Sequence record: NC_106721.1
Length of the DNA stretch: 64,000 nt
From: Escherichia phage EC148
Reading direction: 5' to 3' (one strand)
In this document: positions 1 through 64,000 of the stretch, piece by piece
How the letters are laid out: the number at the start of each line of letters is the position of its first letter
Position numbering within the stretch: the stretch's first letter is position 1
The notes under the pieces: generated by a model
The model's database searches: none
Told to the model about the DNA's origin: nothing
What the model saw: the letters and a program-made list of their open reading frames with translations, nothing else
Program-made: the position numbers and the translations under genes

Positions 1-101
1 TTTACCATAATGAGCGAGTAAGGATTTTGATGTATTCTTACCTAACCGTTTGTCACTTACTACTAATCGAAATACTTTCATTTCGAAATCCTCTATTAAA
101 A

Positions 102-179
102 TGGAAGCGGGTGCAGGAATCGAACCTACCTCTTTCTAGCTTATGAGACTAGCGATCTCTACCAGAGATCTAACCCGCA
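102..179 (-). tRNA. tRNA, anticodon CAU (Met/fMet- or Ile2-type)
   Basis: Cloverleaf folded by eye on minus strand: CCA encoded (plus 102-104 TGG), acceptor 106-112, T-arm 113-129 with T-loop TTCGATT, anticodon loop CTCATAA (plus 141-147); 1:72 pair appears unpaired (U-U). Confidence 0.5.
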
Positions 180-185
180 ATTGTT

Positions 186-261
186 TGGTCAGTGCGGCAG
201 GACTCGAACCTGCGACCCGAAGCATCCAAGGCTCCCACGCTACCAACTGCGCTACGCACTG
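186..261 (-). tRNA. tRNA-Pro (anticodon UGG)
   Basis: Perfect 7-bp acceptor stem (CAGTGCG/CGCACTG), T-arm GGTTCGAGTCC, anticodon stem GGAGC/GCTTC with loop CTTGGAT, CCA encoded. Confidence 0.7.
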
Positions 262-270
262 TTAATTCTT

Positions 271-468
271 TTATTGTGGAGGAATATTAATAATTCGTCC
301 GTCTACACAATAAACGGTACTAGGAATTGTACTATATATGTAGAAATTCTTTATATTACTCTCTCCGCCACAGAAATTTTTAGCAAATTCATACTCTTTA
401 TTAATGGTTGAGTCAAGTTTAAAACAACCAGTAAGTAGGAATACAGACAGCAGTAAAACTTTTTTCAT
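271..468 (-). CDS. small lipoprotein (signal peptide plus lipobox LLTGC), 65 aa
   Basis: N-terminus MKKVLLLSVFLLTGC; AGGAAA Shine-Dalgarno upstream; own promoter at 501-529. Confidence 0.55.
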   Translation of the reverse strand: MKKVLLLSVFLLTGCFKLDSTINKEYEFAKNFCGGESNIKNFYIYSTIPSTVYCVDGRIINIPPQ

Positions 469-500
469 TTTGCTTTCCTTCTCAACACTTTATAAGGTAT

Positions 501-529
501 ATTATACAGAGAATTAAGCATAATAGCAA
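501..529 (-). promoter_or_regulatory. sigma70-type promoter (minus strand) for the lipoprotein gene
   Basis: Read on minus strand: -35 TTGCTA, 17-nt spacer, -10 TATAAT, with A-rich upstream and extended TG. Confidence 0.6.
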
Positions 530-679
530 ATGAATTTTTAATAAATTTACTTATTGTGTAGGCCACCTGGAGGCTACCAACCCCACGGCTGACAAAGAAG
601 TTTGCGAGACCTCTCTTAAGTGCCAGAATAGACCCGCCGATCTATCGGAACCTACATAATAAGTAAACTTTATAGTGTC

Positions 680-799
680 ATTCTAGACAGGACTCGAACC
701 TGTTATCACTTGTGCGGACTTACGAGAACCATTCTTTCACTCGAATCGAACGAGCTTCTGCCCTCGCCAAGCTGGTTTCCCCATCAACCACGCTAGAAT
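680..799 (-). ncRNA. tRNA-like element, about 120 nt, not resolvable as a canonical tRNA
   Basis: Perfect T-arm ACAGG-TTCGAGT-CCTGT (plus 687-703) and an exact 7-bp acceptor-like pairing between plus 680-686 and 793-799, but 120 nt apart; second T-arm-like motif at plus 739-755. Confidence 0.25.
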
Positions 800-921
800 G
801 TTTGATTGTTTTCAGTGCAAGAGTCCGAGTCTTGGACACGACCGCTTCGCAAGTACATAGGCAGCTTATCATGAGTCAGCACTTCCGAATTGCTAGCTCC
901 GTGTTCTGCACTGAAATTTTA

Positions 922-1269
922 TTAGTTTAACCGTAAAGTATTATCTACTTCACCATTAATTGTTCGGCATTCTTCTGGGATTGCTGGTGTAGCCTTATAT
1001 TCCCACCATTCAGAACCGTCGTATTCACCACGTTCTAACCAAGTTCCATCAGTAAACCACACGTTACCATAAAGCAATTGCCCACCGAAACCAGAATCAT
1101 ATTTAAAGTCTAGATTATTTAGAAAATCTTCAATATCTTTTTCTGTATAACCTACGGGTAACACCCAAACTTCTTTGTCCCCATAATAACCGAATTCTAT
1201 CTTAATACACTTAACTTCAGAATTAATATTCTTTAAGGCAAGTAACAATTCTTCTTTAGCATTAATCAT
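922..1269 (-). CDS. hypothetical protein, 115 aa, Trp/Tyr/Gly-rich
   Basis: Intact ORF between tRNA genes on the same strand as the tRNAs. Confidence 0.5.
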   Translation of the reverse strand: MINAKEELLLALKNINSEVKCIKIEFGYYGDKEVWVLPVGYTEKDIEDFLNNLDFKYDSGFGGQLLYGNVWFTDGTWLERGEYDGSEWWEYKATPAIPEECRTINGEVDNTLRLN

Positions 1270-1295
1270 AGCATATTTCTCGTACTAGTTTAATT

Positions 1296-1372
1296 TGGCG
1301 CGACCGATGGGATTTGAACCCACATTCCCTCCCGTGACAGGGGAGTACCATTACCAAGCCAGCCCCGGTCGC
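1296..1372 (-). tRNA. tRNA-Asp (anticodon GUC)
   Basis: Acceptor GCGACCG/CGGTCGC perfect, T-loop TTCAAAT, anticodon stem CTCCC/GGGAG with loop CTGTCAC, CCA encoded. Confidence 0.65.
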
Positions 1373-1381
1373 ATAATTCAT

Positions 1382-1567
1382 TTACTCAGCTTTGAGTTTT
1401 TCAATAGCTGCATTAAGTTCTTTAAGAAACTTTTTTCGTACATTAAGACGGTTGAGACTTACTAGTATATCATGTTTAAGTTCTTCGATGTATTTCTTCT
1501 CAACTTCAATATTGTTGATAGTGCTATCACGATGAACTTCTAGCTGTGCAATTACATTCTTGGACAT
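1382..1567 (-). CDS. hypothetical small coiled-coil protein, 61 aa
   Basis: ORF with charged heptad-like sequence; co-oriented with neighbours. Confidence 0.4.
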   Translation of the reverse strand: MSKNVIAQLEVHRDSTINNIEVEKKYIEELKHDILVSLNRLNVRKKFLKELNAAIEKLKAE

Positions 1568-1669
1568 GCTTGTTTCCTCAGTTATTAATGAAAATGGTAT
1601 CTGTGACTGAATTCGATGTCAGCAATGATAGCTGGTTGGCTACCGGTTTACTTAACTCTACACAGAATT

Positions 1670-1753
1670 TGGCGGGCCGTGTAGGATTCGAACCTACGTT
1701 GTCTTTCGACATGGATTAACAGTCCACCGCCAAACCGCTTGGCTAACGACCCT
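1670..1753 (-). tRNA. tRNA with anticodon GUU (Asn-type) and a 13-nt variable arm
   Basis: Acceptor GGGTCGT/ACGGCCC, D-stem GCCA/TGGC, anticodon stem GTGGA/TCCAT with loop CTGTTAA, variable arm GTCGAAAGACAAC, T-arm GTAGG-TTCGAAT-CCTAC, CCA encoded; 84 nt. Confidence 0.5.
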
Positions 1754-1904
1754 AAATTTATATTGCTGACTAGGATTTTCACCTAGACGGAGTTAGCACC
1801 GTAGCGTGTAGCGGCATACCTCTCCAAACCGTGCCTCATCTTTCAATTACGGAGACAGTGTTCCTACGCGTGCCTGAATTGATTTAACAACTCTTTCAGC
1901 AAAT

Positions 1905-1980
1905 TGGACGACCGCATGAGATTTGAACTCACATAAAAAGGATTTGCAATCCTTCGCCTAAGCCATTCAGCCAACGGTCG
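1905..1980 (-). tRNA. tRNA-Cys (anticodon GCA)
   Basis: Acceptor with one G-U pair, T-loop TTCAAAT, anticodon stem AAGGA/TCCTT with loop TTGCAAA, CCA encoded. Confidence 0.65.
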
Positions 1981-2028
1981 ATTTATCTTGTTCTGTCATG
2001 TTGCTTCTCCAGTTCAATTTATGTAATT

Positions 2029-2057
2029 ATTATACAGAACTTTTGGAAACTAAGCAA
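2029..2057 (-). promoter_or_regulatory. sigma70-type promoter (minus) upstream of tRNA-Cys
   Basis: -35 TTGCTT / 17 nt / -10 TATAAT on minus strand. Confidence 0.55.
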
Positions 2058-2337
2058 CTACATTTTTTAAAAATTTGATGCCTTTCTTTTTCTTCTTATA
2101 TTTCCACGTTAAGGGATTCTGTCGATTATGAACGCTTGAGATCTTTGTCTCGTCAAAGTTCTTCAATATCATGTAATCACAGGATAATTGTTCTAATGGA
2201 ATGTGATCACCGTCAAAAGCGTATACATAAGGCTGTTGACTAGCACGATAATGATAGACTTTGTTAATTCTACGCTTCAGCAACTTATCCGCGCAGTAAA
2301 TAAAGAAGTTTTCAGGATGCATCAGCAGCTCCCTCAA
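2050..2337 (-). CDS. hypothetical protein, 95 aa
   Basis: ORF co-oriented with the tRNA island. Confidence 0.4.
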   Translation of the reverse strand: MRELLMHPENFFIYCADKLLKRRINKVYHYRASQQPYVYAFDGDHIPLEQLSCDYMILKNFDETKISSVHNRQNPLTWKYKKKKKGIKFLKNVVA

Positions 2338-2339
2338 TT

Positions 2340-2414
2340 TGGTGCACCCTGTTCGTATCGAACGAACCTCTCAAGCTCTTCAGGCAAGCGCTAATCCATC
2401 TCAGCTAAAGGTGC
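2340..2414 (-). tRNA. tRNA-like, anticodon not resolved (possibly CCU); may be degenerate
   Basis: Acceptor pairing plus 2344-2350 with 2408-2414 and perfect T-arm GTTCG-TTCGATA-CGAAC, CCA encoded; only a 4/5-bp anticodon stem could be found. Confidence 0.35.
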
Positions 2415-2420
2415 AAATTT

Positions 2421-2497
2421 TGGCAAACCTACTAGGACTCGAACCTAGACCGTACGGTTTTGGAGACCGACATGCTGTCCAGTAACACTCTAGGAAT
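2421..2497 (-). tRNA. tRNA-Trp (anticodon CCA)
   Basis: T-arm CTAGG-TTCGAGT-CCTAG, anticodon arm CGGT-CTCCAAA-ACCG closely resembling E. coli tRNA-Trp (from memory); acceptor stem has two U-U mismatches; CCA encoded. Confidence 0.5.
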
Positions 2498-2505
2498 GCA
2501 GGAAT

Positions 2506-2582
2506 TGGCGTCCTGTGCGGGGATCGAACCCACAAATCCTACCTTGAAAGGGTAGTGACTTTACCAGTTTGTCTAACAGGAC
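2506..2582 (-). tRNA. tRNA-Glu (anticodon UUC)
   Basis: Perfect acceptor GTCCTGT/ACAGGAC, T-loop TTCGATC, anticodon stem CTACC/GGTAG with loop CTTTCAA, CCA encoded. Confidence 0.7.
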
Positions 2583-2589
2583 TTAAATT

Positions 2590-2680
2590 TGGTGTTGGAT
2601 GATGGAGTCGAACCACCCGAGACCCTTCCGAGTCGGCAGATTTACAGTCTGCTTCGCTACCTCTACGATACTAATCCAAC
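2590..2680 (-). tRNA. tRNA-Tyr (anticodon GUA), about 18-nt variable arm
   Basis: Acceptor GTTGGAT/ATCCAAC perfect, anticodon stem GCAGA/TCTGC with loop CTGTAAA, extended variable arm forming a mini-hairpin, T-arm GGTGG-TTCGACT-CCATC; 91 nt. Confidence 0.6.
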
Positions 2681-2761
2681 ATATTTAAAAGTATTCAAAT
2701 ACTAGTTTAAACACTTTTAGATATGTTTCCAAATTAGATAACTATTATATCAAGTTTTATG

Positions 2762-2800
2762 GCACTGAGCAAGTCAAATTTTAAAGAACTTGCTCAGTGC
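2762..2800. terminator. 12-bp-stem hairpin (possible terminator) just downstream of the TGA-containing ORF
   Basis: GCACTGAGCAAG ... CTTGCTCAGTGC inverted repeat; weak T-run. Confidence 0.4.
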
Positions 2801-2808
2801 TGTATTAG

Positions 2809-3084
2809 TTAGTCGAACTTAGGAGCGACAGTTAAGGAGAATGGAAGTTCGAAAACTTCTTCGCCCTCATCACTAACAGTAATTACACGACCTTTAAGTT
2901 CAGACATTGAAATATCAATATCAGCTTTTGCATCTGGAGCCATGCCAGCTTCAATACATTTAGCTTTAACTTCCGGCAGAAGTTCTACATCGTAGAAATA
3001 AAGCCATTCAATCTCACCTTCCCAGCCTTCTCAGGATTTACAGATTGCACTTTCAATACCAGTTGCTATAACACGATTTTGCAT
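2809..3084 (-). CDS. hypothetical protein interrupted by an in-frame TGA at codon 18 (readthrough candidate or disrupted gene)
   Basis: ATG at plus 3084-3082 with GAAGGAG Shine-Dalgarno 7 nt upstream; frame reads MQNRVIATGIESAICKS-TGA-EGWEGEIEWLYFYDVELL... to TAA at plus 2811-2809. Confidence 0.35.
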
Positions 3085-3174
3085 TCGTTAACTCCTTCAT
3101 CAATTTATATAACTATTATACCAGAAATTTAAAGCAAAAGGCAAGTACATTTTTAAAAATTCTGTTTGGAGGAG

Positions 3175-3381
3175 CTAAACTCCAGATTCTTCAGCTAAGT
3201 CTAGGCTAATAAGAGATATAGCCATAATTGCTGCTCCGTGTTCTCTTTCTCCTGTCTCTTTAGCTAGGGTTATAATATCAAGAAATTGCTTATGAAAGTC
3301 TGCAACCTCTTGAGTCATACCTGCCTCAGCAATCATGCCTTTAAGCATGAAACGTTGTGCGGTAATTTCGGGATTAGCCAT
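3175..3381 (-). CDS. hypothetical protein, 68 aa
   Basis: ORF; start overlaps stop of upstream small ORF (ATGGCTAA arrangement). Confidence 0.45.
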   Translation of the reverse strand: MANPEITAQRFMLKGMIAEAGMTQEVADFHKQFLDIITLAKETGEREHGAAIMAISLISLDLAEESGV

Positions 3382-3541
3382 GTTGTTTCTCCAGTTTCAT
3401 GTTTAATAGTCTACAAATAAAATCAATGTCTTCATCTGTGCCTAGATCTCTATCTTCAAGAGTTGCCTTGAAGTTTTTCGTCAATTCCATGAGGATAACT
3501 TCTCTAGAACGACGTGTTGGCGGAGGTGGATGTCTATACAT
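3374..3541 (-). CDS. hypothetical small protein, 55 aa (MYRHPPPPTRR...)
   Basis: Hand-translated; AAGGAAA Shine-Dalgarno upstream; below the length cut-off of the supplied ORF track. Confidence 0.35.
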   Translation of the reverse strand: MYRHPPPPTRRSREVILMELTKNFKATLEDRDLGTDEDIDFICRLLNMKLEKQHG

Positions 3542-3556
3542 CTTATTTCCTTAAGT

Positions 3557-3633
3557 TGGTAGGGGTGGTGGGATTCGAACCCACAAAACCTGAATTTTAA
3601 GTCCAGTACCTATACCAATTCGATTACACCCCC
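3557..3633 (-). tRNA. tRNA with anticodon UAA (Leu-type anticodon) but short 5-nt variable arm
   Basis: Acceptor GGGGGTG/CACCCCT (one G-U), T-arm GTGGG-TTCGAAT-CCCAC, anticodon stem CTGGA/TTCAG with loop CTTAAAA, CCA encoded; D-stem poorly defined. Confidence 0.5.
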
Positions 3634-3734
3634 ATGTAATCAGTTTATTAGTTGATACATATTATAGCCTAGTGAAAATCCTACTACTAGTCCCACAAAC
3701 CAACCAATATAATAATCTTTTAGTTTCACAGGTA

Positions 3735-3920
3735 TTATCCTCGTTCAATATCTAGGGAAACACCGCAGTTAGGATTAATACCTGTACCGTTGCAATTTGA
3801 ACAAATCCAGATATTGCAAAAAGTATCTCCTGCTTCTGCATCAGAACTTTCACCAATTCCCCTACACTCAGGGCAGGCACATTCTTCTAGCTCTTGCTTG
3901 AGTTCTTGAAACTTGGACAT
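3735..3920 (-). CDS. Cys-rich zinc-ribbon-like small protein, 61 aa
   Basis: Paired Cys motifs CACPEC ... CSNCNG. Confidence 0.45.
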   Translation of the reverse strand: MSKFQELKQELEECACPECRGIGESSDAEAGDTFCNIWICSNCNGTGINPNCGVSLDIERG

Positions 3921-3929
3921 ATAGTCTCC

Positions 3930-4121
3930 TTAGTCAATTACTTTTGAGGCTTCAAGGGAGTCGATATAGTATACGTTTTCTACCATAATCATATAATCTG
4001 CCACTTTATCCATAGCTTGGGCCTCAGAGGTAGCTCTGGCTAACCTATATCCTTTTTTATATTCATCCGGGTATTCTCTATCTTGAATAAATACAACATA
4101 AACTATGTATAATTCCACTTG
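3930..4121 (-). CDS. hypothetical protein; start uncertain (possible GTG start)
   Basis: The supplied ORF 3930-4265 runs through tRNA genes at 4139-4216, so the true start must lie below about 4130. Confidence 0.3.
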   Translation of the reverse strand, partial: QVELYIVYVVFIQDREYPDEYKKGYRLARATSEAQAMDKVADYMIMVENVYYIDSLEASKVID

Positions 4122-4138
4122 TAATCCCCTAATTAAGT

Positions 4139-4216
4139 TGGTGGCTCCCCGAGGATTCGAACCTACGTACCTTCCGGTTATGAGCCGGGTGCTCATACCA
4201 TATGAGCTTGAGAACC
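4139..4216 (-). tRNA. tRNA, anticodon CAU (Met/Ile2-type)
   Basis: Acceptor with two G-U pairs, D-stem GCTC/GAGC, anticodon stem CCGG/CCGG with loop CTCATAA, weak 3-bp T-stem around TTCGAAT, CCA encoded. Confidence 0.5.
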
Positions 4217-4222
4217 AGAATT

Positions 4223-4311
4223 TGGCGGAAGAAGTGGGAATCGAACCCACAAGGCTATATTTCAAACCGACAGATTAGCAATCTGCTGCAATACCGTTAT
4301 GCTATTCTTCC
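4223..4311 (-). tRNA. tRNA-Ser (anticodon GCU), type II
   Basis: Perfect acceptor GGAAGAA/TTCTTCC, anticodon stem GCAGA/TCTGT with loop TTGCTAA, long variable arm, T-arm GTGGG-TTCGATT-CCCAC; 89 nt. Confidence 0.65.
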
Positions 4312-4326
4312 GAATTTATAAGATAT

Positions 4327-4355
4327 ATTATATTAGAAATTTAGCTTCATAGCAA
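4327..4355 (-). promoter_or_regulatory. sigma70-type promoter (minus) driving the tRNA-Ser / tRNA-CAU cluster
   Basis: -35 TTGCTA / 17 nt / -10 TATAAT on minus strand, directly upstream of the tRNA at 4223-4311. Confidence 0.6.
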
Positions 4356-4851
4356 GAAAATTTTTCAAGTTTTCGGTAGACATCTCATCCACATCTACGG
4401 GAGAAACAAAGCCGTTTAATTTTCTAGCAAATTTTTCACCCGCAGGATCGTTGTCTCCGACAGCTACCAATTTAAAAGGTAATAATTTCAGTTGCTTTAA
4501 TAACGCTTTTCCTGGAGAAGAACCTAACATTGCCAGGGCTGGATAACCAGCGTTATGTAGCGCAACTGCCTTAAATACAGATTCAGCGATCAATACTACT
4601 TTTTCATCTCCATTGAGAGTTTCTAGTCCCCATACACACTGGGTAGTAGAATAAGTAAAATATTTAGCTTCAAAGGGACACTTACCATGACCTTTTGGAG
4701 CAGAAGGATTATACGTCTGATAGCCTCGCAACATCCCGGAGAAGTCATACAACGGGACTGTTAGCCATCCTTCCGGACTTAACCAGCAATGATATTTATC
4801 TGTATCAAATCCTCTGGATAAGAGGTGCTGTGTTAGCTCATCAACATTCAT
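4333..4851 (-). CDS. Toprim-domain protein (DnaG-like catalytic core, no zinc finger)
   Basis: Conserved Glu in VVLIAESVF and DxD in LVAVGDNDPAGEKFARKL; start set at MNVDEL because the promoter at 4882-4910 lies inside the longer ORF. Confidence 0.55.
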   Translation of the reverse strand: MNVDELTQHLLSRGFDTDKYHCWLSPEGWLTVPLYDFSGMLRGYQTYNPSAPKGHGKCPFEAKYFTYSTTQCVWGLETLNGDEKVVLIAESVFKAVALHNAGYPALAMLGSSPGKALLKQLKLLPFKLVAVGDNDPAGEKFARKLNGFVSPVDVDEMSTENLKNFLAMKLNF

Positions 4852-4881
4852 ATTTGGTTCCTCTCTCAAATTTATAGATAT

Positions 4882-4910
4882 ATTATACAGAGAATTTAGC
4901 ATTCAAGCAA
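4882..4910 (-). promoter_or_regulatory. sigma70-type promoter (minus) for the Toprim-protein gene
   Basis: -35 TTGCTT / 17 nt / -10 TATAAT on minus strand. Confidence 0.55.
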
Positions 4911-5025
4911 TCAAATTTTTTAACTTTTTAGAGGAAAATCATAGGGCACTTAAGGGTAGCAGATAAGTGGGGAGGACCAAAATTTGTGACCCCACTAAAA
5001 ATCCGGGGGCAATTTTTAAAGACCC

Positions 5026-5054
5026 CTTGACATTTTCGCTGGGGTAGTGTAAAG
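5026..5054 (+). promoter_or_regulatory. sigma70-type promoter for the plus-strand three-gene cassette
   Basis: -35 TTGACA (5026-5031), 17-nt spacer, -10 TAAAGT (5049-5054). Confidence 0.55.
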
Positions 5055-5117
5055 TATATGTTATGGATGAGTGATCAAAGAGACACACATTTTCTATATA
5101 CTAGGAGGTGTCAAAAT

Positions 5118-6107
5118 ATGACAGAAGAAGTAGCTAAGAGTCCTGAGACCGTCGCTAGCGTTGCAGCAGAACTGCACAGTCACGAGGAATCAGATAAGAA
5201 AAAGTGGGAGAAGGTCAGAGCCTACGAAGAAAAACATCGTGAACACGATGATGAAGAAGAAGATGACGATGATGAACATTGTCATAAATATGGAAAACAT
5301 AAAATGCAAGAACCAGTAAACGTATTCACTAGTGGCTTCCCTGGCCTACTGGGTGGTTACCCAGCAAACGCAGGTGCTTTCGGTGGTGAAGGTATGGGAC
5401 TATTCGGAGCTATCCTAATCGGTGCTCTATTAACCGGCGGATTCGGTGGTTTCGGTGGATTCGGTGGACGTGGTGTAGTTGGTGAAGGTACCGCAGTTGA
5501 TGCAGTACTTCAGAACCAAGATACCGCTAGTATTCTAGCAGCTATCAACACTACTCGTACAGAGGCTAACCAGGGTACTGGAGCTGTTTTAAGCGCAGTT
5601 AACAATGGTTTTAGCCAGACAACCCAAAACCAGAGCCGTGATACTCAGTCTGTACTAACTACGATCTACGGTACAGGTGCTAATCTGTCTAATCAGATCT
5701 GCCAGGAAACTCGCAACGTTATTCAGGGTCAGTTCGATCTTTCTCGCCAGATTGATCAATCTTTCGCAGCTAACCAGATAGCTCGTGCACAAGATAAGTT
5801 TGATTCTGCACAGATCGCTTTCCAGCAGACTTTACAAACTAATAACCAGTTTGCCGCTGTTCAGGCTCAGATGTGTGCTAACCAGAACTCTCTGGAACGT
5901 CAGATCGCTGAATGTTGCTGTGAACTTCAGACTGCGATCGCTGGTGTAACTACTGCGCGTATCCAGGATGAGTTAGACGCATGTCGCCTACGTGAAGCAA
6001 TCGCTGCGGGTAGCGGTGCTAACGGTCAGGTAATTAATCAAATCGCTTTAAGTCTTGGTGCTATCACTCAGACTCTGGCTGGTCTGCAGGCTAAACTGCC
6101 GGCTTAA
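5118..6107 (+). CDS. hypothetical low-complexity protein: polyacidic N-terminus, Gly-zipper hydrophobic segment, Gln/Asn/Thr-rich C-terminal region with Cys cluster
   Basis: Strong RBS TAGGAGGTG before ATG 5118; promoter at 5026-5054; translation-optimised codon choice; no recognisable catalytic motif. Confidence 0.6.
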   Translation: MTEEVAKSPETVASVAAELHSHEESDKKKWEKVRAYEEKHREHDDEEEDDDDEHCHKYGKHKMQEPVNVFTSGFPGLLGGYPANAGAFGGEGMGLFGAILIGALLTGGFGGFGGFGGRGVVGEGTAVDAVLQNQDTASILAAINTTRTEANQGTGAVLSAVNNGFSQTTQNQSRDTQSVLTTIYGTGANLSNQICQETRNVIQGQFDLSRQIDQSFAANQIARAQDKFDSAQIAFQQTLQTNNQFAAVQAQMCANQNSLERQIAECCCELQTAIAGVTTARIQDELDACRLREAIAAGSGANGQVINQIALSLGAITQTLAGLQAKLPA

Positions 6108-6128
6108 TATTAAGGGGAGGAGCCCATT

Positions 6129-6545
6129 ATGAGTAAATATGGTTTTGTAAATAACGGACTTAATCAAAGTATGGGCTCCCAGCAGCCCATTCCGGGTCTG
6201 GATAACCCCTACTTACAACAGTTGCAACAGCGTTTAGCAGAAGCGCAACAGATGCAGCAACAACTCCAGCAAAACCCTGGAAGTGTGAGTCCTATGCAAA
6301 TGATGCAGCAAATGAGCGGGCAGTCGCAAATGCCTCAACAAATGCAGCAACAGGTGCCTCAGCAGCAAGTTCAGCAACAAACCCAACAACCGCAGGTTTC
6401 TGCGGAAGGACAGGCAGTACTAGCCCTTTTCGAAGACTTCGCAAAGACAGAGGATGGGAAACAGCTTGTATCACTTATGGGTAAGTTTAATAGCTTCTGC
6501 CAAAGCCAAGTTGCAAAAGCTCAAAATGGGGGTAGTAACTCCTAA
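6129..6545 (+). CDS. hypothetical Gln-rich protein, 138 aa
   Basis: RBS AAGGGGAGG; Q-rich repeats (PQQMQQQ...). Confidence 0.6.
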   Translation: MSKYGFVNNGLNQSMGSQQPIPGLDNPYLQQLQQRLAEAQQMQQQLQQNPGSVSPMQMMQQMSGQSQMPQQMQQQVPQQQVQQQTQQPQVSAEGQAVLALFEDFAKTEDGKQLVSLMGKFNSFCQSQVAKAQNGGSNS

Positions 6546-6554
6546 GGAGGAAAT

Positions 6555-6749
6555 ATGTGTTGCAGAAAATCTGTTTCGTGCTGCCCAGTGCCTGTAGCAC
6601 GTTGTTGCTCTCCAGCAATGTTTACGCAAATACCGGCGTTCAATCCCTTTGCCTTTAAGCCTACTCTTATCCTGCCCCCTAGAGTAGATTTTCAGTCAAG
6701 ATTGGCCTCCCGTATGGGTGGTTGCTGTACACCGAGAGTATGGTTCTAA
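6555..6749 (+). CDS. hypothetical Cys-rich small protein, 64 aa
   Basis: RBS AAGGAGG; 8 Cys including CC pairs; followed by terminator hairpins. Confidence 0.55.
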   Translation: MCCRKSVSCCPVPVARCCSPAMFTQIPAFNPFAFKPTLILPPRVDFQSRLASRMGGCCTPRVWF

Positions 6750-6761
6750 ACCAAAAACAAA

Positions 6762-6795
6762 AGCCCCTGCCGAAAGGTAAGGGGCTTTTTCTTTT
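6762..6795 (+). terminator. rho-independent terminator ending the plus-strand cassette
   Basis: AGCCCCT...AGGGGCT hairpin followed by TTTTTCTTTT. Confidence 0.65.
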
Positions 6796-6799
6796 GCCT

Positions 6800-6840
6800 T
6801 AAATACAGAAAAGCCCGCGCTCTCGTAGGAAACGCGGGCT
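6800..6840 (-). terminator. rho-independent terminator for the SPFH gene (convergent with the previous one)
   Basis: GCCCGCG...CGCGGGC hairpin followed on minus strand by TTTTCTGTATTT. Confidence 0.6.
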
Positions 6841-15312: not shown

Positions 15313-16167
15313 TTACACAGTGAATGGATATGCAATAGCAGGATGGTGTTCGTAACCACGAACAGTAAAATCATCCTTATTTACCCAGGTCAATACATCC
15401 TCCAGAGTTCGGATATTTGGATTGATTTCTAGAGTAGGAGGTGCAAAGGGTTCACGATCAAATTGCTTATGCTCCATCAAAACATTATACTGATCCTCAT
15501 AGATATGAAGATTGATAATCTTCTGGCGTGCAATCCCTGGTTTAAGGCCTGTAATCTGTGCCATTAATGCTAGAAGCGTATAGCACTGAACCATGTTAAA
15601 TACTTGGCCTAACAGGAAGTCATTAGATCTCTGGAAAGAGTTCAGATATAATGTATCTCCCAAAATAGAGAACTGATGAGTATGCATACATGGACGTAAG
15701 CAACCCTTTGAGAACTCCCCCGGATTCCAGAAGGTTAGAATTTCCCCACGATCATCAATGCCCTTTTTCAGATTATGATAAATCTTGGCTAGTTGGTCAA
15801 ACATAAGACCATCGGAATTAGTCCACTGACGTCCTTGAACACCATAGACTCGTCCCATATCATCCTCACCTTTACGGTATGGATTGTCTAGCCAAGCTAA
15901 GTTTTCATTTGCATTAGCATTCCATGTGTTAACACCAATAGCGCGGAATTGTGCTGCTGAATCATACCCACGTAGATACCCAATCATTTCCATTATTGCT
16001 TGTTTTGCAAACGCCTTACGAGTAGTAATAAGTGGGAATTCACCTGCACCTACGTTAAAAGTAAAATCTGCATCAATAATGGTGAGGCAACGAACCCCTG
16101 TTCTGGGATTCGTTACCCACTGACCTTCTGATAGAATACGTTTTCCAACTTCTATATACTGATCCAT
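15313..16167 (-). CDS. thyA: thymidylate synthase
   Basis: YGVQGRQW and catalytic [12 protein letters not shown] motifs. Confidence 0.9.
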
Positions 16168-16700
16168 TAATAAGTAACCAATTCCTGTACAAATCGCAGG
16201 CTGTTATCACTGTTTGCGCCAGTTGCGTAAACTAAACGAGTAGATTCATAGTTGTAATCTAGAATCGTATTATCCAGATATACATCTGCCTCTAGTTTTT
16301 GATTACTAAAGATTGTGGATACAAAAGCACTTTCAATATGACCATATTGATACATTTCTAGAAGAAGGTTAGCACCACCTAGAACTACTGTCTGCTGATC
16401 TTTCAGAAATGTAGGTAAAGCATCCCCAATCTTAGAAATTGGGGTGTAAATATCATGTGTAATATCATCTGGCAGTGGACGATCAGCACGAATAAATAGG
16501 TCAGAAGCTCCAATCATACGTTCTCTAACGGCGTATGGAAGAGCTAAATAAGTACCCGCACCAATGATGATGTTATCTGGATTCAACACGTCCAGTTGAG
16601 AATAGAAAGCATCTAGTTCTTCTTTGAAGGAACCCCATGGAAGTTTACCGCGGAGGCCGAACTCCCCATTCGGCCCAACTGCATACATTGCTGTAATCAT
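16167..16700 (-). CDS. dihydrofolate reductase
   Basis: N-terminal [15 protein letters not shown] motif; immediately upstream of thyA. Confidence 0.7.
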
Positions 16701-17842
16701 AAGAAATCTCCAAATTCATTACCCAGATCTTTCAGAGTATCAGTAGAGGTCTCAGTTACCTGACCTACACGGTAGGCTGCACCAATCTGGATTTCTTGTG
16801 GAGCAGGCTGTAGAGAAGTAGTATCCAACCAGTTCATAATCCACGGAATAGGGTTTTTGGTGATTACTGGTAAATGACTAGGCCATTCTACACCGATGTG
16901 CATAAATGCATTACGTCCCACAAAATACAGATATTCTTCTAGAAGTTCTGCATTCAAGCCAATCAGACTACGACCTTTGAAAATGAAATGACCCCATTCA
17001 ATTTCAGTTTTCAGAGTTTTCAGGAGCTGTGCTGGTGCTTTAGCCACTGCTTCATCTACCAGATCTTTGTCAAATTGCTGAAACATAATCTGGATGATTG
17101 CTTTGGACATCTGAGTGTGCAGAGCTTCATCTTTAGCGATTAATTGCAGATTTTTAGCAATACCTTGCAGAATATCGTTCTCTGCTAATGCAAAGGTACA
17201 TGCAAAGGATGCGTAAAACTGCATTGCTTCCAGACCATAGATCGCAAAGTAAGCGTCTAATAGTTTAGCCTGAGTTTCACGTTTAACTTCAGGGAACTCA
17301 GTTTCTGGATATGTATTGTCGCCACGATGATCGCGTACTGCGATGAAATACTGACCTAACTGGTACAGTTCATCGAATAGTTCAACAGAATCAGCGATGC
17401 GCGCGAATGCTTCTTGGTTTTTGGTTACAGAATCAATAAATTCTGCTGGATCAGTCAGCACATTACGAATAATATTGCTATAAGCACGACTATGCAGGTC
17501 TTCAAAATAGCTCCACTGTTTGAGCATACCTTCCAATTCTGGACGACTTACAAGCGGCATAATAGCTGCTTCAGGGGCACGACTGATAAAGGAATCAGTT
17601 TGAGTTTGCCATGCTAAGTTCAGGAGTGTAATTTCCTGAATTTCTCGTGGGAGATTAGGCCATTGTTTCTTATCTGCTTCCAGACTGATTTCAGTTTCAG
17701 TCCAAAATTGAGAGCGCTGCAGAAGTGCCAGACGTTCTAGTTCTGGATGTGCTACACGTACATAATCTGCGATACCGAGAGAATCTCCCAGGAAAAGGTC
17801 GGCGTTAGTATGATCCCAATTCAGGTTTAGTAAAGTAGTCAT
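16697..17842 (-). CDS. nrdB: ribonucleotide reductase class Ia small subunit
   Basis: Di-iron/tyrosyl radical R2-type sequence (EAMQFYASFACTFALAEN...). Confidence 0.9.
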   Translation of the reverse strand: MTTLLNLNWDHTNADLFLGDSLGIADYVRVAHPELERLALLQRSQFWTETEISLEADKKQWPNLPREIQEITLLNLAWQTQTDSFISRAPEAAIMPLVSRPELEGMLKQWSYFEDLHSRAYSNIIRNVLTDPAEFIDSVTKNQEAFARIADSVELFDELYQLGQYFIAVRDHRGDNTYPETEFPEVKRETQAKLLDAYFAIYGLEAMQFYASFACTFALAENDILQGIAKNLQLIAKDEALHTQMSKAIIQIMFQQFDKDLVDEAVAKAPAQLLKTLKTEIEWGHFIFKGRSLIGLNAELLEEYLYFVGRNAFMHIGVEWPSHLPVITKNPIPWIMNWLDTTSLQPAPQEIQIGAAYRVGQVTETSTDTLKDLGNEFGDFL

Positions 17843-17873
17843 TGATTTTCCTCTTTCTCACTATTTCAGGAAT

Positions 17874-17902
17874 ATTATAGCAAATCTGGTAGCGATTAGC
17901 AA
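17874..17902 (-). promoter_or_regulatory. sigma70-type promoter (minus) upstream of nrdB
   Basis: -35 TTGCTA / 17 nt / -10 TATAAT on minus strand, between nrdA terminator and nrdB start. Confidence 0.6.
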
Positions 17903-17909
17903 GTAAAAT

Positions 17910-17940
17910 TTCAAAGAAAAAGGAGACCCGAAGATCTCCT
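17910..17940 (-). terminator. terminator downstream of nrdA (minus)
   Basis: AGGAGA...TCTCCT hairpin then TTTTCTTTG on minus strand. Confidence 0.55.
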
Positions 17941-17948
17941 TGTTTTTA

Positions 17949-20279
17949 TTAAATAGTACAACCGCCTGATGCACAACCAGCTGCTTCTTCTCCAGCACCA
18001 CCACCATTTGCGGTGTTGAAGTTAGCATAATACCAAGTTTTCCACCCGTATTTAACAGCAGTCATGAAATCACGAACTACTACTGGGCCAGGAATAATTT
18101 CATTCTCAAACTTGGTGTAGTCGTAGTACATATTAGTACTAACAGACTGGCTGAAGAATTTCTGCATAGTTGCTACCCATTTGATCCACTCGATACGATC
18201 TACATCATAAGCCAATTTATAGCTCATTAACGTTTCCCAATCGGTTGCACCTGGAGCAATTGCAATTACTTTATTTACTGCACTACCCTTGATAGATACA
18301 ATCTTACGAGGTGGTTCGATAGAGTTAGTAACACCTAACAGAACAGAAGAACTTTCTCCCGGCATCTGAGCAGTCAGAACAGAGTTACGCATACCATATT
18401 TCAGAATATCTGCACGCAGAGACTCCCAGTCCATTTCTAGACCTACGGATACCAGCTCATCAACAGTTTTCTTGTACGTGTCGATTACCAGAATTCCTTT
18501 AGATGGTTTAGTACGATCAAACCACTCACATGCACCCTGTTCCTTAGCCAGGCGTACAGAGGCTTTATGCAGGAAGTAAGACAGTTTTTCAGCCTCACGG
18601 TGGATCCAGTTACGAGCTTCAATACCTTCGTAAGCCAGACCTTCTGCTGCCATTGCACCTGCTGCGTTCATTAGGCCAATACCGACATTACGACGTTTCT
18701 TAGCCGTATATTCCATAGTTGGGAACGGATAATCCTGAATTTCAATAATTGTATCAACGAATTTCAGAAGGATGTAGCAAGTTTTTTCCCACTCAGCCAG
18801 AGATTCCATGCGTCCAAGTACAACACCACCTAAGTTACACAGAGATACTTCACCAATATCCTCCGGCTTCATTTGATCAAGCTGCTCTTTTGTCTTGTAC
18901 AGCTCTGTAATGTGATGGAACGGGCGTGTAGGCTGAGTAATTTCAACACAAAGGTTTGTCATACGGATCGGATCAAGGAAGTTACCGTGACGATTAGATT
19001 CCCCAATGTGGTGAGCATACATACGTCCTGTTTCCATTCGGATACGTAGCCAAGTATCTAGGATTTCTTTTGCAGAGACTTTAGGAGCTGCAGGAACTGT
19101 TTTTCCTTCGTGGTCGATCTTTGTAAGAGATGCCACACGTTTCTCCGCTGCCACGTAGATTTCTTCAAATTTAGCCTCGTCATCACTATAAAACGCTTCA
19201 TGAACTTCTGGAGCATAGAAGTATGACATTAGCGTAATATCTTCGTTTTTAAGATAACGTTTTAACAAAAGATTGTTAAAGCTCAGAGAATAATCCATCT
19301 TATCGATTTTATTCTCATCTGTAGCACGTTGTTGCTTAACCTGCATCAATTGAATGATTTCAGGGTCGAAGTATGGATAAGACACTGTAGCAGAACCACC
19401 ACGAGTTTGCTGAGTATTGGCCTTTACTGAGCGGTCAATGTGTCGATAATACGGCAGTTTTCCGGAATGCGGGAATGCCCCATTTCGCACCGGATCAGCA
19501 ATTGATCGGCTTTCAAGATGATACCCGATTCCCGCTCTGGCTGCGACCATTTTGAAGACGATGTGCTCGGCGGTGTCGATTGAATCCAACGTGTCAGTGG
19601 AATCCACGAGACAGCAACTAGCAAATCCACGGTCACTAGAGCGCAGACCAACCAGTGGCGGCGTAGGAACGTTGATTTTGTGGAGCGACATTGCGTTGTA
19701 GAGGTCGATTGCATCTAGAATTGTCCAGTTAGGTTGAGATAACATCGCCATTGCCATACCCATGTAGGCGAATTGCGGGGTTTCATAAATTTCACCAGTG
19801 GCTATATTACGACGGGAATACTTATCAAAGAACTGCTTCAGCCCACCACTAGTAAAAAGACGGTCACGATCATGGTCGATAACCTGATTCAGAGCTTCAA
19901 ATTGCTCATCGGTAATCCATGCACTCATGTCTTCCCATGCACCTACGCTAACCATGTGGTCATGGAAGAAGCGTAAAGAAGGTGGTTCGAAAGAGTCATA
20001 AAGGCGTTTACGCATTTGCGCAAGACGTAATTCCTTTGCTGGCACATCGTATGCTGGATTATCTTTAATAAGACTTTCAGCAGCTTTAATTAATGCATCC
20101 ATCAGAGTGTCGGAATCTACAACCCCTTTAGGCAGAGTTTTTTGAGCAGCCATAGTAATGGCTGACCAGCTTACATCAACTGTTTTGCAACCATACTCTG
20201 CCCAACCATTGATTTTTTCAGGAGCAAAGTCTTCTACAGTACCGTCACGTTTAATTACTTTTTCAATGCGATGGCTCAT
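17949..20279 (-). CDS. nrdA: ribonucleotide reductase class Ia large subunit
   Basis: ATP-cone N-terminus (VIKRDGTVEDF), C-terminal Cys pair (CASGGCTI); start chosen at MSHRIEK with RBS AGGAAA; the supplied ORF extends to 20384. Confidence 0.85.
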   Translation of the reverse strand: MSHRIEKVIKRDGTVEDFAPEKINGWAEYGCKTVDVSWSAITMAAQKTLPKGVVDSDTLMDALIKAAESLIKDNPAYDVPAKELRLAQMRKRLYDSFEPPSLRFFHDHMVSVGAWEDMSAWITDEQFEALNQVIDHDRDRLFTSGGLKQFFDKYSRRNIATGEIYETPQFAYMGMAMAMLSQPNWTILDAIDLYNAMSLHKINVPTPPLVGLRSSDRGFASCCLVDSTDTLDSIDTAEHIVFKMVAARAGIGYHLESRSIADPVRNGAFPHSGKLPYYRHIDRSVKANTQQTRGGSATVSYPYFDPEIIQLMQVKQQRATDENKIDKMDYSLSFNNLLLKRYLKNEDITLMSYFYAPEVHEAFYSDDEAKFEEIYVAAEKRVASLTKIDHEGKTVPAAPKVSAKEILDTWLRIRMETGRMYAHHIGESNRHGNFLDPIRMTNLCVEITQPTRPFHHITELYKTKEQLDQMKPEDIGEVSLCNLGGVVLGRMESLAEWEKTCYILLKFVDTIIEIQDYPFPTMEYTAKKRRNVGIGLMNAAGAMAAEGLAYEGIEARNWIHREAEKLSYFLHKASVRLAKEQGACEWFDRTKPSKGILVIDTYKKTVDELVSVGLEMDWESLRADILKYGMRNSVLTAQMPGESSSVLLGVTNSIEPPRKIVSIKGSAVNKVIAIAPGATDWETLMSYKLAYDVDRIEWIKWVATMQKFFSQSVSTNMYYDYTKFENEIIPGPVVVRDFMTAVKYGWKTWYYANFNTANGGGAGEEAAGCASGGCTI

Positions 20280-20421
20280 TTGGCTTTCCTTTTTATAGTT
20301 ATCAGGATTTAAGGAATATTCTACTTTATTATCGGTCATTAGGCAAATAAAATTTTCTGATAGAAAAGGCCCGAGTATTTTCATACCCAGGCCCTGTATA
20401 TTACCAGTCTAGCTTTTTAGC

Positions 20422-20643
20422 TTATTCAATTACTTTAGTTCTAGCTACTTCTTTTAATAGAATATCTATGGAGGTGCTCAACTCGTTATAATTGAATGGT
20501 TTATTTGGATTTGAGGTTACAATTTTCCACGCTAGGGTTGTCTTAGGACTTTCTTCCCCTTCCTTACGTGTAATCATATTAGCAGCACTCAGTGAAGTAC
20601 GATGTATTTTAGTTTTACGGCTCAGATGAACGACGTTTCCCAT
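20422..20643 (-). CDS. hypothetical protein, 73 aa
   Basis: ORF starting 2 nt after the PhoH stop. Confidence 0.4.
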   Translation of the reverse strand: MGNVVHLSRKTKIHRTSLSAANMITRKEGEESPKTTLAWKIVTSNPNKPFNYNELSTSIDILLKEVARTKVIE

Positions 20644-20644
20644 A

Positions 20645-21406
20645 TTACACCTTCCCCATGTCTTTAAAGATGTCATAGAATGCTTTAGACTCAACAGAAC
20701 GAACGTTATCAATCAATTCGATCATTGAGAATGGGGCATTTTCGTATTTCTCATAGACTTCCATAAGGAGTGCTAGACCTGAGTCACCTTTAATGTCTTT
20801 CTGAGCTATATCTCCGCAGATAATTAAACGGCAGTCTTGCCCTACACGAGTTAGAAGACAAATCATTGCCTCAACGGAAATATTCTGAGCTTCATCGACA
20901 ATTACATAGGAGTTGTTGAAAGTTCTGCCACGAGCATGTTCGACAGCCAAAAATTTAATTTTCTGACGTTCGACATATCCCTTATAGGCATGATCGCCGA
21001 TGGCCCATTTCATACCATCAGCTATTGGCTCCAACCAAGGCTCTAGCTTTTCTGCTAGATCACCAGGAAGCATACCAAGAGACTTACCTAGAGGTTCATT
21101 AGGACGTACGAGGATCACTTGCTCAATATCTGAGTGAATGTCTACGAGTTCCTGAGCTGCAAGAACGGACGGAATAAAGGTTTTACCAGTACCTGGCTCA
21201 CCGATGCCCACAGTCACTGTGTTGTTCTTGATCATATTGATATATGATTTTTGCTCGCGGTTTTTACCTACTAGGGATTTAGCAACTGGGTTAGCGTAAT
21301 CATTAGAAAAATCAGCCTGAATTACGTTATTCTCATACTTGTTGCCACGCTTTCTTGAACCATTGCGGTTCTCTCTTTTTTGACGTGCTTTTCCCATAAA
21401 TAACAC
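20645..21406 (-). CDS. phoH: PhoH-like ATPase
   Basis: Walker A GEPGTGKT and VIVDEAQN Walker B. Confidence 0.85.
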   Translation of the reverse strand: MLFMGKARQKRENRNGSRKRGNKYENNVIQADFSNDYANPVAKSLVGKNREQKSYINMIKNNTVTVGIGEPGTGKTFIPSVLAAQELVDIHSDIEQVILVRPNEPLGKSLGMLPGDLAEKLEPWLEPIADGMKWAIGDHAYKGYVERQKIKFLAVEHARGRTFNNSYVIVDEAQNISVEAMICLLTRVGQDCRLIICGDIAQKDIKGDSGLALLMEVYEKYENAPFSMIELIDNVRSVESKAFYDIFKDMGKV

Positions 21407-21470
21407 TCCTATAGTGTACTTCGCTAACAGAGGATCAACAAAAAGATCTTGTTTATCAACTTACAAATAT

Positions 21471-21499
21471 ATTATACCAATATATACAGTAAAAAGCAA
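21471..21499 (-). promoter_or_regulatory. sigma70-type promoter (minus) upstream of phoH
   Basis: -35 TTGCTT / 17 nt / -10 TATAAT on minus strand; divergent from the nrdD promoter. Confidence 0.55.
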
Positions 21500-21691
21500 C
21501 TACAATTTTAAATAAGCCTATGATATTGCATTTAAATAAAAAATTTGCTTGCTTTTAACGTGAGATGTGTGATACTAGATAATCATTTTATATCGCGTGC
21601 ACGAGTGCGTGATTATACAATTTTTAATAGAGATTGGCAAATAAAATTTTTTGACTCAGATCATGTTACAGAACTTTATAGTAAAATATTG

Positions 21692-21720
21692 TTGACATCC
21701 ACCCTCGAATGAGTTATAAT
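21692..21720 (+). promoter_or_regulatory. consensus sigma70 promoter upstream of nrdD
   Basis: -35 TTGACA (21692-21697), 17-nt spacer, -10 TATAAT (21715-21720). Confidence 0.7.
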
Positions 21721-21749
21721 AGTAGTCTTAGTTAGAGAAGGAGAGTATA

Positions 21750-23624
21750 ATGAATCGCAATGAAGAACTAAAGTATAAAGAAATGCAGGCGTTAATTAGA
21801 AACTGCAAAGAGATTATCGAAGGGTCAGCAGATGAAGAGCTGCTGTTTAATAATGCCAATAAACCCTCAGAACGTTTCCCTACACAGAGGGATATGCTTG
21901 CAGGTGAATTGAGTAAGTATCTGATTCTAGAAGAAATGCCAATTCAGATTCGAAATGCTCATATGATTGGGGATATTCATTTCCATGATGCTGATTATGC
22001 TGCATTAGGCATGACTAATTGTTGTCTGGTAGCTCTGGAAGATATGTTGAAGAATGGTATGAAGGTTGGTAATGCTGAAATTAGCACTCCAAACTCTATC
22101 ACTACTGCGGCAGCTATTACAGCTCAGATTATCACACAGGTTAGCTCCCATCAGTATGGTGGTACTTCCGTGGATCGCCTTGATGAAGTATTAGCTCCTT
22201 ATGTTCGTAAATCCTATGACAAAAATCATGCGTTTGCAAAACGTTGGACTAAAGATGAGGCCAAAGCATCAGTAATGGCTACGGAGATGACTGAAAAAGA
22301 AGTTTATGATGCCTGTCAGGGTCTAGAATATGAAATCAATACCATGTTCAACTCTAATGGTCAGAGTCCATTTATTACCTTTGGTTTTGGTCTAGGAACT
22401 TCTTGGGAAGCACGTCTAGTACAGAAAGCAATACTGAAAGTACGCATGGATGGCTTAGGTATCAATAAACGTACAGCTATCTTCCCGAAACTGGTATTTG
22501 TACTTCGTGATGGCGTTAACATGAAACCAGGAGATGTTAATTATGACATCAAGAAGTTAGCTATGAAATGTACTGCTGAACGTATGTATCCAGATTATAT
22601 CAGCTATGATAAGGTTGTGGAAGTTACTGGTGACTATAAAGTTTCTATGGGCTGCCGTTCATTCCTAGCTGCTACAGAAGATGGTGAAACTGCCGGTCGT
22701 AATAACTTAGGTGTTGTTTCTGTAAACTTGCCTAGAATTGCTATCGAAGCTGAAGGAAATATTGATCTATTCTTTGATTTGCTTGAGCTACGTGTGGATA
22801 CAGCATTAAAAGCGTTGGAGTGGAGAGTTGATCGCTTAAAATACATTCAAGCTAAAGCTGCACCCATCCTCTATATGTCAGGAGCCTTTGGACTGCGCTT
22901 GGAGCCTGATGAATACGTATTCGATCATTTCTATAACCGTGCTTCTGTATCTCTAGGATATATTGGTTGTCATGAAATGCTACAGTTCATGTTTGGCAAA
23001 GATGTAGACACAATGTCCGAGACCAGCATCAAGTTTGTTCAGCGTGTATTGCAGTACATGCGAGATAGAGTCGATCAGAAGAAGGAAGAAACTAAGTTAG
23101 GTTATAGCCTGTATGCTACACCGTCAGAGTCCCTGTGTGATAGGTTTTGCCGTTTAGATCGTGAATATTTCCCGGAGCATGAAGATATTCTGTCCAAAGG
23201 ATACTACACTAACTCTCACCACCTTGATGTGGAACGTAAAGTTGCTCCCAATGTGAAATTTGATTATGAATCTAACTTTACTCCGATTGCTTCTGGTGGG
23301 TGTATTTCCTATGTAGAACTACCGGATATGAAACGATTCCCAGATGCACTAGAATGGGTTATTAATTATGCTGCTAGTAAAGTTCATTACTTCGGTATTA
23401 ATACTCCAGTGGATTCTTGTGGTAAATGTGGATTCTTAGGTGAAACAATAGCATCCGAAGATGGATTTAAGTGCCCTATCTGTGGTAATCATGACCCCGA
23501 AACTCTTGAAGTAACTCGTCGAGTTTGTGGGTATCTTGGAAATCCAGGTGCTCGTCCATTTAACCCAGGCAAACAGCATGAGGTTATGGGCAGGGTGAAA
23601 CATCAGGATATTCGAGCTAAGTAA
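21750..23624 (+). CDS. nrdD: anaerobic ribonucleoside-triphosphate reductase (class III)
   Basis: C-terminal glycyl-radical motif RVCGYLG and CxxC...CxxC zinc ribbon; promoter TTGACA-17-TATAAT at 21692-21720. Confidence 0.85.
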   Translation: MNRNEELKYKEMQALIRNCKEIIEGSADEELLFNNANKPSERFPTQRDMLAGELSKYLILEEMPIQIRNAHMIGDIHFHDADYAALGMTNCCLVALEDMLKNGMKVGNAEISTPNSITTAAAITAQIITQVSSHQYGGTSVDRLDEVLAPYVRKSYDKNHAFAKRWTKDEAKASVMATEMTEKEVYDACQGLEYEINTMFNSNGQSPFITFGFGLGTSWEARLVQKAILKVRMDGLGINKRTAIFPKLVFVLRDGVNMKPGDVNYDIKKLAMKCTAERMYPDYISYDKVVEVTGDYKVSMGCRSFLAATEDGETAGRNNLGVVSVNLPRIAIEAEGNIDLFFDLLELRVDTALKALEWRVDRLKYIQAKAAPILYMSGAFGLRLEPDEYVFDHFYNRASVSLGYIGCHEMLQFMFGKDVDTMSETSIKFVQRVLQYMRDRVDQKKEETKLGYSLYATPSESLCDRFCRLDREYFPEHEDILSKGYYTNSHHLDVERKVAPNVKFDYESNFTPIASGGCISYVELPDMKRFPDALEWVINYAASKVHYFGINTPVDSCGKCGFLGETIASEDGFKCPICGNHDPETLEVTRRVCGYLGNPGARPFNPGKQHEVMGRVKHQDIRAK

Positions 23625-23666
23625 GCTAATCAGCCGGGTTGCTAGTCGACCTGGCTTTTATTTTAT

Positions 23667-23695
23667 TTGCTTTCAGCCAAAAATTTATATATAAT
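23667..23695 (+). promoter_or_regulatory. sigma70-type promoter (plus)
   Basis: -35 TTGCTT / 17 nt / -10 TATAAT, followed by conserved AT-rich leader ending in GAGAGGAG RBS. Confidence 0.6.
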
Positions 23696-23723
23696 AGATT
23701 TATAAATTTGAGAGGAGAAAGAT

Positions 23724-24104
23724 ATGGAATTAAAGCCCTATATAGTTGAATCTACATGTGGTAGTTTCCATCTGGGTGTAGATGATATTGCTGAGGCTGT
23801 CTTTGCTGCCACAGGTGATTACTCGCATATAGAGGGTGTTGGATACCCTACCATTATTGGCGATTGGGTGGGAACAAATCTAGATGTATCGCCTTATAAC
23901 CCATATTGCTTGTTTGATGAAGACAGAGATGAAGTAAAATGTAATCTTGAATTTGTGTATAATAGAGTGTTAAAAGTATACCAACGTAGCCCCAATGGGT
24001 ACGAAGATATTACTTGGAGTATTAAACAGTATCTTAAAGATGTATACTCTAGTTTTTCTGACGAAGACCTAGAAACAGTTGCAGTGGAGTTTAATAATGA
24101 CTAA
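23724..24104 (+). CDS. hypothetical protein, 126 aa
   Basis: RBS GAGAGGAG; lacks the CxxxCxxC radical-SAM motif expected for an NrdG activase. Confidence 0.5.
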   Translation: MELKPYIVESTCGSFHLGVDDIAEAVFAATGDYSHIEGVGYPTIIGDWVGTNLDVSPYNPYCLFDEDRDEVKCNLEFVYNRVLKVYQRSPNGYEDITWSIKQYLKDVYSSFSDEDLETVAVEFNND

Positions 24105-24303
24105 GAATGTGAAACACCTTAAATATCGCTTAATTTACAACGGACGTATGGAAACAGAAGATCTGGCCCAATTAGCTATTAACTCTAATGAGGTTACAGT
24201 GCGTGCACTGGCAATTGAAAAGTTGCGTGCCTCTTATGAAAATCGTGTTATGGAACTAGAGGAGAAACTTTATGGCATTCTCGAAGCCGATACTACCAGA
24301 TAA
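24097..24303 (+). CDS. hypothetical protein
   Basis: ORF, start set at MTKNV. Confidence 0.4.
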   Translation: MTKNVKHLKYRLIYNGRMETEDLAQLAINSNEVTVRALAIEKLRASYENRVMELEEKLYGILEADTTR

Positions 24304-24493
24304 GGGTTTAAACTCCGCTTTGGAAAATGCATTAATGCAGCAGTGGGAAACTGGCTATAAGGATGGTGTTGAATCCTGCGCTACTATGCTAGAAGTTATT
24401 GCTAATACCTTAATGGAGAAAGGCAATAAAGAATTAGCTGAGCTATTAGACAGTATTGGGCAAAACTTCAGAGAACAGGTGAAAAATGCGTAG
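24272..24493 (+). CDS. hypothetical protein
   Basis: ORF. Confidence 0.4.
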   Translation: MAFSKPILPDKGLNSALENALMQQWETGYKDGVESCATMLEVIANTLMEKGNKELAELLDSIGQNFREQVKNA

Positions 24494-25322
24494 ATTAATT
24501 ATTATTAGTGGTGCGGGTTTGAGTGTTGAAAGTGGTGTACGAGCCTTCCGTACTGATACTGCTAGTGGTAAAGCATTGTGGGATGACTATGATCTAGAAG
24601 AAGTATGTAATATTCATGCCTTTCGTGGTAATTTTTATCATAAAACCCATATGTTTTACAACAAGCGTCGTGAAGAGCTAAAAACTGTTGAACCCAATCT
24701 TGCGCATTTGCGTATTGGTGAATGGTATAAACAATATCCAGGTCAAGTAGTAAACTTGACTACCAACGTTGATGACCTTATTGAGCGTGCTGGCGTTCCA
24801 CATAGTGACATTCTGCATATTCACGGATATTTAAAAGAGGTTGTTGTAGCTGATAGCTACAATAGTAGCAATAAACGGATTATTGATGTAGGATACAATT
24901 CTATTGATCCAGATGATTATAAATGGGTTAAACCTAATGTAATCTTCTTTGGAGAGCATGCTCCTGCATACGCAGAAATGTATAATGTTTTTGACGGTAT
25001 TACCAGTCAAGATATGATCATTGTGGTTGGTTGCTCTAACCAAGTAATTAACTTCTACTGGGAATTATTTCCTGTTCTTAATAGGACTGCTGCGAAATTT
25101 ATGGTAGTTAACTACTATGATAGTGCCCTCGCGGCGGAACCGGGCTATCAAGGTATGACTCGTAGTGAGATGTACCAGCTGGAAGAACGTGGTGTCCCTT
25201 ACTGGAGTAAAGGTGCGGTAGATGCTTTTAGTGATCCTGATTTTATTGCTCGTGTAGAAGCTCATTTAGAGGGTAGACCTTATGTGTCGAGAAGCAAGGG
25301 AAACAGATATGTCCATAGTTAA
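24486..25322 (+). CDS. Sir2-family (sirtuin-like) NAD-binding protein without zinc ribbon
   Basis: GAGLSVESGVRAFR, NVDDLIERAG...HIHG and VIFFGE motifs; no Cys in the usual Zn-binding insert. Confidence 0.7.
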   Translation: MRRLIIISGAGLSVESGVRAFRTDTASGKALWDDYDLEEVCNIHAFRGNFYHKTHMFYNKRREELKTVEPNLAHLRIGEWYKQYPGQVVNLTTNVDDLIERAGVPHSDILHIHGYLKEVVVADSYNSSNKRIIDVGYNSIDPDDYKWVKPNVIFFGEHAPAYAEMYNVFDGITSQDMIIVVGCSNQVINFYWELFPVLNRTAAKFMVVNYYDSALAAEPGYQGMTRSEMYQLEERGVPYWSKGAVDAFSDPDFIARVEAHLEGRPYVSRSKGNRYVHS

Positions 25323-25491
25323 ATCTGTGTATACACACCCCGATGATATATTTGTATGGGCGGATGGTAGTTGGTGCTATCGCTGTGAGCTGTGGGAGAT
25401 GGACTATAAATCCGATGACTATGGTGTTATATATGTTGATACGGTTGAGTATGATACGTTCTTAGAAAGGAACAAAAATGGAAATAAGTAA
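25309..25491 (+). CDS. hypothetical protein
   Basis: ORF, start set at MSIVKS. Confidence 0.4.
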   Translation: MSIVKSVYTHPDDIFVWADGSWCYRCELWEMDYKSDDYGVIYVDTVEYDTFLERNKNGNK

Positions 25492-25984
25492 TACTCCAAT
25501 TATTTTTCTAGATATTGATGGGGTGCTCAATTCGAGCATCTCCCACCATCATGCACCTGATGACGAAAAGATTTTCTTTGGAAGTGATTGGGTTTTCAAA
25601 CCGCTTCTCAAGGCTTTTCAGGACTTTATTCGTCCTTCTCCGATAATGATTGTTGGAGTATCCTCATGGTTCTCTGTCAGGAATGAGATGGAGAACGTTC
25701 AGATTATGACCGGATTAGGTCTTATCGATCGTTTTCTTGGTACAACGGATTTTACTGGGGGTGGATTATCTAGGGGTAATTCTGTTCTTCGCTTCGTTGA
25801 AAAGCATAAGCTCAAACATTGGTGTGTTCTGGATGACGCTGGTGCTATGATGTACCAGTATCCAACGGTTATAGTCAACGGTAGAACTGGAATAAATCTT
25901 CAAGATTTAATGGCTGTTAGCTATATGCTAGAATTTAGTCCAGATCTTGAAATGTGTAAAGCCCTACAACAATTTAAGGTGTAA
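25478..25984 (+). CDS. HAD-like hydrolase (putative phosphatase)
   Basis: Motif I-like IIFLDIDGVLN. Confidence 0.5.
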   Translation: MEISNTPIIFLDIDGVLNSSISHHHAPDDEKIFFGSDWVFKPLLKAFQDFIRPSPIMIVGVSSWFSVRNEMENVQIMTGLGLIDRFLGTTDFTGGGLSRGNSVLRFVEKHKLKHWCVLDDAGAMMYQYPTVIVNGRTGINLQDLMAVSYMLEFSPDLEMCKALQQFKV

Positions 25985-25986
25985 AT

Positions 25987-26415
25987 ATGTTCAATAATGT
26001 ATTCTCTAAAGAAGCTAACCCAATTTTGGTTAACTTTTGGCGTACTCTACCGGCTAGCCTGTATAATGAGGCTATTAACTCCTTGAAAATATGGTGTGAG
26101 AATAACGAAATCTCCTTTGCTTTTAAAGATGATATTGATGAGGCCCCCTGTATTGGTTTAATTGTGCAGGTAGAGGATGGTCTTGAAGAGATTGTGGGCT
26201 GGAAAGAGTTAGACGAAATGGGCTTAGTTTTTGCGTTAAATTATAAGCTGTTTATGCCTGCTAAGCATCGCCTTGTTGTTAACTATAAAACTAGTGAATC
26301 TCCTGGTTTTCAGGTTAATGAACGTTATGGTTGGTCTTACTCACCGGAAGAAGTAAATGAGGGGATTCAGAAACTTCGACGTTTCGGGTATATGATCCCA
26401 GGTTTAACTGCTTAA
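25987..26415 (+). CDS. hypothetical protein, paralogue A of a tandem pair
   Basis: Shares architecture and C-terminal ...GYMIPGL motif with the next ORF. Confidence 0.5.
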   Translation: MFNNVFSKEANPILVNFWRTLPASLYNEAINSLKIWCENNEISFAFKDDIDEAPCIGLIVQVEDGLEEIVGWKELDEMGLVFALNYKLFMPAKHRLVVNYKTSESPGFQVNERYGWSYSPEEVNEGIQKLRRFGYMIPGLTA

Positions 26416-26424
26416 GGAGGCAGA

Positions 26425-26817
26425 ATGGAACAAGTATATTGGCGTCAGATTGATCCTAGTTTGGTGAAACGTGCGGAGAAGCTGCTACAACGTTGGTTGG
26501 GGGTAAGACAAGCCTCCTTCACTTTTCCGGAGCAGCAAATAGATGATCCCTGTGTTGGTGTTTTCCTATCCGGCTACGCGGGGGAATGGGAGTTGGATTG
26601 GAATGAGTTGTCTGCTATGGGTTTAATTGTTGCCCTAAATTTCTCTTTGTTCCACCCACGTGGTTTGGCCATATGTCGTGTGTCGGATGATGGTTGTTCG
26701 CCCCATCTTTTACAGGTGGAAGATGATATTTGGGAGTACACTCCAGATATTCTCAAAGAAGCTAAAGAACAATTAAACCGTGTTGGGATTTATGTTCCAG
26801 GCTTAAATGATGAATGA
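26425..26817 (+). CDS. hypothetical protein, paralogue B of a tandem pair
   Basis: RBS AAGGAGG; ...GIYVPGL C-terminus; MGL(I/V)xALN(F/Y)xLF core shared with the previous ORF. Confidence 0.5.
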   Translation: MEQVYWRQIDPSLVKRAEKLLQRWLGVRQASFTFPEQQIDDPCVGVFLSGYAGEWELDWNELSAMGLIVALNFSLFHPRGLAICRVSDDGCSPHLLQVEDDIWEYTPDILKEAKEQLNRVGIYVPGLNDE

Positions 26818-26908
26818 TTTTTATTAGCTGAACTCTGATTACCGAGTCATTTTGGCTCGGTTTTATCCGTACTCAAGACCAATGATAGCACCATCCGGAA
26901 AATTTTAC

Positions 26909-26937
26909 TTGCAGGATGCCCAAAATCTTGATATAAT
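26909..26937 (+). promoter_or_regulatory. sigma70-type promoter (plus) heading the long leader upstream of the helicase-like gene
   Basis: -35 TTGCAG / 17 nt / -10 TATAAT. Confidence 0.5.
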
Positions 26938-27436
26938 ATTTATATTGAATTGAGAGACATTAGTAAAAATTGATTTTGCTAATTTTTCTTGTTTACAATC
27001 CGCGATACGGAACAGTTAGGCTGCCCCATTAAGGGTTGTTTTAACTGTTACGTGTTAGTTTTTAAACAAATAGTTAATAGAATACTTAGCGATCTGCGTC
27101 CCATAGGAACCCTGGTAAGGCCTCGAAGCAACCTAGTATGAGGTGGTTGTGAAGTGAGATGGGAGGAGTGAAAAACTCCGAGACGTGATTCTGTAAGTTA
27201 TATTGCATCTAGTATGAGCTAGTATATGAAGCATTAGGTGAGCAAATCTGGCTTAGCGGCCATCCTCAAGGATTTGTGCGATATAGCAAAGCAGCAGCGC
27301 AGCGTGAAAGTGGAAGTTGCCACCCCCCTTCAGTATTTGCGATTAATTTGTTGAGAAATTGACAGTAACAGTTGTTCTATTCTTTCTGAATAGTCCTAAA
27401 GAAAACTTATTTTATTTCCAACACAGGAGTATTGTT

Positions 27437-30226
27437 GTGTTCTCAATCCTACAAGGTCATGCAGGATTTCATCGCGATTTAGCCACAGGCAATTGGCGAG
27501 AAGTTAAAGCAGAAGACTATCTTTTTGCTAAAAGATTTTCCTCAAAGCATCCTGAAGGTAAACCAGCCTCAATGCCCTTCAAGTTTGATGTAATTGATGA
27601 AGTTGATCCTCAAACCCTAGTAGAAATGCTTCCTCTTATGAGACGTTTAACGTCTGACCCTCATATCGTTGCGGTACGAGGTCGATGTCTTGCACCTAAA
27701 AATAATGTGCGACGTAAGAAGGGCAACTTTAATGTATCTAATCCAAGTCATATAATTGCAATGGACGTGGATGGTATTGTAGATACAGGTGGTTGTAACA
27801 AGTTTGATCTTGTTGGCATGGCTCGACATATTATTAGGATGTTAAATAGTATTAGTGAGGATATGTTTCCTCTTGATGCAGGGTTTATCGCTCATGCATC
27901 GTCTTCGGCTGGGCTAAAACCAGGTATCCGAATGCACTTAATACTAGAATCTAATGTTAAAGTAACTCAGGGTCAAATCAAATTCTTATTTACATCTATC
28001 AATGAAAGTAGTAGACAAAAGTACGGCTTTGATATTGCCGACTTAGCTTATTACTCTTCCGTACAGCTCCATTATTTTGCAGATCCGTTATTTACTGATG
28101 GTATAGTAGATCCGTTTAAGGCGGAGGGTGCTTCACGTCTGGTATTTGTTAAAGGTTCTAAAGTAAATTTACCAAATAATCTGGTTGACTATGAAACAAC
28201 TAGAGGTGAGTTTAAGGAGGAGTTTTACTCTTTACTCGATCAAATTAAAGGTAAAAAAGCTGCCTCTGATAAAGTAGAGGAAACTATCAGCGAACTAGAA
28301 GAAGCTGAGGATGGGGTGTACTTGCGTATTATCCCCAAACTATACCATAGAGCATTAGAGGATGGTGTTGATTTTGCATGGCTAGAAAAAGAAATCCGTC
28401 CAGCCTTATCAGAATATATCGCAACTAAAGATAACAGTCGTAATATTCAAGATTATTTTAATAACGGTCGTAAGCAGGCTCTGAAAGCGTTTGTTAATAA
28501 TTCTAAACGCGATATACCCGATATTTTAAAAGGTATTCCACTTAAAAAGCTAGAAACTAATTCTCTAGAAACTGATAATTTCTTGAAACTAAATACTGTG
28601 CCACCAGAAGGTTATATGACTTTTGTAAAAGCGAGTTTAGGCACAGGTAAAACCACGGCGGTTGTGCGTTGGTTAGATTCAGGAGTTATTAAAGGTAATT
28701 TTTTAGCAATTACCAATACTAGAGCACTGGTATCTTCAAATGCTAAGAAATTTAGTGCAGGACAATACGATAAGTCTGTAGATATGCTTAATTTTAAGCG
28801 TGGTGCTATTGACCGTATGTCCACAACTATTCACTCTTTGCATAAGTTCAAGAGTTTTATTGGTCAAATTGATGCAATCTTTATCGATGAATGTGATGCA
28901 GTAATGAACGACCTATTATTCGCCCCGGTTGTTAAACAACGTCGTGAATGTATTCAGGTTCTTCGGGATATTCTTGCAACTGCAAAAATCATTATATTAT
29001 CTGATGGGGATATTAGTGCAGAAACAATTGAAGCATATGGTTCTTTGATTGAGTTTGATAAACCGGTTGCATTTTATAATCATCACCGTAAAATGCTATC
29101 AAAAGCTCATGCTTATGAGTTCCCTGATGAATCCAGTATTTGGGTTGCACTTCAGACTTCTCTAGAGATGGGTGAGAAATCTATCCTAGTATCTGACTGT
29201 GGGCCAGATGAACTGAATGAGAAGGGCATGGCATTGCGTCGTAATACGGGTGCGTTAGTTAAGGAAATCCACTCAAACTCTACATCTGATGTGGATATTA
29301 GACGTATTCTGGATTATACAACTAATGAGCTAATTGACCAACAAATTGATTGCTTATTATGTAGTCCATCCGTAACGAGTGGAGTTGACTTCAACTATTT
29401 TGATAACGTATTTGTTATTACTAGAACTAGTAACCAGGCGCCAAACATGCGTTTCCAAGCAATCAGGCGCGACCGTGGTGCTCAGAATATTTATTATTTT
29501 ATTGATAAATCTACGAGTGGATTCTCCGCAGGTTCTGAACAATATAACATTGATGAAGGTTGGCTGGAATTAGCACAGCAATTATACGCACGTCGTAGGG
29601 AGCTGGAGTCTAGGAACTATACTAGTACTTTACGTTATTACTTGCTTGATCAGGGTGCAACTATTGATATTTTCAGTGAAAGCTGGGGAAATATCGAAGG
29701 TGCAGGAAAAGAGTACACGGAAGAGCGAATCAAAGCCATTTTGTATTCAACTCCTGATTATTGTGCTCCACGCCATGCAGATGCGTATGAAGCTAAACTA
29801 CTTCTTGTTCGCTACTATCATCTTGAGTCTATCAAAGATGTAACAGTTGAGCATGTTGAACAATATATCAAGGATAAACCGAATGATCGAGCGGCATTCT
29901 TCCATAAGATGCACGAGATGTTCTGGGAGGATATTAAGAAGTGTTCAAATGTCACTATCAAACCATTCATAGAAGCTCTGAAAGGTAAGAAGAAAGATTT
30001 CTTCCTTAAAACAGGTCAAAGTGCTAACCCAAAATATGCCAGAATGTATCTTGGTATGATGGGTATTGGTAAGGATATGAACACGGAGAATATTGTAGAC
30101 TGGTACAGAACTTATTGTAAAATCGAGTGTATGCCAATCCCATATAAGTTTATGACTGATGAGGAAAAACATATGCATGATGAAGCAATGGCAGAGCTAG
30201 GTGCTAGAAATGACAGTGAAGAATAA
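27437..30226 (+). CDS. large Walker-A/DExD helicase-like protein (possible replication-origin-binding helicase)
   Basis: Walker A SLGTGKTT and FIDECD motif; start set at GTG 27437 with RBS AGGAG; the supplied ORF begins at 27359. Confidence 0.55.
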   Translation: MFSILQGHAGFHRDLATGNWREVKAEDYLFAKRFSSKHPEGKPASMPFKFDVIDEVDPQTLVEMLPLMRRLTSDPHIVAVRGRCLAPKNNVRRKKGNFNVSNPSHIIAMDVDGIVDTGGCNKFDLVGMARHIIRMLNSISEDMFPLDAGFIAHASSSAGLKPGIRMHLILESNVKVTQGQIKFLFTSINESSRQKYGFDIADLAYYSSVQLHYFADPLFTDGIVDPFKAEGASRLVFVKGSKVNLPNNLVDYETTRGEFKEEFYSLLDQIKGKKAASDKVEETISELEEAEDGVYLRIIPKLYHRALEDGVDFAWLEKEIRPALSEYIATKDNSRNIQDYFNNGRKQALKAFVNNSKRDIPDILKGIPLKKLETNSLETDNFLKLNTVPPEGYMTFVKASLGTGKTTAVVRWLDSGVIKGNFLAITNTRALVSSNAKKFSAGQYDKSVDMLNFKRGAIDRMSTTIHSLHKFKSFIGQIDAIFIDECDAVMNDLLFAPVVKQRRECIQVLRDILATAKIIILSDGDISAETIEAYGSLIEFDKPVAFYNHHRKMLSKAHAYEFPDESSIWVALQTSLEMGEKSILVSDCGPDELNEKGMALRRNTGALVKEIHSNSTSDVDIRRILDYTTNELIDQQIDCLLCSPSVTSGVDFNYFDNVFVITRTSNQAPNMRFQAIRRDRGAQNIYYFIDKSTSGFSAGSEQYNIDEGWLELAQQLYARRRELESRNYTSTLRYYLLDQGATIDIFSESWGNIEGAGKEYTEERIKAILYSTPDYCAPRHADAYEAKLLLVRYYHLESIKDVTVEHVEQYIKDKPNDRAAFFHKMHEMFWEDIKKCSNVTIKPFIEALKGKKKDFFLKTGQSANPKYARMYLGMMGIGKDMNTENIVDWYRTYCKIECMPIPYKFMTDEEKHMHDEAMAELGARNDSEE

Positions 30227-30443
30227 AAAATGGGAAACAAGGAAGTTCCCAGTAAAAGAACGTAAAGTTCCTGTTTACGACACTTCGGAAAAGCTATGTA
30301 GGGTGGTACCGCATAGATTAGCTGGCATCCCTAATATATCCGAATGGTTACTTAAACAACGGAAAACAAACGTGTCTCTTCGCATCGGCTTTGAGTTAGA
30401 TAAAGTCTATGCTGAACTTGCTTCTTTGCTCAAGGAATCGTAA
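30201..30443 (+). CDS. hypothetical protein, 80 aa
   Basis: ORF. Confidence 0.4.
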   Translation: MLEMTVKNKKWETRKFPVKERKVPVYDTSEKLCRVVPHRLAGIPNISEWLLKQRKTNVSLRIGFELDKVYAELASLLKES

Positions 30444-30451
30444 AAATTTAT

Positions 30452-30480
30452 TTGCATAGTGCAAAAAATTTCTGTATAAT
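30452..30480 (+). promoter_or_regulatory. sigma70-type promoter (plus)
   Basis: -35 TTGCAT / 17 nt / -10 TATAAT. Confidence 0.6.
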
Positions 30481-30511
30481 AGATTCATAAATTTGAGAGA
30501 GGAGTTTAAAT

Positions 30512-31216
30512 ATGGCTGGTTCTCGTAGAAAGAAACATATCCATGAAATCCCGGATGAAGTCTTTAAAAAGGTTATAGAGCATCTGGAGAACGGTGGTAC
30601 CAAGAAAGCAGCATGTGAAATGCTCGGCGTATCATCCAATCCAACTATGGAAAGGATGATTGAAGAATGGCAAGACCGCCAGATTCAAGTGGCTGAAATG
30701 AAGAAAAAGAAACGTGGCACACTCATTGAAGGCATTGAGTTAGCTAACGTTATTGAACAGTATTTGTCTGGTGATTCTTTTGAAGAAATTGCCGATCGTA
30801 ATTACCGCTCTGTAGCAATGGTTAAATCTGTTCTGGAACGATATGGTGCTCTGCTTCGTTTGAATGATATTGTAGATCCATTGAATCCTCCAATTATTCC
30901 TGATGATGCTGTAGCAGAAGAATTTGCAGTTGGTGAGCTTGTTTGGGTTCCTGGATACCAGTGTATCGGTGAAATCAAAAAAGCAATGGATAACCCTGTT
31001 GGTTGTTACCGTGTATGGCTTCTATCAGAAGGCAAACAACAGAACGTTCATTATATGAATTACGAGCTGGCTTCTGTTAAACATCTGGAAAAGTTAGGGG
31101 TAGACGTAAAATCTCTAGGATATAAGTGGACTCGTGAAGAAATTATTACGTTGATTAACGAAGCTGTTAAGGCTGCCCTGAAACTTGATAAAGAAAAAGG
31201 AAAACGCCGTGAGTAA
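30512..31216 (+). CDS. putative HTH DNA-binding protein
   Basis: N-terminal helix-turn-helix-like segment GGTKKAACEMLGVSSNPT; promoter 30452-30480; RBS GAGAGGAG. Confidence 0.5.
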   Translation: MAGSRRKKHIHEIPDEVFKKVIEHLENGGTKKAACEMLGVSSNPTMERMIEEWQDRQIQVAEMKKKKRGTLIEGIELANVIEQYLSGDSFEEIADRNYRSVAMVKSVLERYGALLRLNDIVDPLNPPIIPDDAVAEEFAVGELVWVPGYQCIGEIKKAMDNPVGCYRVWLLSEGKQQNVHYMNYELASVKHLEKLGVDVKSLGYKWTREEIITLINEAVKAALKLDKEKGKRRE

Positions 31217-31460
31217 GCTAACAGATTTGCTTAAAGATGGGGAAGTAAAAACTCTATATCGTAGAAGCTGGGATAATGACAATAATGGCTTAGTGTTACT
31301 AACTTTAGACGCTGACTCAGATGTAGTTACCCAACATACCTGGGTAGCTGGTAATTATCCCTATAGTGAGGTTGTTACGTTAACAGTATGCGAAGCTATT
31401 GCTGACGATTGGGAGATTGCCAGCATTGATGATATGCTTGCTGTTGGCCTGGTGGAGTAA
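31185..31460 (+). CDS. hypothetical protein
   Basis: ORF overlapping the end of the previous gene; start uncertain. Confidence 0.35.
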   Translation: MIKKKENAVSKLTDLLKDGEVKTLYRRSWDNDNNGLVLLTLDADSDVVTQHTWVAGNYPYSEVVTLTVCEAIADDWEIASIDDMLAVGLVE

Positions 31461-31477
31461 CTACAGAAAAATTTCAG

Positions 31478-31506
31478 TTGCTTAATCCTATAATTCTTGA
31501 TATAAT
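31478..31506 (+). promoter_or_regulatory. sigma70-type promoter (plus)
   Basis: -35 TTGCTT / 17 nt / -10 TATAAT. Confidence 0.6.
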
Positions 31507-31563
31507 ATTCTCATAGTTTGAAAGAACTATTCTGTTTAATTCTTAATTAAGGAAATATAAAAT

Positions 31564-31974
31564 ATGACTACTCCAACTCAGTGGACTGATGAACTGTTCG
31601 AAAAAATGTCTTCCGAATACGTTGCTCGTATGGAGCAATTCCCAGAGGATGAACGTCCGGGTGTTAGCATGGAAATTGTTAGCGAAATTGCTCAGGAAAA
31701 TGGTGTAACTCCGAACGGTTTTCGTATGAAGTTGACCAAAGCAGGTGTATATATCAAGAAAGCTGCTGGCTCTGCTTCTAAATCTAGTGCATCTACTGGA
31801 GAAAAAGCTTCTGGTGGTTCTCGCACTTCCAAAGCCCAAGCTCATGCCGATCTTCGTTCAGCATTCTCTGATGCTGGCCTAGCACCAGATTTTCTGGATG
31901 ATGCAATTATCGACAAACTGACCGGTAAAGCGGCTGCTCATCTGGCAGAAGCAATCCGAGCTATCACTAAGTAA
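31564..31974 (+). CDS. hypothetical protein, translation-optimised codons
   Basis: Promoter 31478-31506; strong host-like codon bias. Confidence 0.5.
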   Translation: MTTPTQWTDELFEKMSSEYVARMEQFPEDERPGVSMEIVSEIAQENGVTPNGFRMKLTKAGVYIKKAAGSASKSSASTGEKASGGSRTSKAQAHADLRSAFSDAGLAPDFLDDAIIDKLTGKAAAHLAEAIRAITK

Positions 31975-32010
31975 TTTTTAGATAAATCCACCAACAAAAG
32001 GAACACAGTT

Positions 32011-32307
32011 ATGACCAAAGCTGAAATTATCGCACAATGTGAAAAATTTGGTGAGTTTTATCTTCATTACGAGAAACTTCGTCAGAAAGGAACCACGTAC
32101 CTTCAGGGTACGATGGAATTTGATCCAGCCCAAGATAAATATCTGGCTGAGCGTATTAAACGTGAACGTATTCGTAAAGCGAAAGATGATGAGATCCTTG
32201 TCTTCTCTCGTACTAATGATAGCTTCCGTTTTATTCCTGTCGAGAAAGTCCGTCGTGTGACTAGCCTCCAATCAGAGTTAGATCGTGCTTCTCCAGTAGG
32301 CCGATAA
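32011..32307 (+). CDS. hypothetical protein
   Basis: ORF followed by terminator 32318-32342. Confidence 0.45.
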   Translation: MTKAEIIAQCEKFGEFYLHYEKLRQKGTTYLQGTMEFDPAQDKYLAERIKRERIRKAKDDEILVFSRTNDSFRFIPVEKVRRVTSLQSELDRASPVGR

Positions 32308-32317
32308 GAAACCAATT

Positions 32318-32342
32318 AGCCCCTATATGGGGCTTTTTGTGT
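32318..32342 (+). terminator. rho-independent terminator (plus)
   Basis: AGCCCCTATATGGGGCT hairpin followed by TTTTTG. Confidence 0.65.
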
Positions 32343-32357
32343 ATTTGGGATATGTAA

Positions 32358-32666
32358 ATGAGCGAACAGGTAAATCAAAACTATGAAGGACACGTTGATG
32401 ACCAGTCCATCATACTTTGGGAGAAGGAGGGGGAACAAGTAAGATTAACAGTATCTGAATTTCGTGGGAATCTATACATGGGTATTCGTTACTGGCTTCT
32501 TGATATTAATGATGAATGGTTTCCAACGAAATCTGGCTTCTCTTTTCCTTACACCCTAGAAACAACATCACAGCTTTTCTATGCGTTTACACAGATTCTT
32601 AGCGAATCTGAGGTTTTACATGAAGTACAGAAACGAGCTGAAGAACTCAAAGCCAAGAATGCCTAG
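32358..32666 (+). CDS. hypothetical protein
   Basis: ORF followed by hairpin GCCAAGAA...TTCTTGGC. Confidence 0.45.
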   Translation: MSEQVNQNYEGHVDDQSIILWEKEGEQVRLTVSEFRGNLYMGIRYWLLDINDEWFPTKSGFSFPYTLETTSQLFYAFTQILSESEVLHEVQKRAEELKAKNA

Positions 32667-32693
32667 TTCTTGGCTTTTTCTTTATAAATGTAT

Positions 32694-32722
32694 TTGCTTT
32701 CAACTCAGTTTTGTTATATAAT
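32694..32722 (+). promoter_or_regulatory. sigma70-type promoter (plus)
   Basis: -35 TTGCTT / 17 nt / -10 TATAAT. Confidence 0.6.
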
Positions 32723-32752
32723 ATTTATATAAATTAATGAGAGGGTTGCAAA

Positions 32753-33025
32753 GTGAAAAAGATAAGTATAAGTACACTTAAACCTTTCCCGTACATCGGA
32801 CAGCCTCTTATACTTATGTGGGAGGGGAAGATTAATGGAGAAAAGTATACTAAAACTAGAAGTGGGTATAAGCTGATTTCACTTCATTACGAAAAAGAAG
32901 TATTAGTAGCTGAAATATACTCTCCGTTGTCAGATAGGCTAGTAAAAACTACATATTTGCATCTTTGCAAAAATTATACATGGCACGGATCCACTAGACA
33001 ACCCACATACTATGAGGCAGAATAA
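32753..33025 (+). CDS. hypothetical protein
   Basis: ORF downstream of promoter 32694-32722. Confidence 0.45.
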   Translation: MKKISISTLKPFPYIGQPLILMWEGKINGEKYTKTRSGYKLISLHYEKEVLVAEIYSPLSDRLVKTTYLHLCKNYTWHGSTRQPTYYEAE

Positions 33026-33997
33026 ATGACCAATGTAAAAGACTTTATTAAACGTTGCCAAGAAGCATATTATCAAGGTATGTCTTTAATCTCTGATGAA
33101 GAGTATGATTGCCTGGTAAAACGCTTTCCGTTAGAAGAAGAGATCGGACCTAAGGGCGATATTCCACATCTGTATCGTATGTATTCTTTACAGAAAGTTT
33201 ATTATAATCGTGGAGATAAACCTCCGTTTAACCCGTTAGGTCAAGTAGAAACTGATAAGTTAGATGGTTGTGCAATTTCTCTGTTATATATTAATGGCGA
33301 ATTTGTTCAAGCACTAACTCGTGGTAATGGTATTCTAGGGAATGATGTCACAAGCAACGTAAGATTGCTGAATATCCCTAAAAAGATTTCCCAAAAAGTA
33401 CCTACTCAAATCACTGGTGAAGTTCTAATTACAAAAGAAGTAGAAAATAAACGTAACTTTGCCTCTGGTGCTATTAACCTCAAAGATAGTGATGATTTTG
33501 TACAACGTATCGGAGAAGGTGGTTTAATCTTCGTTGCATATGGTATCCAGTGTTCTGCTGAATCTGTAGGTATTACAGAAGCATATTTAAAAGATATGCT
33601 TTGGCTGGAGAATGAGAACTTCTTAACAGTTGTTAATGTGCGTTCCTTCTTTAAATGGATTCCGACGGATGGTAAAGTTGTTCGTATTAATGACAACAAC
33701 AAATTCTTCCGTGAAGGCTGGACTAATAAATTCCCTCGTGGAGCATTCGCTATTAAAGAGGATGAAGAAGGCGAGGTTACAACTCTTACTAAAGTTGAAT
33801 GGCAGGTAGGGGCTTCTGGTAAAGTAACTCCAGTTGGTTATTTCGAACCGGTAATTATTGATGATGCTACAATTGTTAAAGCGACTCTTAATAACGTTGA
33901 TTATATTAACTCTCTTGATCTAGAGATCGGTTGCCAGATTCGAGTGATTCGTGCTGGTGGTGTAATCCCGTGCATAGTAGAGCGAGTATACGAGTAA
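33026..33997 (+). CDS. NAD-dependent DNA ligase, adenylation-domain subunit
   Basis: KxDG active-site motif (TDKLDGCAIS) and LigA-type nucleotidyltransferase/OB region. Confidence 0.8.
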   Translation: MTNVKDFIKRCQEAYYQGMSLISDEEYDCLVKRFPLEEEIGPKGDIPHLYRMYSLQKVYYNRGDKPPFNPLGQVETDKLDGCAISLLYINGEFVQALTRGNGILGNDVTSNVRLLNIPKKISQKVPTQITGEVLITKEVENKRNFASGAINLKDSDDFVQRIGEGGLIFVAYGIQCSAESVGITEAYLKDMLWLENENFLTVVNVRSFFKWIPTDGKVVRINDNNKFFREGWTNKFPRGAFAIKEDEEGEVTTLTKVEWQVGASGKVTPVGYFEPVIIDDATIVKATLNNVDYINSLDLEIGCQIRVIRAGGVIPCIVERVYE

Positions 33998-34140
33998 TAC
34001 ATAACCCTTTGCTACCCATCTACCATATCGGAATTATAAAGTGGTTATTGACATTTTCGCCGCTTAGGTATATACTAGTATCATTCAGTTGAGGGATAGA
34101 AAGTTATGGCGAGGGTAAGCAAAGTTAGTTAAAATTGTAG

Positions 34141-34169
34141 TTGCTAAATGCTTAAATACTTGCTATAAT
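34141..34169 (+). promoter_or_regulatory. sigma70-type promoter (plus) between the two ligase genes
   Basis: -35 TTGCTA / 17 nt / -10 TATAAT. Confidence 0.6.
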
Positions 34170-34196
34170 ATTTATATAAATTGATAAGGAAGAAAT

Positions 34197-34970
34197 TTGA
34201 TGAAAATCGAAATTCCAACACAATGTCCCTCTTGTGGTTCTAAGCTAGATCTTGTCAACGGACAATTATTTTGTCGGAATAAGTCCAACTGTCCAGCGCA
34301 ATCAAGTAAGTTAATTGAGAACTTCTGTACAAAAATGAAGTTAAAGGGTTTTGGTCCAAAAACTATTGAGAAGCTGGAGCTGACGAAGATTTCAGAACTA
34401 TTTTACCTAACCGAAGAAGATTTGGTTAGAGCCGTGGGTAGCAAGGTTGCCGCTAAGTTAATTAGCGAATTAAATACTAAAGTTCGCGGAGACATTGACT
34501 TTGGTTCAGTTCTCGGTTCTTTAGGAATCCCTCTAATTGGAGAGGTTGCAGCAAAGAAATTATCCCAAAATTGCACTAGCTTCCACGATGTGAAGGCTGA
34601 CGGCAAGGCTGGAGAAAATTATAAAGCCTGGCTAAATTCCCCACAAGGCAAGGATGTTATCGAATTACCGTGGAAATTCTCAACTGGTGCTAAAGCTAAA
34701 ACCGTCGTTACTGATGATTTAGTTGCCCAGCCAAATGGAATCGCGGTATGTATTACCGGATCTTTGCAAGACTTTGCAAATCGAACGGATGCAACAAACT
34801 ATTTAGAAGGTCTAGGATATACGGTTAAGAAATCTGTTACCAAAGACGTCAAATACCTAATCTGTGAGGATGAATCGAAGCGTTCTTCCTCATCTTATAA
34901 GAAAGCCGAAACGAATGGGATAGAAATCCTGTCGATTAAAGAACTATTGGAGAAAAATAATAATGTCTAA
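34197..34970 (+). CDS. NAD-dependent DNA ligase, zinc-finger/HhH/BRCT subunit
   Basis: CPSCGS...C...C zinc finger, HhH-like segment, C-terminal BRCT-like region; separated from the adenylation gene by a promoter-containing spacer. Confidence 0.75.
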   Translation: MMKIEIPTQCPSCGSKLDLVNGQLFCRNKSNCPAQSSKLIENFCTKMKLKGFGPKTIEKLELTKISELFYLTEEDLVRAVGSKVAAKLISELNTKVRGDIDFGSVLGSLGIPLIGEVAAKKLSQNCTSFHDVKADGKAGENYKAWLNSPQGKDVIELPWKFSTGAKAKTVVTDDLVAQPNGIAVCITGSLQDFANRTDATNYLEGLGYTVKKSVTKDVKYLICEDESKRSSSSYKKAETNGIEILSIKELLEKNNNV

Positions 34971-35730
34971 ACTGAACTGGAACGTAGAAGGTGTAACCGA
35001 GTCTCTGAAAGCAAAAGCCACTGCTCTGGGTGTTTCTGTAATCTCTCAAGAACAAGTAGCCGCTATCGCCGCTGAACTGGCTGCTGAAACTGGCAAAGAT
35101 GTTACCGCCCGCTCTGTTGGCTCTAAACTGCGTAAAGAAGGTTTTGAAGTACAGAAAGCTAACGAAGTACAGAAATCCCCGTGGACTCCTGAGCAGGAAG
35201 CTGAACTGGTTGATTTCCTGAACGCTCATGCTGGTCAGTATACCTATGCTGAAATCGCTGCTGCTGTAGCTGGTGGTCAGTTCGGTGCTAAGCAGGTACA
35301 GGGTAAGATTCTGAGCCTGGAAATGACCGCTTCTGTTAAACCAACTGAAAAAGCTGCTGCTGTTCGTTCCTTTACTCCGGATGAAGAAACTGATTTTGTT
35401 AATCAGGTTGTTGCTGGTGCTACTATTGAAGCTATCGCTGCTCACTTCGGTCGCAATATTAAGCAGATCCGTGGTAAAGCTCTGAGTCTGCTTCGTGAAG
35501 GTCGTATCGCTGCTATGCCGGTACAGGAAACCTCAAGTGCTAAAACTCGTGAAGATCTGTTAGAAGGTCTGGATCTGGTTAACATGACTGTTGCTGAGAT
35601 CGCTGAGAAAACTGGTAAATCTGAGCGCGGTGTTAAATCTATGCTGTCTCGTCGTGGTCTGGTTGCTAAGGACTATGATGGTGCCGCTAAGCGTGCTAAA
35701 CTGGATGCAAAAGCTGCGGCTGCTGAATAA
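34963..35730 (+). CDS. hypothetical protein with three tandem HTH-like repeats, translation-optimised codons
   Basis: Repeats YAEIAAAV.../IEAIAAHFGRNIKQIRGKALSL/VAEIAEKTGKSERGVKSMLS; followed by strong terminator. Confidence 0.55.
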   Translation: MSKLNWNVEGVTESLKAKATALGVSVISQEQVAAIAAELAAETGKDVTARSVGSKLRKEGFEVQKANEVQKSPWTPEQEAELVDFLNAHAGQYTYAEIAAAVAGGQFGAKQVQGKILSLEMTASVKPTEKAAAVRSFTPDEETDFVNQVVAGATIEAIAAHFGRNIKQIRGKALSLLREGRIAAMPVQETSSAKTREDLLEGLDLVNMTVAEIAEKTGKSERGVKSMLSRRGLVAKDYDGAAKRAKLDAKAAAAE

Positions 35731-35747
35731 TCTGGTAAATTAAACCT

Positions 35748-35781
35748 AAGGGGAGGGGGCTATGCTCCTTCCCCTTTTTGC
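35748..35781 (+). terminator. rho-independent terminator after the HTH-repeat gene
   Basis: AAGGGGAGGG...CCTTCCCCTT hairpin followed by TTTTTG. Confidence 0.65.
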
Positions 35782-35812
35782 ATTTAGAAGGCACGAAAGC
35801 GTGCAAAGGAGA

Positions 35813-37285
35813 ATGACCTTGTTTAACGTGCAAGCTGTAGTGTTGAAGATGCTTCTAGCTTCCGAACAGAAGCAAATAGCATTGGAAACATTCTCAAAAC
35901 TGCATAAAGATCATTTTAATGACGCTTTCTCCTCAATTTACCAAGCCGTCCAGAATTATTATAAAAAATATAACACAATGCCGTCCATTGACGCACTTAT
36001 GCTTGAAGCTAATAGGAACGCCCGCCTTTCTCAAGCCCTAGTCGTCTTAGCTAACACTCAAATTCCAGAAGTGAGCATGGAACAGGCACTTGAAGTCCTA
36101 GAGGCCGAGTATACACAGGATTTATTCCTGAAGCTTCTAGAAACAGACGTGCTTCAAGATTTAACAATGCTGGATCAGGGAGAAATTCTCAACCGAGTTG
36201 CCTCCCTTCACTTAAAATTAGAAGAGAAAGTAACGAATACTGGAAAAGTATTCAACGCAGATAACATGCGTATTTTCCAGAGAGAAGAAGATACCAAACT
36301 GAACTTAATCGCTCTTGGTATTTGTAATGAGTTCGATGCTCAAATTGGTTTAGCTCGCACAGAAACGTTACTGCTTGGTGGTTGGCGTGGTACTGGTAAA
36401 TCCATTATCTGTTCAAACATACAGGTTCAGCAATATTTGAATGGAGATATTGCTCCATACTTCTCAATTGAGATGAAAGAACATGAAGTATTTAGACGTA
36501 ATCTAGCCATGTTAGCCGGGGTATCAGCACTAGCAATGCGTAATAATACTCTAGAAGGTGCAGCTCTATTGAGATTAGCCAGAACTAGAGCTAGAATGTT
36601 CAACGGGGGTGAAGAGCTTTTCGATAACTTCGTTAAACAGTATACAATGGCTAAGATGAGTGATTTCTACGATATGGAGAGTAAGCTAATAGAGGGGTAT
36701 GAACTACATACTCCTATGATTATCGTTTATGACCCTGAACTGTCCATTACAACAGTTGACGTAGAATTAAATAAATTAGTTGCTAGATATGGTGATAAAG
36801 TTACAGTAGCTTTACTGGACTATATTAACCAAACCCGACTTCCAGATTCTAAAACCATTGATATGTATGACTGGAAGGAACAGATGGTTGTTAGCTCGTC
36901 TTTCAAATCCATCTGCCAGAAACATAACGTGGCTGGCGTAGCTCCCTACCAGATCGATCAAGATGGTAGAACACGTATGTCAAAGGGGATTCTTGATTCC
37001 GCAGACATGGCTGCTAATCTTAATGCTGCTAAAGCTGATAATGGTCAAGGTGCTATTATGTTTGACTTTGTTAAGACTCGTTCTTCTGATAGCGTGAAGT
37101 TTATGCCTAAAATGAATTGGGAAACTCTGCGAATGGATAATACTACCAACCTAGCAATGGAAGATATATCTCAAATGGAAGCTGAGTTCGTTATCCCTAT
37201 TGAGAAGGATAAGCCGGCTCAACCTAAACGTTCTAAGAAAGACAAAACTGAAAATTCAACAGGTGAACAGGCCAGCGATATATGA
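35813..37285 (+). CDS. putative DnaB-like replicative helicase (RecA-fold ATPase)
   Basis: Walker A GGWRGTGKS; start set at MTLFNV with RBS AAGGAG because the longer ORF overlaps the upstream terminator. Confidence 0.5.
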   Translation: MTLFNVQAVVLKMLLASEQKQIALETFSKLHKDHFNDAFSSIYQAVQNYYKKYNTMPSIDALMLEANRNARLSQALVVLANTQIPEVSMEQALEVLEAEYTQDLFLKLLETDVLQDLTMLDQGEILNRVASLHLKLEEKVTNTGKVFNADNMRIFQREEDTKLNLIALGICNEFDAQIGLARTETLLLGGWRGTGKSIICSNIQVQQYLNGDIAPYFSIEMKEHEVFRRNLAMLAGVSALAMRNNTLEGAALLRLARTRARMFNGGEELFDNFVKQYTMAKMSDFYDMESKLIEGYELHTPMIIVYDPELSITTVDVELNKLVARYGDKVTVALLDYINQTRLPDSKTIDMYDWKEQMVVSSSFKSICQKHNVAGVAPYQIDQDGRTRMSKGILDSADMAANLNAAKADNGQGAIMFDFVKTRSSDSVKFMPKMNWETLRMDNTTNLAMEDISQMEAEFVIPIEKDKPAQPKRSKKDKTENSTGEQASDI

Positions 37286-38172
37286 GTAGAATAACAGAAC
37301 TACTTGATCTGAAAGGCATTGAATATAAAGACACAGGTGGGGACATCCTCATCTGTTGTCTCAATCCAGATCATGACGATAAACACCCAAGTTTGCGTAT
37401 TGATCCTGAAACAGGTATTATGCACTGCTTGAGTTGTGGCTTCGGTAAAGGTATACCGAGCATTTACCATTATTTTAATGAGACTCAGTACCGACAGTCT
37501 CCAAGACTATCGCAGGTACGTAAAAAGATTTCAGAGATTAGGAATGGATCTACAAATCTTGCAATTCCTGAATCTGCTTACCTTTTCGAAGGTGATTTCC
37601 GAGGTATAAGTTCTAAGACCTTGAAGAAATACTTTGCTTTCCAACACCAAGCAGACTGGGAAGGCAGAATTGTATTCCCAATCACAGATGCTGTTGGACG
37701 CAATATCCTATTTTTGGGTCGTTCTATAAACAGTTCTGCCCCTCCTAAATACTTAGTAAAACCAAAACAAGTTTCACCACCGATTTTCCCTGTACGATAT
37801 AATACTCCAGTTCTTATTCTAGTTGAAGGTATCTTTGATATGCTGAACCTAGAGGATAATGGTATAGACTATGCTTCTTGCTGCTTTGGTACACATCAGT
37901 TTACTTCAGATAACATTGCAGATAAGTTTAGCCCTTATATTATTGCTGGTGTAAAAGTTGTTGTTATCTTACTAGATAATGATGCTTCTGGTAATAAAGC
38001 TGCACAAGCGTTGGCCAAGCTAATTCGTACAAAAACGCGTTTAACACCTGTAGTGGCTAACTTTCTTCTACCCGAAGGTAAAGACCCTGGTGACTTAAAT
38101 AAAGAAGAAATTGATATGTTAGCAAAACGTATTGAAATTTTAGTTGCTGAATCGCTTAAAGATTTGGTATAA
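37282..38172 (+). CDS. DNA primase (zinc-finger plus Toprim)
   Basis: CHC2-type zinc finger (CCLNPDHDDKHP...HCLSCG), Toprim Glu (ILVEGIFD) and DxD (LLDNDASG). Confidence 0.8.
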   Translation: MSRITELLDLKGIEYKDTGGDILICCLNPDHDDKHPSLRIDPETGIMHCLSCGFGKGIPSIYHYFNETQYRQSPRLSQVRKKISEIRNGSTNLAIPESAYLFEGDFRGISSKTLKKYFAFQHQADWEGRIVFPITDAVGRNILFLGRSINSSAPPKYLVKPKQVSPPIFPVRYNTPVLILVEGIFDMLNLEDNGIDYASCCFGTHQFTSDNIADKFSPYIIAGVKVVVILLDNDASGNKAAQALAKLIRTKTRLTPVVANFLLPEGKDPGDLNKEEIDMLAKRIEILVAESLKDLV

Positions 38173-38234
38173 TATATTGGTAAGTTAGAGAAGAAACACT
38201 GAAGTTATACTTACTTACCAAGAGGAGATTAAAT

Positions 38235-40802
38235 TTGAAAATCGCAGTAGTTGATAAAGCTCTAAATAACACTCGTTACGATAAACATTTCCAGCTATAC
38301 GGCGAGGAAGTTGATGTATTTCATATGTGTAACGAGAAGTTATCTGGTCGTTTGCTTAAAAAGCACATTACTATTGGAACACCAGAAAATCCATTTGATC
38401 CGAATGATTACGATTTTGTTATACTAGTAGGTGCTGAACCTTTCCTGTATTTCGCAGGTAAGAAAGGCATTGGTGACTATACTGGTAAACGTGTAGAATA
38501 TAATGGATATGCTAACTGGATTGCAAGTATCAGCCCAGCCCAGTTACACTTTAAGCCTGAAATGAAACCAGTTTTCGATGCAACAGTAGAGAATATCCAC
38601 GATATTATCAATGGTCGTGAAAAGATTGCAAAAGCTGGTGATTACCGTCCTATTACTGACCCTGATGAGGCGGAAGAATATATCAAGATGGTGTATAATA
38701 TGGTTATCGGACCTGTCGCATTCGACTCCGAAACCTCAGCACTATACTGTCGAGATGGTTATCTGCTTGGTGTTTCTATATCTCACCAAGAGTATCAGGG
38801 TGTATATATCGATTCTGATTGTCTCACAGAGGTTGCAGTATATTATCTCCAGAAAATTCTGGATAGTGAAAACCACACTATTGTTTTTCACAACTTGAAG
38901 TTTGATATGCACTTTTATAAGTACCATCTGGGACTTACTTTTGATAAAGCACATAAAGAACGCAGGCTCCATGATACAATGTTGCAGCATTATGTTCTAG
39001 ATGAGCGTCGTGGTACTCATGGCTTGAAATCTCTAGCAATGAAGTATACCGATATGGGTGACTATGACTTTGAACTAGATAAGTTCAAAGATGATTACTG
39101 CAAAGCACATAAAATCAAGAAAGAAGATTTCACCTATGATTTAATTCCGTTTGATATTATGTGGCCTTACGCTGCAAAAGATACCGATGCCACCATACGC
39201 TTGCACAACTTCTTCTTACCAAAAATTGAGAAGAATGAAAAACTTTGCAGTCTGTATTATGATGTTCTAATGCCTGGTTGTGTATTTCTCCAGCGTGTTG
39301 AGGATCGTGGTGTACCAATTTCTATTGATCGCTTGAAAGAAGCTCAGTATCAGTTAACTCATAATCTGAATAAAGCTCGTGAGAAACTATATACTTATCC
39401 AGAAGTCGTTCAGCTAGAAAAAGATCAGAATGAAGCGTTTAATCCAAACTCTGTTAAGCAGCTACGTGTTCTTCTGTTTGATTATGTTGGCTTAACTCCA
39501 ACAGGTAAATTGACGGATACTGGAGCAGACTCTACAGATGCAGAAGCTCTGAACGAACTGGCTACGCAGCATCCAATTGCTAAGACTCTACTAGAGATTC
39601 GTAAGCTGACCAAGCTGATCTCTACTTATGTTGAGAAGATTCTTCTGAGTATTGATGCAGATGGTTGCATTCGTACTGGTTTCCACGAACATATGACTAC
39701 TTCTGGTCGTCTGAGTTCTTCTGGTAAACTGAACTTGCAACAGTTACCTCGTGATGAATCTATTATCAAGGGTTGTGTAGTAGCTCCTCCTGGGTATCGT
39801 GTAATCGCATGGGACTTAACAACTGCGGAAGTTTATTATGCTGCTGTTCTATCTGGGGATAGAAATATGCAACAGGTATTTATCAATATGAGAAATGAAC
39901 CTGATAAATACCCGGACTTCCACTCTAACATCGCACACATGGTATTTAAACTCCAATGCGAGCCTCGTGATGTTAAAAAGTTATTCCCAGCTCTGCGTCA
40001 GGCTGCTAAGGCAATTACCTTCGGTATTTTGTATGGTTCTGGCCCAGCTAAAGTAGCTCATTCTGTTAACGAAGCTCTTCTGGAACAGGCTGCTAAGACA
40101 GGAGAACCGTTTGTTGAATGTACTGTTGCGGATGCGAAGGACTATATCGAAACTTACTTCGGTCAGTTCCCACAGCTTAAGCGTTGGATTGATAAGTGCC
40201 ACGATCAGATTAAGAATCATGGATTTATCTATAGTCACTTTGGTCGTAAGCGTCGTCTGCACAATATCCACTCCGAAGACCGTGGTGTTCAGGGTGAAGA
40301 AATTCGTTCTGGATTTAACGCAATCATTCAGTCTGCTTCCTCTGATAGCCTCCTTTTAGGTGCTGTAGATGCAGATAATGAGATCATTTCTCTTGGCCTA
40401 GAACAAGAGATGAAGATTGTTATGCTGGTTCATGACTCCGTGGTTGCTATTGTTCGTGAGGATTTGATCGACCAATACAATGAAATCCTGATTCGTAATA
40501 TTCAGAAAGACCGTGGTATCAGTATTCCTGGCTGTCCGATTGGTATTGATTCAGATTCTGAAGCTGGAGGTTCTCGTGACTATTCTTGTGGTAAGATGAA
40601 GAAACAGCACCCATCAATCGCTTGTATTGATGATGATGAATATACTCGTTATGTCAAGAGTGTATTACTTGATGCAGAGTTCGAGTATAAGAAACTAGCT
40701 GCAATGGATAAAGAGCATCCAGATCATAGCAAATACAAGGATGATAAGTTTATTGCTGTATGTAAAGATTTGGATAACGTAAGAAGGATTCTCGGTGCTT
40801 GA
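38235..40802 (+). CDS. DNA polymerase, family A
   Basis: Motif B KAITFGILYG and motif C LVHDSVV; TTG start after AGGAG; 855 aa, the size recalled for T5 polymerase. Confidence 0.9.
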   Translation: MKIAVVDKALNNTRYDKHFQLYGEEVDVFHMCNEKLSGRLLKKHITIGTPENPFDPNDYDFVILVGAEPFLYFAGKKGIGDYTGKRVEYNGYANWIASISPAQLHFKPEMKPVFDATVENIHDIINGREKIAKAGDYRPITDPDEAEEYIKMVYNMVIGPVAFDSETSALYCRDGYLLGVSISHQEYQGVYIDSDCLTEVAVYYLQKILDSENHTIVFHNLKFDMHFYKYHLGLTFDKAHKERRLHDTMLQHYVLDERRGTHGLKSLAMKYTDMGDYDFELDKFKDDYCKAHKIKKEDFTYDLIPFDIMWPYAAKDTDATIRLHNFFLPKIEKNEKLCSLYYDVLMPGCVFLQRVEDRGVPISIDRLKEAQYQLTHNLNKAREKLYTYPEVVQLEKDQNEAFNPNSVKQLRVLLFDYVGLTPTGKLTDTGADSTDAEALNELATQHPIAKTLLEIRKLTKLISTYVEKILLSIDADGCIRTGFHEHMTTSGRLSSSGKLNLQQLPRDESIIKGCVVAPPGYRVIAWDLTTAEVYYAAVLSGDRNMQQVFINMRNEPDKYPDFHSNIAHMVFKLQCEPRDVKKLFPALRQAAKAITFGILYGSGPAKVAHSVNEALLEQAAKTGEPFVECTVADAKDYIETYFGQFPQLKRWIDKCHDQIKNHGFIYSHFGRKRRLHNIHSEDRGVQGEEIRSGFNAIIQSASSDSLLLGAVDADNEIISLGLEQEMKIVMLVHDSVVAIVREDLIDQYNEILIRNIQKDRGISIPGCPIGIDSDSEAGGSRDYSCGKMKKQHPSIACIDDDEYTRYVKSVLLDAEFEYKKLAAMDKEHPDHSKYKDDKFIAVCKDLDNVRRILGA

Positions 40803-41292
40803 TTTCAAATTGCCCGTCTATGCGTTACGGGCGTTTGTATCAATTGAGCAAGAAGGTGATTATTCCGTAATTACAACAAGATATAATAAATATGTGCTAG
40901 ATAACAGGAAGTTGCCTGGCACGTTTTCTCAACGTAGGCTCATTCTATTTGAGAAACGGAAAGAATTACCGTACAAGCTCTATCCTATTAGAGGTAGAAT
41001 ATCAATGTTGTCCCAATTAGTTGGGTCAAAGCGTAGCCAATTTATAGATTCTGATGGAAATCTTATTAATTGGAAGAAAACTACGTTCTATGATGTTGTT
41101 ACCTCTAAAGTTTTGAATTCAGCTAGAATTTATAACGGAAAATACCAATGCTATGTAGCTAAAGTTCCATACCCATTTGTATTATCCTATGTTCCAGCTT
41201 ATATAAGCTATATTCTGGTAAATAATAGCCCTGTTATTTATCAAGTCCATCAAGAGGAGCCTGAAATTCCTAGACTTAGAATAAAATTATGA
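40795..41292 (+). CDS. hypothetical protein, 165 aa
   Basis: ORF between polymerase and helicase. Confidence 0.45.
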   Translation: MLDFKLPVYALRAFVSIEQEGDYSVITTRYNKYVLDNRKLPGTFSQRRLILFEKRKELPYKLYPIRGRISMLSQLVGSKRSQFIDSDGNLINWKKTTFYDVVTSKVLNSARIYNGKYQCYVAKVPYPFVLSYVPAYISYILVNNSPVIYQVHQEEPEIPRLRIKL

Positions 41293-42641
41293 AGGTTGTT
41301 ATATCTAATAAAGCCTATTTCAAGCCCGATGATGAACTTTGGGATTATTGTAGTAAGCAAACCACTTATCACATAGAGACAATGACTAGTAAATACCCTA
41401 TTATGTATAAGAATAGTGGTGTTGTTGCTAAAGAGATTAAGTGGATTCCTATCACGCGTCTGGATTTATTAGATGCTAAAGGAGTAAAATACGAATTAGT
41501 AGATAAACGTACATTAGCTCCGGTAGATATACCAAAACCTAAGTTCAAGCTGCGTGAAGAAGACCAGCTCCCAATATATGAAGAGTGCGATGATACCTGT
41601 ATTATTAATGGTAAGCCTGGGTTTGGTAAAACTATCCTAGCCCTTGCACTTGCGTATAAATTTGGCCAGAAAACTTTGGTAATCTGTACGAATACATCCA
41701 TTCGTGAAATGTGGGCAGCAGAAGTTCGTAAATGGTTTGGGTTTGAACCGGGCATTATAGGTTCTGGGAAATACAATATTGATCCACCAATTGTAGTCAG
41801 TAATATTCAAACAGTGAATAAACATGCGAATAATCTTTCTAAAGTATTCGGTACTGTTATAGTTGATGAAGTTCACCATTGTGTGGCTACAACTTTCACC
41901 AACTTCCTAGAAATATCATGTGCTCGCTATAAGATTGGACTATCTGGAACATTAAAACGGAAAGATGGTCTACAAGTTATGTTCAAAGATTTCTTTGGAT
42001 ATAAGATCTTTAGCCCACCGGTTAATAATACTGTTGCACCTACAATCCATAGGTACTCCGTGCCTGTTGAGTTATCAGGAAACCAAAACGTACCATGGGC
42101 ATTACGTGCTAATGATGTGTATAACCATCCTGAATATCGAGAGACTATTATAAACTTAGCACACTTATACGTGAATATGGGGCATAAAGTACTCATTGTA
42201 AGTGACAGAACAGAGTTAATCCAAACAGTACTAGAAGCTCTCGCACAGCGTGGTGTTACAACATATGAAATTATAGGGGCAACCCACTTGGATGACCGAT
42301 TAAAAATTCAGGAAAATATAGCAAAAGGTGGGCCTTGTGTACTTGCAGCAGCTCAAAGTATCTTCTCTGAAGGTATTTCCCTTAATGAGCTATCTTGTTT
42401 AATAATGGGGAGTCTCATTAATAATGAATCTCTCATTGAACAGCTTGCAGGACGTGTTCAACGTATTGTCGATGGTAAACTCGACCCTATTGTTGTAGAT
42501 CTAATTATGAAAGGTGGCACTGGACTAAGACAGGCTTCTGGACGTATGGCAGTATATCGTAACAACGGGTGGAAAACTATTACCATGACTCCTGAGAAAG
42601 CAGTTCAATTAGCTAAAATTGCATTTGGCAACAGCTCATAA
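41289..42641 (+). CDS. SF2 DNA helicase
   Basis: Walker A GKPGFGKT and DEVH box (VDEVHH). Confidence 0.8.
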   Translation: MKVVISNKAYFKPDDELWDYCSKQTTYHIETMTSKYPIMYKNSGVVAKEIKWIPITRLDLLDAKGVKYELVDKRTLAPVDIPKPKFKLREEDQLPIYEECDDTCIINGKPGFGKTILALALAYKFGQKTLVICTNTSIREMWAAEVRKWFGFEPGIIGSGKYNIDPPIVVSNIQTVNKHANNLSKVFGTVIVDEVHHCVATTFTNFLEISCARYKIGLSGTLKRKDGLQVMFKDFFGYKIFSPPVNNTVAPTIHRYSVPVELSGNQNVPWALRANDVYNHPEYRETIINLAHLYVNMGHKVLIVSDRTELIQTVLEALAQRGVTTYEIIGATHLDDRLKIQENIAKGGPCVLAAAQSIFSEGISLNELSCLIMGSLINNESLIEQLAGRVQRIVDGKLDPIVVDLIMKGGTGLRQASGRMAVYRNNGWKTITMTPEKAVQLAKIAFGNSS

Positions 42642-42653
42642 ATGATGTATAAT
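42625..42653 (+). promoter_or_regulatory. sigma70-type promoter (plus)
   Basis: -35 TTGGCA / 17 nt / -10 TATAAT. Confidence 0.5.
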
Positions 42654-42724
42654 ATATACATAAATTTGAGAGAGAAAGTTTCGGATTGATAAGAAAGTCC
42701 GAAGCAGAAAAATAAAAATTTTAG

Positions 42725-42754
42725 TTGCTAAATTCTCTCGAAATCTAGTATAAT
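42725..42754 (+). promoter_or_regulatory. sigma70-type promoter (plus)
   Basis: -35 TTGCTA / 18 nt / -10 TATAAT. Confidence 0.55.
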
Positions 42755-42861
42755 ATATACATAAATTCGAGGAGAAAACAAAAATTAAATTCTTCGATTA
42801 TGAAAAGCTATACTTACTAGCTAGAGGAAATTCCGACCTAATTATCAAGCTATTCAAAAGA

Positions 42862-43146
42862 ATGCTTACAGAGCCTGATGCTCATCAATTATTGGTCGGT
42901 TCCTCATTCATTTTGAATGAATCAACAATAGTTGATAATCCAAATAAATTGTCTAATAGACAACTGGCAGAATATCTAGGAATTTTAAGTCTACGAAATT
43001 ATGCCGAATACAAGTTTACAAACGATCCTAGTTTGGACATACAATATGTTCCAGTATGGATACCACGTTTAGTAATCGACACTAACCCACTAATCGCAAT
43101 TAACAAATCGAAATTAATCTTTAAAGAGGAAATAAAATATGGCTAA
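42862..43146 (+). CDS. hypothetical protein
   Basis: ORF downstream of promoters 42625-42653 and 42725-42754. Confidence 0.4.
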   Translation: MLTEPDAHQLLVGSSFILNESTIVDNPNKLSNRQLAEYLGILSLRNYAEYKFTNDPSLDIQYVPVWIPRLVIDTNPLIAINKSKLIFKEEIKYG

Positions 43147-43912
43147 GTCTTGGGGCGAAACTACTGGCGGTTCTAACGATAAAATCGAATTCCTGAAGTT
43201 CAACAACGGTATCACTCGTGTTCGTATCGTTTCTGGTGTTCTTCCACGTTATGTCTATTGGCTGACTAATAAAGAGGGTAACGTAGCTCCTTTCGAATGT
43301 CTCCGTTTTAACCGTGACAAAGAGAGCTTTGTTCGTGGTAAAGCTGATCCGGTTCATGAGATGGGCTTCTTCGAGAAAGAGCTGGATAAAGATGGTAATC
43401 GTGTTCCGCTGAAACCGAAGAAAAACTATATCGCTTTTGTTATCGACCGTTCTGATAACAAACTGAAAGTAATGGAAGTCAAGGCTACTATTCTGAAAGG
43501 CATCCAGTCTATCATGAAGCAGCTGAGCCTGGCAACTCCGTTTGATATTGATATTTCTATCGAGAAAAAAGGTAAAGGTTTCGATACTGAGTATGATGTA
43601 CAGCAGATTGCTGCTATGCAGTTCCAGATTAAGCTGCAAGATCCTAACAGTGCAGAATCTAAGCAATATGCTGCAGATGTAGATCTGATCGGTGAAGCTA
43701 TGTGTGATGAAGATGGCGACATCATTAAGTTCGAAAAAGTTCCTTCTCTGGAACAAACCTATCCGGTTCCTACCTATGAAGAGCAGAAAGAAGCAATTCT
43801 AGCCTTCATGGAAGGTCGTGAGAATAAAGATGATGATGCCAAATCTGGTAATAGCAATGCAGGCTCCCAGAAAGGTATTGACACAGAAGCTGCAAGCGAT
43901 CTGGATGACTAA
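43139..43912 (+). CDS. putative ssDNA-binding protein (acidic C-terminal tail), translation-optimised codons
   Basis: Acidic C-terminus (...DTEAASDLDD), strong codon bias, position in replication module; functional call is inference. Confidence 0.4.
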   Translation: MAKSWGETTGGSNDKIEFLKFNNGITRVRIVSGVLPRYVYWLTNKEGNVAPFECLRFNRDKESFVRGKADPVHEMGFFEKELDKDGNRVPLKPKKNYIAFVIDRSDNKLKVMEVKATILKGIQSIMKQLSLATPFDIDISIEKKGKGFDTEYDVQQIAAMQFQIKLQDPNSAESKQYAADVDLIGEAMCDEDGDIIKFEKVPSLEQTYPVPTYEEQKEAILAFMEGRENKDDDAKSGNSNAGSQKGIDTEAASDLDD

Positions 43913-43917
43913 TAAAT

Positions 43918-43946
43918 AGAGGGGCTTCGGCCCCTTTCTTTTTAAC
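43918..43946 (+). terminator. rho-independent terminator after the SSB-like gene
   Basis: GAGGGGCTTCGGCCCCT hairpin followed by TTCTTTTT. Confidence 0.7.
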
Positions 43947-43948
43947 CA

Positions 43949-44926
43949 ATGAGAATATTATTTAGTGCTGATCATCATATCAAACTAGGACAAGATAAAG
44001 TTCCAAAGGAATGGCAGAAGCGTCGCTTCCTGATGCTAGGAGAACGGTTAAATGATATATTCCATAATCATAACTGTGATCTTCATATTGCTGGTGGTGA
44101 TATACTTGATGTTGCCGACCCGTCGTCAGAAGAAATAGAACTGCTTGAACAGTTCATGTCAAGACTTGACCATCCAGGCAAAATCTTTACTGGAAATCAT
44201 GAAATGTTAACGAAAACCATTTCATGTCTATATCATTATGCAGGAGTTATTAATAAAGTAACGAGTGGTAAGTGGGAAGTAATTACCAAACCATATCGTT
44301 CCCCTGAATTTGATATTGTTCCATATGACGAAATCCATAAATCTAAGTGGAAACCATCTGAATCAAAACTATGTTTCACGCATGTTCGTGGTGAAATCCC
44401 TCCACATGTAAAACCAGAAATTGATCTAACTAAGTACAACTGTTATGATACTGTAATTGCTGGCGATTTACATTCTTATACTAATAGCCAGACTATCGGA
44501 TCTACTAGACTCCTCTACCCAGGGTCTCCATTAACTACATCGTTCCATAGAGAACGCACAAAAGGTACAAATGGTTGCTTTATCGTTGATACCGACACAT
44601 TAAAAGTAGAATGGATTGAACTCGGTGATTTACCACAACTGATTCGTAAAACAATCGGAGCTGGTGAAGAGATGGAACCTAGTGATTATGATCGTGTAGT
44701 CTATGAAGTTACTGGTGACGTTGTTCAATTAAAGTCTATCAAAGACTCTGATTTATTAGATAAGAAGATTAACCATCGAGTTACTAAAGACGCTAAGTTA
44801 AATCTTGTTGATCTTGATATGTTAGGCGAACTTGAACTTTACTTCCGTGAAGTTGAGAAGCTATCTCAAGGCGACATTGATAGAATCTTGGCTAGAGCTG
44901 CGAAATATGTCAAAGATTACAATTAA
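43949..44926 (+). CDS. SbcD/Mre11-like nuclease
   Basis: Calcineurin-like phosphoesterase motifs (ADHH, GGDILD, GNHE). Confidence 0.8.
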   Translation: MRILFSADHHIKLGQDKVPKEWQKRRFLMLGERLNDIFHNHNCDLHIAGGDILDVADPSSEEIELLEQFMSRLDHPGKIFTGNHEMLTKTISCLYHYAGVINKVTSGKWEVITKPYRSPEFDIVPYDEIHKSKWKPSESKLCFTHVRGEIPPHVKPEIDLTKYNCYDTVIAGDLHSYTNSQTIGSTRLLYPGSPLTTSFHRERTKGTNGCFIVDTDTLKVEWIELGDLPQLIRKTIGAGEEMEPSDYDRVVYEVTGDVVQLKSIKDSDLLDKKINHRVTKDAKLNLVDLDMLGELELYFREVEKLSQGDIDRILARAAKYVKDYN

Positions 44927-46745
44927 GACACTAAAATTTAGTAACGTTATGTCTTACGGTAAGGACATCGTAATTCATCTCGATAAGAATCCCGTTACTC
45001 AACTAATCGGGGGCAATGGGCTAGGGAAATCTACAATTGCTACTGTTATTGAAGAACTATTCTATAATAAGAACTCACGCGGTATTAAGAAAGATGCTCT
45101 GTTCTCTTGGTCTTCTCCGAAAAAAGAATACGATATGCACGCTTATTTCTCGAAAGATGAGGATGAGTATGAACTGCATAAAGTAGTTAAGTCAACTGCT
45201 AAAGTAACTCTTATTAAGAATGGGGAAGATATTAGTGGACACACGGCAACCCAAACATACAAGATGATTGAAGAAATTATGGGTGGTGACTTCCAAACAT
45301 TCACCAAACTGATTTATCAATCGGTGGGCTCCAATCTAGACTTTCTAAAAGCAACGGATGCAACACGTAAGGCTTTTCTTGTTAACTTGTTCAATCAAGA
45401 ACAGTATAAAGAAATGTCAGAAACTATTAAGGCTGACCGTAAAGAAATAGCAAATACCTTAAACAATTTGCAAGGCCAAATGGCTGTAATTACGAAAATC
45501 CTTAATGGAAAGAATAATCTAGGAACTCTACAGGAACCTGTAGAAGTACCGGAGTTTGATGAAGAACCATTAGCACAAGAACTTACTGAATCGAAAATTA
45601 AGGCGGCATTAGCCAAGTCTCAAGAGGCTAATATTACTAAATTGCGTAATTTGGACAAAGCTGTACAAGTTGCCGAACAATCTTTCGAACCTTTCAAAAA
45701 TTTACCCGCGCCCACCGACCAAAACGAAGAGATCTCAAGTGTTACGCGTGACCTAACGATTGTGACCTCACGTGCGGGTGAAGTTAAGAAACGTTATCAG
45801 AAGTTCAAGCAAGAGGCTTCAAATACTGAATGTCCTACTTGTGGTACTCATCTGGATACAACTGCCGCTCAAAAAGCAATGGATATGGCTAGAACAGAAT
45901 ATGATCCTCTGTTCAAAGAGAAGCAATCTCTTGAAGCTAAGCTAGAACAGTTGAGGAAAGAACAACTTGAGTACGTTGCGTATATTAGAGCAAAGGATGC
46001 CTTGGATAAAGCAGTGGTAGCTAGGGACGAGTTCAAAAATTCAATGAGTGATGCTTCTTTTGAAGAACTCAATGTGCAAATCCTACAGGTGCAAATCCGA
46101 CAATTAGAACAGGAAATCGCTGATGGACGTTCTAAGGTTGCAATTGCCAAAGAGCATAATGCAAATGTCGAATTAGCCAATGCAAAATATAAAGCGAAAC
46201 TAGAACAGATTGAGAAAGCTGAAGCAGAAATGTCCGAGATTACTTCCAAATTAAATGAAGTATCAGAAGCTGTTGCTGATCTCGATATTCTGATTGCTGC
46301 ATTGAAGAATTTAGTAGGATATAAACTAGAGCATAGTGTGAAAGTATTTGAAGAACTAATTAATAAATACCTTTCTATTATGACTGGCGGTAAATTCGCA
46401 CTTGGATTTGAACTTGATGAAACAAAATTACAAGTAGTAATCTTCAATGATGGAAATCGTACCAGTATGGAGAACTGCTCTACTGGTCAACAGAGTCGAA
46501 TTAACCTAGCAACCCTGTTAGCTATTCGGATGCTGTTAACATCTATTAGTAAAGTTAATATTAATCTTCTATTCCTTGATGAAGTAATTAGCTTTATTGA
46601 TACGAAAGGACTTGACACTCTTGTTGAATTATTAAACGAGGAAGAAAGTCTAAATTCTATCATTGTTTCTCATGGGCATACGCATCCACTAGCTCATAAG
46701 ATTACTGTCAAAAAAGATGCAGAAGGATTTTCCTACTTAGAATAA
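44907..46745 (+). CDS. SbcC/Rad50-like ATPase
   Basis: Walker A GGNGLGKST, long coiled coil, C-terminal LLFLDEVISFID; start set at MSKITIK. Confidence 0.8.
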   Translation: MSKITIKTLKFSNVMSYGKDIVIHLDKNPVTQLIGGNGLGKSTIATVIEELFYNKNSRGIKKDALFSWSSPKKEYDMHAYFSKDEDEYELHKVVKSTAKVTLIKNGEDISGHTATQTYKMIEEIMGGDFQTFTKLIYQSVGSNLDFLKATDATRKAFLVNLFNQEQYKEMSETIKADRKEIANTLNNLQGQMAVITKILNGKNNLGTLQEPVEVPEFDEEPLAQELTESKIKAALAKSQEANITKLRNLDKAVQVAEQSFEPFKNLPAPTDQNEEISSVTRDLTIVTSRAGEVKKRYQKFKQEASNTECPTCGTHLDTTAAQKAMDMARTEYDPLFKEKQSLEAKLEQLRKEQLEYVAYIRAKDALDKAVVARDEFKNSMSDASFEELNVQILQVQIRQLEQEIADGRSKVAIAKEHNANVELANAKYKAKLEQIEKAEAEMSEITSKLNEVSEAVADLDILIAALKNLVGYKLEHSVKVFEELINKYLSIMTGGKFALGFELDETKLQVVIFNDGNRTSMENCSTGQQSRINLATLLAIRMLLTSISKVNINLLFLDEVISFIDTKGLDTLVELLNEEESLNSIIVSHGHTHPLAHKITVKKDAEGFSYLE

Positions 46746-46748
46746 AAC

Positions 46749-47231
46749 ATGGCTGTAGATAGTAGAGAGAAAGGTAAACGTGGTGAATATCAGGTAAGAG
46801 ATATTCTACGTGAGCGTACAGGTCTTGAGTGGGAACGTGTTCCTGGCTCTGGTGCTTTTGGCCAGAGCCACGGACTGAAAGGTGACATCTACCTTCCACC
46901 ACAAAGCGGACACATTAGTAAATACTGCTTCGAAGTTAAGTGGTATAAAGATGATAATATATCAAGTAATTTATTTAATGTTGGTGAATCCACTCTAGAG
47001 AAGTGGTGGCAGCAGTGCTCACGTGAAGGTGAGCAGATGAACTCCAAACCTGCATTAATATTCAAAAAAGACAGAGGACAGTGGTTAATAGCTTTGGATA
47101 GCTCAGACCCAATGGTTGACAACTTAATGAGTCGTACCCATATGGTGTTAAATAAGAAAGACATGGAAATCGTAATTGGTTTATTTGAACCGTGGCTACA
47201 TCATGCATCTGTTGAGGACTTAATTAAATAA
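46749..47231 (+). CDS. Hjc-like (archaeal-type) Holliday-junction-resolvase-fold protein
   Basis: GEYQVRDILRERTG ... RVPGSG ... GDIY pattern typical of Hjc-type PD-(D/E)xK nucleases. Confidence 0.5.
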   Translation: MAVDSREKGKRGEYQVRDILRERTGLEWERVPGSGAFGQSHGLKGDIYLPPQSGHISKYCFEVKWYKDDNISSNLFNVGESTLEKWWQQCSREGEQMNSKPALIFKKDRGQWLIALDSSDPMVDNLMSRTHMVLNKKDMEIVIGLFEPWLHHASVEDLIK

Positions 47232-48106
47232 TGAGTAAATCCTGGGGAAAATTTATTGAAGAAGAGGAAGCTGAAATGGCTTCCCGTCGTAACCTAATGA
47301 TTGTCGATGGAACTAACTTAGGCTTTCGCTTCAAACATAACAACAGTAAAAAACCATTTGCCTCAAGTTATGTTTCCACTATTCAGTCTCTAGCAAAATC
47401 TTATTCTGCTAGAACTACAATAGTTTTAGGAGATAAGGGGAAGTCTGCATTCCGCTTAGAGCATTTACCTGAGTATAAGGGTAATCGAGATGAGAAATAC
47501 TCTCAGCGTACGGAAGAGGAGAAAGCGTTAGATGAGCAGTTCTTCGAGTATTTGAAAGATGCTTTCGAGTTATGTGAAACTACATTCCCAACTTTCACTA
47601 TTCGGGGTGTAGAAGCAGATGATATGGCAGCTTATATTGTTAAACTGATCGGGCATCTATATGATCACGTTTGGCTGATTTCTACTGATGGTGACTGGGA
47701 TACTTTATTAACTGATAAAGTATCTCGCTTCTCTTTCACAACACGTCGTGAATACCATCTTCGTGATATGTATGAGCATCATAATGTTGACGATGTAGAG
47801 CAGTTTATCTCCCTGAAAGCAATTATGGGTGATTTAGGGGATAATATCCGAGGTGTTGAAGGTATTGGGGCAAAGCGCGGGTATAATATTATTCGTGAAT
47901 TTGGTAACGTTCTGGATATTATTGATCAGCTTCCACTGCCTGGAAAACAGAAATATATACAGAATTTAAATGCTTCGGAAGAATTGCTTTATCGAAACCT
48001 AATTCTGGTTGATTTACCTACCTACTGTGTGGATGCTATTGCTGCTGTAGGTCAAGATGTATTAGATAAATTTACAAAAGATATTTTGGAGATTGCAGAA
48101 CAATGA
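47231..48106 (+). CDS. D15: 5'-3' exonuclease / flap endonuclease (T5 D15-like)
   Basis: Sequence MSKSWGKFIEEEEAEMASRRNLMIVDGTNLGFRFKH... recognised from memory as near-identical to T5 flap endonuclease; FEN motifs present. Confidence 0.9.
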   Translation: MSKSWGKFIEEEEAEMASRRNLMIVDGTNLGFRFKHNNSKKPFASSYVSTIQSLAKSYSARTTIVLGDKGKSAFRLEHLPEYKGNRDEKYSQRTEEEKALDEQFFEYLKDAFELCETTFPTFTIRGVEADDMAAYIVKLIGHLYDHVWLISTDGDWDTLLTDKVSRFSFTTRREYHLRDMYEHHNVDDVEQFISLKAIMGDLGDNIRGVEGIGAKRGYNIIREFGNVLDIIDQLPLPGKQKYIQNLNASEELLYRNLILVDLPTYCVDAIAAVGQDVLDKFTKDILEIAEQ

Positions 48107-48549
48107 TTAAAATTAAATTAACTCATCCAGATTGTATGCCTAAGATTGGTTCCGAAGATGCCGCAGGTATGGATCTGCGAGCATTCTTTGGTACTAATCC
48201 TGCCGCAGACTTACGCGCTATTGCACCAGGCAAATCTCTTATGATTGACACCGGTGTCGCGGTAGAAATTCCGCGAGGTTGGTTCGGTTTGGTAGTTCCT
48301 CGTAGTTCTTTAGGTAAACGCCATTTGATGATTGCAAATACCGCAGGAGTGATTGACTCAGACTATCGTGGAACTATTAAGATGAATCTGTTTAACTACG
48401 GTTCTGAAATTCAAACTCTGGAGAATTTTGAAAGACTTTGTCAGCTAGTAGTAGTACCACACTACTCAACTCATAATTTTGAAATCGTTGACGAACTAGA
48501 GGAGACTGATCGTGGGGAAGGCGGATTTGGAAGTTCAGGAAGCAAATAA
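48103..48549 (+). CDS. dut: dUTPase
   Basis: AAGMDLRA and GVIDSDYRG motifs. Confidence 0.85.
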   Translation: MIKIKLTHPDCMPKIGSEDAAGMDLRAFFGTNPAADLRAIAPGKSLMIDTGVAVEIPRGWFGLVVPRSSLGKRHLMIANTAGVIDSDYRGTIKMNLFNYGSEIQTLENFERLCQLVVVPHYSTHNFEIVDELEETDRGEGGFGSSGSK

Positions 48550-48775
48550 TTTTACTGATCCTAATATGATAGGTATTGATACTAATATGTTAACTTATCA
48601 GATTAAAACTGCTGAACCAGAAACGTTTGTGCTAAAAACAGATAAAGAAGGTAATGTTACTTTCTGGGACCCTGAAGGTTTTGTAGAGCTTTGTACTAAT
48701 ACGGATAATGAGCATTTAAAACTACTATTAGCTATTTATAATCTTGGTATTATAGAAGGTTGTAGAAGCAAGTAA
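48512..48775 (+). CDS. hypothetical protein; start uncertain
   Basis: ORF overlapping the dut 3' end; followed by bidirectional terminator. Confidence 0.35.
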   Translation: MGKADLEVQEANNFTDPNMIGIDTNMLTYQIKTAEPETFVLKTDKEGNVTFWDPEGFVELCTNTDNEHLKLLLAIYNLGIIEGCRSK

Positions 48776-48816
48776 TAGAAAAACCCCGGTGGATTTTGTC
48801 CACCGGGGTTTCTTTG
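48775..48816. terminator. bidirectional terminator between the convergent early (plus) and tail (minus) modules
   Basis: CCCCGGTGGA-TTTTG-TCCACCGGGG hairpin flanked by A-run and T-run. Confidence 0.7.
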
Positions 48817-48831
48817 TACTATGTATATGTA

Positions 48832-51600
48832 CTATGAGTTATCTGGCTTAATAAGCTCGCTAACAAGTTTCTTCAGTTCGGTTAATTCTTGCTCAAGTTT
48901 GTTAACTTTATCAGCTTGATAACGAAATGCGCAAGCTAGATCTGCCATAATGACGTTGTTATCAAGTGCTAATGTGTCATCTGCTTTGTCAACAACAATT
49001 TGGCGGTCTACATATTCTTCACCGTCATCGTTAACACCTATAACATCTGCAAAAATATCTCCACCAGGAATTAATTTTACATATTCCGGGTCTATTTTTA
49101 GAAGGTCTTGGGCTATTAAGCCAAATCGCTGTATGTTGCTTCCATTGTATTTAAACATTGTCGGAAGCCACTGCATAACGCGATCATAGCTTTCTTTTCC
49201 ATCTGTATAGATTATATCGTGCTTTAAATCTCTGTCAGAGTTAGCGGCCTTTTGAAAAATGAAGTTTCCATTTGATGACCATGTGGTTATATCGTTTGAG
49301 GCTGGTTGAAACTGGAAGTTACAGAAAAAATTACCATCACCACGAAGTCTTAACGAGCAAAAAGGCCAAGCATTATTTCCCTGTGGGATAAGACCCCAAG
49401 TTGCACGAATTGGATAACCACCAGTTGATTGTGTACCCCATGAAAGGCCAGGCGCCCATCCACCATCATTGTTAGGAATAATCTCGCCCCAAACAAGAGC
49501 ATTACCCCAATAGTTAGGATCATCCCAGCCCATTTGTTGGGTTTTGCCAGTGTATTGAGCAGAATGAGTTCTGCCGTCAGGGTAAAACTTGTGCATATAG
49601 GACTGTATCCCTGCTTGATACAATTCTATTCCAAAAGATTCAACGTGTGTGTCGCCTCTTCTGATTAAACCAGCGATAGCGTAATCGTCATACCAGTTGT
49701 AACGACTTACACCAGTCCATGTGTTTATTGGTGGATTCATGATTGAGAATAGTTGTGACGCATTGCGTTCATTCCCGTCTGCATAAATACCAGCCCCAGG
49801 AGCTAAGGAAATACTTTTCGCTCCCGAAAAAGTACCATTTTCATTAAACTGATAATACTGTGCTAACCCATTATGAAATACGCCTATTGTATGCTTTCCT
49901 ACGCCTACTTGAGTCTCAAAATACGACTGAGAAGAACCAATATCTTCGCCTTGGGTATTCTTTAGTTTTGAATGGTATATACCTGCGTTTGCAGTAACTG
50001 CATTTTCCGTTTCATTTTCAACATTAAGACTAAGGAACTTTGGCGCATGTTTCTCACCAAGCCCTATATTATTTCTGATACCATTCGCATCCTTAGCACC
50101 TGTACCACCAAATTGAATACCTAGTGGTAGCCATTGATCGGTGGTAGCATCATAAACGCCCCAATGATCCCCGTCAGCTGGAATGGTTAGATACTTGTTT
50201 TTATTTGGAGAATATAAAACTGTTTCTCCAGAATTCTGAAACAGCCTATCAACTCCTAAATTATATCTAGCACCTTCAGGAGTATCTGCTCCTGTACCCC
50301 CAGCCGCAGTTGATAATGGAAGAGTTTCCCATGAAATTCCGTCACCTGTTGCATTTCTCTGAAGTACAATAAGACCATCATCTCTAATAACAAATCTATA
50401 TAATCTATTATGTGAATATAAAAAAGTATGAACCCCATCTTGCACAAGTGAGTCTATAAGGAGTGTCTGACGAGAAGCATTGATATCCAACAGATCTGAA
50501 AGATTATTTTCTTTTAATAACGATTTACTAATGATACCTTCAGCTTTTCCAGCAGCCACTTCCGCGCGCCCAGCGTCTGTAGATGCGCTTTGTGCGCTAC
50601 CAGCAGCATTGCTAGCTTGTTGTCCTGCTTCGATAGCGCTATTGCTTGCTTGTGCAGCGGAAGCAGCAGCAGCATCTTTTAGCGTGGTAGTTTCGGACAC
50701 AGCAGCGTCCTTAATTCCCTGTGTGTCTATTTTTAGCTGCTCAACGTCTGATTTTAAAGCTACTGTCTCTGCTACTGCAGTATCCTTAATACCTTGTGTA
50801 TCTATTTTTAGCTGTTCAACATCTGATTTTAAGCCTTGAATAGTAGTTACTGATTGGCTAGCTGAGGCTGCGGAATGGGCTGCATTGGTTTCACTAGTTT
50901 TTGCATTGGTTTCACTAGTTTTTGCATTAGTTTCACTAGCTTTTGCATTAGTTTCCGAGGTTTTTGCAGCGGATGCTGATGCGGCGGCTTGTGCAGAGAA
51001 TATTTCTGCCCCATCTCTATAGCCTTTAGAATCCGAAGCAGAAGCAGCAGCATTAGTTTCACTAGCCTTTGCCTTATCTTCACTAGTCTTTGCTGCAATA
51101 GCAGAAGCAGCAGCATTAGTTTCACTAGCCTTTGCATTAGTCTCACTAGTTTTTGCGTTAGTCTCACTAGTTTTTGCGTTAGTCTCACTAGTTTTTGCAT
51201 TAGTTTCACTAGCCTTTGCCTTATCTTCGCTAGTTTTAGCATTAGTCTCAGATATTTTAGCTGCAGCTGCTGATTCCTCCGATTTAGTAGCTGATGCAGC
51301 AGATTGAGTAGCAGATGTAGCGGACTGAGTGGCAGAGGCTTCAGAAGCTCCAGCAGAAATAGCAGCTTCCTGTTCAGAGTTCTTAGCATTAAGCTCCGAA
51401 GTTTTAGCCGCTATCTCAGAATCTTTTGCAGCTGCAGCAGACTTAGCTGCAGCCTCAATAGAAGATACTAACTCACTTGCAGTAATAGAGCTAATAGAAT
51501 TACCTAGAGTTACTGTATATCTAGGAAACTTACTAGCAGTAGCTTTAGTATCATCAATATTTAATATTTGTTGTACAATAATTTTAGTAGTTACTGCCAT
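48832..51600 (-). CDS. ltf: L-shaped tail fibre protein (pb1-like) with internal tandem repeats
   Basis: Ala/Ser/Thr-rich fibre with heptad repeats AKTSETN, Gly-rich beta-rich distal region, C-terminal coiled-coil region; first late gene after the convergent terminator. Confidence 0.7.
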   Translation of the reverse strand: MAVTTKIIVQQILNIDDTKATASKFPRYTVTLGNSISSITASELVSSIEAAAKSAAAAKDSEIAAKTSELNAKNSEQEAAISAGASEASATQSATSATQSAASATKSEESAAAAKISETNAKTSEDKAKASETNAKTSETNAKTSETNAKTSETNAKASETNAAASAIAAKTSEDKAKASETNAAASASDSKGYRDGAEIFSAQAAASASAAKTSETNAKASETNAKTSETNAKTSETNAAHSAASASQSVTTIQGLKSDVEQLKIDTQGIKDTAVAETVALKSDVEQLKIDTQGIKDAAVSETTTLKDAAAASAAQASNSAIEAGQQASNAAGSAQSASTDAGRAEVAAGKAEGIISKSLLKENNLSDLLDINASRQTLLIDSLVQDGVHTFLYSHNRLYRFVIRDDGLIVLQRNATGDGISWETLPLSTAAGGTGADTPEGARYNLGVDRLFQNSGETVLYSPNKNKYLTIPADGDHWGVYDATTDQWLPLGIQFGGTGAKDANGIRNNIGLGEKHAPKFLSLNVENETENAVTANAGIYHSKLKNTQGEDIGSSQSYFETQVGVGKHTIGVFHNGLAQYYQFNENGTFSGAKSISLAPGAGIYADGNERNASQLFSIMNPPINTWTGVSRYNWYDDYAIAGLIRRGDTHVESFGIELYQAGIQSYMHKFYPDGRTHSAQYTGKTQQMGWDDPNYWGNALVWGEIIPNNDGGWAPGLSWGTQSTGGYPIRATWGLIPQGNNAWPFCSLRLRGDGNFFCNFQFQPASNDITTWSSNGNFIFQKAANSDRDLKHDIIYTDGKESYDRVMQWLPTMFKYNGSNIQRFGLIAQDLLKIDPEYVKLIPGGDIFADVIGVNDDGEEYVDRQIVVDKADDTLALDNNVIMADLACAFRYQADKVNKLEQELTELKKLVSELIKPDNS
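50690..50835 (-). repeat. about 72-bp direct duplication within the tail fibre gene
   Basis: Encodes the duplicated peptide SDVEQLKIDTQGIKD(T/A)AV(A/S)ET. Confidence 0.7.
50860..51300 (-). repeat. in-frame 21-bp tandem repeats within the tail fibre gene (heptad A-K-T/A-S-E-T/D-N/K)
   Basis: Units such as GCATTGGTTTCACTAGTTTTT / GCATTAGTCTCACTAGTTTTT repeated at least 12 times in two blocks. Confidence 0.8.
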
Positions 51601-52022
51601 TATTTAGTTACCCCATCACTGATAAATACTTTACCCTCCATTATACGAAAGGAGCTAATTGCAGATCCTATAACATCTCTAGTCATAATTATATCATAGT
51701 ATCCTGCGAATCGCTGACGAGGGTTATATTTATCTCTATCTTTAGATGCTCTAGCCCCTATATTTTCCACAGATTCTACTGGCAAACTTATAGCTACAGC
51801 CCCTTGAGCAGCATCAATAATATTAGTAGTAAAGGATGCTAATATCTCCGCATTCTCATCTAGGCTATTTTTTATAGTACCCCTTAGAGAATACCCGGTT
51901 AAGTTAACGGGGGTATTTGTAGGTGGATAAGTACTATCATCAACATCTAAGAACTGCATCATTAAACCATATGGTACTTTCTCATCTATTACTAAATCTA
52001 TAACTCTATTTTCAGTACTCAT
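51600..52022 (-). CDS. tail collar protein (T5 p132-like, 140 aa)
   Basis: Size and position between the pb4-like and ltf genes, as recalled for T5. Confidence 0.5.
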
Positions 52023-52025
52023 TAT

Positions 52026-54098
52026 TTACCTTATATGGATGTACCCGTTTTGCAGGTCTATCTTCATTCTGTAATAGGCTTCCGGATTATCAGATAATGC
52101 AGCGTTTCTATCATAAATAACGTTAACACCGATCTGAGATAAGAAGGCATTATTTGCTACAATCTTACTGGCGGTTACCGTACCATTAACTATCATATCG
52201 CCATGCAGTACCATTGCTGGGTTAACCCAACCGGAACCATTCCATTGACGAGTAAATGCAGATTGCGGAGCATTACTATTAAACTCTGTCAATACATCAT
52301 ATCTAACTGGAGGACTACCAAAGTTATTCTGGAAGAAGGCATTAGCCTGCCCATCATCCCAACCACCAAGACCAGGAATACCTAAGGAATACATTCCAGA
52401 ACCACGTTGTCCATCATGTCCTATAGTACCTTCAGTACCACTCCACTGAACTACATCAGACCAGCTAGTACCTGCAAGTAGCTTATTAGTAACTGGGTCA
52501 AGTGTACCCGTAGTCGCATAGATATTTTGTGTCATATCTGTACGATTAGGTGGAGTTTTTGACCAACCAGGAGGCGGATAATCTTGTTCTAGTGGCTTTG
52601 CTGGAAGTGCAGTTGATATCTTATAAACAAATACTGTTTGCTTGCCCTGTATACCTGTTTGGATATCTACATCGCCATTTGGTGTTCCAATTACTACTCC
52701 ACTAGAAATACGTAGTACATCACCATCATAACGAATCCACTGTGTGGCATTACCAATGTCTAACTTAGCTTTGGCAGAGGTATTATCCATGCCCATCCAA
52801 ATACCGGAGTTATTATCCCCCCAAGATTTACCTTGAGTGTAAATTGCTGGATTATCCTTACCGGATAAGTTAGTCATGATAAAATTCGCAGCATTAATAT
52901 CTCTAGTAATTACTTTACCATCAACGTTAACAACACGGTTTATAGGATCAAAAGAAATAGGTGCTTTTCCCTCTTCATCTAGCAGACCAATGTTAATAGC
53001 ACCAGTAGCTGCATCGATTAAGAATGTCTGTCTCCAGATTTCTCCATCTTTCATGCTGCCCTTAATAAAGGCATAGTTAACATCAATACCAGTCTCATTG
53101 ACAAAGCTGTTATCTAGAGGAGTATCTTCATTCAATATAAATGTTACAGGAGCTGATTCTGTTATATCTTGTTTATTTGGTCCCCAGGCAATTGATGATA
53201 CCTTAAAGGTATGTTCAACTTTCCATGGGAATGATATAATTGTTGCAGCTCTGGCAGCACCAACGTTTATCTTTTGAGCTTTAGCCCAGCCAGTCTTAGC
53301 GTATTCTTCAGAATTTATATATGTAACCAAGAACTCACGAACATTAGCACCACCACCGCGTTCCCAATCCCACTCAATTCTAACATCATATCGTTCTTTA
53401 CCATCAGCAATTCGTGCAGCTTTAAAAACAATATTGATAGGTGCAGTAGGAGGAACAAAATTATAAGCTACTGTTAAAATATTAGGGAATTCATAGTACC
53501 CAGAAGAATCAACTGTAACACCATCAGGCATAGTTACTTGACCAGATATTCTGATCTTATAATCTCCGATAGGAACTCCACCAAATTTAATAGTAGAACC
53601 TAAAGCCCCAATGTAATACTTAGTCCAAGGACTGTCTTCAGTAGCTGTACTTTTTAACTCAATAGTACAGTAGCTTGCTTCACCAGTTGTTTCTACGACA
53701 ACTATCGGTGCACCTACCCCAACATCCACAGGTTCTGATTCAGATCTTGCTGCAACAATTATTGGCTTCTCTTTTGTCCTAAAGTTAGTCTCATTAGAGA
53801 GATTGATACCAATCTTAGCCTCTAGCAGTTCAGAATCAATAATAGAGTCGTAGAAAGCCCCTTGAATCTCGTAAGAGGTTGAAGGGGTCAGGTTATTAAT
53901 CATTATGAAGAAAGTATCTATACCAGTATAATCACGTCTATCTATACTTTCTCCTGTCTTTAACCAAAAAGATCTACCAATAACGTCATAGTCAGTATAT
54001 ATAGAGTGCTGGACATATGCCATTGTATATCCAGTCATTATACTATTTAAGACCATTTTGGCTGGTGCATTATTCGAAATCATTAAATGGATGCCCAC
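52026..54098 (-). CDS. tail tip/central fibre protein (T5 pb4-like)
   Basis: 690 aa beta-rich protein downstream of the hub gene; synteny and size as recalled for T5. Confidence 0.55.
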   Translation of the reverse strand: MGIHLMISNNAPAKMVLNSIMTGYTMAYVQHSIYTDYDVIGRSFWLKTGESIDRRDYTGIDTFFIMINNLTPSTSYEIQGAFYDSIIDSELLEAKIGINLSNETNFRTKEKPIIVAARSESEPVDVGVGAPIVVVETTGEASYCTIELKSTATEDSPWTKYYIGALGSTIKFGGVPIGDYKIRISGQVTMPDGVTVDSSGYYEFPNILTVAYNFVPPTAPINIVFKAARIADGKERYDVRIEWDWERGGGANVREFLVTYINSEEYAKTGWAKAQKINVGAARAATIISFPWKVEHTFKVSSIAWGPNKQDITESAPVTFILNEDTPLDNSFVNETGIDVNYAFIKGSMKDGEIWRQTFLIDAATGAINIGLLDEEGKAPISFDPINRVVNVDGKVITRDINAANFIMTNLSGKDNPAIYTQGKSWGDNNSGIWMGMDNTSAKAKLDIGNATQWIRYDGDVLRISSGVVIGTPNGDVDIQTGIQGKQTVFVYKISTALPAKPLEQDYPPPGWSKTPPNRTDMTQNIYATTGTLDPVTNKLLAGTSWSDVVQWSGTEGTIGHDGQRGSGMYSLGIPGLGGWDDGQANAFFQNNFGSPPVRYDVLTEFNSNAPQSAFTRQWNGSGWVNPAMVLHGDMIVNGTVTASKIVANNAFLSQIGVNVIYDRNAALSDNPEAYYRMKIDLQNGYIHIR

Positions 54099-56932
54099 TC
54101 CACAGACTGTTCTCCATCATCTCCTTCTGCTCTAATACGAAAATATAGTTTTCTATTTATTCCTAGAGCATCACTGTTATGAAGAGCAAAATCTGCCTTA
54201 TTATACATTAATAAATAGTCATAAGTATACTGATTTTCAATACGTACACTTCTTAGCATTCTATTCTGGGAGTCATAGATTTCCAGAGTATAGAATATAC
54301 TTTCTATTATATCTTCTTCTGGTATCCTATCCCAAGCTAGTTTTACATCTGGGCCTACAAATTCAGTTACATCCCCAGAAGCCGTATTAGTTACCCTAAA
54401 ATTAGATACTACACTTAGGTTTTTAGCAGAGTTAAGTTCTATAGATAAGGTTACTGGAGAACTTCTTCTACCATTTATATCCACAGCCCTTATTTCAAAT
54501 ATCGCTAAGCCTGCAGGCTCTCCAATTATCTCTTGGATCATGCGTTCATTGGGATTTGTTTCTAGTTGCTGCACAATATAAGGCTCAGCATGCCCGGAAT
54601 GCACGATAGAGTAATAAACTACGTTATTAGTTAAGCTTGGAAGCCAAGATAACTCACCATTTTTTCCTATAGAACCAACTAAACCACCGGGTGTAGGAGT
54701 ATATTTAAAATCTCTAGGAGGAAGAACGTTGTTACTAATATCTGGTATATCATTACCACTATTATCTACTTGATCAGAGTTGATAAATACATCTTCCCCA
54801 TACTCCTGTAGAGTAACATTTATCTTTCCTTCTCTAGAGTTTTCGACTTCATCTACTAAAAAGTACTTCTTATCCCATCCGTAACGGTCGTATGTAAATG
54901 CAATAGCATCGTTAGGCTCAATACCAATGAATTGATATGGTAAAGAAAATGAGAGGGTTCTAGAATACCTAGATTTCTTAAGTTCTCTGTCTGCAAAACT
55001 TCTAGCAGTATAGTAGTTAGTTATATTTGCAAAAGATAATTGTAATTTTTTATCTAAATTTTTATCCTGCTCTTTATATTTAGAGTTATAAAAGGTAATA
55101 GAGTTAGTTTTCCAGCTAAGAGCTGGGTCTACTATGGATGCTTGAACTGAGTTGAATTTATTTCTACCAGTAGTATCTGATAGCTCTAAATCACCATAAG
55201 TATCCAGAAAATTAATCTCTAATGGAGTATTAGAATATTTTTCTACAGTAATCCTATATTGACCAGATAAGTTGTTAATAGCCCCACCGTAGGATTCTAG
55301 TAAACCTTGCACATTTTTAAATACTGATTCAGATGTATCTAGAATAGTATTCATTTGTACTATTTGTCTATTTTCTGCTAATGGATCAGTCCACCCAACA
55401 TATCTCCAGTATGGCTGCCAGGATACTTGGTAAGATTCATCTATAATATCTAAGATAGCAGCTTCTTGTACCAATTGTTGTAGGGGGAACTGATCAATAG
55501 CAATGTTTGCACCATACCTATCTGAAGTTAAGTAGTCAAGTGTTTGCCAAATACCATTTAAACTAGTACTATTAGCAGTTACTCTACCATCAGGATGATA
55601 GATTTTTATCTTCTTACCCTGAATCTCAGCACTAACTTCTGGAATCTCAGTTCTATTTTCATTAATAGTAAAGCGTACTACCGCGTATGCAGTATCTAAT
55701 AGTTTATATCTAGCATCCCAGTACTCAGGCCCATTACCGTTCATATTTTGGAGATAGAACCCACGTTCCTTCGCTATATTTACTAATACTTCAGAAGCCG
55801 TTTGATCAGCTTTTCCATGATAAGTCCAAATCCTTATATCACCATTACCATCATTATATTTATATTCCTGACCGTGCACAGAAGGACTACTAGAAGATAT
55901 TCCTGATGCTATTCTTTGCATGGTGTCTCCTGCTACTTTTTTAACACCGAAACAGGTTCTAGCAGAGCTATCATTAGAGTCCATACAAATCATAGGGTTA
56001 TCCCCAAAGGAAAAGTCAAGAAAACCGTCTATCTCTCCTTCAGCAAAAGCGTATACTACGTAAACTATATTAGGATTGTGTAATTCCGTATCCGCAAAAA
56101 TAGGTATTCCCGGTATTTTCTGTACACCATAAACTACTGGTATATACTTAGCAGCAAGGTTAAAATCTATATCTACTTCTTTAGTAACAGTCTCATAATA
56201 CTTTTTAAGACTATAACTTCTAGATAGTCCAAATAGCTTTTTCTTAGACTTTAGCTTGTATCTTTCTTCCTGTACCTGATACTTTGCTAGAATAGAGATA
56301 CTTTTATTGGCATGAAAGAACCCATAATCTTCCTGGTATTCAAGTCTTTTAGCCCCGTTAGATGGAACTAATTGTCCTGCTACAACCTCAAGCCCTCTAT
56401 GAGAAGCATCATCAGTAAACCTACCGTTAACCCTATCAAAATCATAGAATTGGTTAGAACAATTCCAAGTAATTGTAGAGGTTCCAACCCCAGAAGTACT
56501 AATGTTGTCCTTAATACCTCCACCAGTAATTCTCCCTCTAAAGTATAATAAAGGGCCATTTGTGTCTGGGTCTACAGGTAAAATAGAACCATCCTCTGTA
56601 ATAATTGCTTGGTGGATTGATACTAGTCTATCTAAAAAGGATACACCATTCTGCACTAATTTCAGTACTTCATCCTGTGCTGTACCTGTAATAGTAAAAG
56701 ATAGGCTGCCAATAGATAAATCTCTATTTTGTTTATGTGTGCTAATAGACTTAACTTTACCGGCCTGGTACAAAATACCATTATATAGTACATCTCTAAA
56801 ATAGTCAGTTAAGTAAATAAAAGCAGTACTAGTACCTGTAGAGCCGGGTAATTCTAGAGAAATTAGACTAGCAGTTTTTATTCTGCTATTATTTTTTAAG
56901 TAGTTTCTAGCACTATCTAATATTTTTTTCAT
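54083..56932 (-). CDS. baseplate hub protein (T5 pb3-like)
   Basis: 949 aa, position after the distal tail protein; matches recalled T5 pb3 size. Confidence 0.6.
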   Translation of the reverse strand: MKKILDSARNYLKNNSRIKTASLISLELPGSTGTSTAFIYLTDYFRDVLYNGILYQAGKVKSISTHKQNRDLSIGSLSFTITGTAQDEVLKLVQNGVSFLDRLVSIHQAIITEDGSILPVDPDTNGPLLYFRGRITGGGIKDNISTSGVGTSTITWNCSNQFYDFDRVNGRFTDDASHRGLEVVAGQLVPSNGAKRLEYQEDYGFFHANKSISILAKYQVQEERYKLKSKKKLFGLSRSYSLKKYYETVTKEVDIDFNLAAKYIPVVYGVQKIPGIPIFADTELHNPNIVYVVYAFAEGEIDGFLDFSFGDNPMICMDSNDSSARTCFGVKKVAGDTMQRIASGISSSSPSVHGQEYKYNDGNGDIRIWTYHGKADQTASEVLVNIAKERGFYLQNMNGNGPEYWDARYKLLDTAYAVVRFTINENRTEIPEVSAEIQGKKIKIYHPDGRVTANSTSLNGIWQTLDYLTSDRYGANIAIDQFPLQQLVQEAAILDIIDESYQVSWQPYWRYVGWTDPLAENRQIVQMNTILDTSESVFKNVQGLLESYGGAINNLSGQYRITVEKYSNTPLEINFLDTYGDLELSDTTGRNKFNSVQASIVDPALSWKTNSITFYNSKYKEQDKNLDKKLQLSFANITNYYTARSFADRELKKSRYSRTLSFSLPYQFIGIEPNDAIAFTYDRYGWDKKYFLVDEVENSREGKINVTLQEYGEDVFINSDQVDNSGNDIPDISNNVLPPRDFKYTPTPGGLVGSIGKNGELSWLPSLTNNVVYYSIVHSGHAEPYIVQQLETNPNERMIQEIIGEPAGLAIFEIRAVDINGRRSSPVTLSIELNSAKNLSVVSNFRVTNTASGDVTEFVGPDVKLAWDRIPEEDIIESIFYTLEIYDSQNRMLRSVRIENQYTYDYLLMYNKADFALHNSDALGINRKLYFRIRAEGDDGEQSVEWASI

Positions 56933-57543
56933 AGACTTTCCCGTAAATTTAGTGAGATGTTGGAGTATGTTCCGTTATTATTTAGTGTAGATCCAAAAGC
57001 ATCACCATTCATGAGTTTTGTTCTAAATAGGATTCCATTAAATACTGGCTTCTCCGCTCCAGTAGTAGTTATAAATAAATCAGGGTATAAGTTTATAGAC
57101 CATGTATTACCTGATTTGTTAAATGATGTTATTTTATATACTTTTGGGTGGTTAGACAGCTTAAATAGATCCCCCGGTTTTGGGGTACCTGTAAGAAACC
57201 CTTTTGTATCCATAGTTATATTAGAACCCTTCTGTCCAGCAGGTATATTTACTAGACTAGTATTACCTCTAACTCTAAAAGCTTCGTATTGGGGTAATAT
57301 AACATCTATATAACCACCAGTCCTTTTGTATTCTAGAATAAAAGCATCTAGAACACTATATTCATCTGGAAATAATTCTGGATAAGAAATATTTATACCC
57401 CAGTATTGAGCAGATACCTTAACTTCGTTAACTTTACCATTTGGTAACTCATCACGAATTACTGGGTCATTATCAATCAGGTTAACACTTTCGAATCCTA
57501 AGCCTGAAAGTTCTGGATTCGTGTATGGGTCTGGTAATCTCAT
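56929..57543 (-). CDS. distal tail protein (T5 pb9-like)
   Basis: 204 aa immediately downstream of the tape measure gene; matches recalled T5 pb9 size. Confidence 0.6.
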   Translation of the reverse strand: MRLPDPYTNPELSGLGFESVNLIDNDPVIRDELPNGKVNEVKVSAQYWGINISYPELFPDEYSVLDAFILEYKRTGGYIDVILPQYEAFRVRGNTSLVNIPAGQKGSNITMDTKGFLTGTPKPGDLFKLSNHPKVYKITSFNKSGNTWSINLYPDLFITTTGAEKPVFNGILFRTKLMNGDAFGSTLNNNGTYSNISLNLRESL

Positions 57544-57607
57544 AGTTAATTTCTCCTCTTTAATAACAATATTATAATAGTATTAGAAAATTTTATCAAG
57601 AAATTTT

Positions 57608-57646
57608 TATTTTTCCATAAAGAAAAGGAGGACTCAAAGTCCTCCT
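57608..57646 (-). terminator. terminator downstream of the tape measure gene (minus)
   Basis: GGAGGACTTTGAGTCCTCC hairpin then TTTTCTTTATGG on minus strand. Confidence 0.55.
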
Positions 57647-57652
57647 CCAGTT

Positions 57653-60600
57653 TTAAGAATTTCCTAATGTTTTCAGACTAGCACCGTTCTCATTCAGAGC
57701 TAATTCTACTGCGTCTCTTAGAGCACTACTATTACTAGAAGCAAACTCTCTAAAACTTGCAGCATCCATAGCACTAATATTCAAGATGATAGGTCTTCCT
57801 GAAGTTGAGTTAGATGAAGTTTTTAGCTCATCATTAGGTGTAGCTTTCATAGGAATCATAGGGGTAACTACTTCTGTACCATGCTCACCCATTTGATAGC
57901 TAACCCCAGGGTACATATTACCACCCTCAGCACGAGGAACGAAAGAGTTAGCGCTACCTATACCTTGATCGCCACGAATATAAGACAGTTCACCTGCATT
58001 AGCAGACATGGACACATCTATATTCTTCTGACGTTCTCCTAAGGTTAGGTAACTAGTTGTATCCGCTCCAGAATCTGCAATACTTGACATACCAGATGCA
58101 GAAGATGCTTGAGCAAGAGCTAAGGCACCTGCCAAACCTGCCGCCACCATCAAAGGAATAGAGAACGGGTACGGTACAGCTGTCGCCGCTTGCATTACAG
58201 CTACTGCAGTTTGGATGATGATCTGCTTCTTAGCTGCGTCTTGTTGAATCTTCAACTTTTCAGCTTCTAGTTTCTTCAACTTAGCTTTAGATGCTTCTGA
58301 TTTACCATCACGTTTCTGCTCTGCTGCAATAGCCTGATCAATTGCACTAACCTGTTGACTAGTACTATATTGAATCATAGAGGCCACAGTCTGCATACCT
58401 GCTGCGATCGTGGAAGTAGTGTCTAAAGACCCCATAGAGAACTGAATCATAGCATTGGTTAAATTACCCATGCTTTGAGCTACAGCAGTTGCTTCGGAAT
58501 TTAACTCAGATAGTTTAGAAATTGCCTGATCATAAGAAGCCATTCTATTTCCCATATCAGCAAAATCTTTATCTTCTCCAGATAGTCCAGTTGTAGGAGT
58601 GTACACAGCACCTAAAGAAGATCCAACAGAAGCTTGCATCTCCGCATTTCTCTGTGCCCTTAAACCTGCTAGTTGTGCCCTAGTTTCAGCTATCTTTTTA
58701 TTATATTCCGCTTGTGCCGCAGCATTACCTAATGTTTTCTGCTTTAAGTCTTCATATAATTTTAGCTGTTCCTGTAAGCGCTCCGCATTTCCCATTAATG
58801 GTTTAGCAGTAAATTGTCTTTGCTGTTCTTCCTCTCTACCAGCAGCCATTGAAGCAATCTGATCTTGGCGGAATTTCCAGATTTCACGTTCAATTTGGGC
58901 TTGAGCACGTCTAGACTGTTCCGCCTCTTTCTGTTTATCAGCTTGTTTTGTATACCATTCGTACTTCTCTTTTTCAATGGTCAATTCAAGATTTAACTGT
59001 GCTAAACGATACTGAGTATCTGTCATAGTACGGTTATTTAAGAGAGCTATCTCACGGTCTACACCCAGAATTTTATCTGTATAATCCTTAACTTTCTTCT
59101 GAGCTTCCATACCCTGATTGGTAAGCTTAAGTTTCTCCAGCTGAATTTTTTCAATCTCTTTCTCAACAGCTTTATTTCCCTGATTAGTTTGAAGTACACG
59201 GCGTAAAGCAGCCTCTTGCTCTTCTAACTGTTGGAGTTCTAAACGCCTACCGGCTTCCTGTGCTTTTTCTTTATCTTTAGTTTGGTTGTATACGTCAGCT
59301 ATCTTCTGTTGAACTGCTAACTGGTTCTTAGTCTCATTACCGGTTAGTTTAACGTACTCAGATAAGGCCTGAGACGCAGTTTTCATTTCAGACAGAGTAT
59401 TATAGCCTAGGTTAAGGTTTTTAACATACTCGTCTGCACTTTTACCAGTACCTTGAGATAGTGATTCTATATTTTTTATAGCATCTGCTAAAGTAGCACT
59501 AGTCTTAGCAGCAGTATCTGTATTCTGAGCAACGTTCTGTATATCATTAGCTAAGTCACTAGCAGTTTTCTTAGTCTGATTATATGCCTTTTGTTGTTCA
59601 GTTAGTCCTTTTAATACAGTAGAGTTAAAATCGTATACAGCATCAGGATCAGTAGTATCTCTCTGTAGATTAATCTGTTTCTGAAACTCTGGATTAGCTT
59701 TTGCAGCAGCAGCTCCAGCAGCCTGATAAGCTGATTTCCAAGCATTGAGGTTCTCTGTAGAATCCTCTACTTCCTTACCGAGTCTAGTTACTTGTAGACC
59801 CATAGCTGCGGTTTCTTCTACAAACTTTTTATTAGCTTCGGAAGCACCCGCGGCTGCAATACCAACAGGAATACCTTCACCAACTTGACGTATAGCTAGT
59901 TTTGTATAGAAATCTGCTTGTTCCATTCGTTTATCGAACTCAGATTTTAGCTTATTACGCTTATCAAGAGATTCCTTATACATATCTAGAGCTTTATTAT
60001 AGCCTTCTTCAGAAGCAGCTAAACTTAAAGCAACAGCACCAACGTTGGTAGGGTCTATCTGTCTATTAGTTTTTTCTTGAGCTCTAGCTGCCTCAGCAGA
60101 TATAGAAGCCTGAGATGTATAAAATACTGTGTTGATAGCATCAATTACTGGCCCTAAATACTTAGCAGCAGCTTGTTGTATTTTTCTTAGTGCAGCATCT
60201 GCATTAGCAGCAAATTGCTCCCATGGAGTTGCACGTAGTACTTCATCTAGATAGCCAAACCGTTTAGTAGATTCAGCAATTACTGCATTAGCATATGCTT
60301 GTTGCTTCTGGAAAGTGGTAAGACTATTAACATTATATGTTATACCTGTGTTTGCAGCATTTAACTGTTTAACATAATCAGCGTATGCGTCATTAAGACG
60401 GATAGTGACACCAAGTTCATCCAGAAGTTCGATTTCTTGTTTAGATACGCCCTTAATTACACGGTTAAGTGCATCAGTCATATCAACGCCAAGAACAGCA
60501 GCCGCACGACGAGCTACTAAACCAAATTTATTAAGTTGTTCAGCATCAAATCCATAAGCAGATGCTGAAGATGCCTGTCTCATTGCTTCCTCAAAAGAAA

Positions 60601-61333
60601 TAGCATATCCAGCAGCTTCTTGTAGTGATCTAGCAAGGGTCTGAACAGGAGTACCTGTCTGAGTACCTACTATAACACCAAATTTTTCTAGACGATTTAG
60701 CTGATCACCTAGTTTAAGTTGTTCAAATGCTGATTGCAAAACGAAGATGTTGGAAGCAAGAGCTGCGTACATAATAGGTAGACTACCACCGATCTTAGCC
60801 ATTGCCGCAAAATCACGAGTTGCACCACGTGCTGAACCAGAGGTATTACCAATAGCTCTAGAAGCTCTACCAGCGGCACCAGCAGTGTCGTTAAAACCTC
60901 TAGCTGTACCACCTAATGCTCTATTAGTATCGTATAATCTATCCTGGACTTTTTCTGTTGCAGCTGCAACATCATTACCCATTGTTTTAACAGATCTAGA
61001 AACTCCATCAAATCCAATTTCTAGTTTATCTGTTACTTCAATAAGTTGGATAGCCAGGTAATCTAGCTTATCACCAATACCATCAATGGATTTAGTAATA
61101 CCAGCCATACCCCTACTAGCTTGCATTTTAGTAAGACTTTTCGCTGCTCTGTCTGCTGCCCTCTCAATGGAATAAAGAGTTCTGGGCATTTTACCTAACT
61201 GCTCATTTGTCAGTTCGGAAGCAGCAGCAGCATTTTCCAACGCATCAGATACGTTTTCAATAGACTTTGCAGTACGAGTTGCCCCCTTCTGTTTAACGTC
61301 TATTAGTAATTCTCGTATTAGCTTATCAGTCAT
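57653..61333 (-). CDS. tail tape measure protein (T5 pb2-like)
   Basis: 1226 aa, long Ala/Gln/Glu-rich coiled coil with hydrophobic C-terminal segment. Confidence 0.85.
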   Translation of the reverse strand: MTDKLIRELLIDVKQKGATRTAKSIENVSDALENAAAASELTNEQLGKMPRTLYSIERAADRAAKSLTKMQASRGMAGITKSIDGIGDKLDYLAIQLIEVTDKLEIGFDGVSRSVKTMGNDVAAATEKVQDRLYDTNRALGGTARGFNDTAGAAGRASRAIGNTSGSARGATRDFAAMAKIGGSLPIMYAALASNIFVLQSAFEQLKLGDQLNRLEKFGVIVGTQTGTPVQTLARSLQEAAGYAISFEEAMRQASSASAYGFDAEQLNKFGLVARRAAAVLGVDMTDALNRVIKGVSKQEIELLDELGVTIRLNDAYADYVKQLNAANTGITYNVNSLTTFQKQQAYANAVIAESTKRFGYLDEVLRATPWEQFAANADAALRKIQQAAAKYLGPVIDAINTVFYTSQASISAEAARAQEKTNRQIDPTNVGAVALSLAASEEGYNKALDMYKESLDKRNKLKSEFDKRMEQADFYTKLAIRQVGEGIPVGIAAAGASEANKKFVEETAAMGLQVTRLGKEVEDSTENLNAWKSAYQAAGAAAAKANPEFQKQINLQRDTTDPDAVYDFNSTVLKGLTEQQKAYNQTKKTASDLANDIQNVAQNTDTAAKTSATLADAIKNIESLSQGTGKSADEYVKNLNLGYNTLSEMKTASQALSEYVKLTGNETKNQLAVQQKIADVYNQTKDKEKAQEAGRRLELQQLEEQEAALRRVLQTNQGNKAVEKEIEKIQLEKLKLTNQGMEAQKKVKDYTDKILGVDREIALLNNRTMTDTQYRLAQLNLELTIEKEKYEWYTKQADKQKEAEQSRRAQAQIEREIWKFRQDQIASMAAGREEEQQRQFTAKPLMGNAERLQEQLKLYEDLKQKTLGNAAAQAEYNKKIAETRAQLAGLRAQRNAEMQASVGSSLGAVYTPTTGLSGEDKDFADMGNRMASYDQAISKLSELNSEATAVAQSMGNLTNAMIQFSMGSLDTTSTIAAGMQTVASMIQYSTSQQVSAIDQAIAAEQKRDGKSEASKAKLKKLEAEKLKIQQDAAKKQIIIQTAVAVMQAATAVPYPFSIPLMVAAGLAGALALAQASSASGMSSIADSGADTTSYLTLGERQKNIDVSMSANAGELSYIRGDQGIGSANSFVPRAEGGNMYPGVSYQMGEHGTEVVTPMIPMKATPNDELKTSSNSTSGRPIILNISAMDAASFREFASSNSSALRDAVELALNENGASLKTLGNS

Positions 61334-61344
61334 GTTTTATTTTT

Positions 61345-61381
61345 CCCAATAAAAAAGGCTCTGGGCAAATCACCCAGAGCC
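61345..61381 (-). terminator. hairpin plus T-run immediately upstream of the tape measure gene (minus)
   Basis: GGCTCTGGGTGATTTGCCCAGAGCC followed by TTTTTTATT on minus strand. Confidence 0.55.
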
Positions 61382-61416
61382 AAGCCTCATCGTGGAACGC
61401 CCATTGGAGGAAACTT

Positions 61417-61785
61417 TTACCGTGCACGAGATCTAGCATGTGGCTTAACGTTAGGAATCCTTCCGTTTTGCGGTTTATGCTGCTCAGCACGCTTACGTGC
61501 AGCATCTACAGCTTTAGCATCAAATATATTGATAATGTGTAGAACGAATTCTTTTTCTATAGGATCAGTAATCCCATAAATATCAAATAAAACACCTAAT
61601 GCAGCCTTATCCTTACCTATAAAAATAGGGAAGTCACCCGGTATGAAACAGTCAATTAGACTGTTATAAATATTCATACTAATAGATACAATAGGTGGAA
61701 AATCTTCGAGTTCAACGGGCATAGCCTTAGGATCAGGCTCTATACCCATTGACTCGCAAAGTATTAAATATTGTTGTTTAGTCAT
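61417..61785 (-). CDS. putative tail assembly chaperone
   Basis: Small ORF immediately upstream of the tape measure gene; call by position only. Confidence 0.35.
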   Translation of the reverse strand: MTKQQYLILCESMGIEPDPKAMPVELEDFPPIVSISMNIYNSLIDCFIPGDFPIFIGKDKAALGVLFDIYGITDPIEKEFVLHIINIFDAKAVDAARKRAEQHKPQNGRIPNVKPHARSRAR

Positions 61786-61846
61786 TTTAGATGCTGAGCT
61801 TTTAATACATTTGTCTGCAAAATCAGCAACAGCATCTAGGAGTTCT

Positions 61847-62251
61847 TTACGCTTTTGGGCTACGAAAAGTGTCTAAGTGGAACACTGTTTGGTTGATCCA
61901 AGAATCAAACGCAGCAGAGTTCTGCATAAGCATTACAGCATTATCGCGGCTAAAAGGAACTTCAGTAGCGGGATCAGCATCTGTTTCAATCAGCATCAGT
62001 TTTTCAACGTCACCTACAGTCAAACCAGTCCAACCTTTAATAGCTGCGTCAACAAATGCTTCAATGAACTTATCATCATCCTGCACTTGTATCAGTGTAC
62101 CATTAACCCATTCGTCACGTTTAGCAGAAGAAATAACACGTTTAGAGGTAGCGCGAGACATATAGTTAAGTTCTAGTTTAAAGTTTGGCATACCTGGGTA
62201 GGAAAGAGTAATAGTACGAGTATCAAGAGTAATATCTTTTAAATTAATCAT
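61847..62251 (-). CDS. putative tail assembly protein
   Basis: Small ORF in the tail module; call by position only. Confidence 0.35.
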   Translation of the reverse strand: MINLKDITLDTRTITLSYPGMPNFKLELNYMSRATSKRVISSAKRDEWVNGTLIQVQDDDKFIEAFVDAAIKGWTGLTVGDVEKLMLIETDADPATEVPFSRDNAVMLMQNSAAFDSWINQTVFHLDTFRSPKA

Positions 62252-63147
62252 TTTTTAATTTCTCCAAAGAAATCTATTCTCACTGGGTCTGAAGAAGCAG
62301 TAGGTATAATATCCCACTCAACTCTATACACATCTGAGAAATCTAGGCGTTTTGTAATACGTGCTGAAGGAAAATCTATAGAAATATTATTATTTCTTAT
62401 ATTTAAAGGTACATCTACCTCTGGTTCGACATTGTAAACCATATCTCCTGCAAAACGTTTTAAGTAATATAGAGAAATAGTTGCCGAAGCATTCATTTCA
62501 TTTACATAAGCTCTTTTATTATTATAGATTTTATTTATATCAAAAACACTCTTATCTTCTCTCCAAGAGCACTGCTGCTGGAAAGATAAAGAGGCAGAGA
62601 TAAGACCTGGTAAGACGCTACCATTAGTAGAAGCTATTACTGGGCTATAAGACATTACTTCACCCTGTATAATAGAACCTGCTTCTCTATATGTAGATAC
62701 TTCGGAAAATTTCCCCGATTCAATACCAACATTAAGAATTGGTATGTTCTTATCTAAAGAAAAATCTACCGTAGATACATAACAGTTTTCAAAATATACA
62801 CAGTTATTATCTTTATTTACTATATAGATATTGAACATAATAGGTTCAATATTATTACTATATAGTGGGAGTAAGAAAGTATTACCTTTTCTATCAAAAC
62901 CTAACCATTCAAAGAAGTTAGCCTCAGTAAGAGTATTACTGAAATTTACTGCTAGAGAGATAGAAGAGGGGGTTTGAGCATTTATAATAGAGTCTGCATA
63001 GTTAGTTCTACGATGAACAGTCCTACGAAGAGTCTTGAATTCCTCGTAGGAAGTCTGTATATCATAGTTTGATAGGGCATCAAAATGAAATGCCCTACCA
63101 TCATACTCAACTATAACTTTTGACTCTCTCATTAGAGAGTAGTACAT
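62248..63147 (-). CDS. putative tail protein, 299 aa
   Basis: ORF between tail tube gene and chaperone-like ORFs. Confidence 0.45.
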   Translation of the reverse strand: MYYSLMRESKVIVEYDGRAFHFDALSNYDIQTSYEEFKTLRRTVHRRTNYADSIINAQTPSSISLAVNFSNTLTEANFFEWLGFDRKGNTFLLPLYSNNIEPIMFNIYIVNKDNNCVYFENCYVSTVDFSLDKNIPILNVGIESGKFSEVSTYREAGSIIQGEVMSYSPVIASTNGSVLPGLISASLSFQQQCSWREDKSVFDINKIYNNKRAYVNEMNASATISLYYLKRFAGDMVYNVEPEVDVPLNIRNNNISIDFPSARITKRLDFSDVYRVEWDIIPTASSDPVRIDFFGEIKK

Positions 63148-63151
63148 TTAA

Positions 63152-64000
63152 TTAGCCACCAGCAGTAACTGTAATGCTCTTAGTACCTTCTACACCAGAA
63201 CCGTCTTTAGCTACAGCTTTGACAGTAACAGAACCTGTCTTAGTAGTGTCCGCAGTTAATAAACCAGATTCTGGATCAATTGTAGCTGCATCACCACTAG
63301 AAATAGACCAAGTTACAGCACTATTAGTAGCATCTGGCGGAGTTACTTCAACAGACATCTGTAGAGTATTACTGTTCTGTACTGAAGTAGCATTACCAGC
63401 AGATTTAACTGTGATTGATTCAACTAGTTTTGGTGGAGTTTTAGCTCCATCTCCTGTAGCAATCAGATTAGCCACAGTGGTTTTAGTATACTTGTTAGAG
63501 AAACCAAGATAACCTTCATCACCAGTATCCAAATCTGTAGGGATAGCTTTAAACTCTACTGAAGTACCAAGTACATCATCAGTCTCAATAGTAGGAATGT
63601 TAACGTGAGCCTGTTTAGCAACCAGCACAGCTGCCGGACGTTCATCATCGTATTCACCACCAAGGATAAGTGCGATTTCAAACTTGTTAACTACCTTCAA
63701 GGTTTTGATAAGATCTTTGTACAGTTCCATAGAACCAAGAGATTTATCATTTAGATAGGCAGTTAGTGAACCAGTTAATTCAAATGCACCAGTAAATGAA
63801 CCGATCGGAATATTTACACGGGACATAATATTCGGGGTTAGGTACGTGATGTTGTTATTAATGGTGAAAGTACCACCAGTAATAGGGATATCATATGCCT
63901 TATCAGAATCCATATCCTTAATTTTCAGGATAGTCAGTTTGTTCTTAATATAAGAACTCTGAATAGTCATATAAGTTTCATCATCAATACCTACAGTATC
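63152..64000 (-). CDS. major tail tube protein (pb6-like), C-terminal part with Ig-like domain; 5' end beyond window
   Basis: C-terminal Big_2-like Ig region (ITVKSAGNATSVQN...VTVKAVAKDGSG); reading frame stays open to the window edge. Confidence 0.6.
   Translation of the reverse strand, partial: DTVGIDDETYMTIQSSYIKNKLTILKIKDMDSDKAYDIPITGGTFTINNNITYLTPNIMSRVNIPIGSFTGAFELTGSLTAYLNDKSLGSMELYKDLIKTLKVVNKFEIALILGGEYDDERPAAVLVAKQAHVNIPTIETDDVLGTSVEFKAIPTDLDTGDEGYLGFSNKYTKTTVANLIATGDGAKTPPKLVESITVKSAGNATSVQNSNTLQMSVEVTPPDATNSAVTWSISSGDAATIDPESGLLTADTTKTGSVTVKAVAKDGSGVEGTKSITVTAGG

Follow-up and report, generated by a model that had tools for sequence, protein, structure and literature searches.

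The open reading frame (ORF) at the head of Table 1 is rad (retron anti-defense), an already described gene known as T5.076, T5 ORF071, and ORF75 of phage PhiSP15. Profile searches and a predicted structure indicate that its product, Rad, is a minimal but complete RNA-polymerase domain of the DnaG/T7 type, without zinc-binding or helicase-binding parts. We propose, as a reading that we hold to be evenly poised between right and wrong, that rad serves T5-like phages as an early, non-essential counter-defence gene and that Rad acts as a metal-dependent nuclease on retron ncRNA/msDNA through a primase-type site.

The window (the whole stretch analyzed here, 64,000 nucleotides of Escherichia phage EC148, NC_106721.1) belongs to a T5-like phage (Tequintavirus), and its segment from 3000 to 7000 is 100% identical to Escherichia phages SUT_E420 and T5_ev212. 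The ORF corresponds to T5.076, labeled "DNA primase-like protein" in the DT57C annotation, and is 97% identical to the T5 copy (L024), which occupies the same locus amid tRNA genes. The differences between the two copies are N2T, Q8E, F60L, K63R, and K144Q (window residue, position, T5 residue). Several hundred T5-like genomes keep rad; sorted by identity, 88 rad records were at least 99% identical, 129 fell between 95 and 99%, 1 between 90 and 95%, and 52 between 80 and 90%. The BF23 paper equates T5 ORF071, a TOPRIM "primase," with Rad and reports that BF23 naturally lacks rad. The preprint of Azam et al. (2023; 10.1101/2023.03.15.532788) assigns Rad to ORF75 of the T5-like phage PhiSP15 with a size of 189 aa, which is the length of the long ORF in the window. 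The residues mutated in that preprint (R13, P33, I88, D135, and E156) all fit the 172-aa numbering, and two of the five fit the 189-aa numbering.

According to the same preprint (10.1101/2023.03.15.532788), Rad rescues phages from retrons Ec67, Ec78, Ec83, Ec48, and Se72, and rad lies within a tRNA-rich "anti-defence island," an 8-kb segment that the viable phages T5n and SP15m have lost by deletion; tRNA islands are known anti-defence islands. Besides, Rad lowers msDNA and msr-msd RNA, with RT and effector transcripts unchanged, from which its authors infer that Rad degrades retron ncRNA. The substitutions R13E, P33T, I88T, D135H, and E156H weaken Rad; single active-site mutants keep part of the activity, and double mutants abolish it. 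The peer-reviewed version of this work (Nat Commun 2024; PMC11555353) retains the genetic finding, with ORF75 as the determinant of evading retron-Eco2 and retron-Eco7, and its authors could not determine the ORF75 mechanism. In a later study, a T5 isolate carrying ORF75 failed to evade another retron, FORC82 of type I-A. Two homologues that the preprint had tested were found among our matches, namely, vB_Sen_I1 (97.7% identical to the window copy), a variant described there as weaker, and Proteus phage Privateer (44% identity, TM 0.82 to 0.85). The anti-retron role is known from the published experiments with the SP15 and T5 alleles and is presumed for the window allele.

The start of rad can be read at two in-frame ATG codons, at 4851 and at 4902. 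Only the former has a Shine-Dalgarno sequence; the ATG of the longer reading lacks one and falls within the promoter spacer, so that the 17-codon extension used by some annotations and by the Rad preprint is probably not translated. The early promoter consists of a -35 hexamer TTGCTT (4910..4905), a 17-nt spacer, and a -10 hexamer TATAAT (4887..4882), with an A-rich stretch upstream. We take the promoter and leader to be closely similar to the classical T5 PN25 early promoter. The promoter was located by eye and from the annotation of AJ604531, a GenBank record covering the tRNA region from a T5-like phage, in which P15a, a ribosome-binding site, and a 172-aa coding sequence annotated "putative DNA primase-related protein" are recorded. 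It was missed by the automated promoter scan because the -35 hexamer agrees with TTGACA at only three of six positions; it fits the T5 promoter consensus quoted in HQ665011 (TTGCTT-N17-18-TATAATA). A second promoter sits in the last rad codons and is directed into tRNA-Ser, the first of two tRNA genes directly downstream of rad. Altogether, 14 tRNA genes lie within 100 to 8500, of which ARAGORN found 12 (all in 100 to 8000) and Rfam added 2, and the replication module is 32 kb away; the first-pass annotation had thus correctly placed the ORF in a tRNA island far from that module. One Rfam-only tRNA-like gene, at the far end of this region, is annotated "tRNA-OTHER" in phage MM-1.

Table 1. Features of the rad region and other loci of the window discussed in the text
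Feature	Position	Strand	Remarks
rad (T5.076 / T5 ORF071 / PhiSP15 ORF75) CDS	4333..4851	-	172 aa; stop included
17-codon in-frame extension (189-aa reading)	4852..4902	-	Probably untranslated
Shine-Dalgarno GAGAGG	4860..4865	-	8 nt 5' of ATG 4851..4849; RBS at same place in AJ604531
Sigma-70 early promoter of rad	4882..4910	-	P15a of AJ604531; sequence and annotation
Second promoter, TTGCTA-17-TATAAT	4327..4355	-	P15b of AJ604531; promoter scan and annotation
tRNA-Ser(GCU)	4223..4311	-	21 nt 3' of rad, same strand
tRNA, CAU anticodon	4142..4216	-	Met or Ile(CAU) in relatives; Rfam, missed by ARAGORN
tRNA-like gene	8424..8495	-	Rfam only
Zinc-finger protein	3735..3920	-	61 aa; ~400 nt downstream of rad, same strand
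Low-complexity ORF	5058..6107	+	Acidic E/D run, Gly-rich hydrophobic stretch, Q/N-rich tail
Low-complexity Q-rich ORF	6129..6545	+	138 aa
DNA ligase, NAD dependent, one part of two	33026..33997	+	
DNA ligase, NAD dependent, other part	34197..34970	+	
Canonical DnaG-type primase	37282..38172	+	296 aa; Zn_ribbon_DnaG, DNAG_N, and Toprim

Other ORFs near rad were noted in passing. The 61-aa protein encoded downstream carries two DnaJ-type CxxCxGxG zinc-finger motifs (CPECRGIG and CSNCNGTG) and is labeled "anti-termination protein Q-like" in relatives. The two low-complexity ORFs are divergently oriented, and their labels in relatives are inconsistent ("hypothetical," "transmembrane," and even "cAMP-dependent protein kinase").

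The first-pass annotation had described the ORF as a stand-alone Toprim-domain protein with the Toprim glutamate and DxD motif, and had named a profile search as the possible refutation of the fold. This search supports Toprim: the Pfam family Toprim_2 (PF13155) matched Rad with an E value of 2.2e-5 and 25.2 bits against a curated cut-off of 22.1. The glutamate is E90, within LIAES, and the DxD is D133 and D135, within the quoted peptide GDNDPAGEKFARKL, whose first residue is 132. Rad does stand alone, but it is not a bare Toprim domain, since residues ~1 to 80 constitute the N-terminal subdomain of the primase RNA-polymerase domain and are followed by the Toprim domain (residues ~84 to 160, with E90, D133, D135, D153, and E156). 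A match to PHROG 849 ("DNA primase") was obtained with an E value of 2.5e-62. The absence of a zinc finger and of a helicase-binding region, both stated in the earlier annotation, was borne out. Rad has three scattered cysteines (C22, C58, and C72) without a CxxC pair, implying that there is no zinc finger, and Zn_ribbon_DnaG, which the canonical T5 primase has, was absent from Rad in the Pfam search. The C terminus lies ~15 residues past Toprim motif VI, without a helicase-binding domain, and no ABC-ATPase domain was detected by Pfam.

An AlphaFold model of Rad built from six homologues had a mean pLDDT of 89 and a pTM of 0.85. The top match of this model in a Foldseek search against the PDB was the T7 gp4 primase fragment 1NUI (TM 0.68, ~186 columns), followed by DnaG RNA-polymerase domains of several bacteria (including 5W33 and 1DDE), Twinkle, and T4 gp61; 8DVF was also among the full-length matches. 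These primase matches span nearly all of Rad, mostly with 170 to 215 alignment columns, whereas RNase M5 (6Z2B and 6TPQ) superposes on the C-terminal Toprim half only (TM 0.43 to 0.46, ~100 columns). When a 91-sequence family profile was compared with PDB sequences, DnaG primases were the only matches at E values of ≤0.001 (8e-7 to 2.5e-4); a narrow six-sequence profile gave only noise in the same comparison (ribosomal protein L4 and DnaG, with E values of ~1).

The active site of the primase core is intact. We aligned 130 stand-alone sequences (129 representative clusters and the window protein) and found that G43, Y64, and G75 were conserved in 100%, E90 in 99%, R13, Y47, and F93 in 96%, D135 and G138 in 93%, D153 in 90%, and D133 in 87%. 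A profile alignment of Rad with T7 gp4 equates K63 with K128, E90 with E157, and D133/D135 with D207/D209, and DnaG motifs II, IV, and V align with Rad. On our own reading, HLLSRGF of Rad is presumably the "RG" helix with which the catalytic core of DnaG begins, and TVPLYDFSGMLRGYQ, a stretch aligned to Aquifex DnaG, is what we take to be DnaG motif II.

The sole PADLOC match to rad was "RTasDnaG-like" (defence-RT-associated DnaG-like; E=5e-7), covering the Toprim part (residues 84 to 145; 4336..4851, minus strand), a curious echo of the fact that Rad counters RT-based retrons. Mimicry of defence Toprim domains was considered; PADLOC yields only this weak, Toprim-level match, which is uninformative in this respect.

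As the earlier annotation had proposed, Rad is additional to the canonical primase, which is complete and is flanked by genes for a DnaB-like helicase and Pol A; no helicase gene adjoins rad in T5. Recent paralogy of rad with the canonical primase was rejected, the two sharing 23% identity over 132 residues with an E value of 0.057. In the same window, an NAD-dependent DNA ligase is split over two genes, with adenylation and OB domains in one and HhH and BRCT in the other.

Rad belongs to a large family. An exhaustive profile search yielded 855 representative clusters at E values of ≤0.001, compared with 6 relatives by a word-index search, and the best 150 of the 855 clusters are mostly stand-alone proteins of 165 to 190 aa. 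Two members are fused to tRNA CCA-adding enzymes (loci L045 and L051): in P0072 the CCA-adding enzyme precedes the Rad module, and in P0098 Rad precedes a PolyA_pol head, the other half (HD and tRNA_NucTran2_2) being encoded by the following ORF on a T4-like contig. Besides, genes for a CCA-adding enzyme and a Rad-like protein are adjacent in 22 records of Vibrio/Shewanella phages of ~135 to 140 kb (H66-H87; L008 1703..3537). These fusions support an RNA substrate for the Rad family, and together with the adjacency they make such a substrate, in particular structured RNA, plausible. Other Rad modules (P0023, P0041, P0065, P0054, P0081, P0090, P0107, and P0061) are fused to an Arr-like ADP-ribosyltransferase, a HAD phosphatase, ParB(-N), Mom, GNAT, an NMNAT-like cytidylyltransferase, or a DUF3268 zinc-finger domain. 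Some Rad-module fusions are ~1000 aa long and resemble phage "polyvalent" counter-defence proteins; in a 2017 survey, Toprim primase modules of polyvalent proteins were reported to occur only in conjugative elements. A literature search found no paper linking a Toprim/Rad module with a tRNA nucleotidyltransferase.

Ten genomic contexts were surveyed (the T5-like window, Kagunavirus, Alexandravirus, Arash, Proteus phage 2, pf16, Vibrio phage F101, the 90-kb viral contig L042, and two metagenomic contigs). A tRNA island was present in three of the ten and not in the other seven; no tRNA was found near the homologues in Kagunavirus, Alexandravirus, pf16, and the two metagenomic contigs. Most simply, this can be read as a clustering of counter-defence cargo that includes tRNAs, CCA-adding enzymes, and Rad alike. 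Rad as the sole primase of Guernseyvirinae was considered and rejected, given that Kagunavirus has a separate 746-aa helicase-primase.

A split form of the gene was observed in jumbo phages. In Erwinia phage Alexandra (gp024/gp025; L004 2989..3502), the Rad homologue is divided where the N-terminal subdomain meets the Toprim domain, giving two 87-aa ORFs that overlap in different frames, and it is likewise split in ~57 Erwinia jumbo-phage records. By tblastn, two pieces were seen in all seven jumbo-phage matches listed (Erwinia, Serratia, and Dickeya). Either a conserved frameshift or a protein that is truly split could account for this arrangement.

In the mechanism that we propose, a minimal DnaG/T7-type primase core (N-terminal subdomain and Toprim) would have lost its zinc- and helicase-binding parts and left the replisome. 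The primase groove would bind structured RNA or the retron RNA-DNA junction, and the two-metal Toprim center (E90, D133, D135, and D153) would cut the bound nucleic acid. Rad would in this way remove or disable the nucleic-acid component of the retron, i.e., the msr-msd ncRNA and its msDNA product, and the retron effector would consequently never be armed. We infer here that Rad itself is the nuclease, that RNA is its substrate, and that the primase groove is the binding site. Catalysis is favored over mere binding because the metal-binding acids are near-universally conserved. The conservation of E90, D135, D153, D133, R13, and Y64, together with the weakening of Rad by D135H and E156H, likewise argues for an enzyme rather than a decoy. 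The suggestion of a nuclease-like factor in the first-pass annotation is thus plausible and agrees with the ncRNA degradation that the preprint infers.

Several observations weaken the nuclease model. The drop in ncRNA could be indirect, and single active-site mutants are only partly inactive. The kept residues are nucleotidyl-transferase-like (probable equivalents of T7 K128 and DnaG R146) and would suit a polymerase-type reaction equally. In some retrons, loss of msDNA should reportedly release the toxin, as is said of retron-Sen2, so that plain destruction of msDNA would harm the phage. Furthermore, the failure to evade FORC82 would be unexpected if any retron ncRNA were a substrate.

The main rival to the nuclease reading, which we consider unlikely, is that Rad is a polymerase using NTPs either on single-stranded msDNA or at the point where RNA joins DNA in the retron, which is primer-template-like. 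Such an enzyme may lengthen the msr RNA on the msDNA, make an RNA copy of the msDNA, or put a nucleotide on the branching G and thereby block RT priming; the retron complex would be mis-assembled and then turned over. All motifs of the DnaG RNA-polymerase domain are kept, beyond the Toprim acids: the xLxxRG helix with R13, motif II with P33/G39/G43, the [K/R]63-Y64 pair aligned with T7 K128, E90, D133-x-D135-x-x-G138, and D153-x-[D/N]-E156. Moreover, the structural matches along the whole length of Rad are primases, RNase M5 as a nuclease being matched in the Toprim half only, and the msr-msd junction of mature msDNA would resemble a primase product, being a short RNA-DNA hybrid on single-stranded DNA. 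However, T7 K122, which is needed for template-directed synthesis, is not conserved and on our own reading of the sequences aligns with the variable position 46 of Rad, the zinc-binding domain is missing, and cleavage explains the joint loss of ncRNA and msDNA more simply. It is quite improbable, in our view, that Rad is non-catalytic and sequesters msDNA/ncRNA or competes with the RT for them via the primase groove. The slight effect of single metal-residue substitutions would fit such a role, but double mutants abolish the activity, and metal-binding residues conserved in 87 to 99% of 130 divergent sequences are hard to explain without catalysis.

Two further readings would give Rad a function apart from retrons. 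We regard it as rather doubtful that the native job of the family is tRNA-end processing or repair with CCA-adding enzymes, acting on phage pre-tRNAs or on tRNAs that host defences have damaged, with retron evasion as a consequence or side activity. The two independent CCA-adding-enzyme fusions in opposite orders, the adjacency of the two genes in the Vibrio/Shewanella phage lineage, and the member fused to a HAD-type phosphatase are consistent with this idea, as are the homologues in tRNA islands of T5-like phages, Proteus phage 2, and Arash, an unclassified 180-kb Salmonella phage. In the literature, tRNA or translation is the target of PtuAB, which are retron effectors, and of RT-Toprim fusions. 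On the other hand, homologues in Kagunavirus, Alexandravirus, pf16, and the two metagenomic contigs have no tRNA nearby, tRNA islands are anti-defence islands in which co-location may mean shared purpose only, and the long multidomain fusions may bring together counter-defence domains that are unrelated to one another. The effectors of retrons Ec48 and Se72 are not known to target tRNA. Yet Rad blocks both of these retrons and lowers msDNA (10.1101/2023.03.15.532788).

It is highly improbable that Rad is an auxiliary replicative primase subunit working alongside the helicase of T5 or its canonical primase, e.g., with a zinc-binding domain borrowed in trans, and this part of the earlier annotation was unsupported. 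A primase fold and motifs are indeed present, PHROG 849 and many records say "DNA primase," the Kagunavirus homologue begins at the stop codon of a DNA helicase gene, and one family member has an N-terminal DUF3268 zinc-finger domain. Nevertheless, rad appears to be unneeded for replication, because BF23 naturally lacks it, the 8-kb deletion mutants T5n and SP15m grow, and T5 and Kagunavirus each have a separate full primase. The gene also lies amid tRNAs, with its own early promoter, at a distance from the replication module. Template-directed priming requires a zinc-binding domain in both T7 and DnaG, and Rad has none. Finally, the phenotype demonstrated for Rad is a different one, namely, retron evasion (PMC11555353).

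Looking beyond retrons, we tentatively suggest, as an unlikely idea, that the Rad family (~850 clusters at 50% identity, mostly stand-alone proteins of 165 to 190 aa) may be an unrecognized class of primase-derived enzymes acting on structured RNA ends or RNA-DNA junctions, perhaps by NTP-dependent transfer instead of hydrolysis and perhaps in tRNA repair with CCA-adding enzymes, with retron ncRNA/msDNA as one substrate of several. If true, such RNA-end enzymes would put the catalytic core of DnaG to a biochemical use that is new. Among phage proteins, the already known Rad was the first for which a broad disarming of retrons was reported. The complete core, being more than a Toprim domain, and the links to CCA-adding enzymes narrow its candidate chemistry to that of a nuclease or a nucleotidyl transferase, and its candidate substrate to RNA or an RNA-DNA junction. 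Besides, the label "DNA primase," which this gene bears in hundreds of genomes of T5-like phages, Guernseyvirinae, and jumbo phages, probably misleads.

Among known systems, the Rad of PhiSP15 and T5 is the same gene at the same genomic position, with the 189-aa long ORF and identical residues at the five mutated sites; apart from the five substitutions relative to T5, the window copy shows no substantive difference. The RNA-polymerase domain of T7 gp4 (1NUI), the best structural match, has the same two-subdomain layout in ~175 residues. Unlike T7 gp4, with which it shares ~16% identity, Rad has no zinc-binding domain, linker, or helicase, does not conserve K122, and is placed outside the replisome. 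Compared with bacterial DnaG, whose catalytic cores (1DDE, 3B39, 2AU3, 4E2K, and 5W33) are the only PDB sequences matched by the family profile at the threshold given above, Rad is missing the CHC2 zinc ribbon, the DnaB-binding domain, and, within the core, the C-terminal helical subdomain.

The Toprim nucleases (RNase M5, OLD, GajA, and AriB) have the Toprim fold and acidic metal site in common with Rad, and structured RNAs (rRNA and tRNA) are the substrates that RNase M5 and AriB cleave, in the type of reaction proposed for Rad. In contrast to OLD, Gabija GajA, and PARIS AriB, Rad has neither an ABC ATPase domain nor an ABC ATPase partner. The Toprim domain is C-terminal in Rad and N-terminal in RNase M5; Rad has a primase N-terminal subdomain where RNase M5 does not match, and it lacks the C-terminal rRNA/uL18-binding domain of that enzyme. 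The primase-like domain of metazoan Twinkle, also a structural match, is another T7-type core kept after the priming role was lost. However, the Twinkle domain has lost its catalytic residues and is still fused to a helicase, whereas Rad keeps its catalytic residues and stands alone.

Follow-up and report, generated by a model that had tools for sequence, protein, structure and literature searches.

The window analyzed here, a stretch of 64,000 nucleotides from a T5-like phage (Tequintavirus), encodes a sirtuin that is best explained as a catalytically competent enzyme of the CobB/SIRT5 (class III) lineage, belonging to a phage-specific clade. Its open reading frame (ORF) and key residues are the following:

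24486..25322, + strand: Sir2/CobB-like class III sirtuin without zinc ligands, 278 aa, ATG start
Key residues of this protein: G9-A10-G11-x-S13, F21-R22, C41, Y58-x-x-R61, T93-N94-V95-D96, H113-G114, F154-F155-G-E157, G182-C183-S184, V187-I188-N189-F190, N209

The gene sits in an eight-gene early block within the nucleotide-metabolism and replication gene region of the phage. The feature is already known as an ordinary T5-family Sir2, and hundreds of T5-like genome annotations include it. A 2016 paper reported zinc loss in phage Sir2/CobB (PMC5107563), and the neighborhood of sirtuin and HAD genes in T5-like phages followed in 2022, in a section that predicts a Tpt1-like role in RNA repair (PMC9503650). 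Sirtuin genes are kept in about 1,000 sequenced phage genomes, and the literature searched yielded no phage sirtuin with a tested substrate; full-text searches on T5 or phage sirtuins gave annotations and in-silico work only, and no biochemical or genetic data on any member of the clade. Once settled, the substrate would reveal either phages that rewrite host protein acylation or a new nucleic-acid-directed sirtuin chemistry against tRNA-cleaving defenses.

The family matches of the phage sirtuin exceed chance by far. The ORF matches the Pfam SIR2 profile PF02146 (E=8.2e-25, 88.2 bits against a cutoff of 24, profile positions 1-178 of 180), its product matches PHROG 2162 'Sir2' (E=8e-122), and its top sequence match in the PDB is E. 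coli CobB (1s5p, E=2e-17). The first-pass annotation had described a phage-encoded Sir2-like protein with the sirtuin NAD-binding signatures, and this description holds: besides the PF02146 match, all quoted motifs are found, namely GAGLSVESGVRAFR at residues 9-22, TTNVDDLIERAG...HIHG at residues 92-114, and KPNVIFFGE at residues 149-157. The NAD-binding Rossmann signatures (GAGxS = G9-A10-G11-L-S13, and FR), the Asn/Asp residues, and His-Gly are present, with Thr93 in place of the Gln of TQNID. The catalytic His and Asn, on whose retention that annotation let its claim depend, are in place on alignment, with H113, N94, D96, GAGxS, FR, and FGE all intact. A Tyr-x-x-Arg pair serves class III sirtuins in binding acidic acyl groups; it is present here as well, where F57-Y58-N-K-R61-R62 aligns with FYNARR of CobB. 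The protein is predicted to adopt the two-domain sirtuin fold, and its AF2 model is confident (pLDDT 89, pTM 0.88). Scores with the NCBIfam CobB models (NF040867 / NF001753 / NF001755) amount to 90.4 bits against a cutoff of 320 (equivalog), 100.7 against 243 (subfamily), and 77.4 against 318 (equivalog). Because these values lie far under the equivalog cutoffs, the phage sirtuin is a relative of CobB and no CobB orthologue. Taken together, the aligned motifs and the predicted structure indicate a canonical CobB/SIRT5-type (class III) sirtuin rather than a defense-type SIR2 NADase.

The structural zinc of sirtuins is bound by four Cys, arranged as two CxxC-type pairs, in the small domain. The phage sirtuin harbors only two cysteines, C41 and C183. 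None lies in residues 114-149, where CobB has four according to the alignments, which confirms the earlier remark that cysteines are absent from the usual Zn-binding insert. In the alignment of phage homologues, no column of this stretch is mostly Cys (maximum 51 of 121, at position 148), and only D134, G136, and Y137 are well conserved. The further statement that the zinc-ribbon module itself is lacking goes too far: a three-stranded sheet of the small domain is predicted (strands 114-122, 131-134, and 147-152, block-mean pLDDT 90-97), and the module has nearly the length of that of CobB (35 versus 36 residues). The beta-sheet is predicted to persist, with the cysteine ligands alone being lost. 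A substitute metal site in the small domain is ruled out, as residues 114-149 contain no His and no conserved acidic cluster. Zinc loss had also been taken as a pointer to NAD-depleting defense SIR2 proteins, which is not borne out. When the 80 cellular relatives that match best, mostly Bacteroidota, are examined, 57 likewise carry at most two Cys in the zinc module. The same count, together with the KVP40-type phage sirtuins that behave likewise, rules out zinc loss as a rare or phage-specific trait. It is a common, tolerated variation among CobB-like sirtuins, with no tie to NAD-depleting defense SIR2 enzymes.

Homologues of the sirtuin occur in about 1,000 phage records from several families, the carriers being T5-like, rV5-like, Phapecoctavirus-like, KVP40-like, and jumbo phages. 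The window sirtuin is 100% identical to a protein of E. coli phage NG_A1, and the rV5-like orthologues share 57-62% identity with it. Conservation was assessed in 121 phage homologues with 50-97% identity to the window sirtuin. Invariant in this set are GAG, S13, F21, R22, Y58, R61, R62, N94, V95, D96, H113, G114, F154, F155, E157, S184, and N209. Since the NAD-binding and catalytic residues are among them, the pattern implies purifying selection on what is presumably an active enzyme. Equally invariant throughout the clade are departures from the deacylase consensus: TQN(I/V)D is changed to TTNVD, GTS to GCS, and VYPA to VINF, with loss of the usual Pro. All clade members are acidic (120 of 120, pI 4.6-6.05), and the C-terminal tail varies in length among T5-like phages, giving proteins of 267-278 aa. 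A search of 185,579 species genomes yielded, as the closest cellular match, an ordinary zinc-bearing sirtuin of the CobB type that is only 38-39% identical, and the clade therefore appears to be confined to phages.

The remaining features of the block are:

23632..23656, + strand: terminator-like hairpin after nrdD (10-bp stem with 6 G-C pairs, then TTTTATTTTAT), upstream block boundary
23667..23695, + strand: putative early promoter for the block, of the sigma-70 type (TTGCTT and TATAAT, spaced by 17 nt), recognized by eye
23724..24104, + strand: 126-aa ORF, first in the block (PHROG 11748, E=1e-73; no Pfam family above threshold)
24079..24303, + strand: small ORF, 74 aa as listed (PHROG 5236, E=2e-45)
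24272..24493, + strand: small ORF, 73 aa (PHROG 5827, E=1e-30), its stop overlapping the Sir2 start by 8 nt
25282..25491, + strand: small ORF, up to 69 aa (PHROG 5116, E=9e-30), conserved part from about residue 15
25478..25984, + strand: HAD_SAK_2-type HAD-superfamily phosphatase, 168 aa (PF18143, E=4e-20, profile positions 1-138 of 139)
25987..26415, + strand: DUF7415 protein A, 142 aa, pI 4.7 (PF24187, E=2.6e-35, in two stretches; PHROG 2502)
26425..26817, + strand: DUF7415 protein B, 130 aa, pI 4.5 (PF24187, E=5e-31), paralogue of A
26841..26866, + strand: weak terminator-like hairpin at the block end (ACCGAGTC-ATTTT-GGCTCGGT, then TTTAT), recognized by eye

The putative promoter falls below the -35 threshold of the scanner (3/6), which does not list it; it is followed by a ribosome binding site (GAGAGGAGAA) and the ATG at 23724. 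The hairpin at the block end is likewise unlisted, its tail having only 4 T in 8 bases. An Rfam scan of the window returned tRNAs only, with no match in the 500-nt gap that follows the block. For the ORF at 24079..24303, which is conserved in Tequintavirus and Epseptimavirus, the annotated start of the relatives lies 18 nt later. The 69-aa ORF overlaps both the 3' end of Sir2 and the 5' end of the HAD gene and is found in most Demerecviridae loci, including Sugarlandvirus, while it is missing from a few. This ORF and the three small ones upstream, which the first-pass annotation left unmentioned, belong to the same tightly packed block.

That annotation did name a HAD-like hydrolase and two tandem paralogues downstream of the sirtuin, both of which are substantiated by the PF18143 and PF24187 matches, and its suggestion that these genes may form a functional group agrees with a block conserved in Demerecviridae. 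HAD_SAK_2 denotes the 'Swiss Army Knife RNA repair' HAD type (Pfam PF18143). The gene begins 156 nt downstream of the Sir2 stop, and its product has an intact DxD nucleophile motif (FLDIDGV); a PDB search returned no solved relative at E<=1. DUF7415 protein A contains an internal repeat with a unit of about 53 aa and is 32% identical to protein B (E~1e-17). The AF2 model of protein B is confident and found no significant fold match in the PDB, and a PDB sequence search with DUF7415 gave nothing. T4-like Klebsiella phages carry small ORFs beside NrdD/NrdG to which DUF7415 is weakly similar (tblastn E~1e-4). The two DUF7415 proteins, both acidic, and the HAD phosphatase, which are co-transcribed with the sirtuin, are probably its functional partners. 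Within Demerecviridae, DUF7415 accompanies the sirtuin more constantly than the HAD gene does, as the block of Sugarlandvirus keeps Sir2 and DUF7415 without the HAD gene. Database labels in this block need correction: the HAD protein is widely mis-annotated as 'Sir2' via PHROG 18062, and the DUF7415 proteins carry the label 'tail tube protein'.

Judged from motifs and model, an active NAD-dependent protein-lysine deacylase is the best reading of the phage sirtuin, held tentatively and at somewhat less than an even chance. By homology, NAD+ would be held in the Rossmann domain by GAGxS, F21/R22, N94, and D96. The substrate oxygen nucleophile would then attack C1' of the nicotinamide ribose with departure of nicotinamide, and His113 would activate the ribose 2'/3'-OH, so that the adduct is resolved. 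The likeliest substrate would be an acylated lysine of host or phage proteins, carrying an acetyl group or, since the Y58-x-x-R61 pair is retained, a succinyl or malonyl group. Nicotinamide and O-acyl-ADP-ribose would be the expected products, and the sirtuin would reset protein acylation in the infected cell. The small domain would retain its beta-sheet with no zinc to stabilize it, a state also seen in many bacterial CobB-like sirtuins. Positions used in engineering the acyl selectivity of CobB are retained or conservatively replaced (A76->C41, Y92->Y58, I131->V95, V187->V152), as mapped from alignments of wild-type and variant CobB and the titles of PDB entries. That these CobB residues line the acyl pocket is assumed from the entry titles alone, and the pocket is described here at the level of aligned residues. 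The intact hydrophobic FFGE loop likewise fits a slender lysine-type substrate, and the acidic pI of the clade is weak evidence against direct RNA binding. Several considerations count against a deacylase: the invariant TTNVD, GCS, and VINF changes could signal an altered substrate, the operon context of the rV5-like orthologues, together with the RNA-repair-type HAD, points to nucleic-acid end processing, and the scores far under the equivalog cutoffs set the protein apart from CobB orthologues.

The main rival is a role in RNA repair, which is possible but on the whole rather unlikely. Under the proposal of Iyer, Burroughs, Anantharaman, and Aravind (2022), the sirtuin would transfer ADP-ribose from NAD+ to an RNA 2'-phosphate in the manner of Tpt1/KptA. 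Such a phosphate would remain once the 2',3'-cyclic-phosphate ends produced by host anticodon nucleases have been healed, and HAD_SAK_2 would act either on RNA-end phosphates or on the by-product ADP-ribose-phosphate, which it would dephosphorylate. Section 3.7.3 of that work presents the same sirtuin neighborhood in the T5-like phage SP15 (PMC9503650). The published contexts were recovered independently here: in 16 loci of the Vequintavirinae type, the sirtuin orthologue has an Rnl1 homologue close by, with cREC and kinase homologues as well in the majority of them; two loci (L003 and L004) were identified as Vequintavirinae, and the others are assigned through shared gene content. The rV5 locus shows Pfam matches to RNA_lig_T4_1 (E=6e-15), cREC_REC 'cyclic-phosphate processing' (E=5e-15), a P-loop kinase (AAA_33), and a calcineurin-like phosphoesterase, and the operon order in rV5-like phages is Rnl1 - cREC - kinase - Sir2 - DNA ligase. 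A predicted sirtuin-centered RNA repair neighborhood is thus seen in the window, by the HAD_SAK_2 partner (E=4e-20), and among the rV5-like orthologues, by Rnl1, cREC_REC, and the kinase. Phage tRNA clusters lie near the sirtuin, and two-step sirtuin chemistry is formally analogous to that of Tpt1 (PMC11417386). The invariant, clade-specific T93, C183, and VINF fit a substrate shift. Along these lines, the zinc-free clade, with Thr93, Cys41, Cys183, and V-I-N-F, might have exchanged acyl-lysine for a nucleic-acid phosphate as its acceptor, a suggestion to which we give considerably less than an even chance. Such a Tpt1 analogue would clear RNA 2'-phosphates when tRNAs cleaved by host anticodon nucleases are repaired, with the HAD protein and possibly DUF7415 as accessory factors. 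If true, it would be the first sirtuin with a demonstrated action on RNA; the in-silico prediction was published in 2022.

Several observations speak against it. No RNA-acting sirtuin has been demonstrated. Homologues of RNA ligase, cREC, and polynucleotide kinase were found neither in the window nor in nt 1-81,000 of the close Tequintavirus PP407513, all but the last 27 kb of that genome, where none is annotated either; since these components were not found, the pathway would be incomplete in T5-like phages, and a full heal-and-seal pathway of RNA ligase and kinase is not seen in the same sequences. The hydrophobic residues of the acyl-lysine tunnel and the class III YxxR pair are kept on alignment, and both the sirtuin and its DUF7415 partners are acidic. 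Sugarlandvirus has no HAD gene in its block, and Justusliebigvirus-type loci (Phapecoctavirus-type by inference) have none of the RNA-repair partners near Sir2.

The first-pass annotation raised a possible role in host NAD or ADP-ribose metabolism or in counter-defense. The sirtuin, as an NADase or small-molecule ADP-ribosyl transferase, would lower or reroute host NAD+ or disturb NAD-derived immune signaling. The window sirtuin and SIR2 NADases do have the catalytic N and H and the absence of zinc ligands in common, and in related phage lineages NAD salvage genes lie close to the sirtuin gene, namely those for NAMPT and PRPP synthetase in Mydovirus. In addition, T5-like phages are reported to rebuild NAD+ via the NARP3 pathway (PMC13464706), and the phage's own split DNA ligase uses NAD+. 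However, the phage sirtuin is far nearer to deacylases than to any defense NADase by sequence and structure, and its invariant co-substrate-binding FGE loop and YxxR would be superfluous in a plain NADase. NAD+ depletion would moreover hurt a phage with an NAD+-dependent ligase, and the sensors and partners known from NADase systems are neither fused to the sirtuin nor adjacent. With nothing that supports it specifically, such a role is improbable. A degenerate, non-catalytic remnant, with the fold kept for binding alone or in the course of being lost, would suit the lost zinc ligands and the variable C-terminal tail but is highly improbable, given the invariance of all catalytic and NAD-binding residues in 121 sequences from several phage families, with identities as low as 50%, the retention of the gene in about 1,000 phage records, and the confident fold prediction.

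The closest known systems include E. coli CobB (1S5P, 6RXJ) and human SIRT5, with which the protein has the Pfam family and fold in common (Foldseek TM 0.85 to CobB). Shared elements are GAGxS, FR, N, D, the catalytic HG, the FGE loop, and Y-x-x-R, and the small domain is similar in length and beta-topology. The phage sirtuin differs from CobB in its low identity (about 24%), the absence of zinc cysteines, and the changes TQNID->TTNVD, GTS->GCS, VYPA->VINF, and A76->Cys41; T5-like members also have extra C-terminal segments (residues ~210-221 and 264-278).

The defense SIR2 NADases (ThsA, DSR1/2, SIR2-HerA, KomC, Avs5, SPARSA) are distant members of the same superfamily that consume NAD+, likewise lack the zinc site, and share the Asn/His pair. 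No PADLOC model matches the phage sirtuin, and neither a model match nor its closest structure places it among these NADases. It is a single-domain protein of 278 aa whose neighbors are small ORFs, HAD, and DUF7415, with no SLOG, HerA, pAgo, STAND, or KomAB fused or adjacent. Unlike the defense enzymes, it has no sensor domain or partner ATPase and retains elements for a deacylase peptide substrate. The combination of an operonic or fused macrodomain partner with closest similarity to SirTM, the ADP-ribosylating sirtuins linked to macrodomains, is not seen either.

Tpt1/KptA is a possible functional analogue by its NAD+-dependent two-step ADP-ribosyl transfer chemistry, and orthologues of the window sirtuin occur among RNA ligase and end-healing genes. 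The fold of Tpt1/KptA is unrelated, belonging to the ART superfamily and not to the sirtuin Rossmann fold (PMC9503650), and T5-like phages are without a ligase partner.

Among phages, Skliros et al. (2016) described a CobB-like sirtuin in the KVP40-like Vibrio phages phiSt2, phiGrn1, and nt-1 on the evidence of modeling and transcript profiling only and listed T5 as a carrier (PMC5107563). As in the window sirtuin, the catalytic His is conserved and the zinc ligand site absent (PMC5107563). The KVP40-like proteins are 36-41% identical to the window sirtuin, stem from another phage family (Straboviridae) with other gene neighbors, and keep a Pro (I-N-P) where the T5/rV5 clade has I-N-F. Iyer et al. 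(2022) predicted sirtuin-centered RNA repair systems in proteobacterial phages, naming 'Escherichia phage SP15' (PMC9503650, section 3.7.3, type 3). In that section the function is a prediction only, and zinc loss, the two DUF7415 genes, and the small ORFs are not mentioned. The window represents this SP15-type system, combining a sirtuin with a SAK-type HAD, and SP15 is itself T5-like, with DUF7415 genes that are 96% identical.

The window represents the early part of a T5-like phage genome. This region shares 99% identity with Escherichia phage T5_ev212 and 95-97% with many Tequintavirus genomes. It holds a tRNA cluster, genes for thymidylate synthase, DHFR, NrdAB, PhoH and NrdD, then the block containing Sir2 and, according to the annotation of a close relative, genes for an origin-binding protein, a split NAD-dependent DNA ligase, helicase, primase and polymerase. 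Judged by eye, the Sir2 block looks like a single transcription unit. The relevant features are the following:

23632-23656: hairpin terminator after nrdD
23690-23695: TATAAT of a putative promoter (found by eye), with TTGCTT 17 nt upstream
23724-26817: Sir2 block, eight closely packed ORFs, several overlapping
24486-25322, plus strand: Sir2 ORF, ATG start, 278 aa
25282-25491: 69-aa ORF downstream of Sir2
25478-25984: HAD_SAK_2 phosphatase (PF18143, E=4e-20), DxD intact
25987-26415 and 26425-26817: two DUF7415 paralogues (A and B)
26841-26861: weaker hairpin at the end of the Sir2 block (found by eye)
33026-33997 and 34197-34970: split NAD-dependent DNA ligase, two genes

The ligase, with adenylation and OB domains in one gene and HhH and BRCT in the other, is a second NAD+-consuming enzyme of the early region. 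Strong sigma-70 promoters stand back-to-back at 21612-21720: a perfect 12/12 consensus before nrdD (21692-21720, plus strand) and an 11/12 match facing the phoH-like gene (21640-21612, minus strand). The roughly 500 nt (26867-27358) that separate the Sir2 block from the gene for the origin-binding protein contain no convincing gene; in relatives just tiny ORFs are annotated here, and an Rfam scan of this stretch gave no match. The following 955-aa ORF is listed from TTG 27359, its start in relatives lying about 80 nt later. Two tRNA-like genes at 4142-4216 and 8424-8495 (both minus strand; Rfam tRNA model, 40.3 and 35.5 bits) are absent from the ARAGORN list, giving 14 instead of 12 tRNAs.

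The Sir2 protein is a canonical CobB/SIRT5-type sirtuin. It matches nearly the entire Pfam SIR2 profile (PF02146, E=8e-25) as well as PHROG 2162 'Sir2' (E=8e-122), and among solved structures E. coli CobB (1s5p, E=2e-17) is its best sequence match. CobB also leads the Foldseek comparison of a confident AlphaFold2 model (pLDDT 89, pTM 0.88) with the PDB (E~1e-17, TM 0.85), followed by Sir2Af1, Sir2Tm and SIRT5, so that the modeled structure groups with deacylase sirtuins. CobB orthology was rejected, since the protein scores far under the NCBIfam cutoffs. All three sirtuin motifs cited in the first-pass annotation are present. In an alignment of 121 sequences of the phage clade, i.e. the T5/rV5-type phage sirtuins (50-97% identity), GAG, S13, F21, R22, Y58, R61, R62, N94, V95, D96, H113, G114, F154, F155, E157, S184 and N209 are invariant. 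Loss of the catalytic His/Asn, which would have spoken against the initial interpretation, is thus refuted by N94 and H113. The class III signature, FYNARR in CobB, is represented by the aligned Y58-x-x-R61 pair. From these sequences the enzyme looks active. Kinship to NAD-depleting defence SIR2 domains was rejected, as no PADLOC model matched the protein and the structural matches are deacylase sirtuins.

The protein harbors only two cysteines (C41 and C183), and none lies in residues 114-149, where the four-Cys module of CobB aligns, as had been noticed initially; nor does this stretch hold a mostly-Cys column in the 121-sequence alignment. The description as lacking the zinc-ribbon module does not hold, since the HG-to-KPNV segment spans 35 residues vs 36 in CobB and three strands are confidently predicted in it (114-122, 131-134 and 147-152; AlphaFold2 block-mean pLDDT 90-97). 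The small-domain sheet therefore appears to persist in the model with only the zinc ligands gone, i.e. the protein is 'zinc-less' rather than 'module-less'. Neither is this loss unusual, for it extends beyond phages: among the best 80 cellular matches (30-39% identity) from 185,579 species-representative genomes, the aligned module holds at most two Cys in 57 and no Cys at all in 19. These Cys-poor relatives belong mostly to Flavobacterium, Chryseobacterium and Bacteroidales and keep TQN(I/V)D, GTS and VYPA. Many CobB-like sirtuins at the cellular loci compared (these taxa and others) are without most or all four zinc Cys, a loss of which no mention was found in a review on bacterial acylation.

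Four invariant substitutions distinguish the phage clade: TQNID to TTNVD (Thr93), GTS to GCS (Cys183), VYPA to VINF (Phe190 for the usual Pro) and Cys41 at the position of CobB Ala76. Thr93 and zinc loss tend to co-occur; of the 150 best-ranking cluster representatives in a library of 1.8 billion proteins, 33 combine Thr with fewer than three Cys and 78 combine Gln with at least three. The nearest cellular sequences stem from Campylobacterota metagenome-assembled genomes, several with a VIN/VID-type motif instead of VYPA and the four Cys and Gln kept. The clade itself (at least 48% identity) was not found in the 185,579 species-representative genomes. Homologues are present in 1,006 phage records, and E. 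coli phage NG_A1 encodes an identical protein (100%).

The gene block is conserved, with a constant order in Tequintavirus and Epseptimavirus: nrdD, two or three small ORFs, Sir2, usually one or two small ORFs, HAD, DUF7415 A and DUF7415 B. The HAD-like hydrolase and tandem paralogues initially noticed downstream of Sir2 were found, along with the 69-aa ORF. Sugarlandvirus keeps Sir2, this small ORF and both DUF7415 genes, and has no HAD there. The HAD protein has intact motifs and no solved relative by sequence. Its C-terminal 92 aa (residues 77-168, E=3e-57) correspond to PHROG 18062 'Sir2 (NAD-dependent deacetylase)', a propagated mis-annotation that accounts for two 'Sir2' genes in many T5-like GenBank records. 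Apparently truncated copies in some T5-like phages, DT57C (NC_027356) and SHSML-45 (NC_031022), matching residues 128-168 or 64-168 only, suggest that HAD is dispensable. The public names of DUF7415 ('tail protein', 'tail tube protein', 'phage exonuclease', 'RNA-binding protein') are unsupported; a confident AlphaFold2 model found no fold match in the PDB, and the proteins are acidic. The C-terminal half of DUF7415 B (26590-26800) weakly matches (tblastn, E~1e-4, 33% over ~70 aa) small unannotated ORFs in T4-like Klebsiella phages, where they adjoin nrdD/nrdG of the anaerobic ribonucleotide reductase; the Sir2 block likewise follows nrdD.

In Vequintavirinae (rV5, Mydovirus), the orthologue (57-62% identical) is found close to a same-strand run of Rnl1, cREC, kinase, Sir2 and DNA ligase genes, of which it is itself a member in Mydovirus. 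Pfam identifies RNA_lig_T4_1, cREC_REC ('cyclic-phosphate processing receiver domain'), a P-loop kinase and Metallophos at the rV5 locus, a calcineurin-like phosphoesterase being a neighbor in Vequintavirinae; Mydovirus adds NAMPT and PRPP synthetase. In Klebsiella phage KPP-1 (locus L004, 1-1130) and matching Mydovirus loci, these NAD salvage genes (nicotinamide phosphoribosyltransferase and PRPP synthetase) lie ~5-6 kb upstream of the operon. Justusliebigvirus-type and presumably also Phapecoctavirus-type loci have none of these partner genes within 5-8 kb. The KVP40-like locus of Vibrio phage nt-1 has no homologue of the query genes; its annotation places a MazG-like pyrophosphatase and a metallo-phosphoesterase near Sir2.

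An active NAD-dependent deacylase is the tentatively favored function. Deacylases are the protein's nearest homologues in both sequence and structure. The residues that deacylation requires do not vary, both the YxxR pair and the hydrophobic FFGE loop are kept, and all clade members are acidic (pI 4.6-6.05). The acyl-selectivity positions of CobB (A76/Y92/I131/V187), assumed from PDB entry titles only to line the acyl pocket, are kept or conservatively replaced (C41/Y58/V95/V152; wild-type and variant alignments). Since no experiments on any phage sirtuin were found in the literature searched, deacylation is put at somewhat below an even chance. Less likely, the sirtuin acts on RNA 2'-phosphates like Tpt1, as its analogous chemistry, the clade-specific substitutions and RNA end-processing genes adjoining it in two independent contexts would suggest. 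However, neither the window nor nt 1-81,000 of Tequintavirus PP407513 encodes an RNA ligase, cREC or RNA kinase, so that T5-like genomes seem to lack the genes completing a heal-and-seal pathway, which again favors deacylation. NAD manipulation, as plain NADase or counter-defence, is improbable; it has no specific support and would clash with the phage's own NAD-dependent ligase. An inactive remnant is scarcely credible, and the remaining probability falls to substrates so far unconsidered.

The Sir2 feature is already known as annotation and published in silico prediction, and it keeps its interest solely through its biochemical function, so far just predicted in silico. The missing zinc site was published for KVP40-type phage Sir2/CobB in 2016, with T5 listed among the carriers of the gene (PMC5107563). 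The gene contexts reproduce those reported in section 3.7.3 of Iyer et al. (2022; PMC9503650), where the sirtuin is proposed to strip 2'-phosphates from RNA as KptA/Tpt1 does.

Follow-up and report, generated by a model that had tools for sequence, protein, structure and literature searches.

Two adjacent genes at 25987-26817 of the window (the whole stretch of DNA that was analysed, 64,000 nucleotides) encode paralogous proteins of the phage domain family DUF7415, each of which appears to carry two DUF7415 units, and the conserved polar motif of the family has been lost in three of the four units of the pair. The pair is a stable core module of the early operon of T5-like phages and not a fast-changing accessory locus. 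Our leading reading, which we hold tentatively, is that the two products form a non-catalytic, hetero-oligomeric binding module acting on a protein partner early in infection. The features of the pair are as follows.

25987..26415, forward strand: gene 1, open reading frame from ATG 25987 to TAA 26413-26415, 142 aa, pI 4.7, orthologue of T5.106
26414..26420, forward strand: Shine-Dalgarno sequence AAGGAGG of gene 2, as read from the sequence, overlapping the TAA of gene 1
26425..26817, forward strand: gene 2, open reading frame from ATG 26425 to TGA 26815-26817, 130 aa, pI 4.5, orthologue of T5.107

The gene 1 product is identical to VUF55419 of record LR597659. In a BLASTP comparison, the two products align over 124 aa with a single gap (32% identity, 48% positives, E=7e-21); on this evidence they are true paralogues, with a similarity far above chance. 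A preliminary description of this DNA had placed both open reading frames at the same coordinates and had proposed a tandem duplication that has since diverged, with a pairwise alignment as the check; the alignment bears this out. It had also correctly read the core motif, which is MGLVFALNYKLF in gene 1 and MGLIVALNFSLF in gene 2, but its C-terminal motif GY(M/V)(I/V)PGL was slightly misread. The tails are GYMIPGL (gene 1) and GIYVPGL (gene 2), so that the shared pattern is G-x-x-[IV]-P-G-L.

Both genes lie in the same reading frame, with TAA and 9 nt between them (26413-26427). Of 28 T5-like loci, 27 have a spacer of 9 nt from the gene 1 stop to the gene 2 ATG and one has a spacer of 10 nt, a constancy most simply explained by the conserved Shine-Dalgarno sequence of gene 2. 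Read-through of the stop codon joining both frames was considered and rejected, since the 10-nt spacer breaks the frame and gene 2 has a strong Shine-Dalgarno sequence of its own.

The window comes from a T5-like phage. Over the pair region it matches Escherichia phage T5_ev212 at 100% identity and many Tequintavirus genomes at 96-99%; in the T5 reference, T5.106 and T5.107 are both annotated as hypothetical. Genes are ordered nrdD, terminator and promoter, two small open reading frames, a Sir2-like gene, a small open reading frame, a HAD gene, gene 1, gene 2 and terminator, so the pair stands at the end of the nrdD/Sir2/HAD operon, a context seen in six T5-like lineages. Genes 1 and 2 are the final two genes of this early transcription unit, directly before the unit of the origin-binding helicase. 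The neighbouring features are given below.

24486..25322, forward strand: Sir2-like gene in the same operon as the pair, orthologue of T5.102 (Pfam SIR2, E=8e-25)
25478..25984, forward strand: HAD_SAK_2 phosphatase-like gene, orthologue of T5.105 (PF18143, E=4e-20), its stop 2 nt before the gene 1 ATG
26841..26866, forward strand: rho-independent terminator closing the operon, with a hairpin at 26841-26861 (9-bp stem) followed by UUUUAU
27437..30226, forward strand: origin-binding helicase, orthologue of T5.108 and first gene of the next transcription unit (phrog_3712, E=0; Herpes_ori_bp)

In the T5-like lineages inspected, double-domain DUF7415 genes had the Sir2-like gene as their most constant neighbour on the upstream side, and the sole exception was a contig (L130) whose sequence ends about 800 nt upstream of its DUF7415 gene. 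This link to Sir2 was found in T5-like phages only. The Sir2-like protein has GAGxS, TTNVDD and HG motifs, and reading its sequence, the usual four-cysteine zinc ribbon seems to be missing. Unlike the pair, the HAD gene is dispensable or mobile. Sugarland and Slocum lack it, one contig has it ahead of Sir2, in JLBYU43 it is split, and DT57C and SelmaRatti carry truncated forms. RefSeq T5 (T5.105) and phrog_18062 label it 'Sir2 (NAD-dependent deacetylase)', which is probably a carry-over from the neighbouring gene.

The terminator has a fold energy of -13.9 kcal/mol (z=-3.96; none of 200 shuffles as good), and T5, Slocum and Sugarland all have a terminator annotated at the equivalent place. Between the pair and the helicase gene lie about 620 nt of non-coding DNA (26818-27436), in which no Rfam match and no notable repeats were found, only short ones. 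For the helicase, the list of open reading frames starts at TTG 27359, and the identical public record LR597659 at ATG 27437.

Matches to the 831-nt pair came from 439 phage records, of which 435 carry 80% or more of its length, with identities of 90-100% in Tequintavirus and about 75% in Epseptimavirus. Across the 435 T5-like genomes, gene 1 and gene 2 never occur apart. Measured against the T5 and Epseptimavirus orthologues, dN/dS was 0.04-0.13 for gene 1 and 0.04-0.20 for gene 2, which indicates purifying and not diversifying selection in both genes. The preliminary description had assigned the pair to an accessory region and had linked such pairs with host-range or anti-defence diversification. 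Neither claim was supported, in view of the presence survey, the fixed place in the early operon, the same arrangement in more distant T5-like lineages (below), the strong purifying selection and a duplication that seems older than the split of the genera.

Insertions and deletions among the T5-like orthologues of gene 2 concentrate in the hairpin of its N-terminal unit (alignment columns 60-72, about 26570-26590 of the window), where variants such as GYAGE, SRDQNDVSVD and VYVPDNEAIEH give proteins of 129-136 aa; the remainder is well conserved. T5-like sequences with the pair genes are also filed under Listeria phage, Campylobacter phage A148 and Enterococcus faecalis, and these filings are probably contamination or mislabelled records.

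Family membership was assessed with the Pfam model of DUF7415 (PF24187), for which the gathering cut-off is 27 bits. The whole proteins matched with E=2.6e-35 and 120.8 bits (gene 1) and E=5.3e-31 and 107 bits (gene 2), in two matched stretches per protein. Both also matched phrog_2502 end to end, gene 1 with residues 11-142 on profile positions 2-134 (E=1.3e-62) and gene 2 with residues 1-129 on positions 4-134 (E=7.3e-61). The four half-proteins were then scanned separately, with the following results.

26029..26172, forward strand: N-terminal DUF7415 unit of gene 1, aa 15-62, 69.6 bits alone on PF24187
26188..26358, forward strand: C-terminal DUF7415 unit of gene 1, aa 68-124, 56.2 bits alone on PF24187
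26431..26586, forward strand: N-terminal DUF7415 unit of gene 2, aa 3-54, 59.8 bits alone on PF24187
26593..26760, forward strand: C-terminal, canonical DUF7415 unit of gene 2, aa 57-112, 52.7 bits alone on PF24187, sequence LDWNELSAMGLIVALNFSLFHPRGLAICRVSDDGCSPHLLQVEDDIWEY

Because all four halves pass the cut-off, each protein appears to consist of two DUF7415 units with a helix and a short tail behind them. Comparing N-terminal with C-terminal halves by hhalign gave no significant match, only a 15-residue helix at 22% probability; the internal repeat is therefore based on the curated Pfam model and on the repeated helix-plus-strands units of the predicted structures. A profile built from the single-domain relatives detected the C-terminal units and neither of the N-terminal ones.

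AlphaFold2 (AF2) models had a pLDDT of 87.4 for gene 1 and of 96.0 for gene 2 (pTM 0.89), and repeated helix-plus-hairpin units were present in both. The products are small, acidic and soluble, with a predicted fold that is compact, alpha+beta and pseudo-dimeric. Foldseek searches against BFVD returned DUF7415 proteins (E=2e-11 to 4e-2, query-normalised TM-score up to 0.84) and nothing else of significance, and PDB sequence searches with each protein and two family profiles gave no match; no solved structural relative of the DUF7415 fold was found. No enzyme signature or enzyme-like relative was found in the pair proteins. NCBIfam gave no match for either of them, nor did PADLOC (E up to 1) for the pair proteins or the Sir2 and HAD neighbours.

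To score the asymmetry between units, the profile of single-domain relatives alone was used. Against it, the C-terminal unit of gene 2 reached 64.7 bits (E=2.3e-22) with every conserved residue kept, and that of gene 1 reached 31.5 bits, with N replaced by K, S by D, H by M and GLA by HRL. The second unit of gene 2 is the only one to keep the family motif, and gene 1 lacks about half of the motif residues. Klebsiella phage Sugarland and a divergent metagenomic T5-like contig (L126; upstream copy 16.6 bits vs downstream copy 55.6 bits) have the same order, degenerate upstream and canonical downstream. Serratia phage Slocum, JX195166 and three metagenomic contigs have a single double-domain gene, and here the canonical motif is always kept.

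In a neighbour-joining tree, which is rough and without support values, the upstream copies grouped together with Slocum-type single genes as their sister, and the downstream copies grouped with the JX195166-type single genes. The single genes of Slocum and of contig L125 have the canonical motif although they group with the gene 1 lineage. This pattern suggests that the duplication predates the split of the T5-like genera compared, as one old duplication followed by losses, and that motif decay occurs only where a canonical partner coexists. Small open reading frames before two of the single-copy genes (L128 1627-1878; L129 4745-5017) were considered as decayed DUF7415 genes and rejected, being unrelated and having hydrophobic N-termini; their products are 83-90 aa long.

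A profile search of 1.84 billion representative proteins returned 159 matches. DUF7415 was present in 134 of the 138 matches of up to 600 aa, and giant VCBS-type repeat proteins among the matches were discarded as false positives. The typical member is a single acidic domain of about 75-80 aa; the median pI of the single-domain relatives is 4.8, and 104 of 116 have a pI below 5.5. Their very strongly conserved core reads [IV]-D-W-N-x-L-S-x-x-G-L-I-x-R-I-N-x-E-I-L-H-P-L-G-L-A-x-x-R-D-P-x-T-G-x-S-x-G-x-L-V-x-x-D-G-x-W-E-Y.

In Klebsiella phage JD18 (L032 3989-4207), a 72-aa single-domain gene lies between nrdD and nrdG and overlaps both, and other Klebsiella T4-like phages have the same placement; together with the nrdD operon of the T5-like phages, this gives a second, independent link of DUF7415 to the anaerobic ribonucleotide reductase. 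The DUF7415 gene of Citrobacter phage Margaery is one gene downstream of a NUDIX gene. Among 80 sampled viral loci, 34, most of them from P2-like prophages, have DUF7415 next to replication gene A, and DNA methylases, DinI and DUF3850 are found close by. The common theme of these contexts is early, replication or nucleotide-metabolism regions.

Fusions of DUF7415 are rare and involve dATP/dGTP pyrophosphohydrolase, thymidylate kinase, DUF3850/ASCH, Cox, DUF551, DUF5405 and a Lar zinc ribbon, the last of these (PF14354, in a single-domain relative) at 28.8 bits against a cut-off of 28.6. P2-like prophage loci with Lar, DUF5405 or DUF3850/ASCH fusions are L074-L076 (4001-4426), L110 (3701-4174) and L116, L122 and L123 (3704-4204), and DUF3850 is also frequent as a separate neighbour in P2-like loci. 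Extra tandem DUF7415 genes suggested by a first clustering of neighbours were not real pairs, having been linked through fused DUF3850 and DUF5405; no tandem DUF7415 pair was found among the 80 sampled loci of single-domain relatives. A literature search on DUF3850, DUF550 and Lar returned nothing relevant.

The reading we favour would run as follows. Single-domain relatives may act as homodimers, and the T5-like lineage would have fused two DUF7415 units into one chain; after gene duplication, the products of gene 1 and gene 2 may have become an obligate hetero-oligomer. The canonical unit of gene 2 would then be the working binding surface and the three degenerate units a scaffold, and the complex would bind and modulate a protein partner early in infection, presumably without catalysis. 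The likeliest partner would be a protein of DNA or nucleotide metabolism, with the Sir2-like enzyme of the same operon, the anaerobic ribonucleotide reductase and the replication machinery as candidates; a host nuclease or restriction enzyme would be a second, less likely one. What we count in favour of this sequence of events is the paralogy, the four units above the cut-off, the confident repeat-unit models, the lack of NCBIfam and PADLOC matches and the acidity, as well as the canonical/degenerate asymmetry, the canonical state of single copies, the joint retention, the dN/dS values and the operon context. The nrdD/nrdG, NUDIX and gene A/methylase neighbourhoods of the relatives and their nucleotide-metabolism and Lar fusions would fit it as well. 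Neighbours of the single-domain genes are heterogeneous, and no partner family was found to recur across the single-domain lineages, which makes the proposed target a guess. The domain is also so small that its conserved polar residues could have a role in folding (helix caps, turns) instead of binding.

Somewhat less probable than a joint complex, in our estimate, is that the products are two sub-functionalised monomers, each a pseudo-dimer with its own target and forming no mutual complex. Three observations would suit independent proteins: either chain alone gives a confident predicted fold, closed and made of two units; one gene is enough for several T5-like lineages; and the gene 1 and gene 2 lineages have long been separate. 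Against this, gene 1 lost motif residues only in lineages with gene 2, and the genes, with their fixed 9-nt coupling spacer, are never apart in 435 genomes.

A counter-defence or host-takeover inhibitor, that is a restriction-alleviation or anti-CRISPR-like blocker or a DNA mimic, is a less likely explanation again. It is close to the anti-defence idea of the preliminary description. PMC10644984 states only that T5 early genes without an assignment are likely to act in taking over the host or against its immunity, and that how T5 resists restriction is unknown. Weak leads towards an inhibitor are the Lar fusion, the acidity and a resemblance to the anti-CRISPR protein AcrIC4, but the genes are core, are under purifying selection and lie in second-step-transfer DNA.

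A bolder version of the binding-module reading, which we consider rather improbable as a whole, would make DUF7415 a new, structurally unprecedented phage binding module and the T5 pair a decayed, one-site heterodimer controlling a conserved early target. Candidates for that target would be the apparently zinc-less Sir2-like enzyme that the phage itself encodes and, on the host side, a nuclease or a restriction function.

Slightly less credible still is a small-molecule 'sponge' or sensor working in concert with the neighbouring Sir2, HAD or NUDIX enzymes, in which the canonical unit would hold, in its conserved polar pocket, a ligand derived from nucleotides (NAD, ADP-ribose or a cyclic nucleotide signal). 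Within the 55 residues of the unit, the polar positions N, S, N, H, R, S and D are very strongly conserved, which would agree with a pocket, and neighbours and fusion partners handle NAD or nucleotides. In size and probable oligomeric nature, the DUF7415 proteins would resemble known phage sponges. On the criteria of a shared fold and of binding to cyclic nucleotide or ADPR-derived signals, the pair was not placed with the nucleotide-signal sponges Tad1, Tad2 and Acb2.

That the pair is an exonuclease or a tail tube protein is very improbable, the sole support being product names in some GenBank records ('Phage exonuclease (ACLAME 70)' or 'tail tube protein'). No recognisable nuclease domain, motif or fold was found in the pair proteins; a tail tube protein was rejected, with no match in PHROGs, Pfam, BFVD or the PDB and with the genes in the early operon between nrdD and the helicase. 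Several public product names thus appear to be wrong, 'exonuclease' and 'tail tube protein' for the pair and 'Sir2' for the HAD gene. A glycyl-radical 'spare part' of the GrcA/YfiD kind, an idea prompted by the nrdD context and the C-terminal R-x-G-Y tail, was also discarded: PF01228 gave no match (E up to 1), neither of the two tails (RRFGYMI, NRVGIYV) agrees with RVxGY, the motif of the Gly_radical domain, and the C-terminal tail is absent from the single-domain relatives.

The finding itself is ordinary, in that these are catalogued core early genes of T5 from a named, uncharacterised, phage-specific family. The pair is already listed as T5.106/T5.107, DUF7415 and phrog_2502, so novelty is low; no member has an assigned function, and no papers were found on DUF7415, PF24187, phrog_2502, 'ACLAME 70' or T5.105/106/107. 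What is added here is the double-unit architecture, the canonical/degenerate asymmetry with its phylogenetic pattern, and a fold for which no solved relative was found, as well as the distribution over early and replication modules of T5-like, T4-like and P2-like phages, the fusions and the corrected labels. Identifying a partner or ligand would assign a function to a domain that hundreds of phage genomes carry, and it could clarify the role of the conserved nrdD-Sir2-DUF7415 module in T5-like phages. Should the bolder reading of a new binding module and a decayed heterodimer be true, it could be relevant to how T5-like phages resist nuclease-based defences and host methylation, for which an explanation is still lacking.

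Among known systems, the best structural match of the 130-aa model was AcrIC4 (PDB 8dfo chain M), with 52 residues aligned at 2.4 A. This anti-CRISPR is a phage protein of about 57 residues, roughly one DUF7415 unit in size. The Lar zinc-ribbon domain (PF14354) is absent from both window proteins. Within the family, the T5-like proteins differ from most members in having two units, a C-terminal helix and the G-x-x-[IV]-P-G-L tail, whereas most members have one unit. The single-domain proteins of T4-like and P2-like phages (JD18 gp054, Aeromonas P2-like prophages) share with the pair the core motif, the acidity and an early, replication or nucleotide-metabolism context, but they have no Sir2 partner and are neighboured by nrdD/nrdG, NUDIX, gene A or DUF3850. 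Duplicated subunits of homodimers can decay into obligate heterodimers with one working site, and the pair would, by analogy, resemble that pattern, with one paralogue keeping the motif and the other decaying only where both are present.

Follow-up and report, generated by a model that had tools for sequence, protein, structure and literature searches.

A large structured RNA at the 5′ leader of the D1 helicase gene in T5-like phages, with two exchangeable core alleles

In leaders processed by RNase III, such as the lambda N leader, the T7 early-mRNA sites and the 16S/23S stems, a near-continuous dsRNA stem is formed from the flanks of a structured RNA, and cutting frees the enclosed RNA and remodels the 5′ end of the message. 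The large noncoding RNAs ROOL, GOLLD, OLE, HEARO and raiA span several hundred nucleotides and combine many covarying helices with invariant unpaired motifs; ROOL and GOLLD are associated with phages, and ornate RNAs comparable to the present one oligomerize. ColE1 RNA II and the leaders of plasmid rep genes are folded RNAs of ~500 nt that are transcribed from a strong promoter at a replication locus, and their structure sets the activity of the initiator or primer. In phages P4 (CI RNA) and P1/P7 (C4), a functional RNA of ~70–80 nt acting as an antisense regulator is cut from the leader of a replication or antirepressor operon, which in P4 is that of the primase-helicase alpha. The gene 32, gene 43 and regA operators of T4 are 5′ RNA structures of 20–40 nt on replication-gene messages.

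The RNA described here, encoded upstream of the D1 helicase gene of T5-like phages, resembles the RNase III-processed leaders in having such a flanking stem, in lying upstream of a coding region and in following a strong early promoter. However, its cleavage is only predicted, the enclosed RNA is neither an rRNA nor a simple hairpin, and no sequence relationship exists. It has the length, the covarying helices and the invariant unpaired motifs of the ornate noncoding RNAs and is likewise associated with phages, but matches no Rfam model, occurs as two interchangeable alleles and forms the 5′ leader of a single replication gene instead of a free-standing gene near tRNAs; its carriers are strictly lytic phages of Enterobacterales. 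Compared with ColE1 RNA II, no antisense partner, origin signature, RNase H site or G/C-rich hybrid motif was identified, and T5-type phages are lytic with a linear genome. The Rfam C4 model fails on the D1 leader, and T5 lacks an immunity of the lysogeny type. Like the T4 operators, the D1 leader is a 5′ structure of a replication-gene message and possibly protein-bound for dosage, but it is more than 10 times larger and lies mostly far from the ribosome binding site (RBS).

T5 is among the classical model phages; phages related to it are isolated widely for use in therapy and biocontrol. The window, the whole stretch of 64,000 nucleotides from Escherichia phage EC148 (NC_106721.1) that was analysed, belongs to a T5-like phage: positions 26800–27500 are 100% identical to Escherichia phage T5_ev212 and 95–99% identical to many Tequintavirus records. 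The locus is made up as follows.

26425–26817: DUF7415 gene, upstream neighbour of the gap
26841–26866, + strand: intrinsic terminator of the upstream operon, an inverted repeat (stem 26841–26849 / 26853–26861) followed by a T run
26909–26937, + strand: sigma-70 early promoter (−35 TTGCAG at 26909–26914, 17-nt spacer, −10 TATAAT at 26932–26937)
27419–27439, + strand: D1 translation initiation region (RBS AGGAG at 27425–27429, start codon GTG at 27437)
27437–30226, + strand: D1 helicase, annotated 'replication origin binding', 929 aa, matching PHROG 3712 over its full length

The terminator sequence is annotated as such in T5 (NC_005859) and in Lindwurm. The promoter that the original prediction had placed at 26909–26937 is present and has the same sequence as a 75-nt feature labelled 'promoter' in the T5 reference (NC_005859, 58999–59073); this reference annotates terminator, promoter and then nothing until D1. 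It has an extended −10 element (TG; TGATATAAT at 26929–26937). A simple consensus scan missed it because its −35 box matches at three of six positions only; TTGC-N17-TATAAT is kept across the Markadamsvirinae lineages examined. Judged from the promoter, transcription of the D1 leader probably starts near A26944. At the downstream end, the suspicion that the supplied start at 27359 lacks an RBS and that D1 truly begins at GTG 27437 was borne out: the MFSILQGH N-terminus and the RBS are kept in all relatives, GTG 27437 is the annotated start in most records, and we regard the TTG at 27359 as an artefact of ORF calling. Just upstream of the terminator and promoter lies a paralogous gene pair (25987–26415 and 26425–26817) with two DUF7415 repeats in each gene, labelled 'phage exonuclease' in one record.

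By mechanical ORF calling, the ORF-free stretch 26818–27358 (541 nt) is the longest in the window outside the tRNA cluster. Its GC content is indeed above that of its surroundings, as predicted, with 0.44–0.47 at 27000–27300 compared with 0.31 just upstream and 0.37–0.41 in D1. Homologous loci were gathered from IMG/VR, metagenomes and GenBank phages with the D1 N-terminus as a handle. A promoter-to-start leader of 485–617 nt was found in every lineage whose D1 is at least 61% identical, including Escherichia, Salmonella and Klebsiella phages, Pantoea phage AAS21, Pectobacterium phages My1 and DU_PP_V, Proteus phage Stubb and Providencia phage PR1. In every lineage found, it lies directly upstream of D1 on the same strand. 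The alignments show short invariant islands (RUACRGAACRGUYNGGCYGC, GAUCU, GCUUAGCGGC and the RBS region) between stretches that are constant in length and variable in sequence, a pattern typical of a structured RNA. Thus conservation and structure in related phages, whose lack the original prediction had named as evidence against itself, were both found.

The RNA family is secure for Markadamsvirinae-type phages of Enterobacterales. The Proteus and Providencia phages are probable members, a placement made on the UUAGCGG motif and on an architecture obtained by folding only. The covariance model R1 did not recognize the leaders of Proteus, Providencia, Serratia (Kamaji), Vibrio and Aeromonas phages, and model R2 reached only E = 0.75 on the Providencia leader, so that the motif alone carries homology beyond Markadamsvirinae. 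The Vibrio T5-like phages are too clonal for covariation analysis (285 of 289 at ≥99% identity). No second copy of the leader RNA was detected elsewhere in the window, and searches with the leader in 5,426 E. coli genomes and in the PLSDB plasmids returned nothing. A scan of bacterial genomes with the motif RUACRGAACRGUYNGGCYGC returned 26 matches in unrelated taxa, the best of which (Photobacterium) overlaps an ORF end, and a scan of IMG/VR with GATCT...GCTTAGCGG returned at least 120 matches, none confirmed by R1; both sets were treated as chance.

The gap is best explained as the 5′ leader of the D1 mRNA, a large structured RNA transcribed from a conserved early promoter. The curated structure comprises 149 pairs with −119.7 kcal/mol, compared with −135.9 kcal/mol for the minimum free energy fold, and the folding z-score of the leader is −2.6. 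Its elements are these.

26952–26990, + strand: P1, 5′-terminal hairpin (GAGAGA/UUUCUU plus AUUAGUAAAA/UUUUGCUAAU)
26995–27039, + strand: Pa, irregular hairpin with the near-invariant motif RUACRGAACRGUYNGGCYGC at 27005–27024 and the apical stem CAGU/GCUG
27042–27086, + strand: 5′ strand of the P2 rod (P2, P2a, P2b, P2c, P2d), pairing with 27332–27374
27052–27364, + strand: exchangeable cassette, all that the P2 core helix encloses, type A here and type B in T5
27089–27305, + strand: core domain, closed by P3 (GCG-AU-CUGCG / CGCAG-CGU)
27099–27164, + strand: P4 three-way junction, inside the core
27165–27179, + strand: P5, inside the core
27191–27294, + strand: P6/P6b, inside the core
27243–27276, + strand: P7, inside the core
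27250–27261, + strand: P8, 3-bp covarying stem with the invariant hexaloop UUAGCG (GGCUUAGCGGCC)
27310–27323, + strand: P9, hairpin GUGG-AAGUUG-CCAC at the junction of P2d and P3
27332–27374, + strand: 3′ strand of the P2 rod, partner of 27042–27086
27377–27393, + strand: P10, hairpin CUAUUC-UUUCU-GAAUAG with no U run after it

P1 is AU-rich, and the U-rich 3′ strand of P1 is itself paired. The hairpin begins ~6–8 nt past the inferred transcriptional start site, even in a relative with a different promoter, and 12 of its 19 aligned pairs are changed on both sides (MAFFT-only alignment). In Pa, the helices Pa2 and Pa3 show A-U to G-C covariation. The rod has 39 bp in total (P2 10, P2a 11, P2b 7, P2c 4 and P2d 7 bp); P2 to P2c are broken by single-nucleotide irregularities, and an internal loop precedes P2d. 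The rod closes a core of ~250 nt that consists of helices P3 to P9. P3 pairs 27089–27098 with 27298–27305 and keeps its AU bulge, and the core also holds the J motif GAGAYGUG. The stem of P8 covaries (GGC/GCC, AGC/GCU, GAC/GUC), and the P8 motif is also found in the Proteus and Providencia phages. P10 covaries as well (UACUAU/AUAGUA, CUAUC/GAUAG, CUUUCC/GGAAAG). A weak hairpin, CAACA/UGUUG, surrounds the RBS and start of D1 and appears as AACAU/AUGUU in the Klebsiella lineage; ~45 nt and the separate hairpin P10 lie between P2 and this RBS. No intrinsic terminator was called within 26938–27436.

Some further elements were considered and rejected. A switch in which 27007–27018 would pair with 27042–27053, so that the Pa 5′ strand and the P2 3′ strand compete for 27042–27051, is not conserved in other lineages. 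Two tertiary pairings were inspected by eye, a GCUGC/GCGGC pseudoknot and a kissing interaction of the P8 loop with the P6b loop; neither had consistent support across lineages. An internal promoter-like site at 26970–26999 is not conserved outside Tequintavirus and Epseptimavirus.

To evaluate the fold, pairing was compared with that obtained when the partners were slid against each other. A global MAFFT alignment misaligned the core, with a one-column shift at P7/P8 and displacement of the Klebsiella lineage, and the core was realigned with covariance model R1 (18 distinct sequences). In this alignment, which leans towards structure because it is model-fitted, 91.4% of the cells pair compared with 29–42% in the slid controls, and 40 of 55 pairs show changes on both sides compared with 6–13. 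The observed pairing of the core was reached in none of 500 shuffles. With four core lineages aligned by MAFFT only, RNAalifold recovered 56 pairs, 32 of them with compensatory changes. The 5′ domain, likewise aligned with MAFFT only, pairs at 91.4% versus 40–50% when slid, with both sides changed in 16 of 28 pairs.

For the rod, an alignment-free comparison was possible. Duplexes formed by a lineage's own P2 arms reach −27.5 to −37.8 kcal/mol versus typically −7 to −21 kcal/mol for arms of unrelated lineages; arms from sister lineages score as well as own arms. The core helix of P2 reads AACUGUUAC/GUAACAGUU in the window versus AACUAUUAC/GUAAUAGUU in most type-B phages, and GCUACUAC/GUAGUGGC in AAS21 versus GAUUAUUAUAC/GUAUAAUAAUU in DU_PP_V. 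The arms of the rod thus co-evolve in at least six lineages. All lineages have P9, P10 and the RBS hairpin, built from different stem sequences. In the window, 20 of the 149 pairs are G·U or U·G, and several of these are kept as G·U. Since conserved G·U pairs would be A·C on the other strand, the constraint is on pairing in the + strand RNA, and the + strand is the one transcribed by the leader promoter. The inverted repeats noticed originally are thus genuine RNA helices in comparative analysis. The RNA folding and covariance analysis that had been proposed gave strong covariation in core, 5′ domain and rod, and as to structure the suggested 5′ leader or riboregulator is strongly supported by covariation in every helix and a constraint specific to the + strand.

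A comparison of the window with T5 revealed an abrupt exchange of sequence. Identity is 100% at 26900–27050, falls to 26–38% at 27100–27350 and is ~80% afterwards, P8 being the only conserved island inside the swapped cassette. The break-points of identity fall on the P2 core helix, and hence the unit that was exchanged is precisely the segment inside P2. Type A, the allele of the window, spans 80% or more of the leader in 162 of the 442 records that matched and is nearer to the core of the distant Pantoea phage AAS21 (~75% BLAST identity; 219 bits with R1) than to type B. Type B occurs in T5 and Epseptimavirus-type phages in 13 variants, all of 331 nt, with substitutions that are almost all compensatory or compatible with G·U; R1 gives only 5–8 bits on type-B cores, in the right place and with filters off. 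Both types share the layout of rod, P3, P6, P7, P8 and P9. The alleles occur in otherwise near-identical genomes, are deeply diverged and differ at most unpaired positions. The N-terminal sequence of D1 does not co-vary with core type at depth, and there is therefore no sign of co-adaptation between RNA and D1. These sequence patterns point to the core as a self-contained RNA module that has been swapped between lineages by recombinational exchange at P2.

Database searches did not identify the RNA. With Rfam 15 at gathering thresholds, only tRNAs were found in the whole window, and a permissive search of 26780–27520 with E up to 10 gave three matches at chance level (E ≥ 2); the Rfam search that had been suggested thus returned no family for the leader at either setting. 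The families covered included riboswitches, introns, RNase P, tmRNA, 6S, C4, GOLLD, ROOL, OLE, HEARO, raiA and others. ARAGORN detected no tRNA or tmRNA in the leader, all of its 12 genes lying at 102–7921 on the − strand. No description of the D1-leader RNA was found in the literature searched, in which subscription journals were thinly covered and older T5 work could be missed. The leader represents a new RNA family; large structured leaders and noncoding RNAs as such are known, and the unusual feature here is cassette-like allelic replacement. With ~430 nt and ~149 covariation-supported pairs, a family that was missing from RNA databases and genome annotations is now open to modelling and annotation.

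What the RNA does is less certain than its fold. The reading that we prefer, and to which we give an even chance, is that the leader controls or processes the D1 mRNA post-transcriptionally in cis. The RNA would be transcribed from the early promoter, starting near 26944, and would read into D1 as a unit isolated by the upstream terminator, with no terminator between RNA and D1. Located right at the 5′ end, P1 would act as a stabilizer that protects the D1 message. Host RNase III would cut the P2 rod, which is expected because the rod has the length and regularity of a substrate: the ~20 bp or more of near-continuous dsRNA that characterize RNase III stems are present in P2 and are kept by the co-evolution of its arms. 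After such a cut, the core would no longer be joined to the D1 message, which would keep a short, P10-capped leader and would be altered in stability or translation. The invariant unpaired motifs are candidates for protein or tertiary contacts; a factor of the phage or the host would bind to the Pa loop, the AU bulge of P3 and the UUAGCG loop in P8 and, through these single-stranded motifs, would set the level or timing of the helicase. The leader RNA is a concrete handle on the expression of D1, an essential replication helicase, or on the start of replication, and the swapped core alleles provide a natural experiment on its role.

Some observations do not favour cis-control. There is no sign of RNA–D1 co-adaptation at the D1 N-terminus, and a size of 430 nt and ~149 bp, far above that of known translational operators, is at least equally compatible with an independent function. 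An expression platform was not found in the leader, which contains no terminator and no conserved alternative pairing, and a GC-rich hairpin followed by a U run, as in an intrinsic-terminator attenuator, is likewise missing.

Possible, with clearly less weight than cis-control, is that the core is a gene of its own, whose product is a stable noncoding RNA of ~290 nt. This RNA would be excised via the P2 rod, much as RNase III frees rRNAs from their precursors, and would work in trans, perhaps as a scaffold, a decoy or an anti-defence RNA, its link to D1 being no more than a shared promoter. Size and ornateness resemble those of free-standing large RNAs, a long closing helix joins the ends, and the core is swapped as a discrete cassette bounded exactly by P2. 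Core type shows no dependence on the D1 N-terminus at depth, and the presence of two ancient alleles in near-identical genomes is a pattern typical of conflict or specificity loci. However, this RNA keeps its place directly upstream of D1 and on the same strand in every lineage found, its core has neither a promoter nor a terminator of its own, no copy was detected elsewhere in the window or in E. coli genomes or plasmids, and a stable RNA of such size was not found in the literature searched. As for the small RNA that the original prediction had offered as one option, the core might be processed to an RNA of ~290 nt, but no terminator precedes D1. We tentatively consider that the region might hide an ornate, P2-excised and trans-acting RNA gene of ~290 nt whose two ancient, interchangeable alleles are kept by balancing or conflict-driven selection; if so, the RNA could serve replication initiation or evade or provoke host RNA-sensing immunity.

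It is unlikely that the leader works in the manner of a riboswitch and ties the synthesis of D1 to a metabolite, for instance to the nucleotide pool. The leader does contain a covariation-supported multi-helix domain with invariant unpaired nucleotides in a 5′ UTR, as would a sensor domain, and a weak conserved hairpin lies at the RBS and start codon of D1. But no Rfam riboswitch matches at E ≤ 10, no terminator or antiterminator was detected, nor was there a conserved alternative pairing that would connect closing helix and RBS, and P2 and RBS are ~45 nt apart with a separate hairpin between them. In addition, the core is two to three times the size of a typical aptamer, and the alleles differ at most of the unpaired positions.

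Equally improbable is a replication origin, in which the transcript primes DNA synthesis, as with ColE1 RNA II, T4 oriF/oriG or the T7 primary origin, or the DNA is the binding site of D1. Classical electron-microscopy work reportedly placed the first-round origin of T5 near the centre of the genome, and the leader, at ~59.0–59.5 kb of the 121.75-kb T5 genome, is near this centre. It adjoins a gene annotated as an origin-binding helicase, a strong promoter reads through it, and ColE1 RNA II provides a precedent for a folded primer RNA of ~550 nt. Against this, there are no iterons but only weak two-copy direct repeats, and the region is GC-richer than its surroundings, with no AT-rich unwinding block except a 25-nt linker. 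Moreover, the constraint is on single-strand pairing of the + strand with G·U, not on duplex DNA. The sign of the GC skew changes near 22 kb, ~5 kb upstream, and the skew is positive across the leader. The 'origin binding' label of D1 reflects similarity of the helicase domain only: Pfam Herpes_ori_bp matches residues 394–533 and PDB chains of herpesvirus OBP match residues 388–532, whereas residues 1–390 (window 27437–28606) matched no Pfam domain. The label thus stands without a recognized DNA-binding domain, because only residues 388–533 resemble the helicase core of herpesvirus OBP; other records call D1 'helicase' or 'DNA primase'. A T5 origin defined at the sequence level was not found in the literature searched, and the skew-based 'origin' of phage phiLLS is ~3 kb away from the leader (PMC5519627). 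With no iterons, no AT-rich block and a skew change elsewhere, the origin proposed in the original prediction found no direct support. The skew flip itself lies at window positions ~21400–22000, beside an ORF-free gap of 343 nt (21407–21749). This switch near 22 kb probably marks where early gene blocks transcribed in opposite directions diverge, and on composition the region is a better origin candidate than the D1 leader.

That the gap holds small protein-coding genes, as several public records annotate, is hardly credible: 50-aa (26989–27141) and 38-aa (27238–27354) ORFs exist mechanically and mini-CDSs are annotated in some GenBank records, but these ORFs are missing or different in close relatives and have neither a PHROG match nor an RBS, and substitutions in the leader track base-pairing, not codons. 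They are the only + strand ORFs in the gap, neither being conserved among relatives nor matched in PHROGs, and no ORF of at least 30 aa is present in the Epseptimavirus-type and Proteus leaders, in agreement with the earlier view that no credible ORF lies between the promoter and GTG 27437. In public records such as L002 (PP735124; 1553–2055), L007 (PP925828; 315–677 and 774) and L006 (819), three or four mini-CDSs are annotated in the leader, one of them on the opposite strand, or D1 is begun 78–125 nt too far upstream. These mini-CDSs and overlong D1 starts look like annotation artefacts of an RNA-coding region. Recognizing the leader RNA corrects the D1 start, removes false CDSs in many public records and gives content to the longest noncoding stretch outside the tRNA region, which so far was left blank or filled with spurious mini-genes.

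Besides the leader, further ORF-free gaps were observed in the early region at 10202–10601 (400 nt) and 11283–11588 (306 nt). Two matches to the Rfam tRNA model, at 4142–4216 (− strand, 40.3 bits) and 8424–8495 (− strand, 35.5 bits), are absent from the ARAGORN output; both are located within the tRNA cluster at 102–8495.

The region around P1 varies among the relatives. An insertion of ~97 nt is found right after P1 in DT57C (~452–550 of locus L010) and also in S126 (L011), EH1 and JLBYU43; it is flanked by direct repeats of TTTTTCTT and is itself capable of forming a hairpin. Its presence alongside type-A as well as type-B cores raises the possibility of a small module within the leader that is mobile or duplicated. 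In IMGVR_UViG_2706796320 (L070, ~870–1010), the module of promoter plus P1 is present twice in tandem, and in L057 (~950–1010) a different promoter is fused to this P1, with the spacing from the −10 box unchanged. Finally, in Salmonella phage oselot (L006, 436–466) a ATTTTGCTA unit is repeated three times in the 3′ strand of P1 and is annotated as a repeat_region.

What the first reader, a model, noticed from the sequence alone, without database searches (positions are those of the whole stretch)
34963..35730. Highly codon-optimised protein built from three HTH-like repeats
Three tandem units, each with an AEIA-type helix followed by a basic G/R-K-x-L-S segment, strong codon bias and a strong terminator suggest an abundant DNA-binding or transcription-modulating early protein.
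Basis: inference. Interest (0 to 1): 0.35.

Follow-up and report, generated by a model that had tools for sequence, protein, structure and literature searches.

The report
Phage T5 gene D5 DNA-binding protein

Summary
The ORF 34963-35730 (+) is gene D5 of a phage T5 relative. It is 100% identical in DNA to the D5 gene of T5_ev212 and differs by one amino acid from T5.118 of the T5 reference genome, which is annotated as a DNA-binding protein required for replication and late transcription.

All three observed features are real:
- **Repeat motif:** it occurs three times, at residues 96, 156 and 211. No more than one match occurred in any of 20,000 shuffles.
- **Codon bias:** CAI is 0.70, the highest of 80 ORFs in the window (median 0.24, flanking genes 0.23-0.36).
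- **Terminator:** a 13-bp hairpin plus T-run follows the stop codon.

One correction: a family alignment and a confident AlphaFold2 model (pLDDT 94) show four helix-turn-helix (HTH) modules, not three. U2 and U3 are clear duplicates and look Myb/SANT-like. U1 and U4 are more divergent. U4 passes Pfam's cut-off for sigma-70 region 4.

Conservation concentrates in the basic third helix of each module. Gene order, codon bias and the terminator are all kept in a marine relative at 50% identity.

The gene is already known. A 2026 preprint also makes D5 the trigger of a type IX retron. How D5 acts on late transcription remains unresolved.

The parts
34048..34076 (+). Promoter P-K28b (TTGACA, 17 nt, TATACT; 11 of 12 matches), the first of two tandem promoters upstream of ligB and D5
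   Evidence: Consensus scan. It lies within the stretch annotated 'promoter P-K 28b' in NC_005859, and the sequence there is nearly identical.
34141..34169 (+). Promoter P-K28a (TTGCTA, 17 nt, TATAAT, with an extended -10 TG)
   Evidence: Consensus scan. It lies within the stretch annotated 'promoter P-K 28a' in NC_005859.
34197..34970 (+). ligB, NAD-dependent DNA ligase subunit B. It is the upstream cistron, its stop codon overlaps the D5 start (ATGTCTAA), and its CAI is only 0.23. The exact start is uncertain (34191, 34197 or 34200).
34949..34953 (+). Shine-Dalgarno sequence GGAGA for D5, followed by an A/T-rich spacer before the ATG at 34963
   Evidence: Read directly from the sequence. Its function is inferred.
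34963..35730 (+). Gene D5: 255 aa, 27.1 kDa, pI 6.8, no cysteine, 17% alanine
34984..35148 (+). Module U1 (residues 8-62), a three-helix HTH with helices 11-22, 29-43 and 49-58. The third helix, ARSVGSKLRK, has net charge +4 and carries invariant R50, K55, L56 and R57.
   Evidence: The family profile matches engrailed-homeodomain variants in the PDB at E = 0.003.
35176..35322 (+). Module U2 (residues 72-120), a Myb/SANT-like three-helix HTH (W74-TPEQEAELV ... YAEIAAA ... AKQVQGKILS). Invariant residues are E97, Q113, G114, K115 and L117.
   Evidence: The Pfam Myb_DNA-binding match scores 17.6 bits, below the cut-off.
35365..35502 (+). Module U3 (residues 135-180), a duplicate of U2 (F137-TPDEETDFV ... 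IEAIAAHF ... IKQIRGKALSLLR). Invariant residues are R135, E142, E156, G171 and K172.
   Evidence: Profile comparison of U2 with U3: probability 96%, E = 2e-9.
35536..35667 (+). Module U4 (residues 192-235), an HTH with helices 210-217 and 221-231 (MTVAEIAEKTGKSERGVKSMLSRRG). Invariant residues are G223, L228, R230 and R231.
   Evidence: Pfam Sigma70_r4_2 scores 28.8 bits against a cut-off of 25.7, over residues 204-230. 29 of 37 family members match it.
35680..35724 (+). Basic C-terminal helix (residues 240-254, GAAKRAKLDAKAAAA, net charge +3), preceded by the conserved D237-x-x-G240
   Evidence: Its role in cooperativity or as an extra DNA contact is inferred.
35748..35786 (+). Intrinsic terminator: a 13-bp G+C-rich stem with a 3-nt loop, followed by TTTTTGCATTT
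   Evidence: A 15-bp-stem terminator sits at the same place after the D5 homologue of a marine relative (L003 6751-6783).

Best explanation
The ORF is gene D5 of a T5-type phage (Tequintavirus). It is an early gene, co-transcribed with ligB from the tandem promoters P-K28b and P-K28a, and the unit is closed by a strong intrinsic terminator.

**Expression.** The gene has its own ribosome-binding site and uses almost only the codons of highly expressed E. coli genes. It is therefore made in far larger amounts than ligB, encoded on the same transcript, or the helicase and primase genes beyond the terminator.

**Architecture.** The 27-kDa protein is a chain of four small helix-turn-helix modules joined by conserved linkers and ending in a basic helix. 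In each module the first two helices are acidic. The third is basic and carries most of the invariant residues.

**Mechanism (inferred).** The most likely mechanism is that each third helix sits in a major groove. One monomer would then grip several successive turns of duplex DNA with little sequence preference, and many copies would coat the phage DNA.

**Function (from the literature and the RefSeq annotation, not tested here).** D5 binds double-stranded DNA. It is needed for T5 DNA replication and late transcription, and it helps shut off early genes. I infer that this comes from changing the template, by occluding early promoters and nicks and organising replicating DNA, rather than from acting as a classical site-specific activator.
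For: **Identity**
- The DNA is 100% identical to the CDS 'D5 protein/DNA-binding protein' of T5_ev212. 509 phage records cover at least 80% of the gene.
- The gene differs from T5.118 of NC_005859 at 27 of 768 nt but at only one amino acid, so purifying selection is strong.
- PHROG 323 'D5-like' matches at E = 1.4e-71.

**Expression signals**
- CAI is 0.70 against 0.23-0.36 for the neighbours and 0.344 +/- 0.027 expected from their codon usage.
- Promoters and terminator are in place.
- The other codon-optimised early genes in the window are an SSB-family gene and the DNA-binding protein D3. High bias therefore marks DNA binders needed in bulk.
- In a marine relative at 50% identity, the D5 homologue keeps the ligA-ligB-D5-DnaB-primase-PolA order, has the lowest Nc of 16 genes (38.5), and has a terminator at the same place.

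**Fold**
- The AlphaFold2 model has mean pLDDT 93.7. It shows three three-helix units plus an HTH and a C-terminal helix.
- Profile comparison of U2 with U3 gives E = 2e-9.
- Sigma70_r4_2 scores above Pfam's cut-off. Across the family, 29 of 37 members match Sigma70_r4_2, 16 match HTH_23 and 8 match Myb.
- Distant profile hits are arrays of Myb or HTH_23 domains.

**DNA-reading surface**
- 14 of 23 invariant columns fall in the 44 residues of the four third helices (hypergeometric P = 8e-7). Each third helix has net charge +2 to +4.

**Literature**
- RefSeq note for T5.118.
- McCorquodale et al. 1979, J Virol 29:322, as cited in PMC12630848.
[quoted passage not shown] The binding is an AlphaFold3 prediction supported by mass photometry and escape mutants. 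The escape mutations G53D and W74* fall on near-invariant columns of my alignment (bioRxiv 10.64898/2026.07.11.737809).
- The D5 homologue is among the major proteins in phiR2-01 particle preparations.
Against: - No DNA-binding experiment could be run here.
- Cooperative, sequence-independent binding rests on my memory of 1979-1983 biochemistry (Rice, Ficht, Holladay and Moyer, JBC 1979; Fujimura and Roop, J Virol 1983). I could not open those papers.
- The relative arrangement of the four modules is uncertain (pTM 0.53).
- No structural match in the PDB is significant. The best E-values are 0.03 for the whole chain and 0.09 for U2-U3.
- The protein is electrically neutral overall (pI 6.8), which is unusual for a pure DNA-coating protein.
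- The conserved linkers could instead be contact sites for partner proteins.
- SANT-type modules in other proteins bind proteins rather than DNA.
- How D5 promotes late transcription is not known. Klimuk et al. 2020 state that the mechanism of the T5 temporal switch is unknown and attribute part of it to gpT5.026 (PMC7472727).
Confidence: 0.8

Rival explanations
1. D5 is a sequence-specific transcription factor or a sigma-appropriating factor. One or more modules, especially the sigma-70 region-4-like U4 and U3, would recognise a defined element at T5 promoters or take the place of sigma region 4 on RNA polymerase. This would switch off early sigma-70 promoters and switch on late ones.
For: - U4 passes the Pfam cut-off for Sigma70_r4_2 (28.8 against 25.7 bits), and 29 of 37 homologues match it.
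- The third helix of U3 (KQIRGKALSLLR) resembles the -35-reading helix of sigma-70 (RQIEAKALRKLR). BLASTP gives E = 0.008 for that single comparison.
- Some distant relatives fuse a sigma/LuxR-type HTH to D5-like units (P0243 and P0255).
- Several GenBank records name the gene 'late gene transcription factor' or 'transcription factor D5'.
- The D5 phenotype includes loss of late transcription and failure of early shutoff.
Against: - A site-specific regulator is needed in tens to hundreds of copies. It would not need the most extreme codon bias in 64 kb.
- The Pfam match covers only 27 of 54 model positions, the generic HTH core. No sigma region 2 or 3 is present.
- Early and late T5 promoters are both strong sigma-70 promoters (PMC7472727).
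- D5 is also needed for replication.
Confidence: 0.12
2. D5 is mainly a protein-protein scaffold of the replication-transcription machinery. The Myb/SANT-like modules and conserved linkers would bind T5 DNA polymerase, helicase or RNA polymerase, and DNA binding would be secondary.
For: - The inter-module linkers are highly conserved (VKPTEK 125-130, I182/P186/Q188, D237/G240). That is unexpected for passive tethers.
- SANT-type three-helix modules in eukaryotes often bind proteins (general knowledge).
- The gene sits inside the replication module in all relatives examined.
- From memory, D5 was reported in a T5 transcription-replication complex (Ficht and Moyer 1980). I did not check this here.
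Against: - Conservation peaks on the basic third helices, not on the acidic first helices that SANT domains use for protein contacts.
- The literature and annotation describe direct duplex-DNA binding, and the retron preprint proposes binding to the msDNA stem-loop.
- A scaffold for enzymes that are themselves poorly codon-optimised would not need to be made in such excess.
Confidence: 0.06
3. D5 is a DNA-associated protein that is packaged with, or stays bound to, the genome in the virion.
For: The D5 homologue Gp110 was among the major proteins by spectral count in purified phiR2-01 particles (PMC8624392).
Against: - The same paper notes that D5 was not found in the T5 virion proteome.
- An abundant DNA-binding protein easily contaminates particle preparations.
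- The gene is early and lies in the replication module, not the structural module.
Confidence: 0.02

Closest known systems
Phage T5 gene D5 product (T5.118, YP_006946.1; PHROG 323 'transcriptional regulator, D5-like')
   Same: This is the same gene. It is 100% identical in DNA to the T5_ev212 copy and differs by one amino acid from the T5 reference. It has the same neighbours (ligB upstream, D6 helicase downstream), the same promoters and the same terminator.
   Different: Nothing of substance differs. The window's phage differs from reference T5 at 27 synonymous or near-synonymous positions in this gene, and it lacks the HNH gene hegJ further downstream.
Tandem Myb/SANT repeats (c-Myb R2R3; the CDC5L/Cef1 Myb pair; the Timeless tandem Myb-like DNA-binding domain, PDB 6TAZ)
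   Same: - U2 and U3 are adjacent three-helix modules.
- Each opens with an aromatic residue followed by T-x-E-E and has a K-Q-x-R-x-K/R third helix.
- They align to Myb proteins in the PDB (3OSF, 1H8A) and to 6TAZ.
- The best Foldseek hits for U2-U3 are the CDC5L chains of spliceosome structures, with probability about 0.9.
- 8 of 37 homologues match PF00249 at E < 1e-3.
   Different: - Scores are below threshold for this protein: 17.6 against 24.4 bits, and Foldseek E is 0.09 or worse.
- The second and third conserved tryptophans of Myb repeats are replaced by aliphatic residues.
- The modules are embedded between two further HTH units of another subtype.
- The protein comes from a phage.
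Sigma-70 region 4.2 and LuxR/GerE-type HTH domains
   Same: - U4 (residues 204-230) scores above the Pfam cut-off for Sigma70_r4_2.
- The third helix of U3 resembles the -35-reading helix of sigma-70.
- Foldseek lists TraR, NarL and DosR DNA complexes among the matches.
   Different: - Only the HTH core is matched.
- There is no sigma region 2 or 3 and no receiver or ligand domain.
- D5 has four modules in one chain, where these proteins have one per chain acting as a dimer or within the holoenzyme.
Bipartite or multi-HTH DNA binders (Tc3, Mos1 and SETMAR transposase DNA-binding domains; Pax paired domain; POU domains)
   Same: Several small three-helix HTH modules in one polypeptide, joined by linkers, each reading a separate stretch of the major groove. 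They recur among the structural matches and among viral multi-HTH proteins.
   Different: Those proteins are sequence-specific, present in low copy number, and have two modules. D5 has four and carries the marks of a bulk protein.
Abundant phage-encoded duplex-DNA-binding proteins such as SPO1 TF1 (HU family); named from memory as functional analogues
   Same: These are early, highly expressed phage proteins. They bind phage duplex DNA in bulk and affect transcription and replication.
   Different: The fold is unrelated: TF1 is an HU-type dimer, while D5 is a monomeric four-HTH chain. There is no sequence relationship. I did not test this comparison here.
Winged-helix subunit of the type IX retron-Kva2
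   Same: According to a 2026 preprint, an HTH of D5 is proposed to bind the retron's msDNA stem-loop as the retron's own winged-helix protein does, and so to trigger the defence. The binding mode is an AlphaFold3 prediction.
   Different: This is mimicry at the level of one module only. It is a host counter-measure that exploits D5, not the function of D5 for the phage.

Membership tests
T5 D5 protein family (PHROG 323) | Full-length sequence homology to T5 D5 | tested here: met
   PHROG 323 matches at E = 1.4e-71 over residues 1-253. The DNA is 100% identical to the annotated D5 of T5_ev212. There is one amino-acid difference from YP_006946.1.
T5 D5 protein family (PHROG 323) | Position in the early replication module, between ligB and the DnaB-like helicase | tested here: met
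   The order is the same in the window, T5_ev212, NC_005859 and a marine relative at 50% identity.
T5 D5 protein family (PHROG 323) | Binds double-stranded DNA; required for replication, late transcription and early shutoff | not testable with these tools
   Taken from the RefSeq note and the citation of McCorquodale et al. 1979. The primary paper was not held.
Helix-turn-helix DNA-binding domains (Pfam HTH clan) | Three-helix bundle with a helix-turn-helix and a conserved, basic third helix | tested here: met
   The AlphaFold2 model has pLDDT 93.7, with helices at 11-22/29-43/49-58, 76-88/95-101/109-118, 139-150/155-162/166-178 and 210-217/221-231. 14 of 23 invariant columns fall in the third helices (P = 8e-7), and each has charge +2 to +4.
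Sigma-70 region 4 (PF08281) / sigma factor | Pfam score above the gathering cut-off | tested here: met
   28.8 bits against a cut-off of 25.7, but only model positions 23-49 of 54 are matched (residues 204-230). 29 of 37 homologues match.
Sigma-70 region 4 (PF08281) / sigma factor | Presence of sigma regions 2 and 3 (core binding, -10 recognition) | tested here: not met
   There is no Sigma70_r2 match. The sub-threshold Sigma70_r3 match (20.7 against 25.3 bits) lies on the same HTH of U4. D5 is not a sigma factor.
Myb/SANT domain (PF00249) | Pfam score above the gathering cut-off | tested here: not met
   17.6 bits against 24.4 for residues 71-100. 8 of 37 homologues reach E < 1e-3, with a best value of 4e-6.
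Myb/SANT domain (PF00249) | Three regularly spaced aromatic (Trp) core residues per repeat | tested here: inconclusive
   The first aromatic residue is conserved (W74 near-invariant; F137, with Y in the consensus). The later positions are aliphatic (L/I) in the alignment.
Myb/SANT domain (PF00249) | Structural match to solved Myb repeats | tested here: inconclusive
   The U2-U3 model (pLDDT 90.8) has the CDC5L Myb pair as its top Foldseek hits, with probability 0.90-0.92. However, E is 0.09, TM is about 0.35 and rmsd is 12-16 A over both modules.
Homeodomain-like HTH_23 (PF13384) | Pfam score above the gathering cut-off | tested here: not met
   22.0 bits against 24.6 for residues 151-184. 16 of 37 homologues reach E < 1e-3.

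The most novel reading that the evidence does not exclude
D5 may be a phage 'chromatin' protein of a kind not yet described structurally: a monomeric chain of four HTH modules, two Myb/SANT-like and two sigma-region-4-like, that coats T5 DNA.

Its sigma-4.2-like third helices would compete with sigma-70 for the -35 regions of early promoters. That competition would drive early shutoff and the switch to late transcription. Promoters that depend less on the -35 contact, for example extended -10 promoters, would escape.

The family would be a variable-number HTH array. I saw relatives with five units and long Myb/HTH_23 arrays.
Probability: 0.12. Interest if true: 0.5.

Novelty: already known. 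Interest (0 to 1): 0.2.

Why it matters
The main result is a calibration. Raw sequence features (extreme host-type codon bias, repeated HTH-like motifs, a strong terminator) were enough to infer the nature of a classic phage protein.

D5 itself still has open questions. It has no solved structure, and how it drives T5 replication, early shutoff and late transcription has not been worked out since the 1970s. It has also just been reported as the trigger of a type IX retron.

The four-module map given here names the conserved third-helix residues (R50/K55/R57, Q113/K115, R170/K172, R230/R231) and the conserved linkers. These are concrete targets for mutagenesis and for interpreting retron-escape mutations: G53D, W74* and G232D fall in or next to these elements.

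Tried and rejected
- **PDB sequence searches.** The single sequence gave nothing below E = 0.5. The family profile gave only engrailed-homeodomain variants at E = 0.003 on U1.
- **Foldseek against the PDB.** Neither the whole model nor the U2-U3 fragment gave a match at E <= 0.001. No specific structural family can be claimed. The hits are uniformly HTH proteins.
- **DNA-level repeats in the gene.** Only short GCT-rich chance matches were found. A recent duplication is rejected.
- **Antisense ORF 34936-35445 (169 aa, GTG start).** I rejected it as an artefact. It is the serine-rich reverse reading of a GCT/GGT-rich gene, and no homology supports it.
- **Internal promoter for D5 inside ligB.** None was found on the + strand between 34200 and 34963. 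D5's excess over LigB is therefore attributed to translation. This is an inference.
- **Primary D5 literature (PMC353123).** It is not held. Several full-text searches found only secondary mentions.
- **Sigma-factor membership.** Rejected, because sigma regions 2 and 3 are absent.
Full report
**What is at the coordinates**

The stretch 34963-35730 is a complete + strand ORF of 255 codons. Its ATG overlaps the stop codon of the upstream gene (ATGTCTAA) and is preceded by GGAGA and an A/T-rich spacer.

Megablast against 50,697 phage records finds 511 records, 509 of which cover at least 80% of the gene. Nearly all are T5-like phages of Escherichia, Salmonella and Klebsiella. The best hit is 100% identical: Escherichia phage T5_ev212, CDS 'D5 protein/DNA-binding protein'.

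In the T5 reference genome the gene is D5 (T5.118, YP_006946.1). Its annotation reads 'DNA-binding protein; required for DNA replication and late transcription; also is involved in shutoff of expression of ...'. The window's copy differs from it at 27 of 768 nucleotides but at only one amino acid, S25D, which indicates strong purifying selection. PHROG 323 'transcriptional regulator, D5-like' matches at E = 1.4e-71.

The window is therefore part of the early (D) region of a Tequintavirus. The local gene order is ligA, ligB, D5, D6 (DnaB-like helicase), primase, DNA polymerase.

**Checking the observation**

(a) Repeats
- In 20,000 shuffles of the protein, 7 had one match and none had two or more. 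That pattern was written after seeing the data.
- I therefore also cut four units out of a 37-sequence family alignment and compared them as profiles. U2 against U3 gives probability 96% and E = 2e-9. U3 against U4 gives 68% and E = 5e-5. U1 against U4 gives 58% and E = 1e-4.
- So there is a fourth, N-terminal unit (...AAIAAELAAETGKDVTARSVGSKLRK) with a shifted form of the motif. The protein has four modules, not three.
- A homologue with five modules (P0121, an extra copy of U2) and others with different counts (P0195) show that the module is a real evolutionary unit.
- No repeat is detectable at DNA level, so the duplications are old.

(b) Codon bias
That is the highest of 80 ORFs of at least 80 aa in the window (median 0.24).
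- ligB, which I infer shares the transcript, scores 0.23. The helicase and primase just downstream score 0.25 and 0.24.
- Re-encoding the D5 protein with its neighbours' codon usage gives 0.344 +/- 0.027, with a maximum of 0.48 in 2000 trials.
- Codon choice is that of highly expressed E. coli genes: GCT 36 of 44, GGT 17 of 19, CTG 17 of 19, CGT 9 of 12, and no AGA, AGG, ATA or CTA.

(c) Terminator
- Positions 35748-35776 form a 13-bp stem with 8 G-C pairs and a 3-nt loop, followed by TTTTTGCATTT.
- The hairpin dominates the predicted fold of the 76-nt segment 35725-35800, whose minimum free energy is -25.6 kcal/mol.

**Transcription unit**

Two strong sigma-70-type promoters lie upstream of ligB:
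- 34048-34076: TTGACA, 17 nt, TATACT.
- 34141-34169: TTGCTA, 17 nt, TATAAT, with an upstream TG.

They fall inside the stretches annotated as promoters P-K28b and P-K28a in NC_005859. No promoter-like site lies inside ligB on the + strand.

I infer that ligB and D5 form a two-gene early unit closed by the terminator. The large excess of D5 over LigB would then be set by translation, and read-through of the terminator would limit helicase and primase expression. The unit's components are observed. The quantitative consequences are inferred.

**Conservation of the arrangement**

A marine metagenomic relative whose D5 homologue is 50% identical keeps the order PC4-like, ligA, ligB, D5, DnaB, primase, PolA, helicase.
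- It has a promoter-like site before ligB and a 15-bp-stem terminator immediately after D5.
- Its D5 homologue has the lowest effective number of codons of the 16 genes in the locus: 38.5 against 40-60.

High expression and the operon layout are therefore family traits. An exhaustive profile search of 1.84 billion representative proteins finds 510 clusters at E <= 0.001 and 75 at E <= 1e-30, mostly 240-255 aa.

**Structure**

AlphaFold2 on the family alignment gives a confident model with mean pLDDT 93.7 and no segment below 50. The pTM is only 0.53, so the individual modules are well defined but their mutual arrangement is not.

| Module | Helices |
|---|---|
| U1 | 11-22, 29-43, 49-58 |
| U2 | 76-88, 95-101, 109-118 |
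| U3 | 139-150, 155-162, 166-178 |
| U4 | 210-217, 221-231 |
| C-terminal helix | 240-254 |

Helices 1 and 2 of each module are acidic. Each third helix carries net charge +2 to +4. 14 of the 23 invariant alignment columns lie in the 44 third-helix residues (hypergeometric P = 8e-7). This is the signature of HTH recognition helices.

The linkers are also conserved (VKPTEK 125-130; I182, P186, Q188; D237, G240). The whole protein is neutral (pI 6.8) and weighs 27.1 kDa.

**Which HTH families**

Pfam results for this protein:

| Module | Residues | Pfam family | Score (bits) | Gathering cut-off |
|---|---|---|---|---|
| U4 | 204-230 | Sigma70_r4_2 | 28.8 | 25.7 (passed) |
| U3 | 151-184 | HTH_23 | 22.0 | 24.6 |
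| U2 | 71-100 | Myb_DNA-binding | 17.6 | 24.4 |
| U1 | 32-68 | HTH_33 | 16.1 | 25.0 |

- The Sigma70_r4_2 match covers only half of the model.
- Across the 37 aligned homologues, 29 match Sigma70_r4_2, 16 match HTH_23 and 8 match Myb_DNA-binding at E < 1e-3.
- No solved structure is a sequence relative. The weak alignments are to Myb proteins (3OSF, 1H8A), with FTPEED and R-Q-C-R aligned to FTPDEE and K-Q-I-R. The family profile also touches engrailed-homeodomain variants (E = 0.003) and the tandem Myb-like domain of Timeless (E = 0.32).
- Foldseek of the whole model and of a separate U2-U3 model (pLDDT 90.8) gives no significant PDB match. The lists consist almost entirely of HTH proteins, led for U2-U3 by the Myb pair of CDC5L in spliceosome structures (probability about 0.9, E = 0.09).
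- In the viral structure library the significant matches are D5 homologues, followed by other multi-HTH phage proteins.
- Distant hits of the D5 profile are confidently annotated arrays of Myb-like domains (P0251, P0259), HTH_7/HTH_23 domains (P0264), or a LuxR/sigma-type HTH followed by D5-like units (P0243, P0255).

I conclude that D5 is a four-module member of the HTH superfamily. It has a Myb/SANT-like central pair flanked by two units closer to the sigma-4/homeodomain-like type. It is not a sigma factor, because regions 2 and 3 are absent, and it cannot be filed under Pfam's Myb family at the curated threshold.

**How it most likely works**

Shown here:
- identity with D5;
- four HTH modules with conserved basic third helices;
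- the marks of very high expression;
- a conserved place in the replication module.

Also relevant: the other codon-optimised early genes in the window are an SSB-family gene (43139-43912, CAI 0.56) and the DNA-binding protein D3 (31564-31974, CAI 0.55). In this phage, strong bias therefore marks DNA binders needed in stoichiometric amounts.

From annotation and literature:
- D5 binds DNA and is needed for replication, late transcription and early shutoff.
- From my memory of Rice et al. 1979 and Fujimura and Roop 1983, which I could not check here, binding is to duplex DNA and is cooperative, and it affects T5 DNA polymerase activity at nicks.
- A July 2026 preprint finds D5 monomeric at about 26 kDa and toxic in E. 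coli. It reports D5 as the trigger of the type IX retron-Kva2, with an HTH of D5 proposed, from an AlphaFold3 model, to bind the retron's msDNA stem-loop. The escape phage carried D5 G53D, W74*, V149I and G232D. G53 and W74 are near-invariant columns in my alignment, and G232 directly follows the U4 third helix.
- The D5 homologue was among the major proteins by spectral count in phiR2-01 particle preparations, in line with great abundance.

Inferred: each third helix occupies a major groove, so one monomer spans several helical turns. Many monomers would coat phage DNA, and this template-level change would underlie the replication and transcription phenotypes.

Rivals:
- a site-specific or sigma-mimicking regulator (supported by the sigma-4 similarity; weakened by the bulk-expression signature);
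- a protein scaffold (supported by the conserved linkers);
- a virion protein (supported only, and contradicted in the same paper for T5).

The mechanism of the T5 early-to-late switch is stated to be unknown in Klimuk et al. 2020 (PMC7472727).

**Verdict**

The object is a classic, already known gene, so novelty is low. The residual interest lies in the undescribed four-module architecture and in the still unexplained way D5 acts on late transcription.

Noticed in passing
window 35748-35850: The annotated start of the D6 (DnaB-like helicase) ORF is ATG 35762, also used in NC_005859 and LR597659. It lies in the loop of the D5 terminator hairpin. Homology to a marine homologue begins only at residue 32 of this ORF. 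AAGGAG at 35806-35811 followed by TTG 35819 (7-nt spacer), or ATG 35849, are more plausible starts. No promoter-like site lies between the terminator and D6, so the helicase and primase probably depend on terminator read-through.
   Followed up: partly
window 43139-43912 (+) and 31564-31974 (+): After D5, the most codon-optimised early genes in the window are an SSB-family gene (PHROG 1607, CAI 0.56) and D3 (PHROG 1725 'DNA binding protein', CAI 0.55). Strong host-type codon bias seems to mark DNA binders needed in bulk. The marine relative's gene at the D3 position (L003 3136-3531) also has a low Nc (40.4).
   Followed up: partly
window 37282-37285 (junction of D6 and primase): The HNH endonuclease gene hegJ (T5.120) lies between D6 and the primase gene in the T5 reference genome. 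It is absent here, and the two genes overlap directly, as in T5_ev212.
   Followed up: no
window 34963-35730, compared with NC_005859 67310-68077: There are 27 nucleotide differences but only one amino-acid change (S25D). CAI is unchanged (0.70 against 0.695). Both the protein sequence and the optimal codon usage are under strong constraint.
   Followed up: yes
D5 residues 53, 74, 149 and 232 (window 35119-35121, 35182-35184, 35407-35409, 35656-35658): A 2026 preprint reports a T5 escape phage of retron-Kva2 carrying D5 G53D, W74* (a stop codon), V149I and G232D. A stop at codon 74 in a gene held to be essential for replication and late transcription is odd. Possible explanations are a mixed population, read-through or re-initiation, or D5 being dispensable under those conditions.
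   Followed up: no
proteins P0121, P0195, P0243, P0255, P0251, P0259, P0264: Relatives of the D5 modules occur in different numbers and contexts. One is a five-module D5 (P0121). There are arrays of 6-10 Myb-like or HTH_7/HTH_23 units in proteins of 500-700 aa. Two proteins have an N-terminal LuxR/sigma-4-type HTH followed by several D5-like units. Their genomic origin was not examined.
   Followed up: partly
window 102-7921 (- strand): Twelve tRNA genes (Met, Pro, Asp, Asn, Cys, Phe, Trp, Glu, Tyr, Leu-UAA, Ser-GCU, Arg-UCU) belong to the T5 tRNA cluster. The leucine and arginine tRNAs read codons (TTA, AGA) that D5 uses once or not at all, so for these at least D5 relies on host-preferred codons rather than the phage's own tRNAs.
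   Followed up: no
window 34936-35445 (- strand): A 169-aa antisense ORF lies inside D5. Its serine-rich translation is the mirror image of the GCT/GGT-rich sense strand, and I regard it as an artefact.
   Followed up: partly
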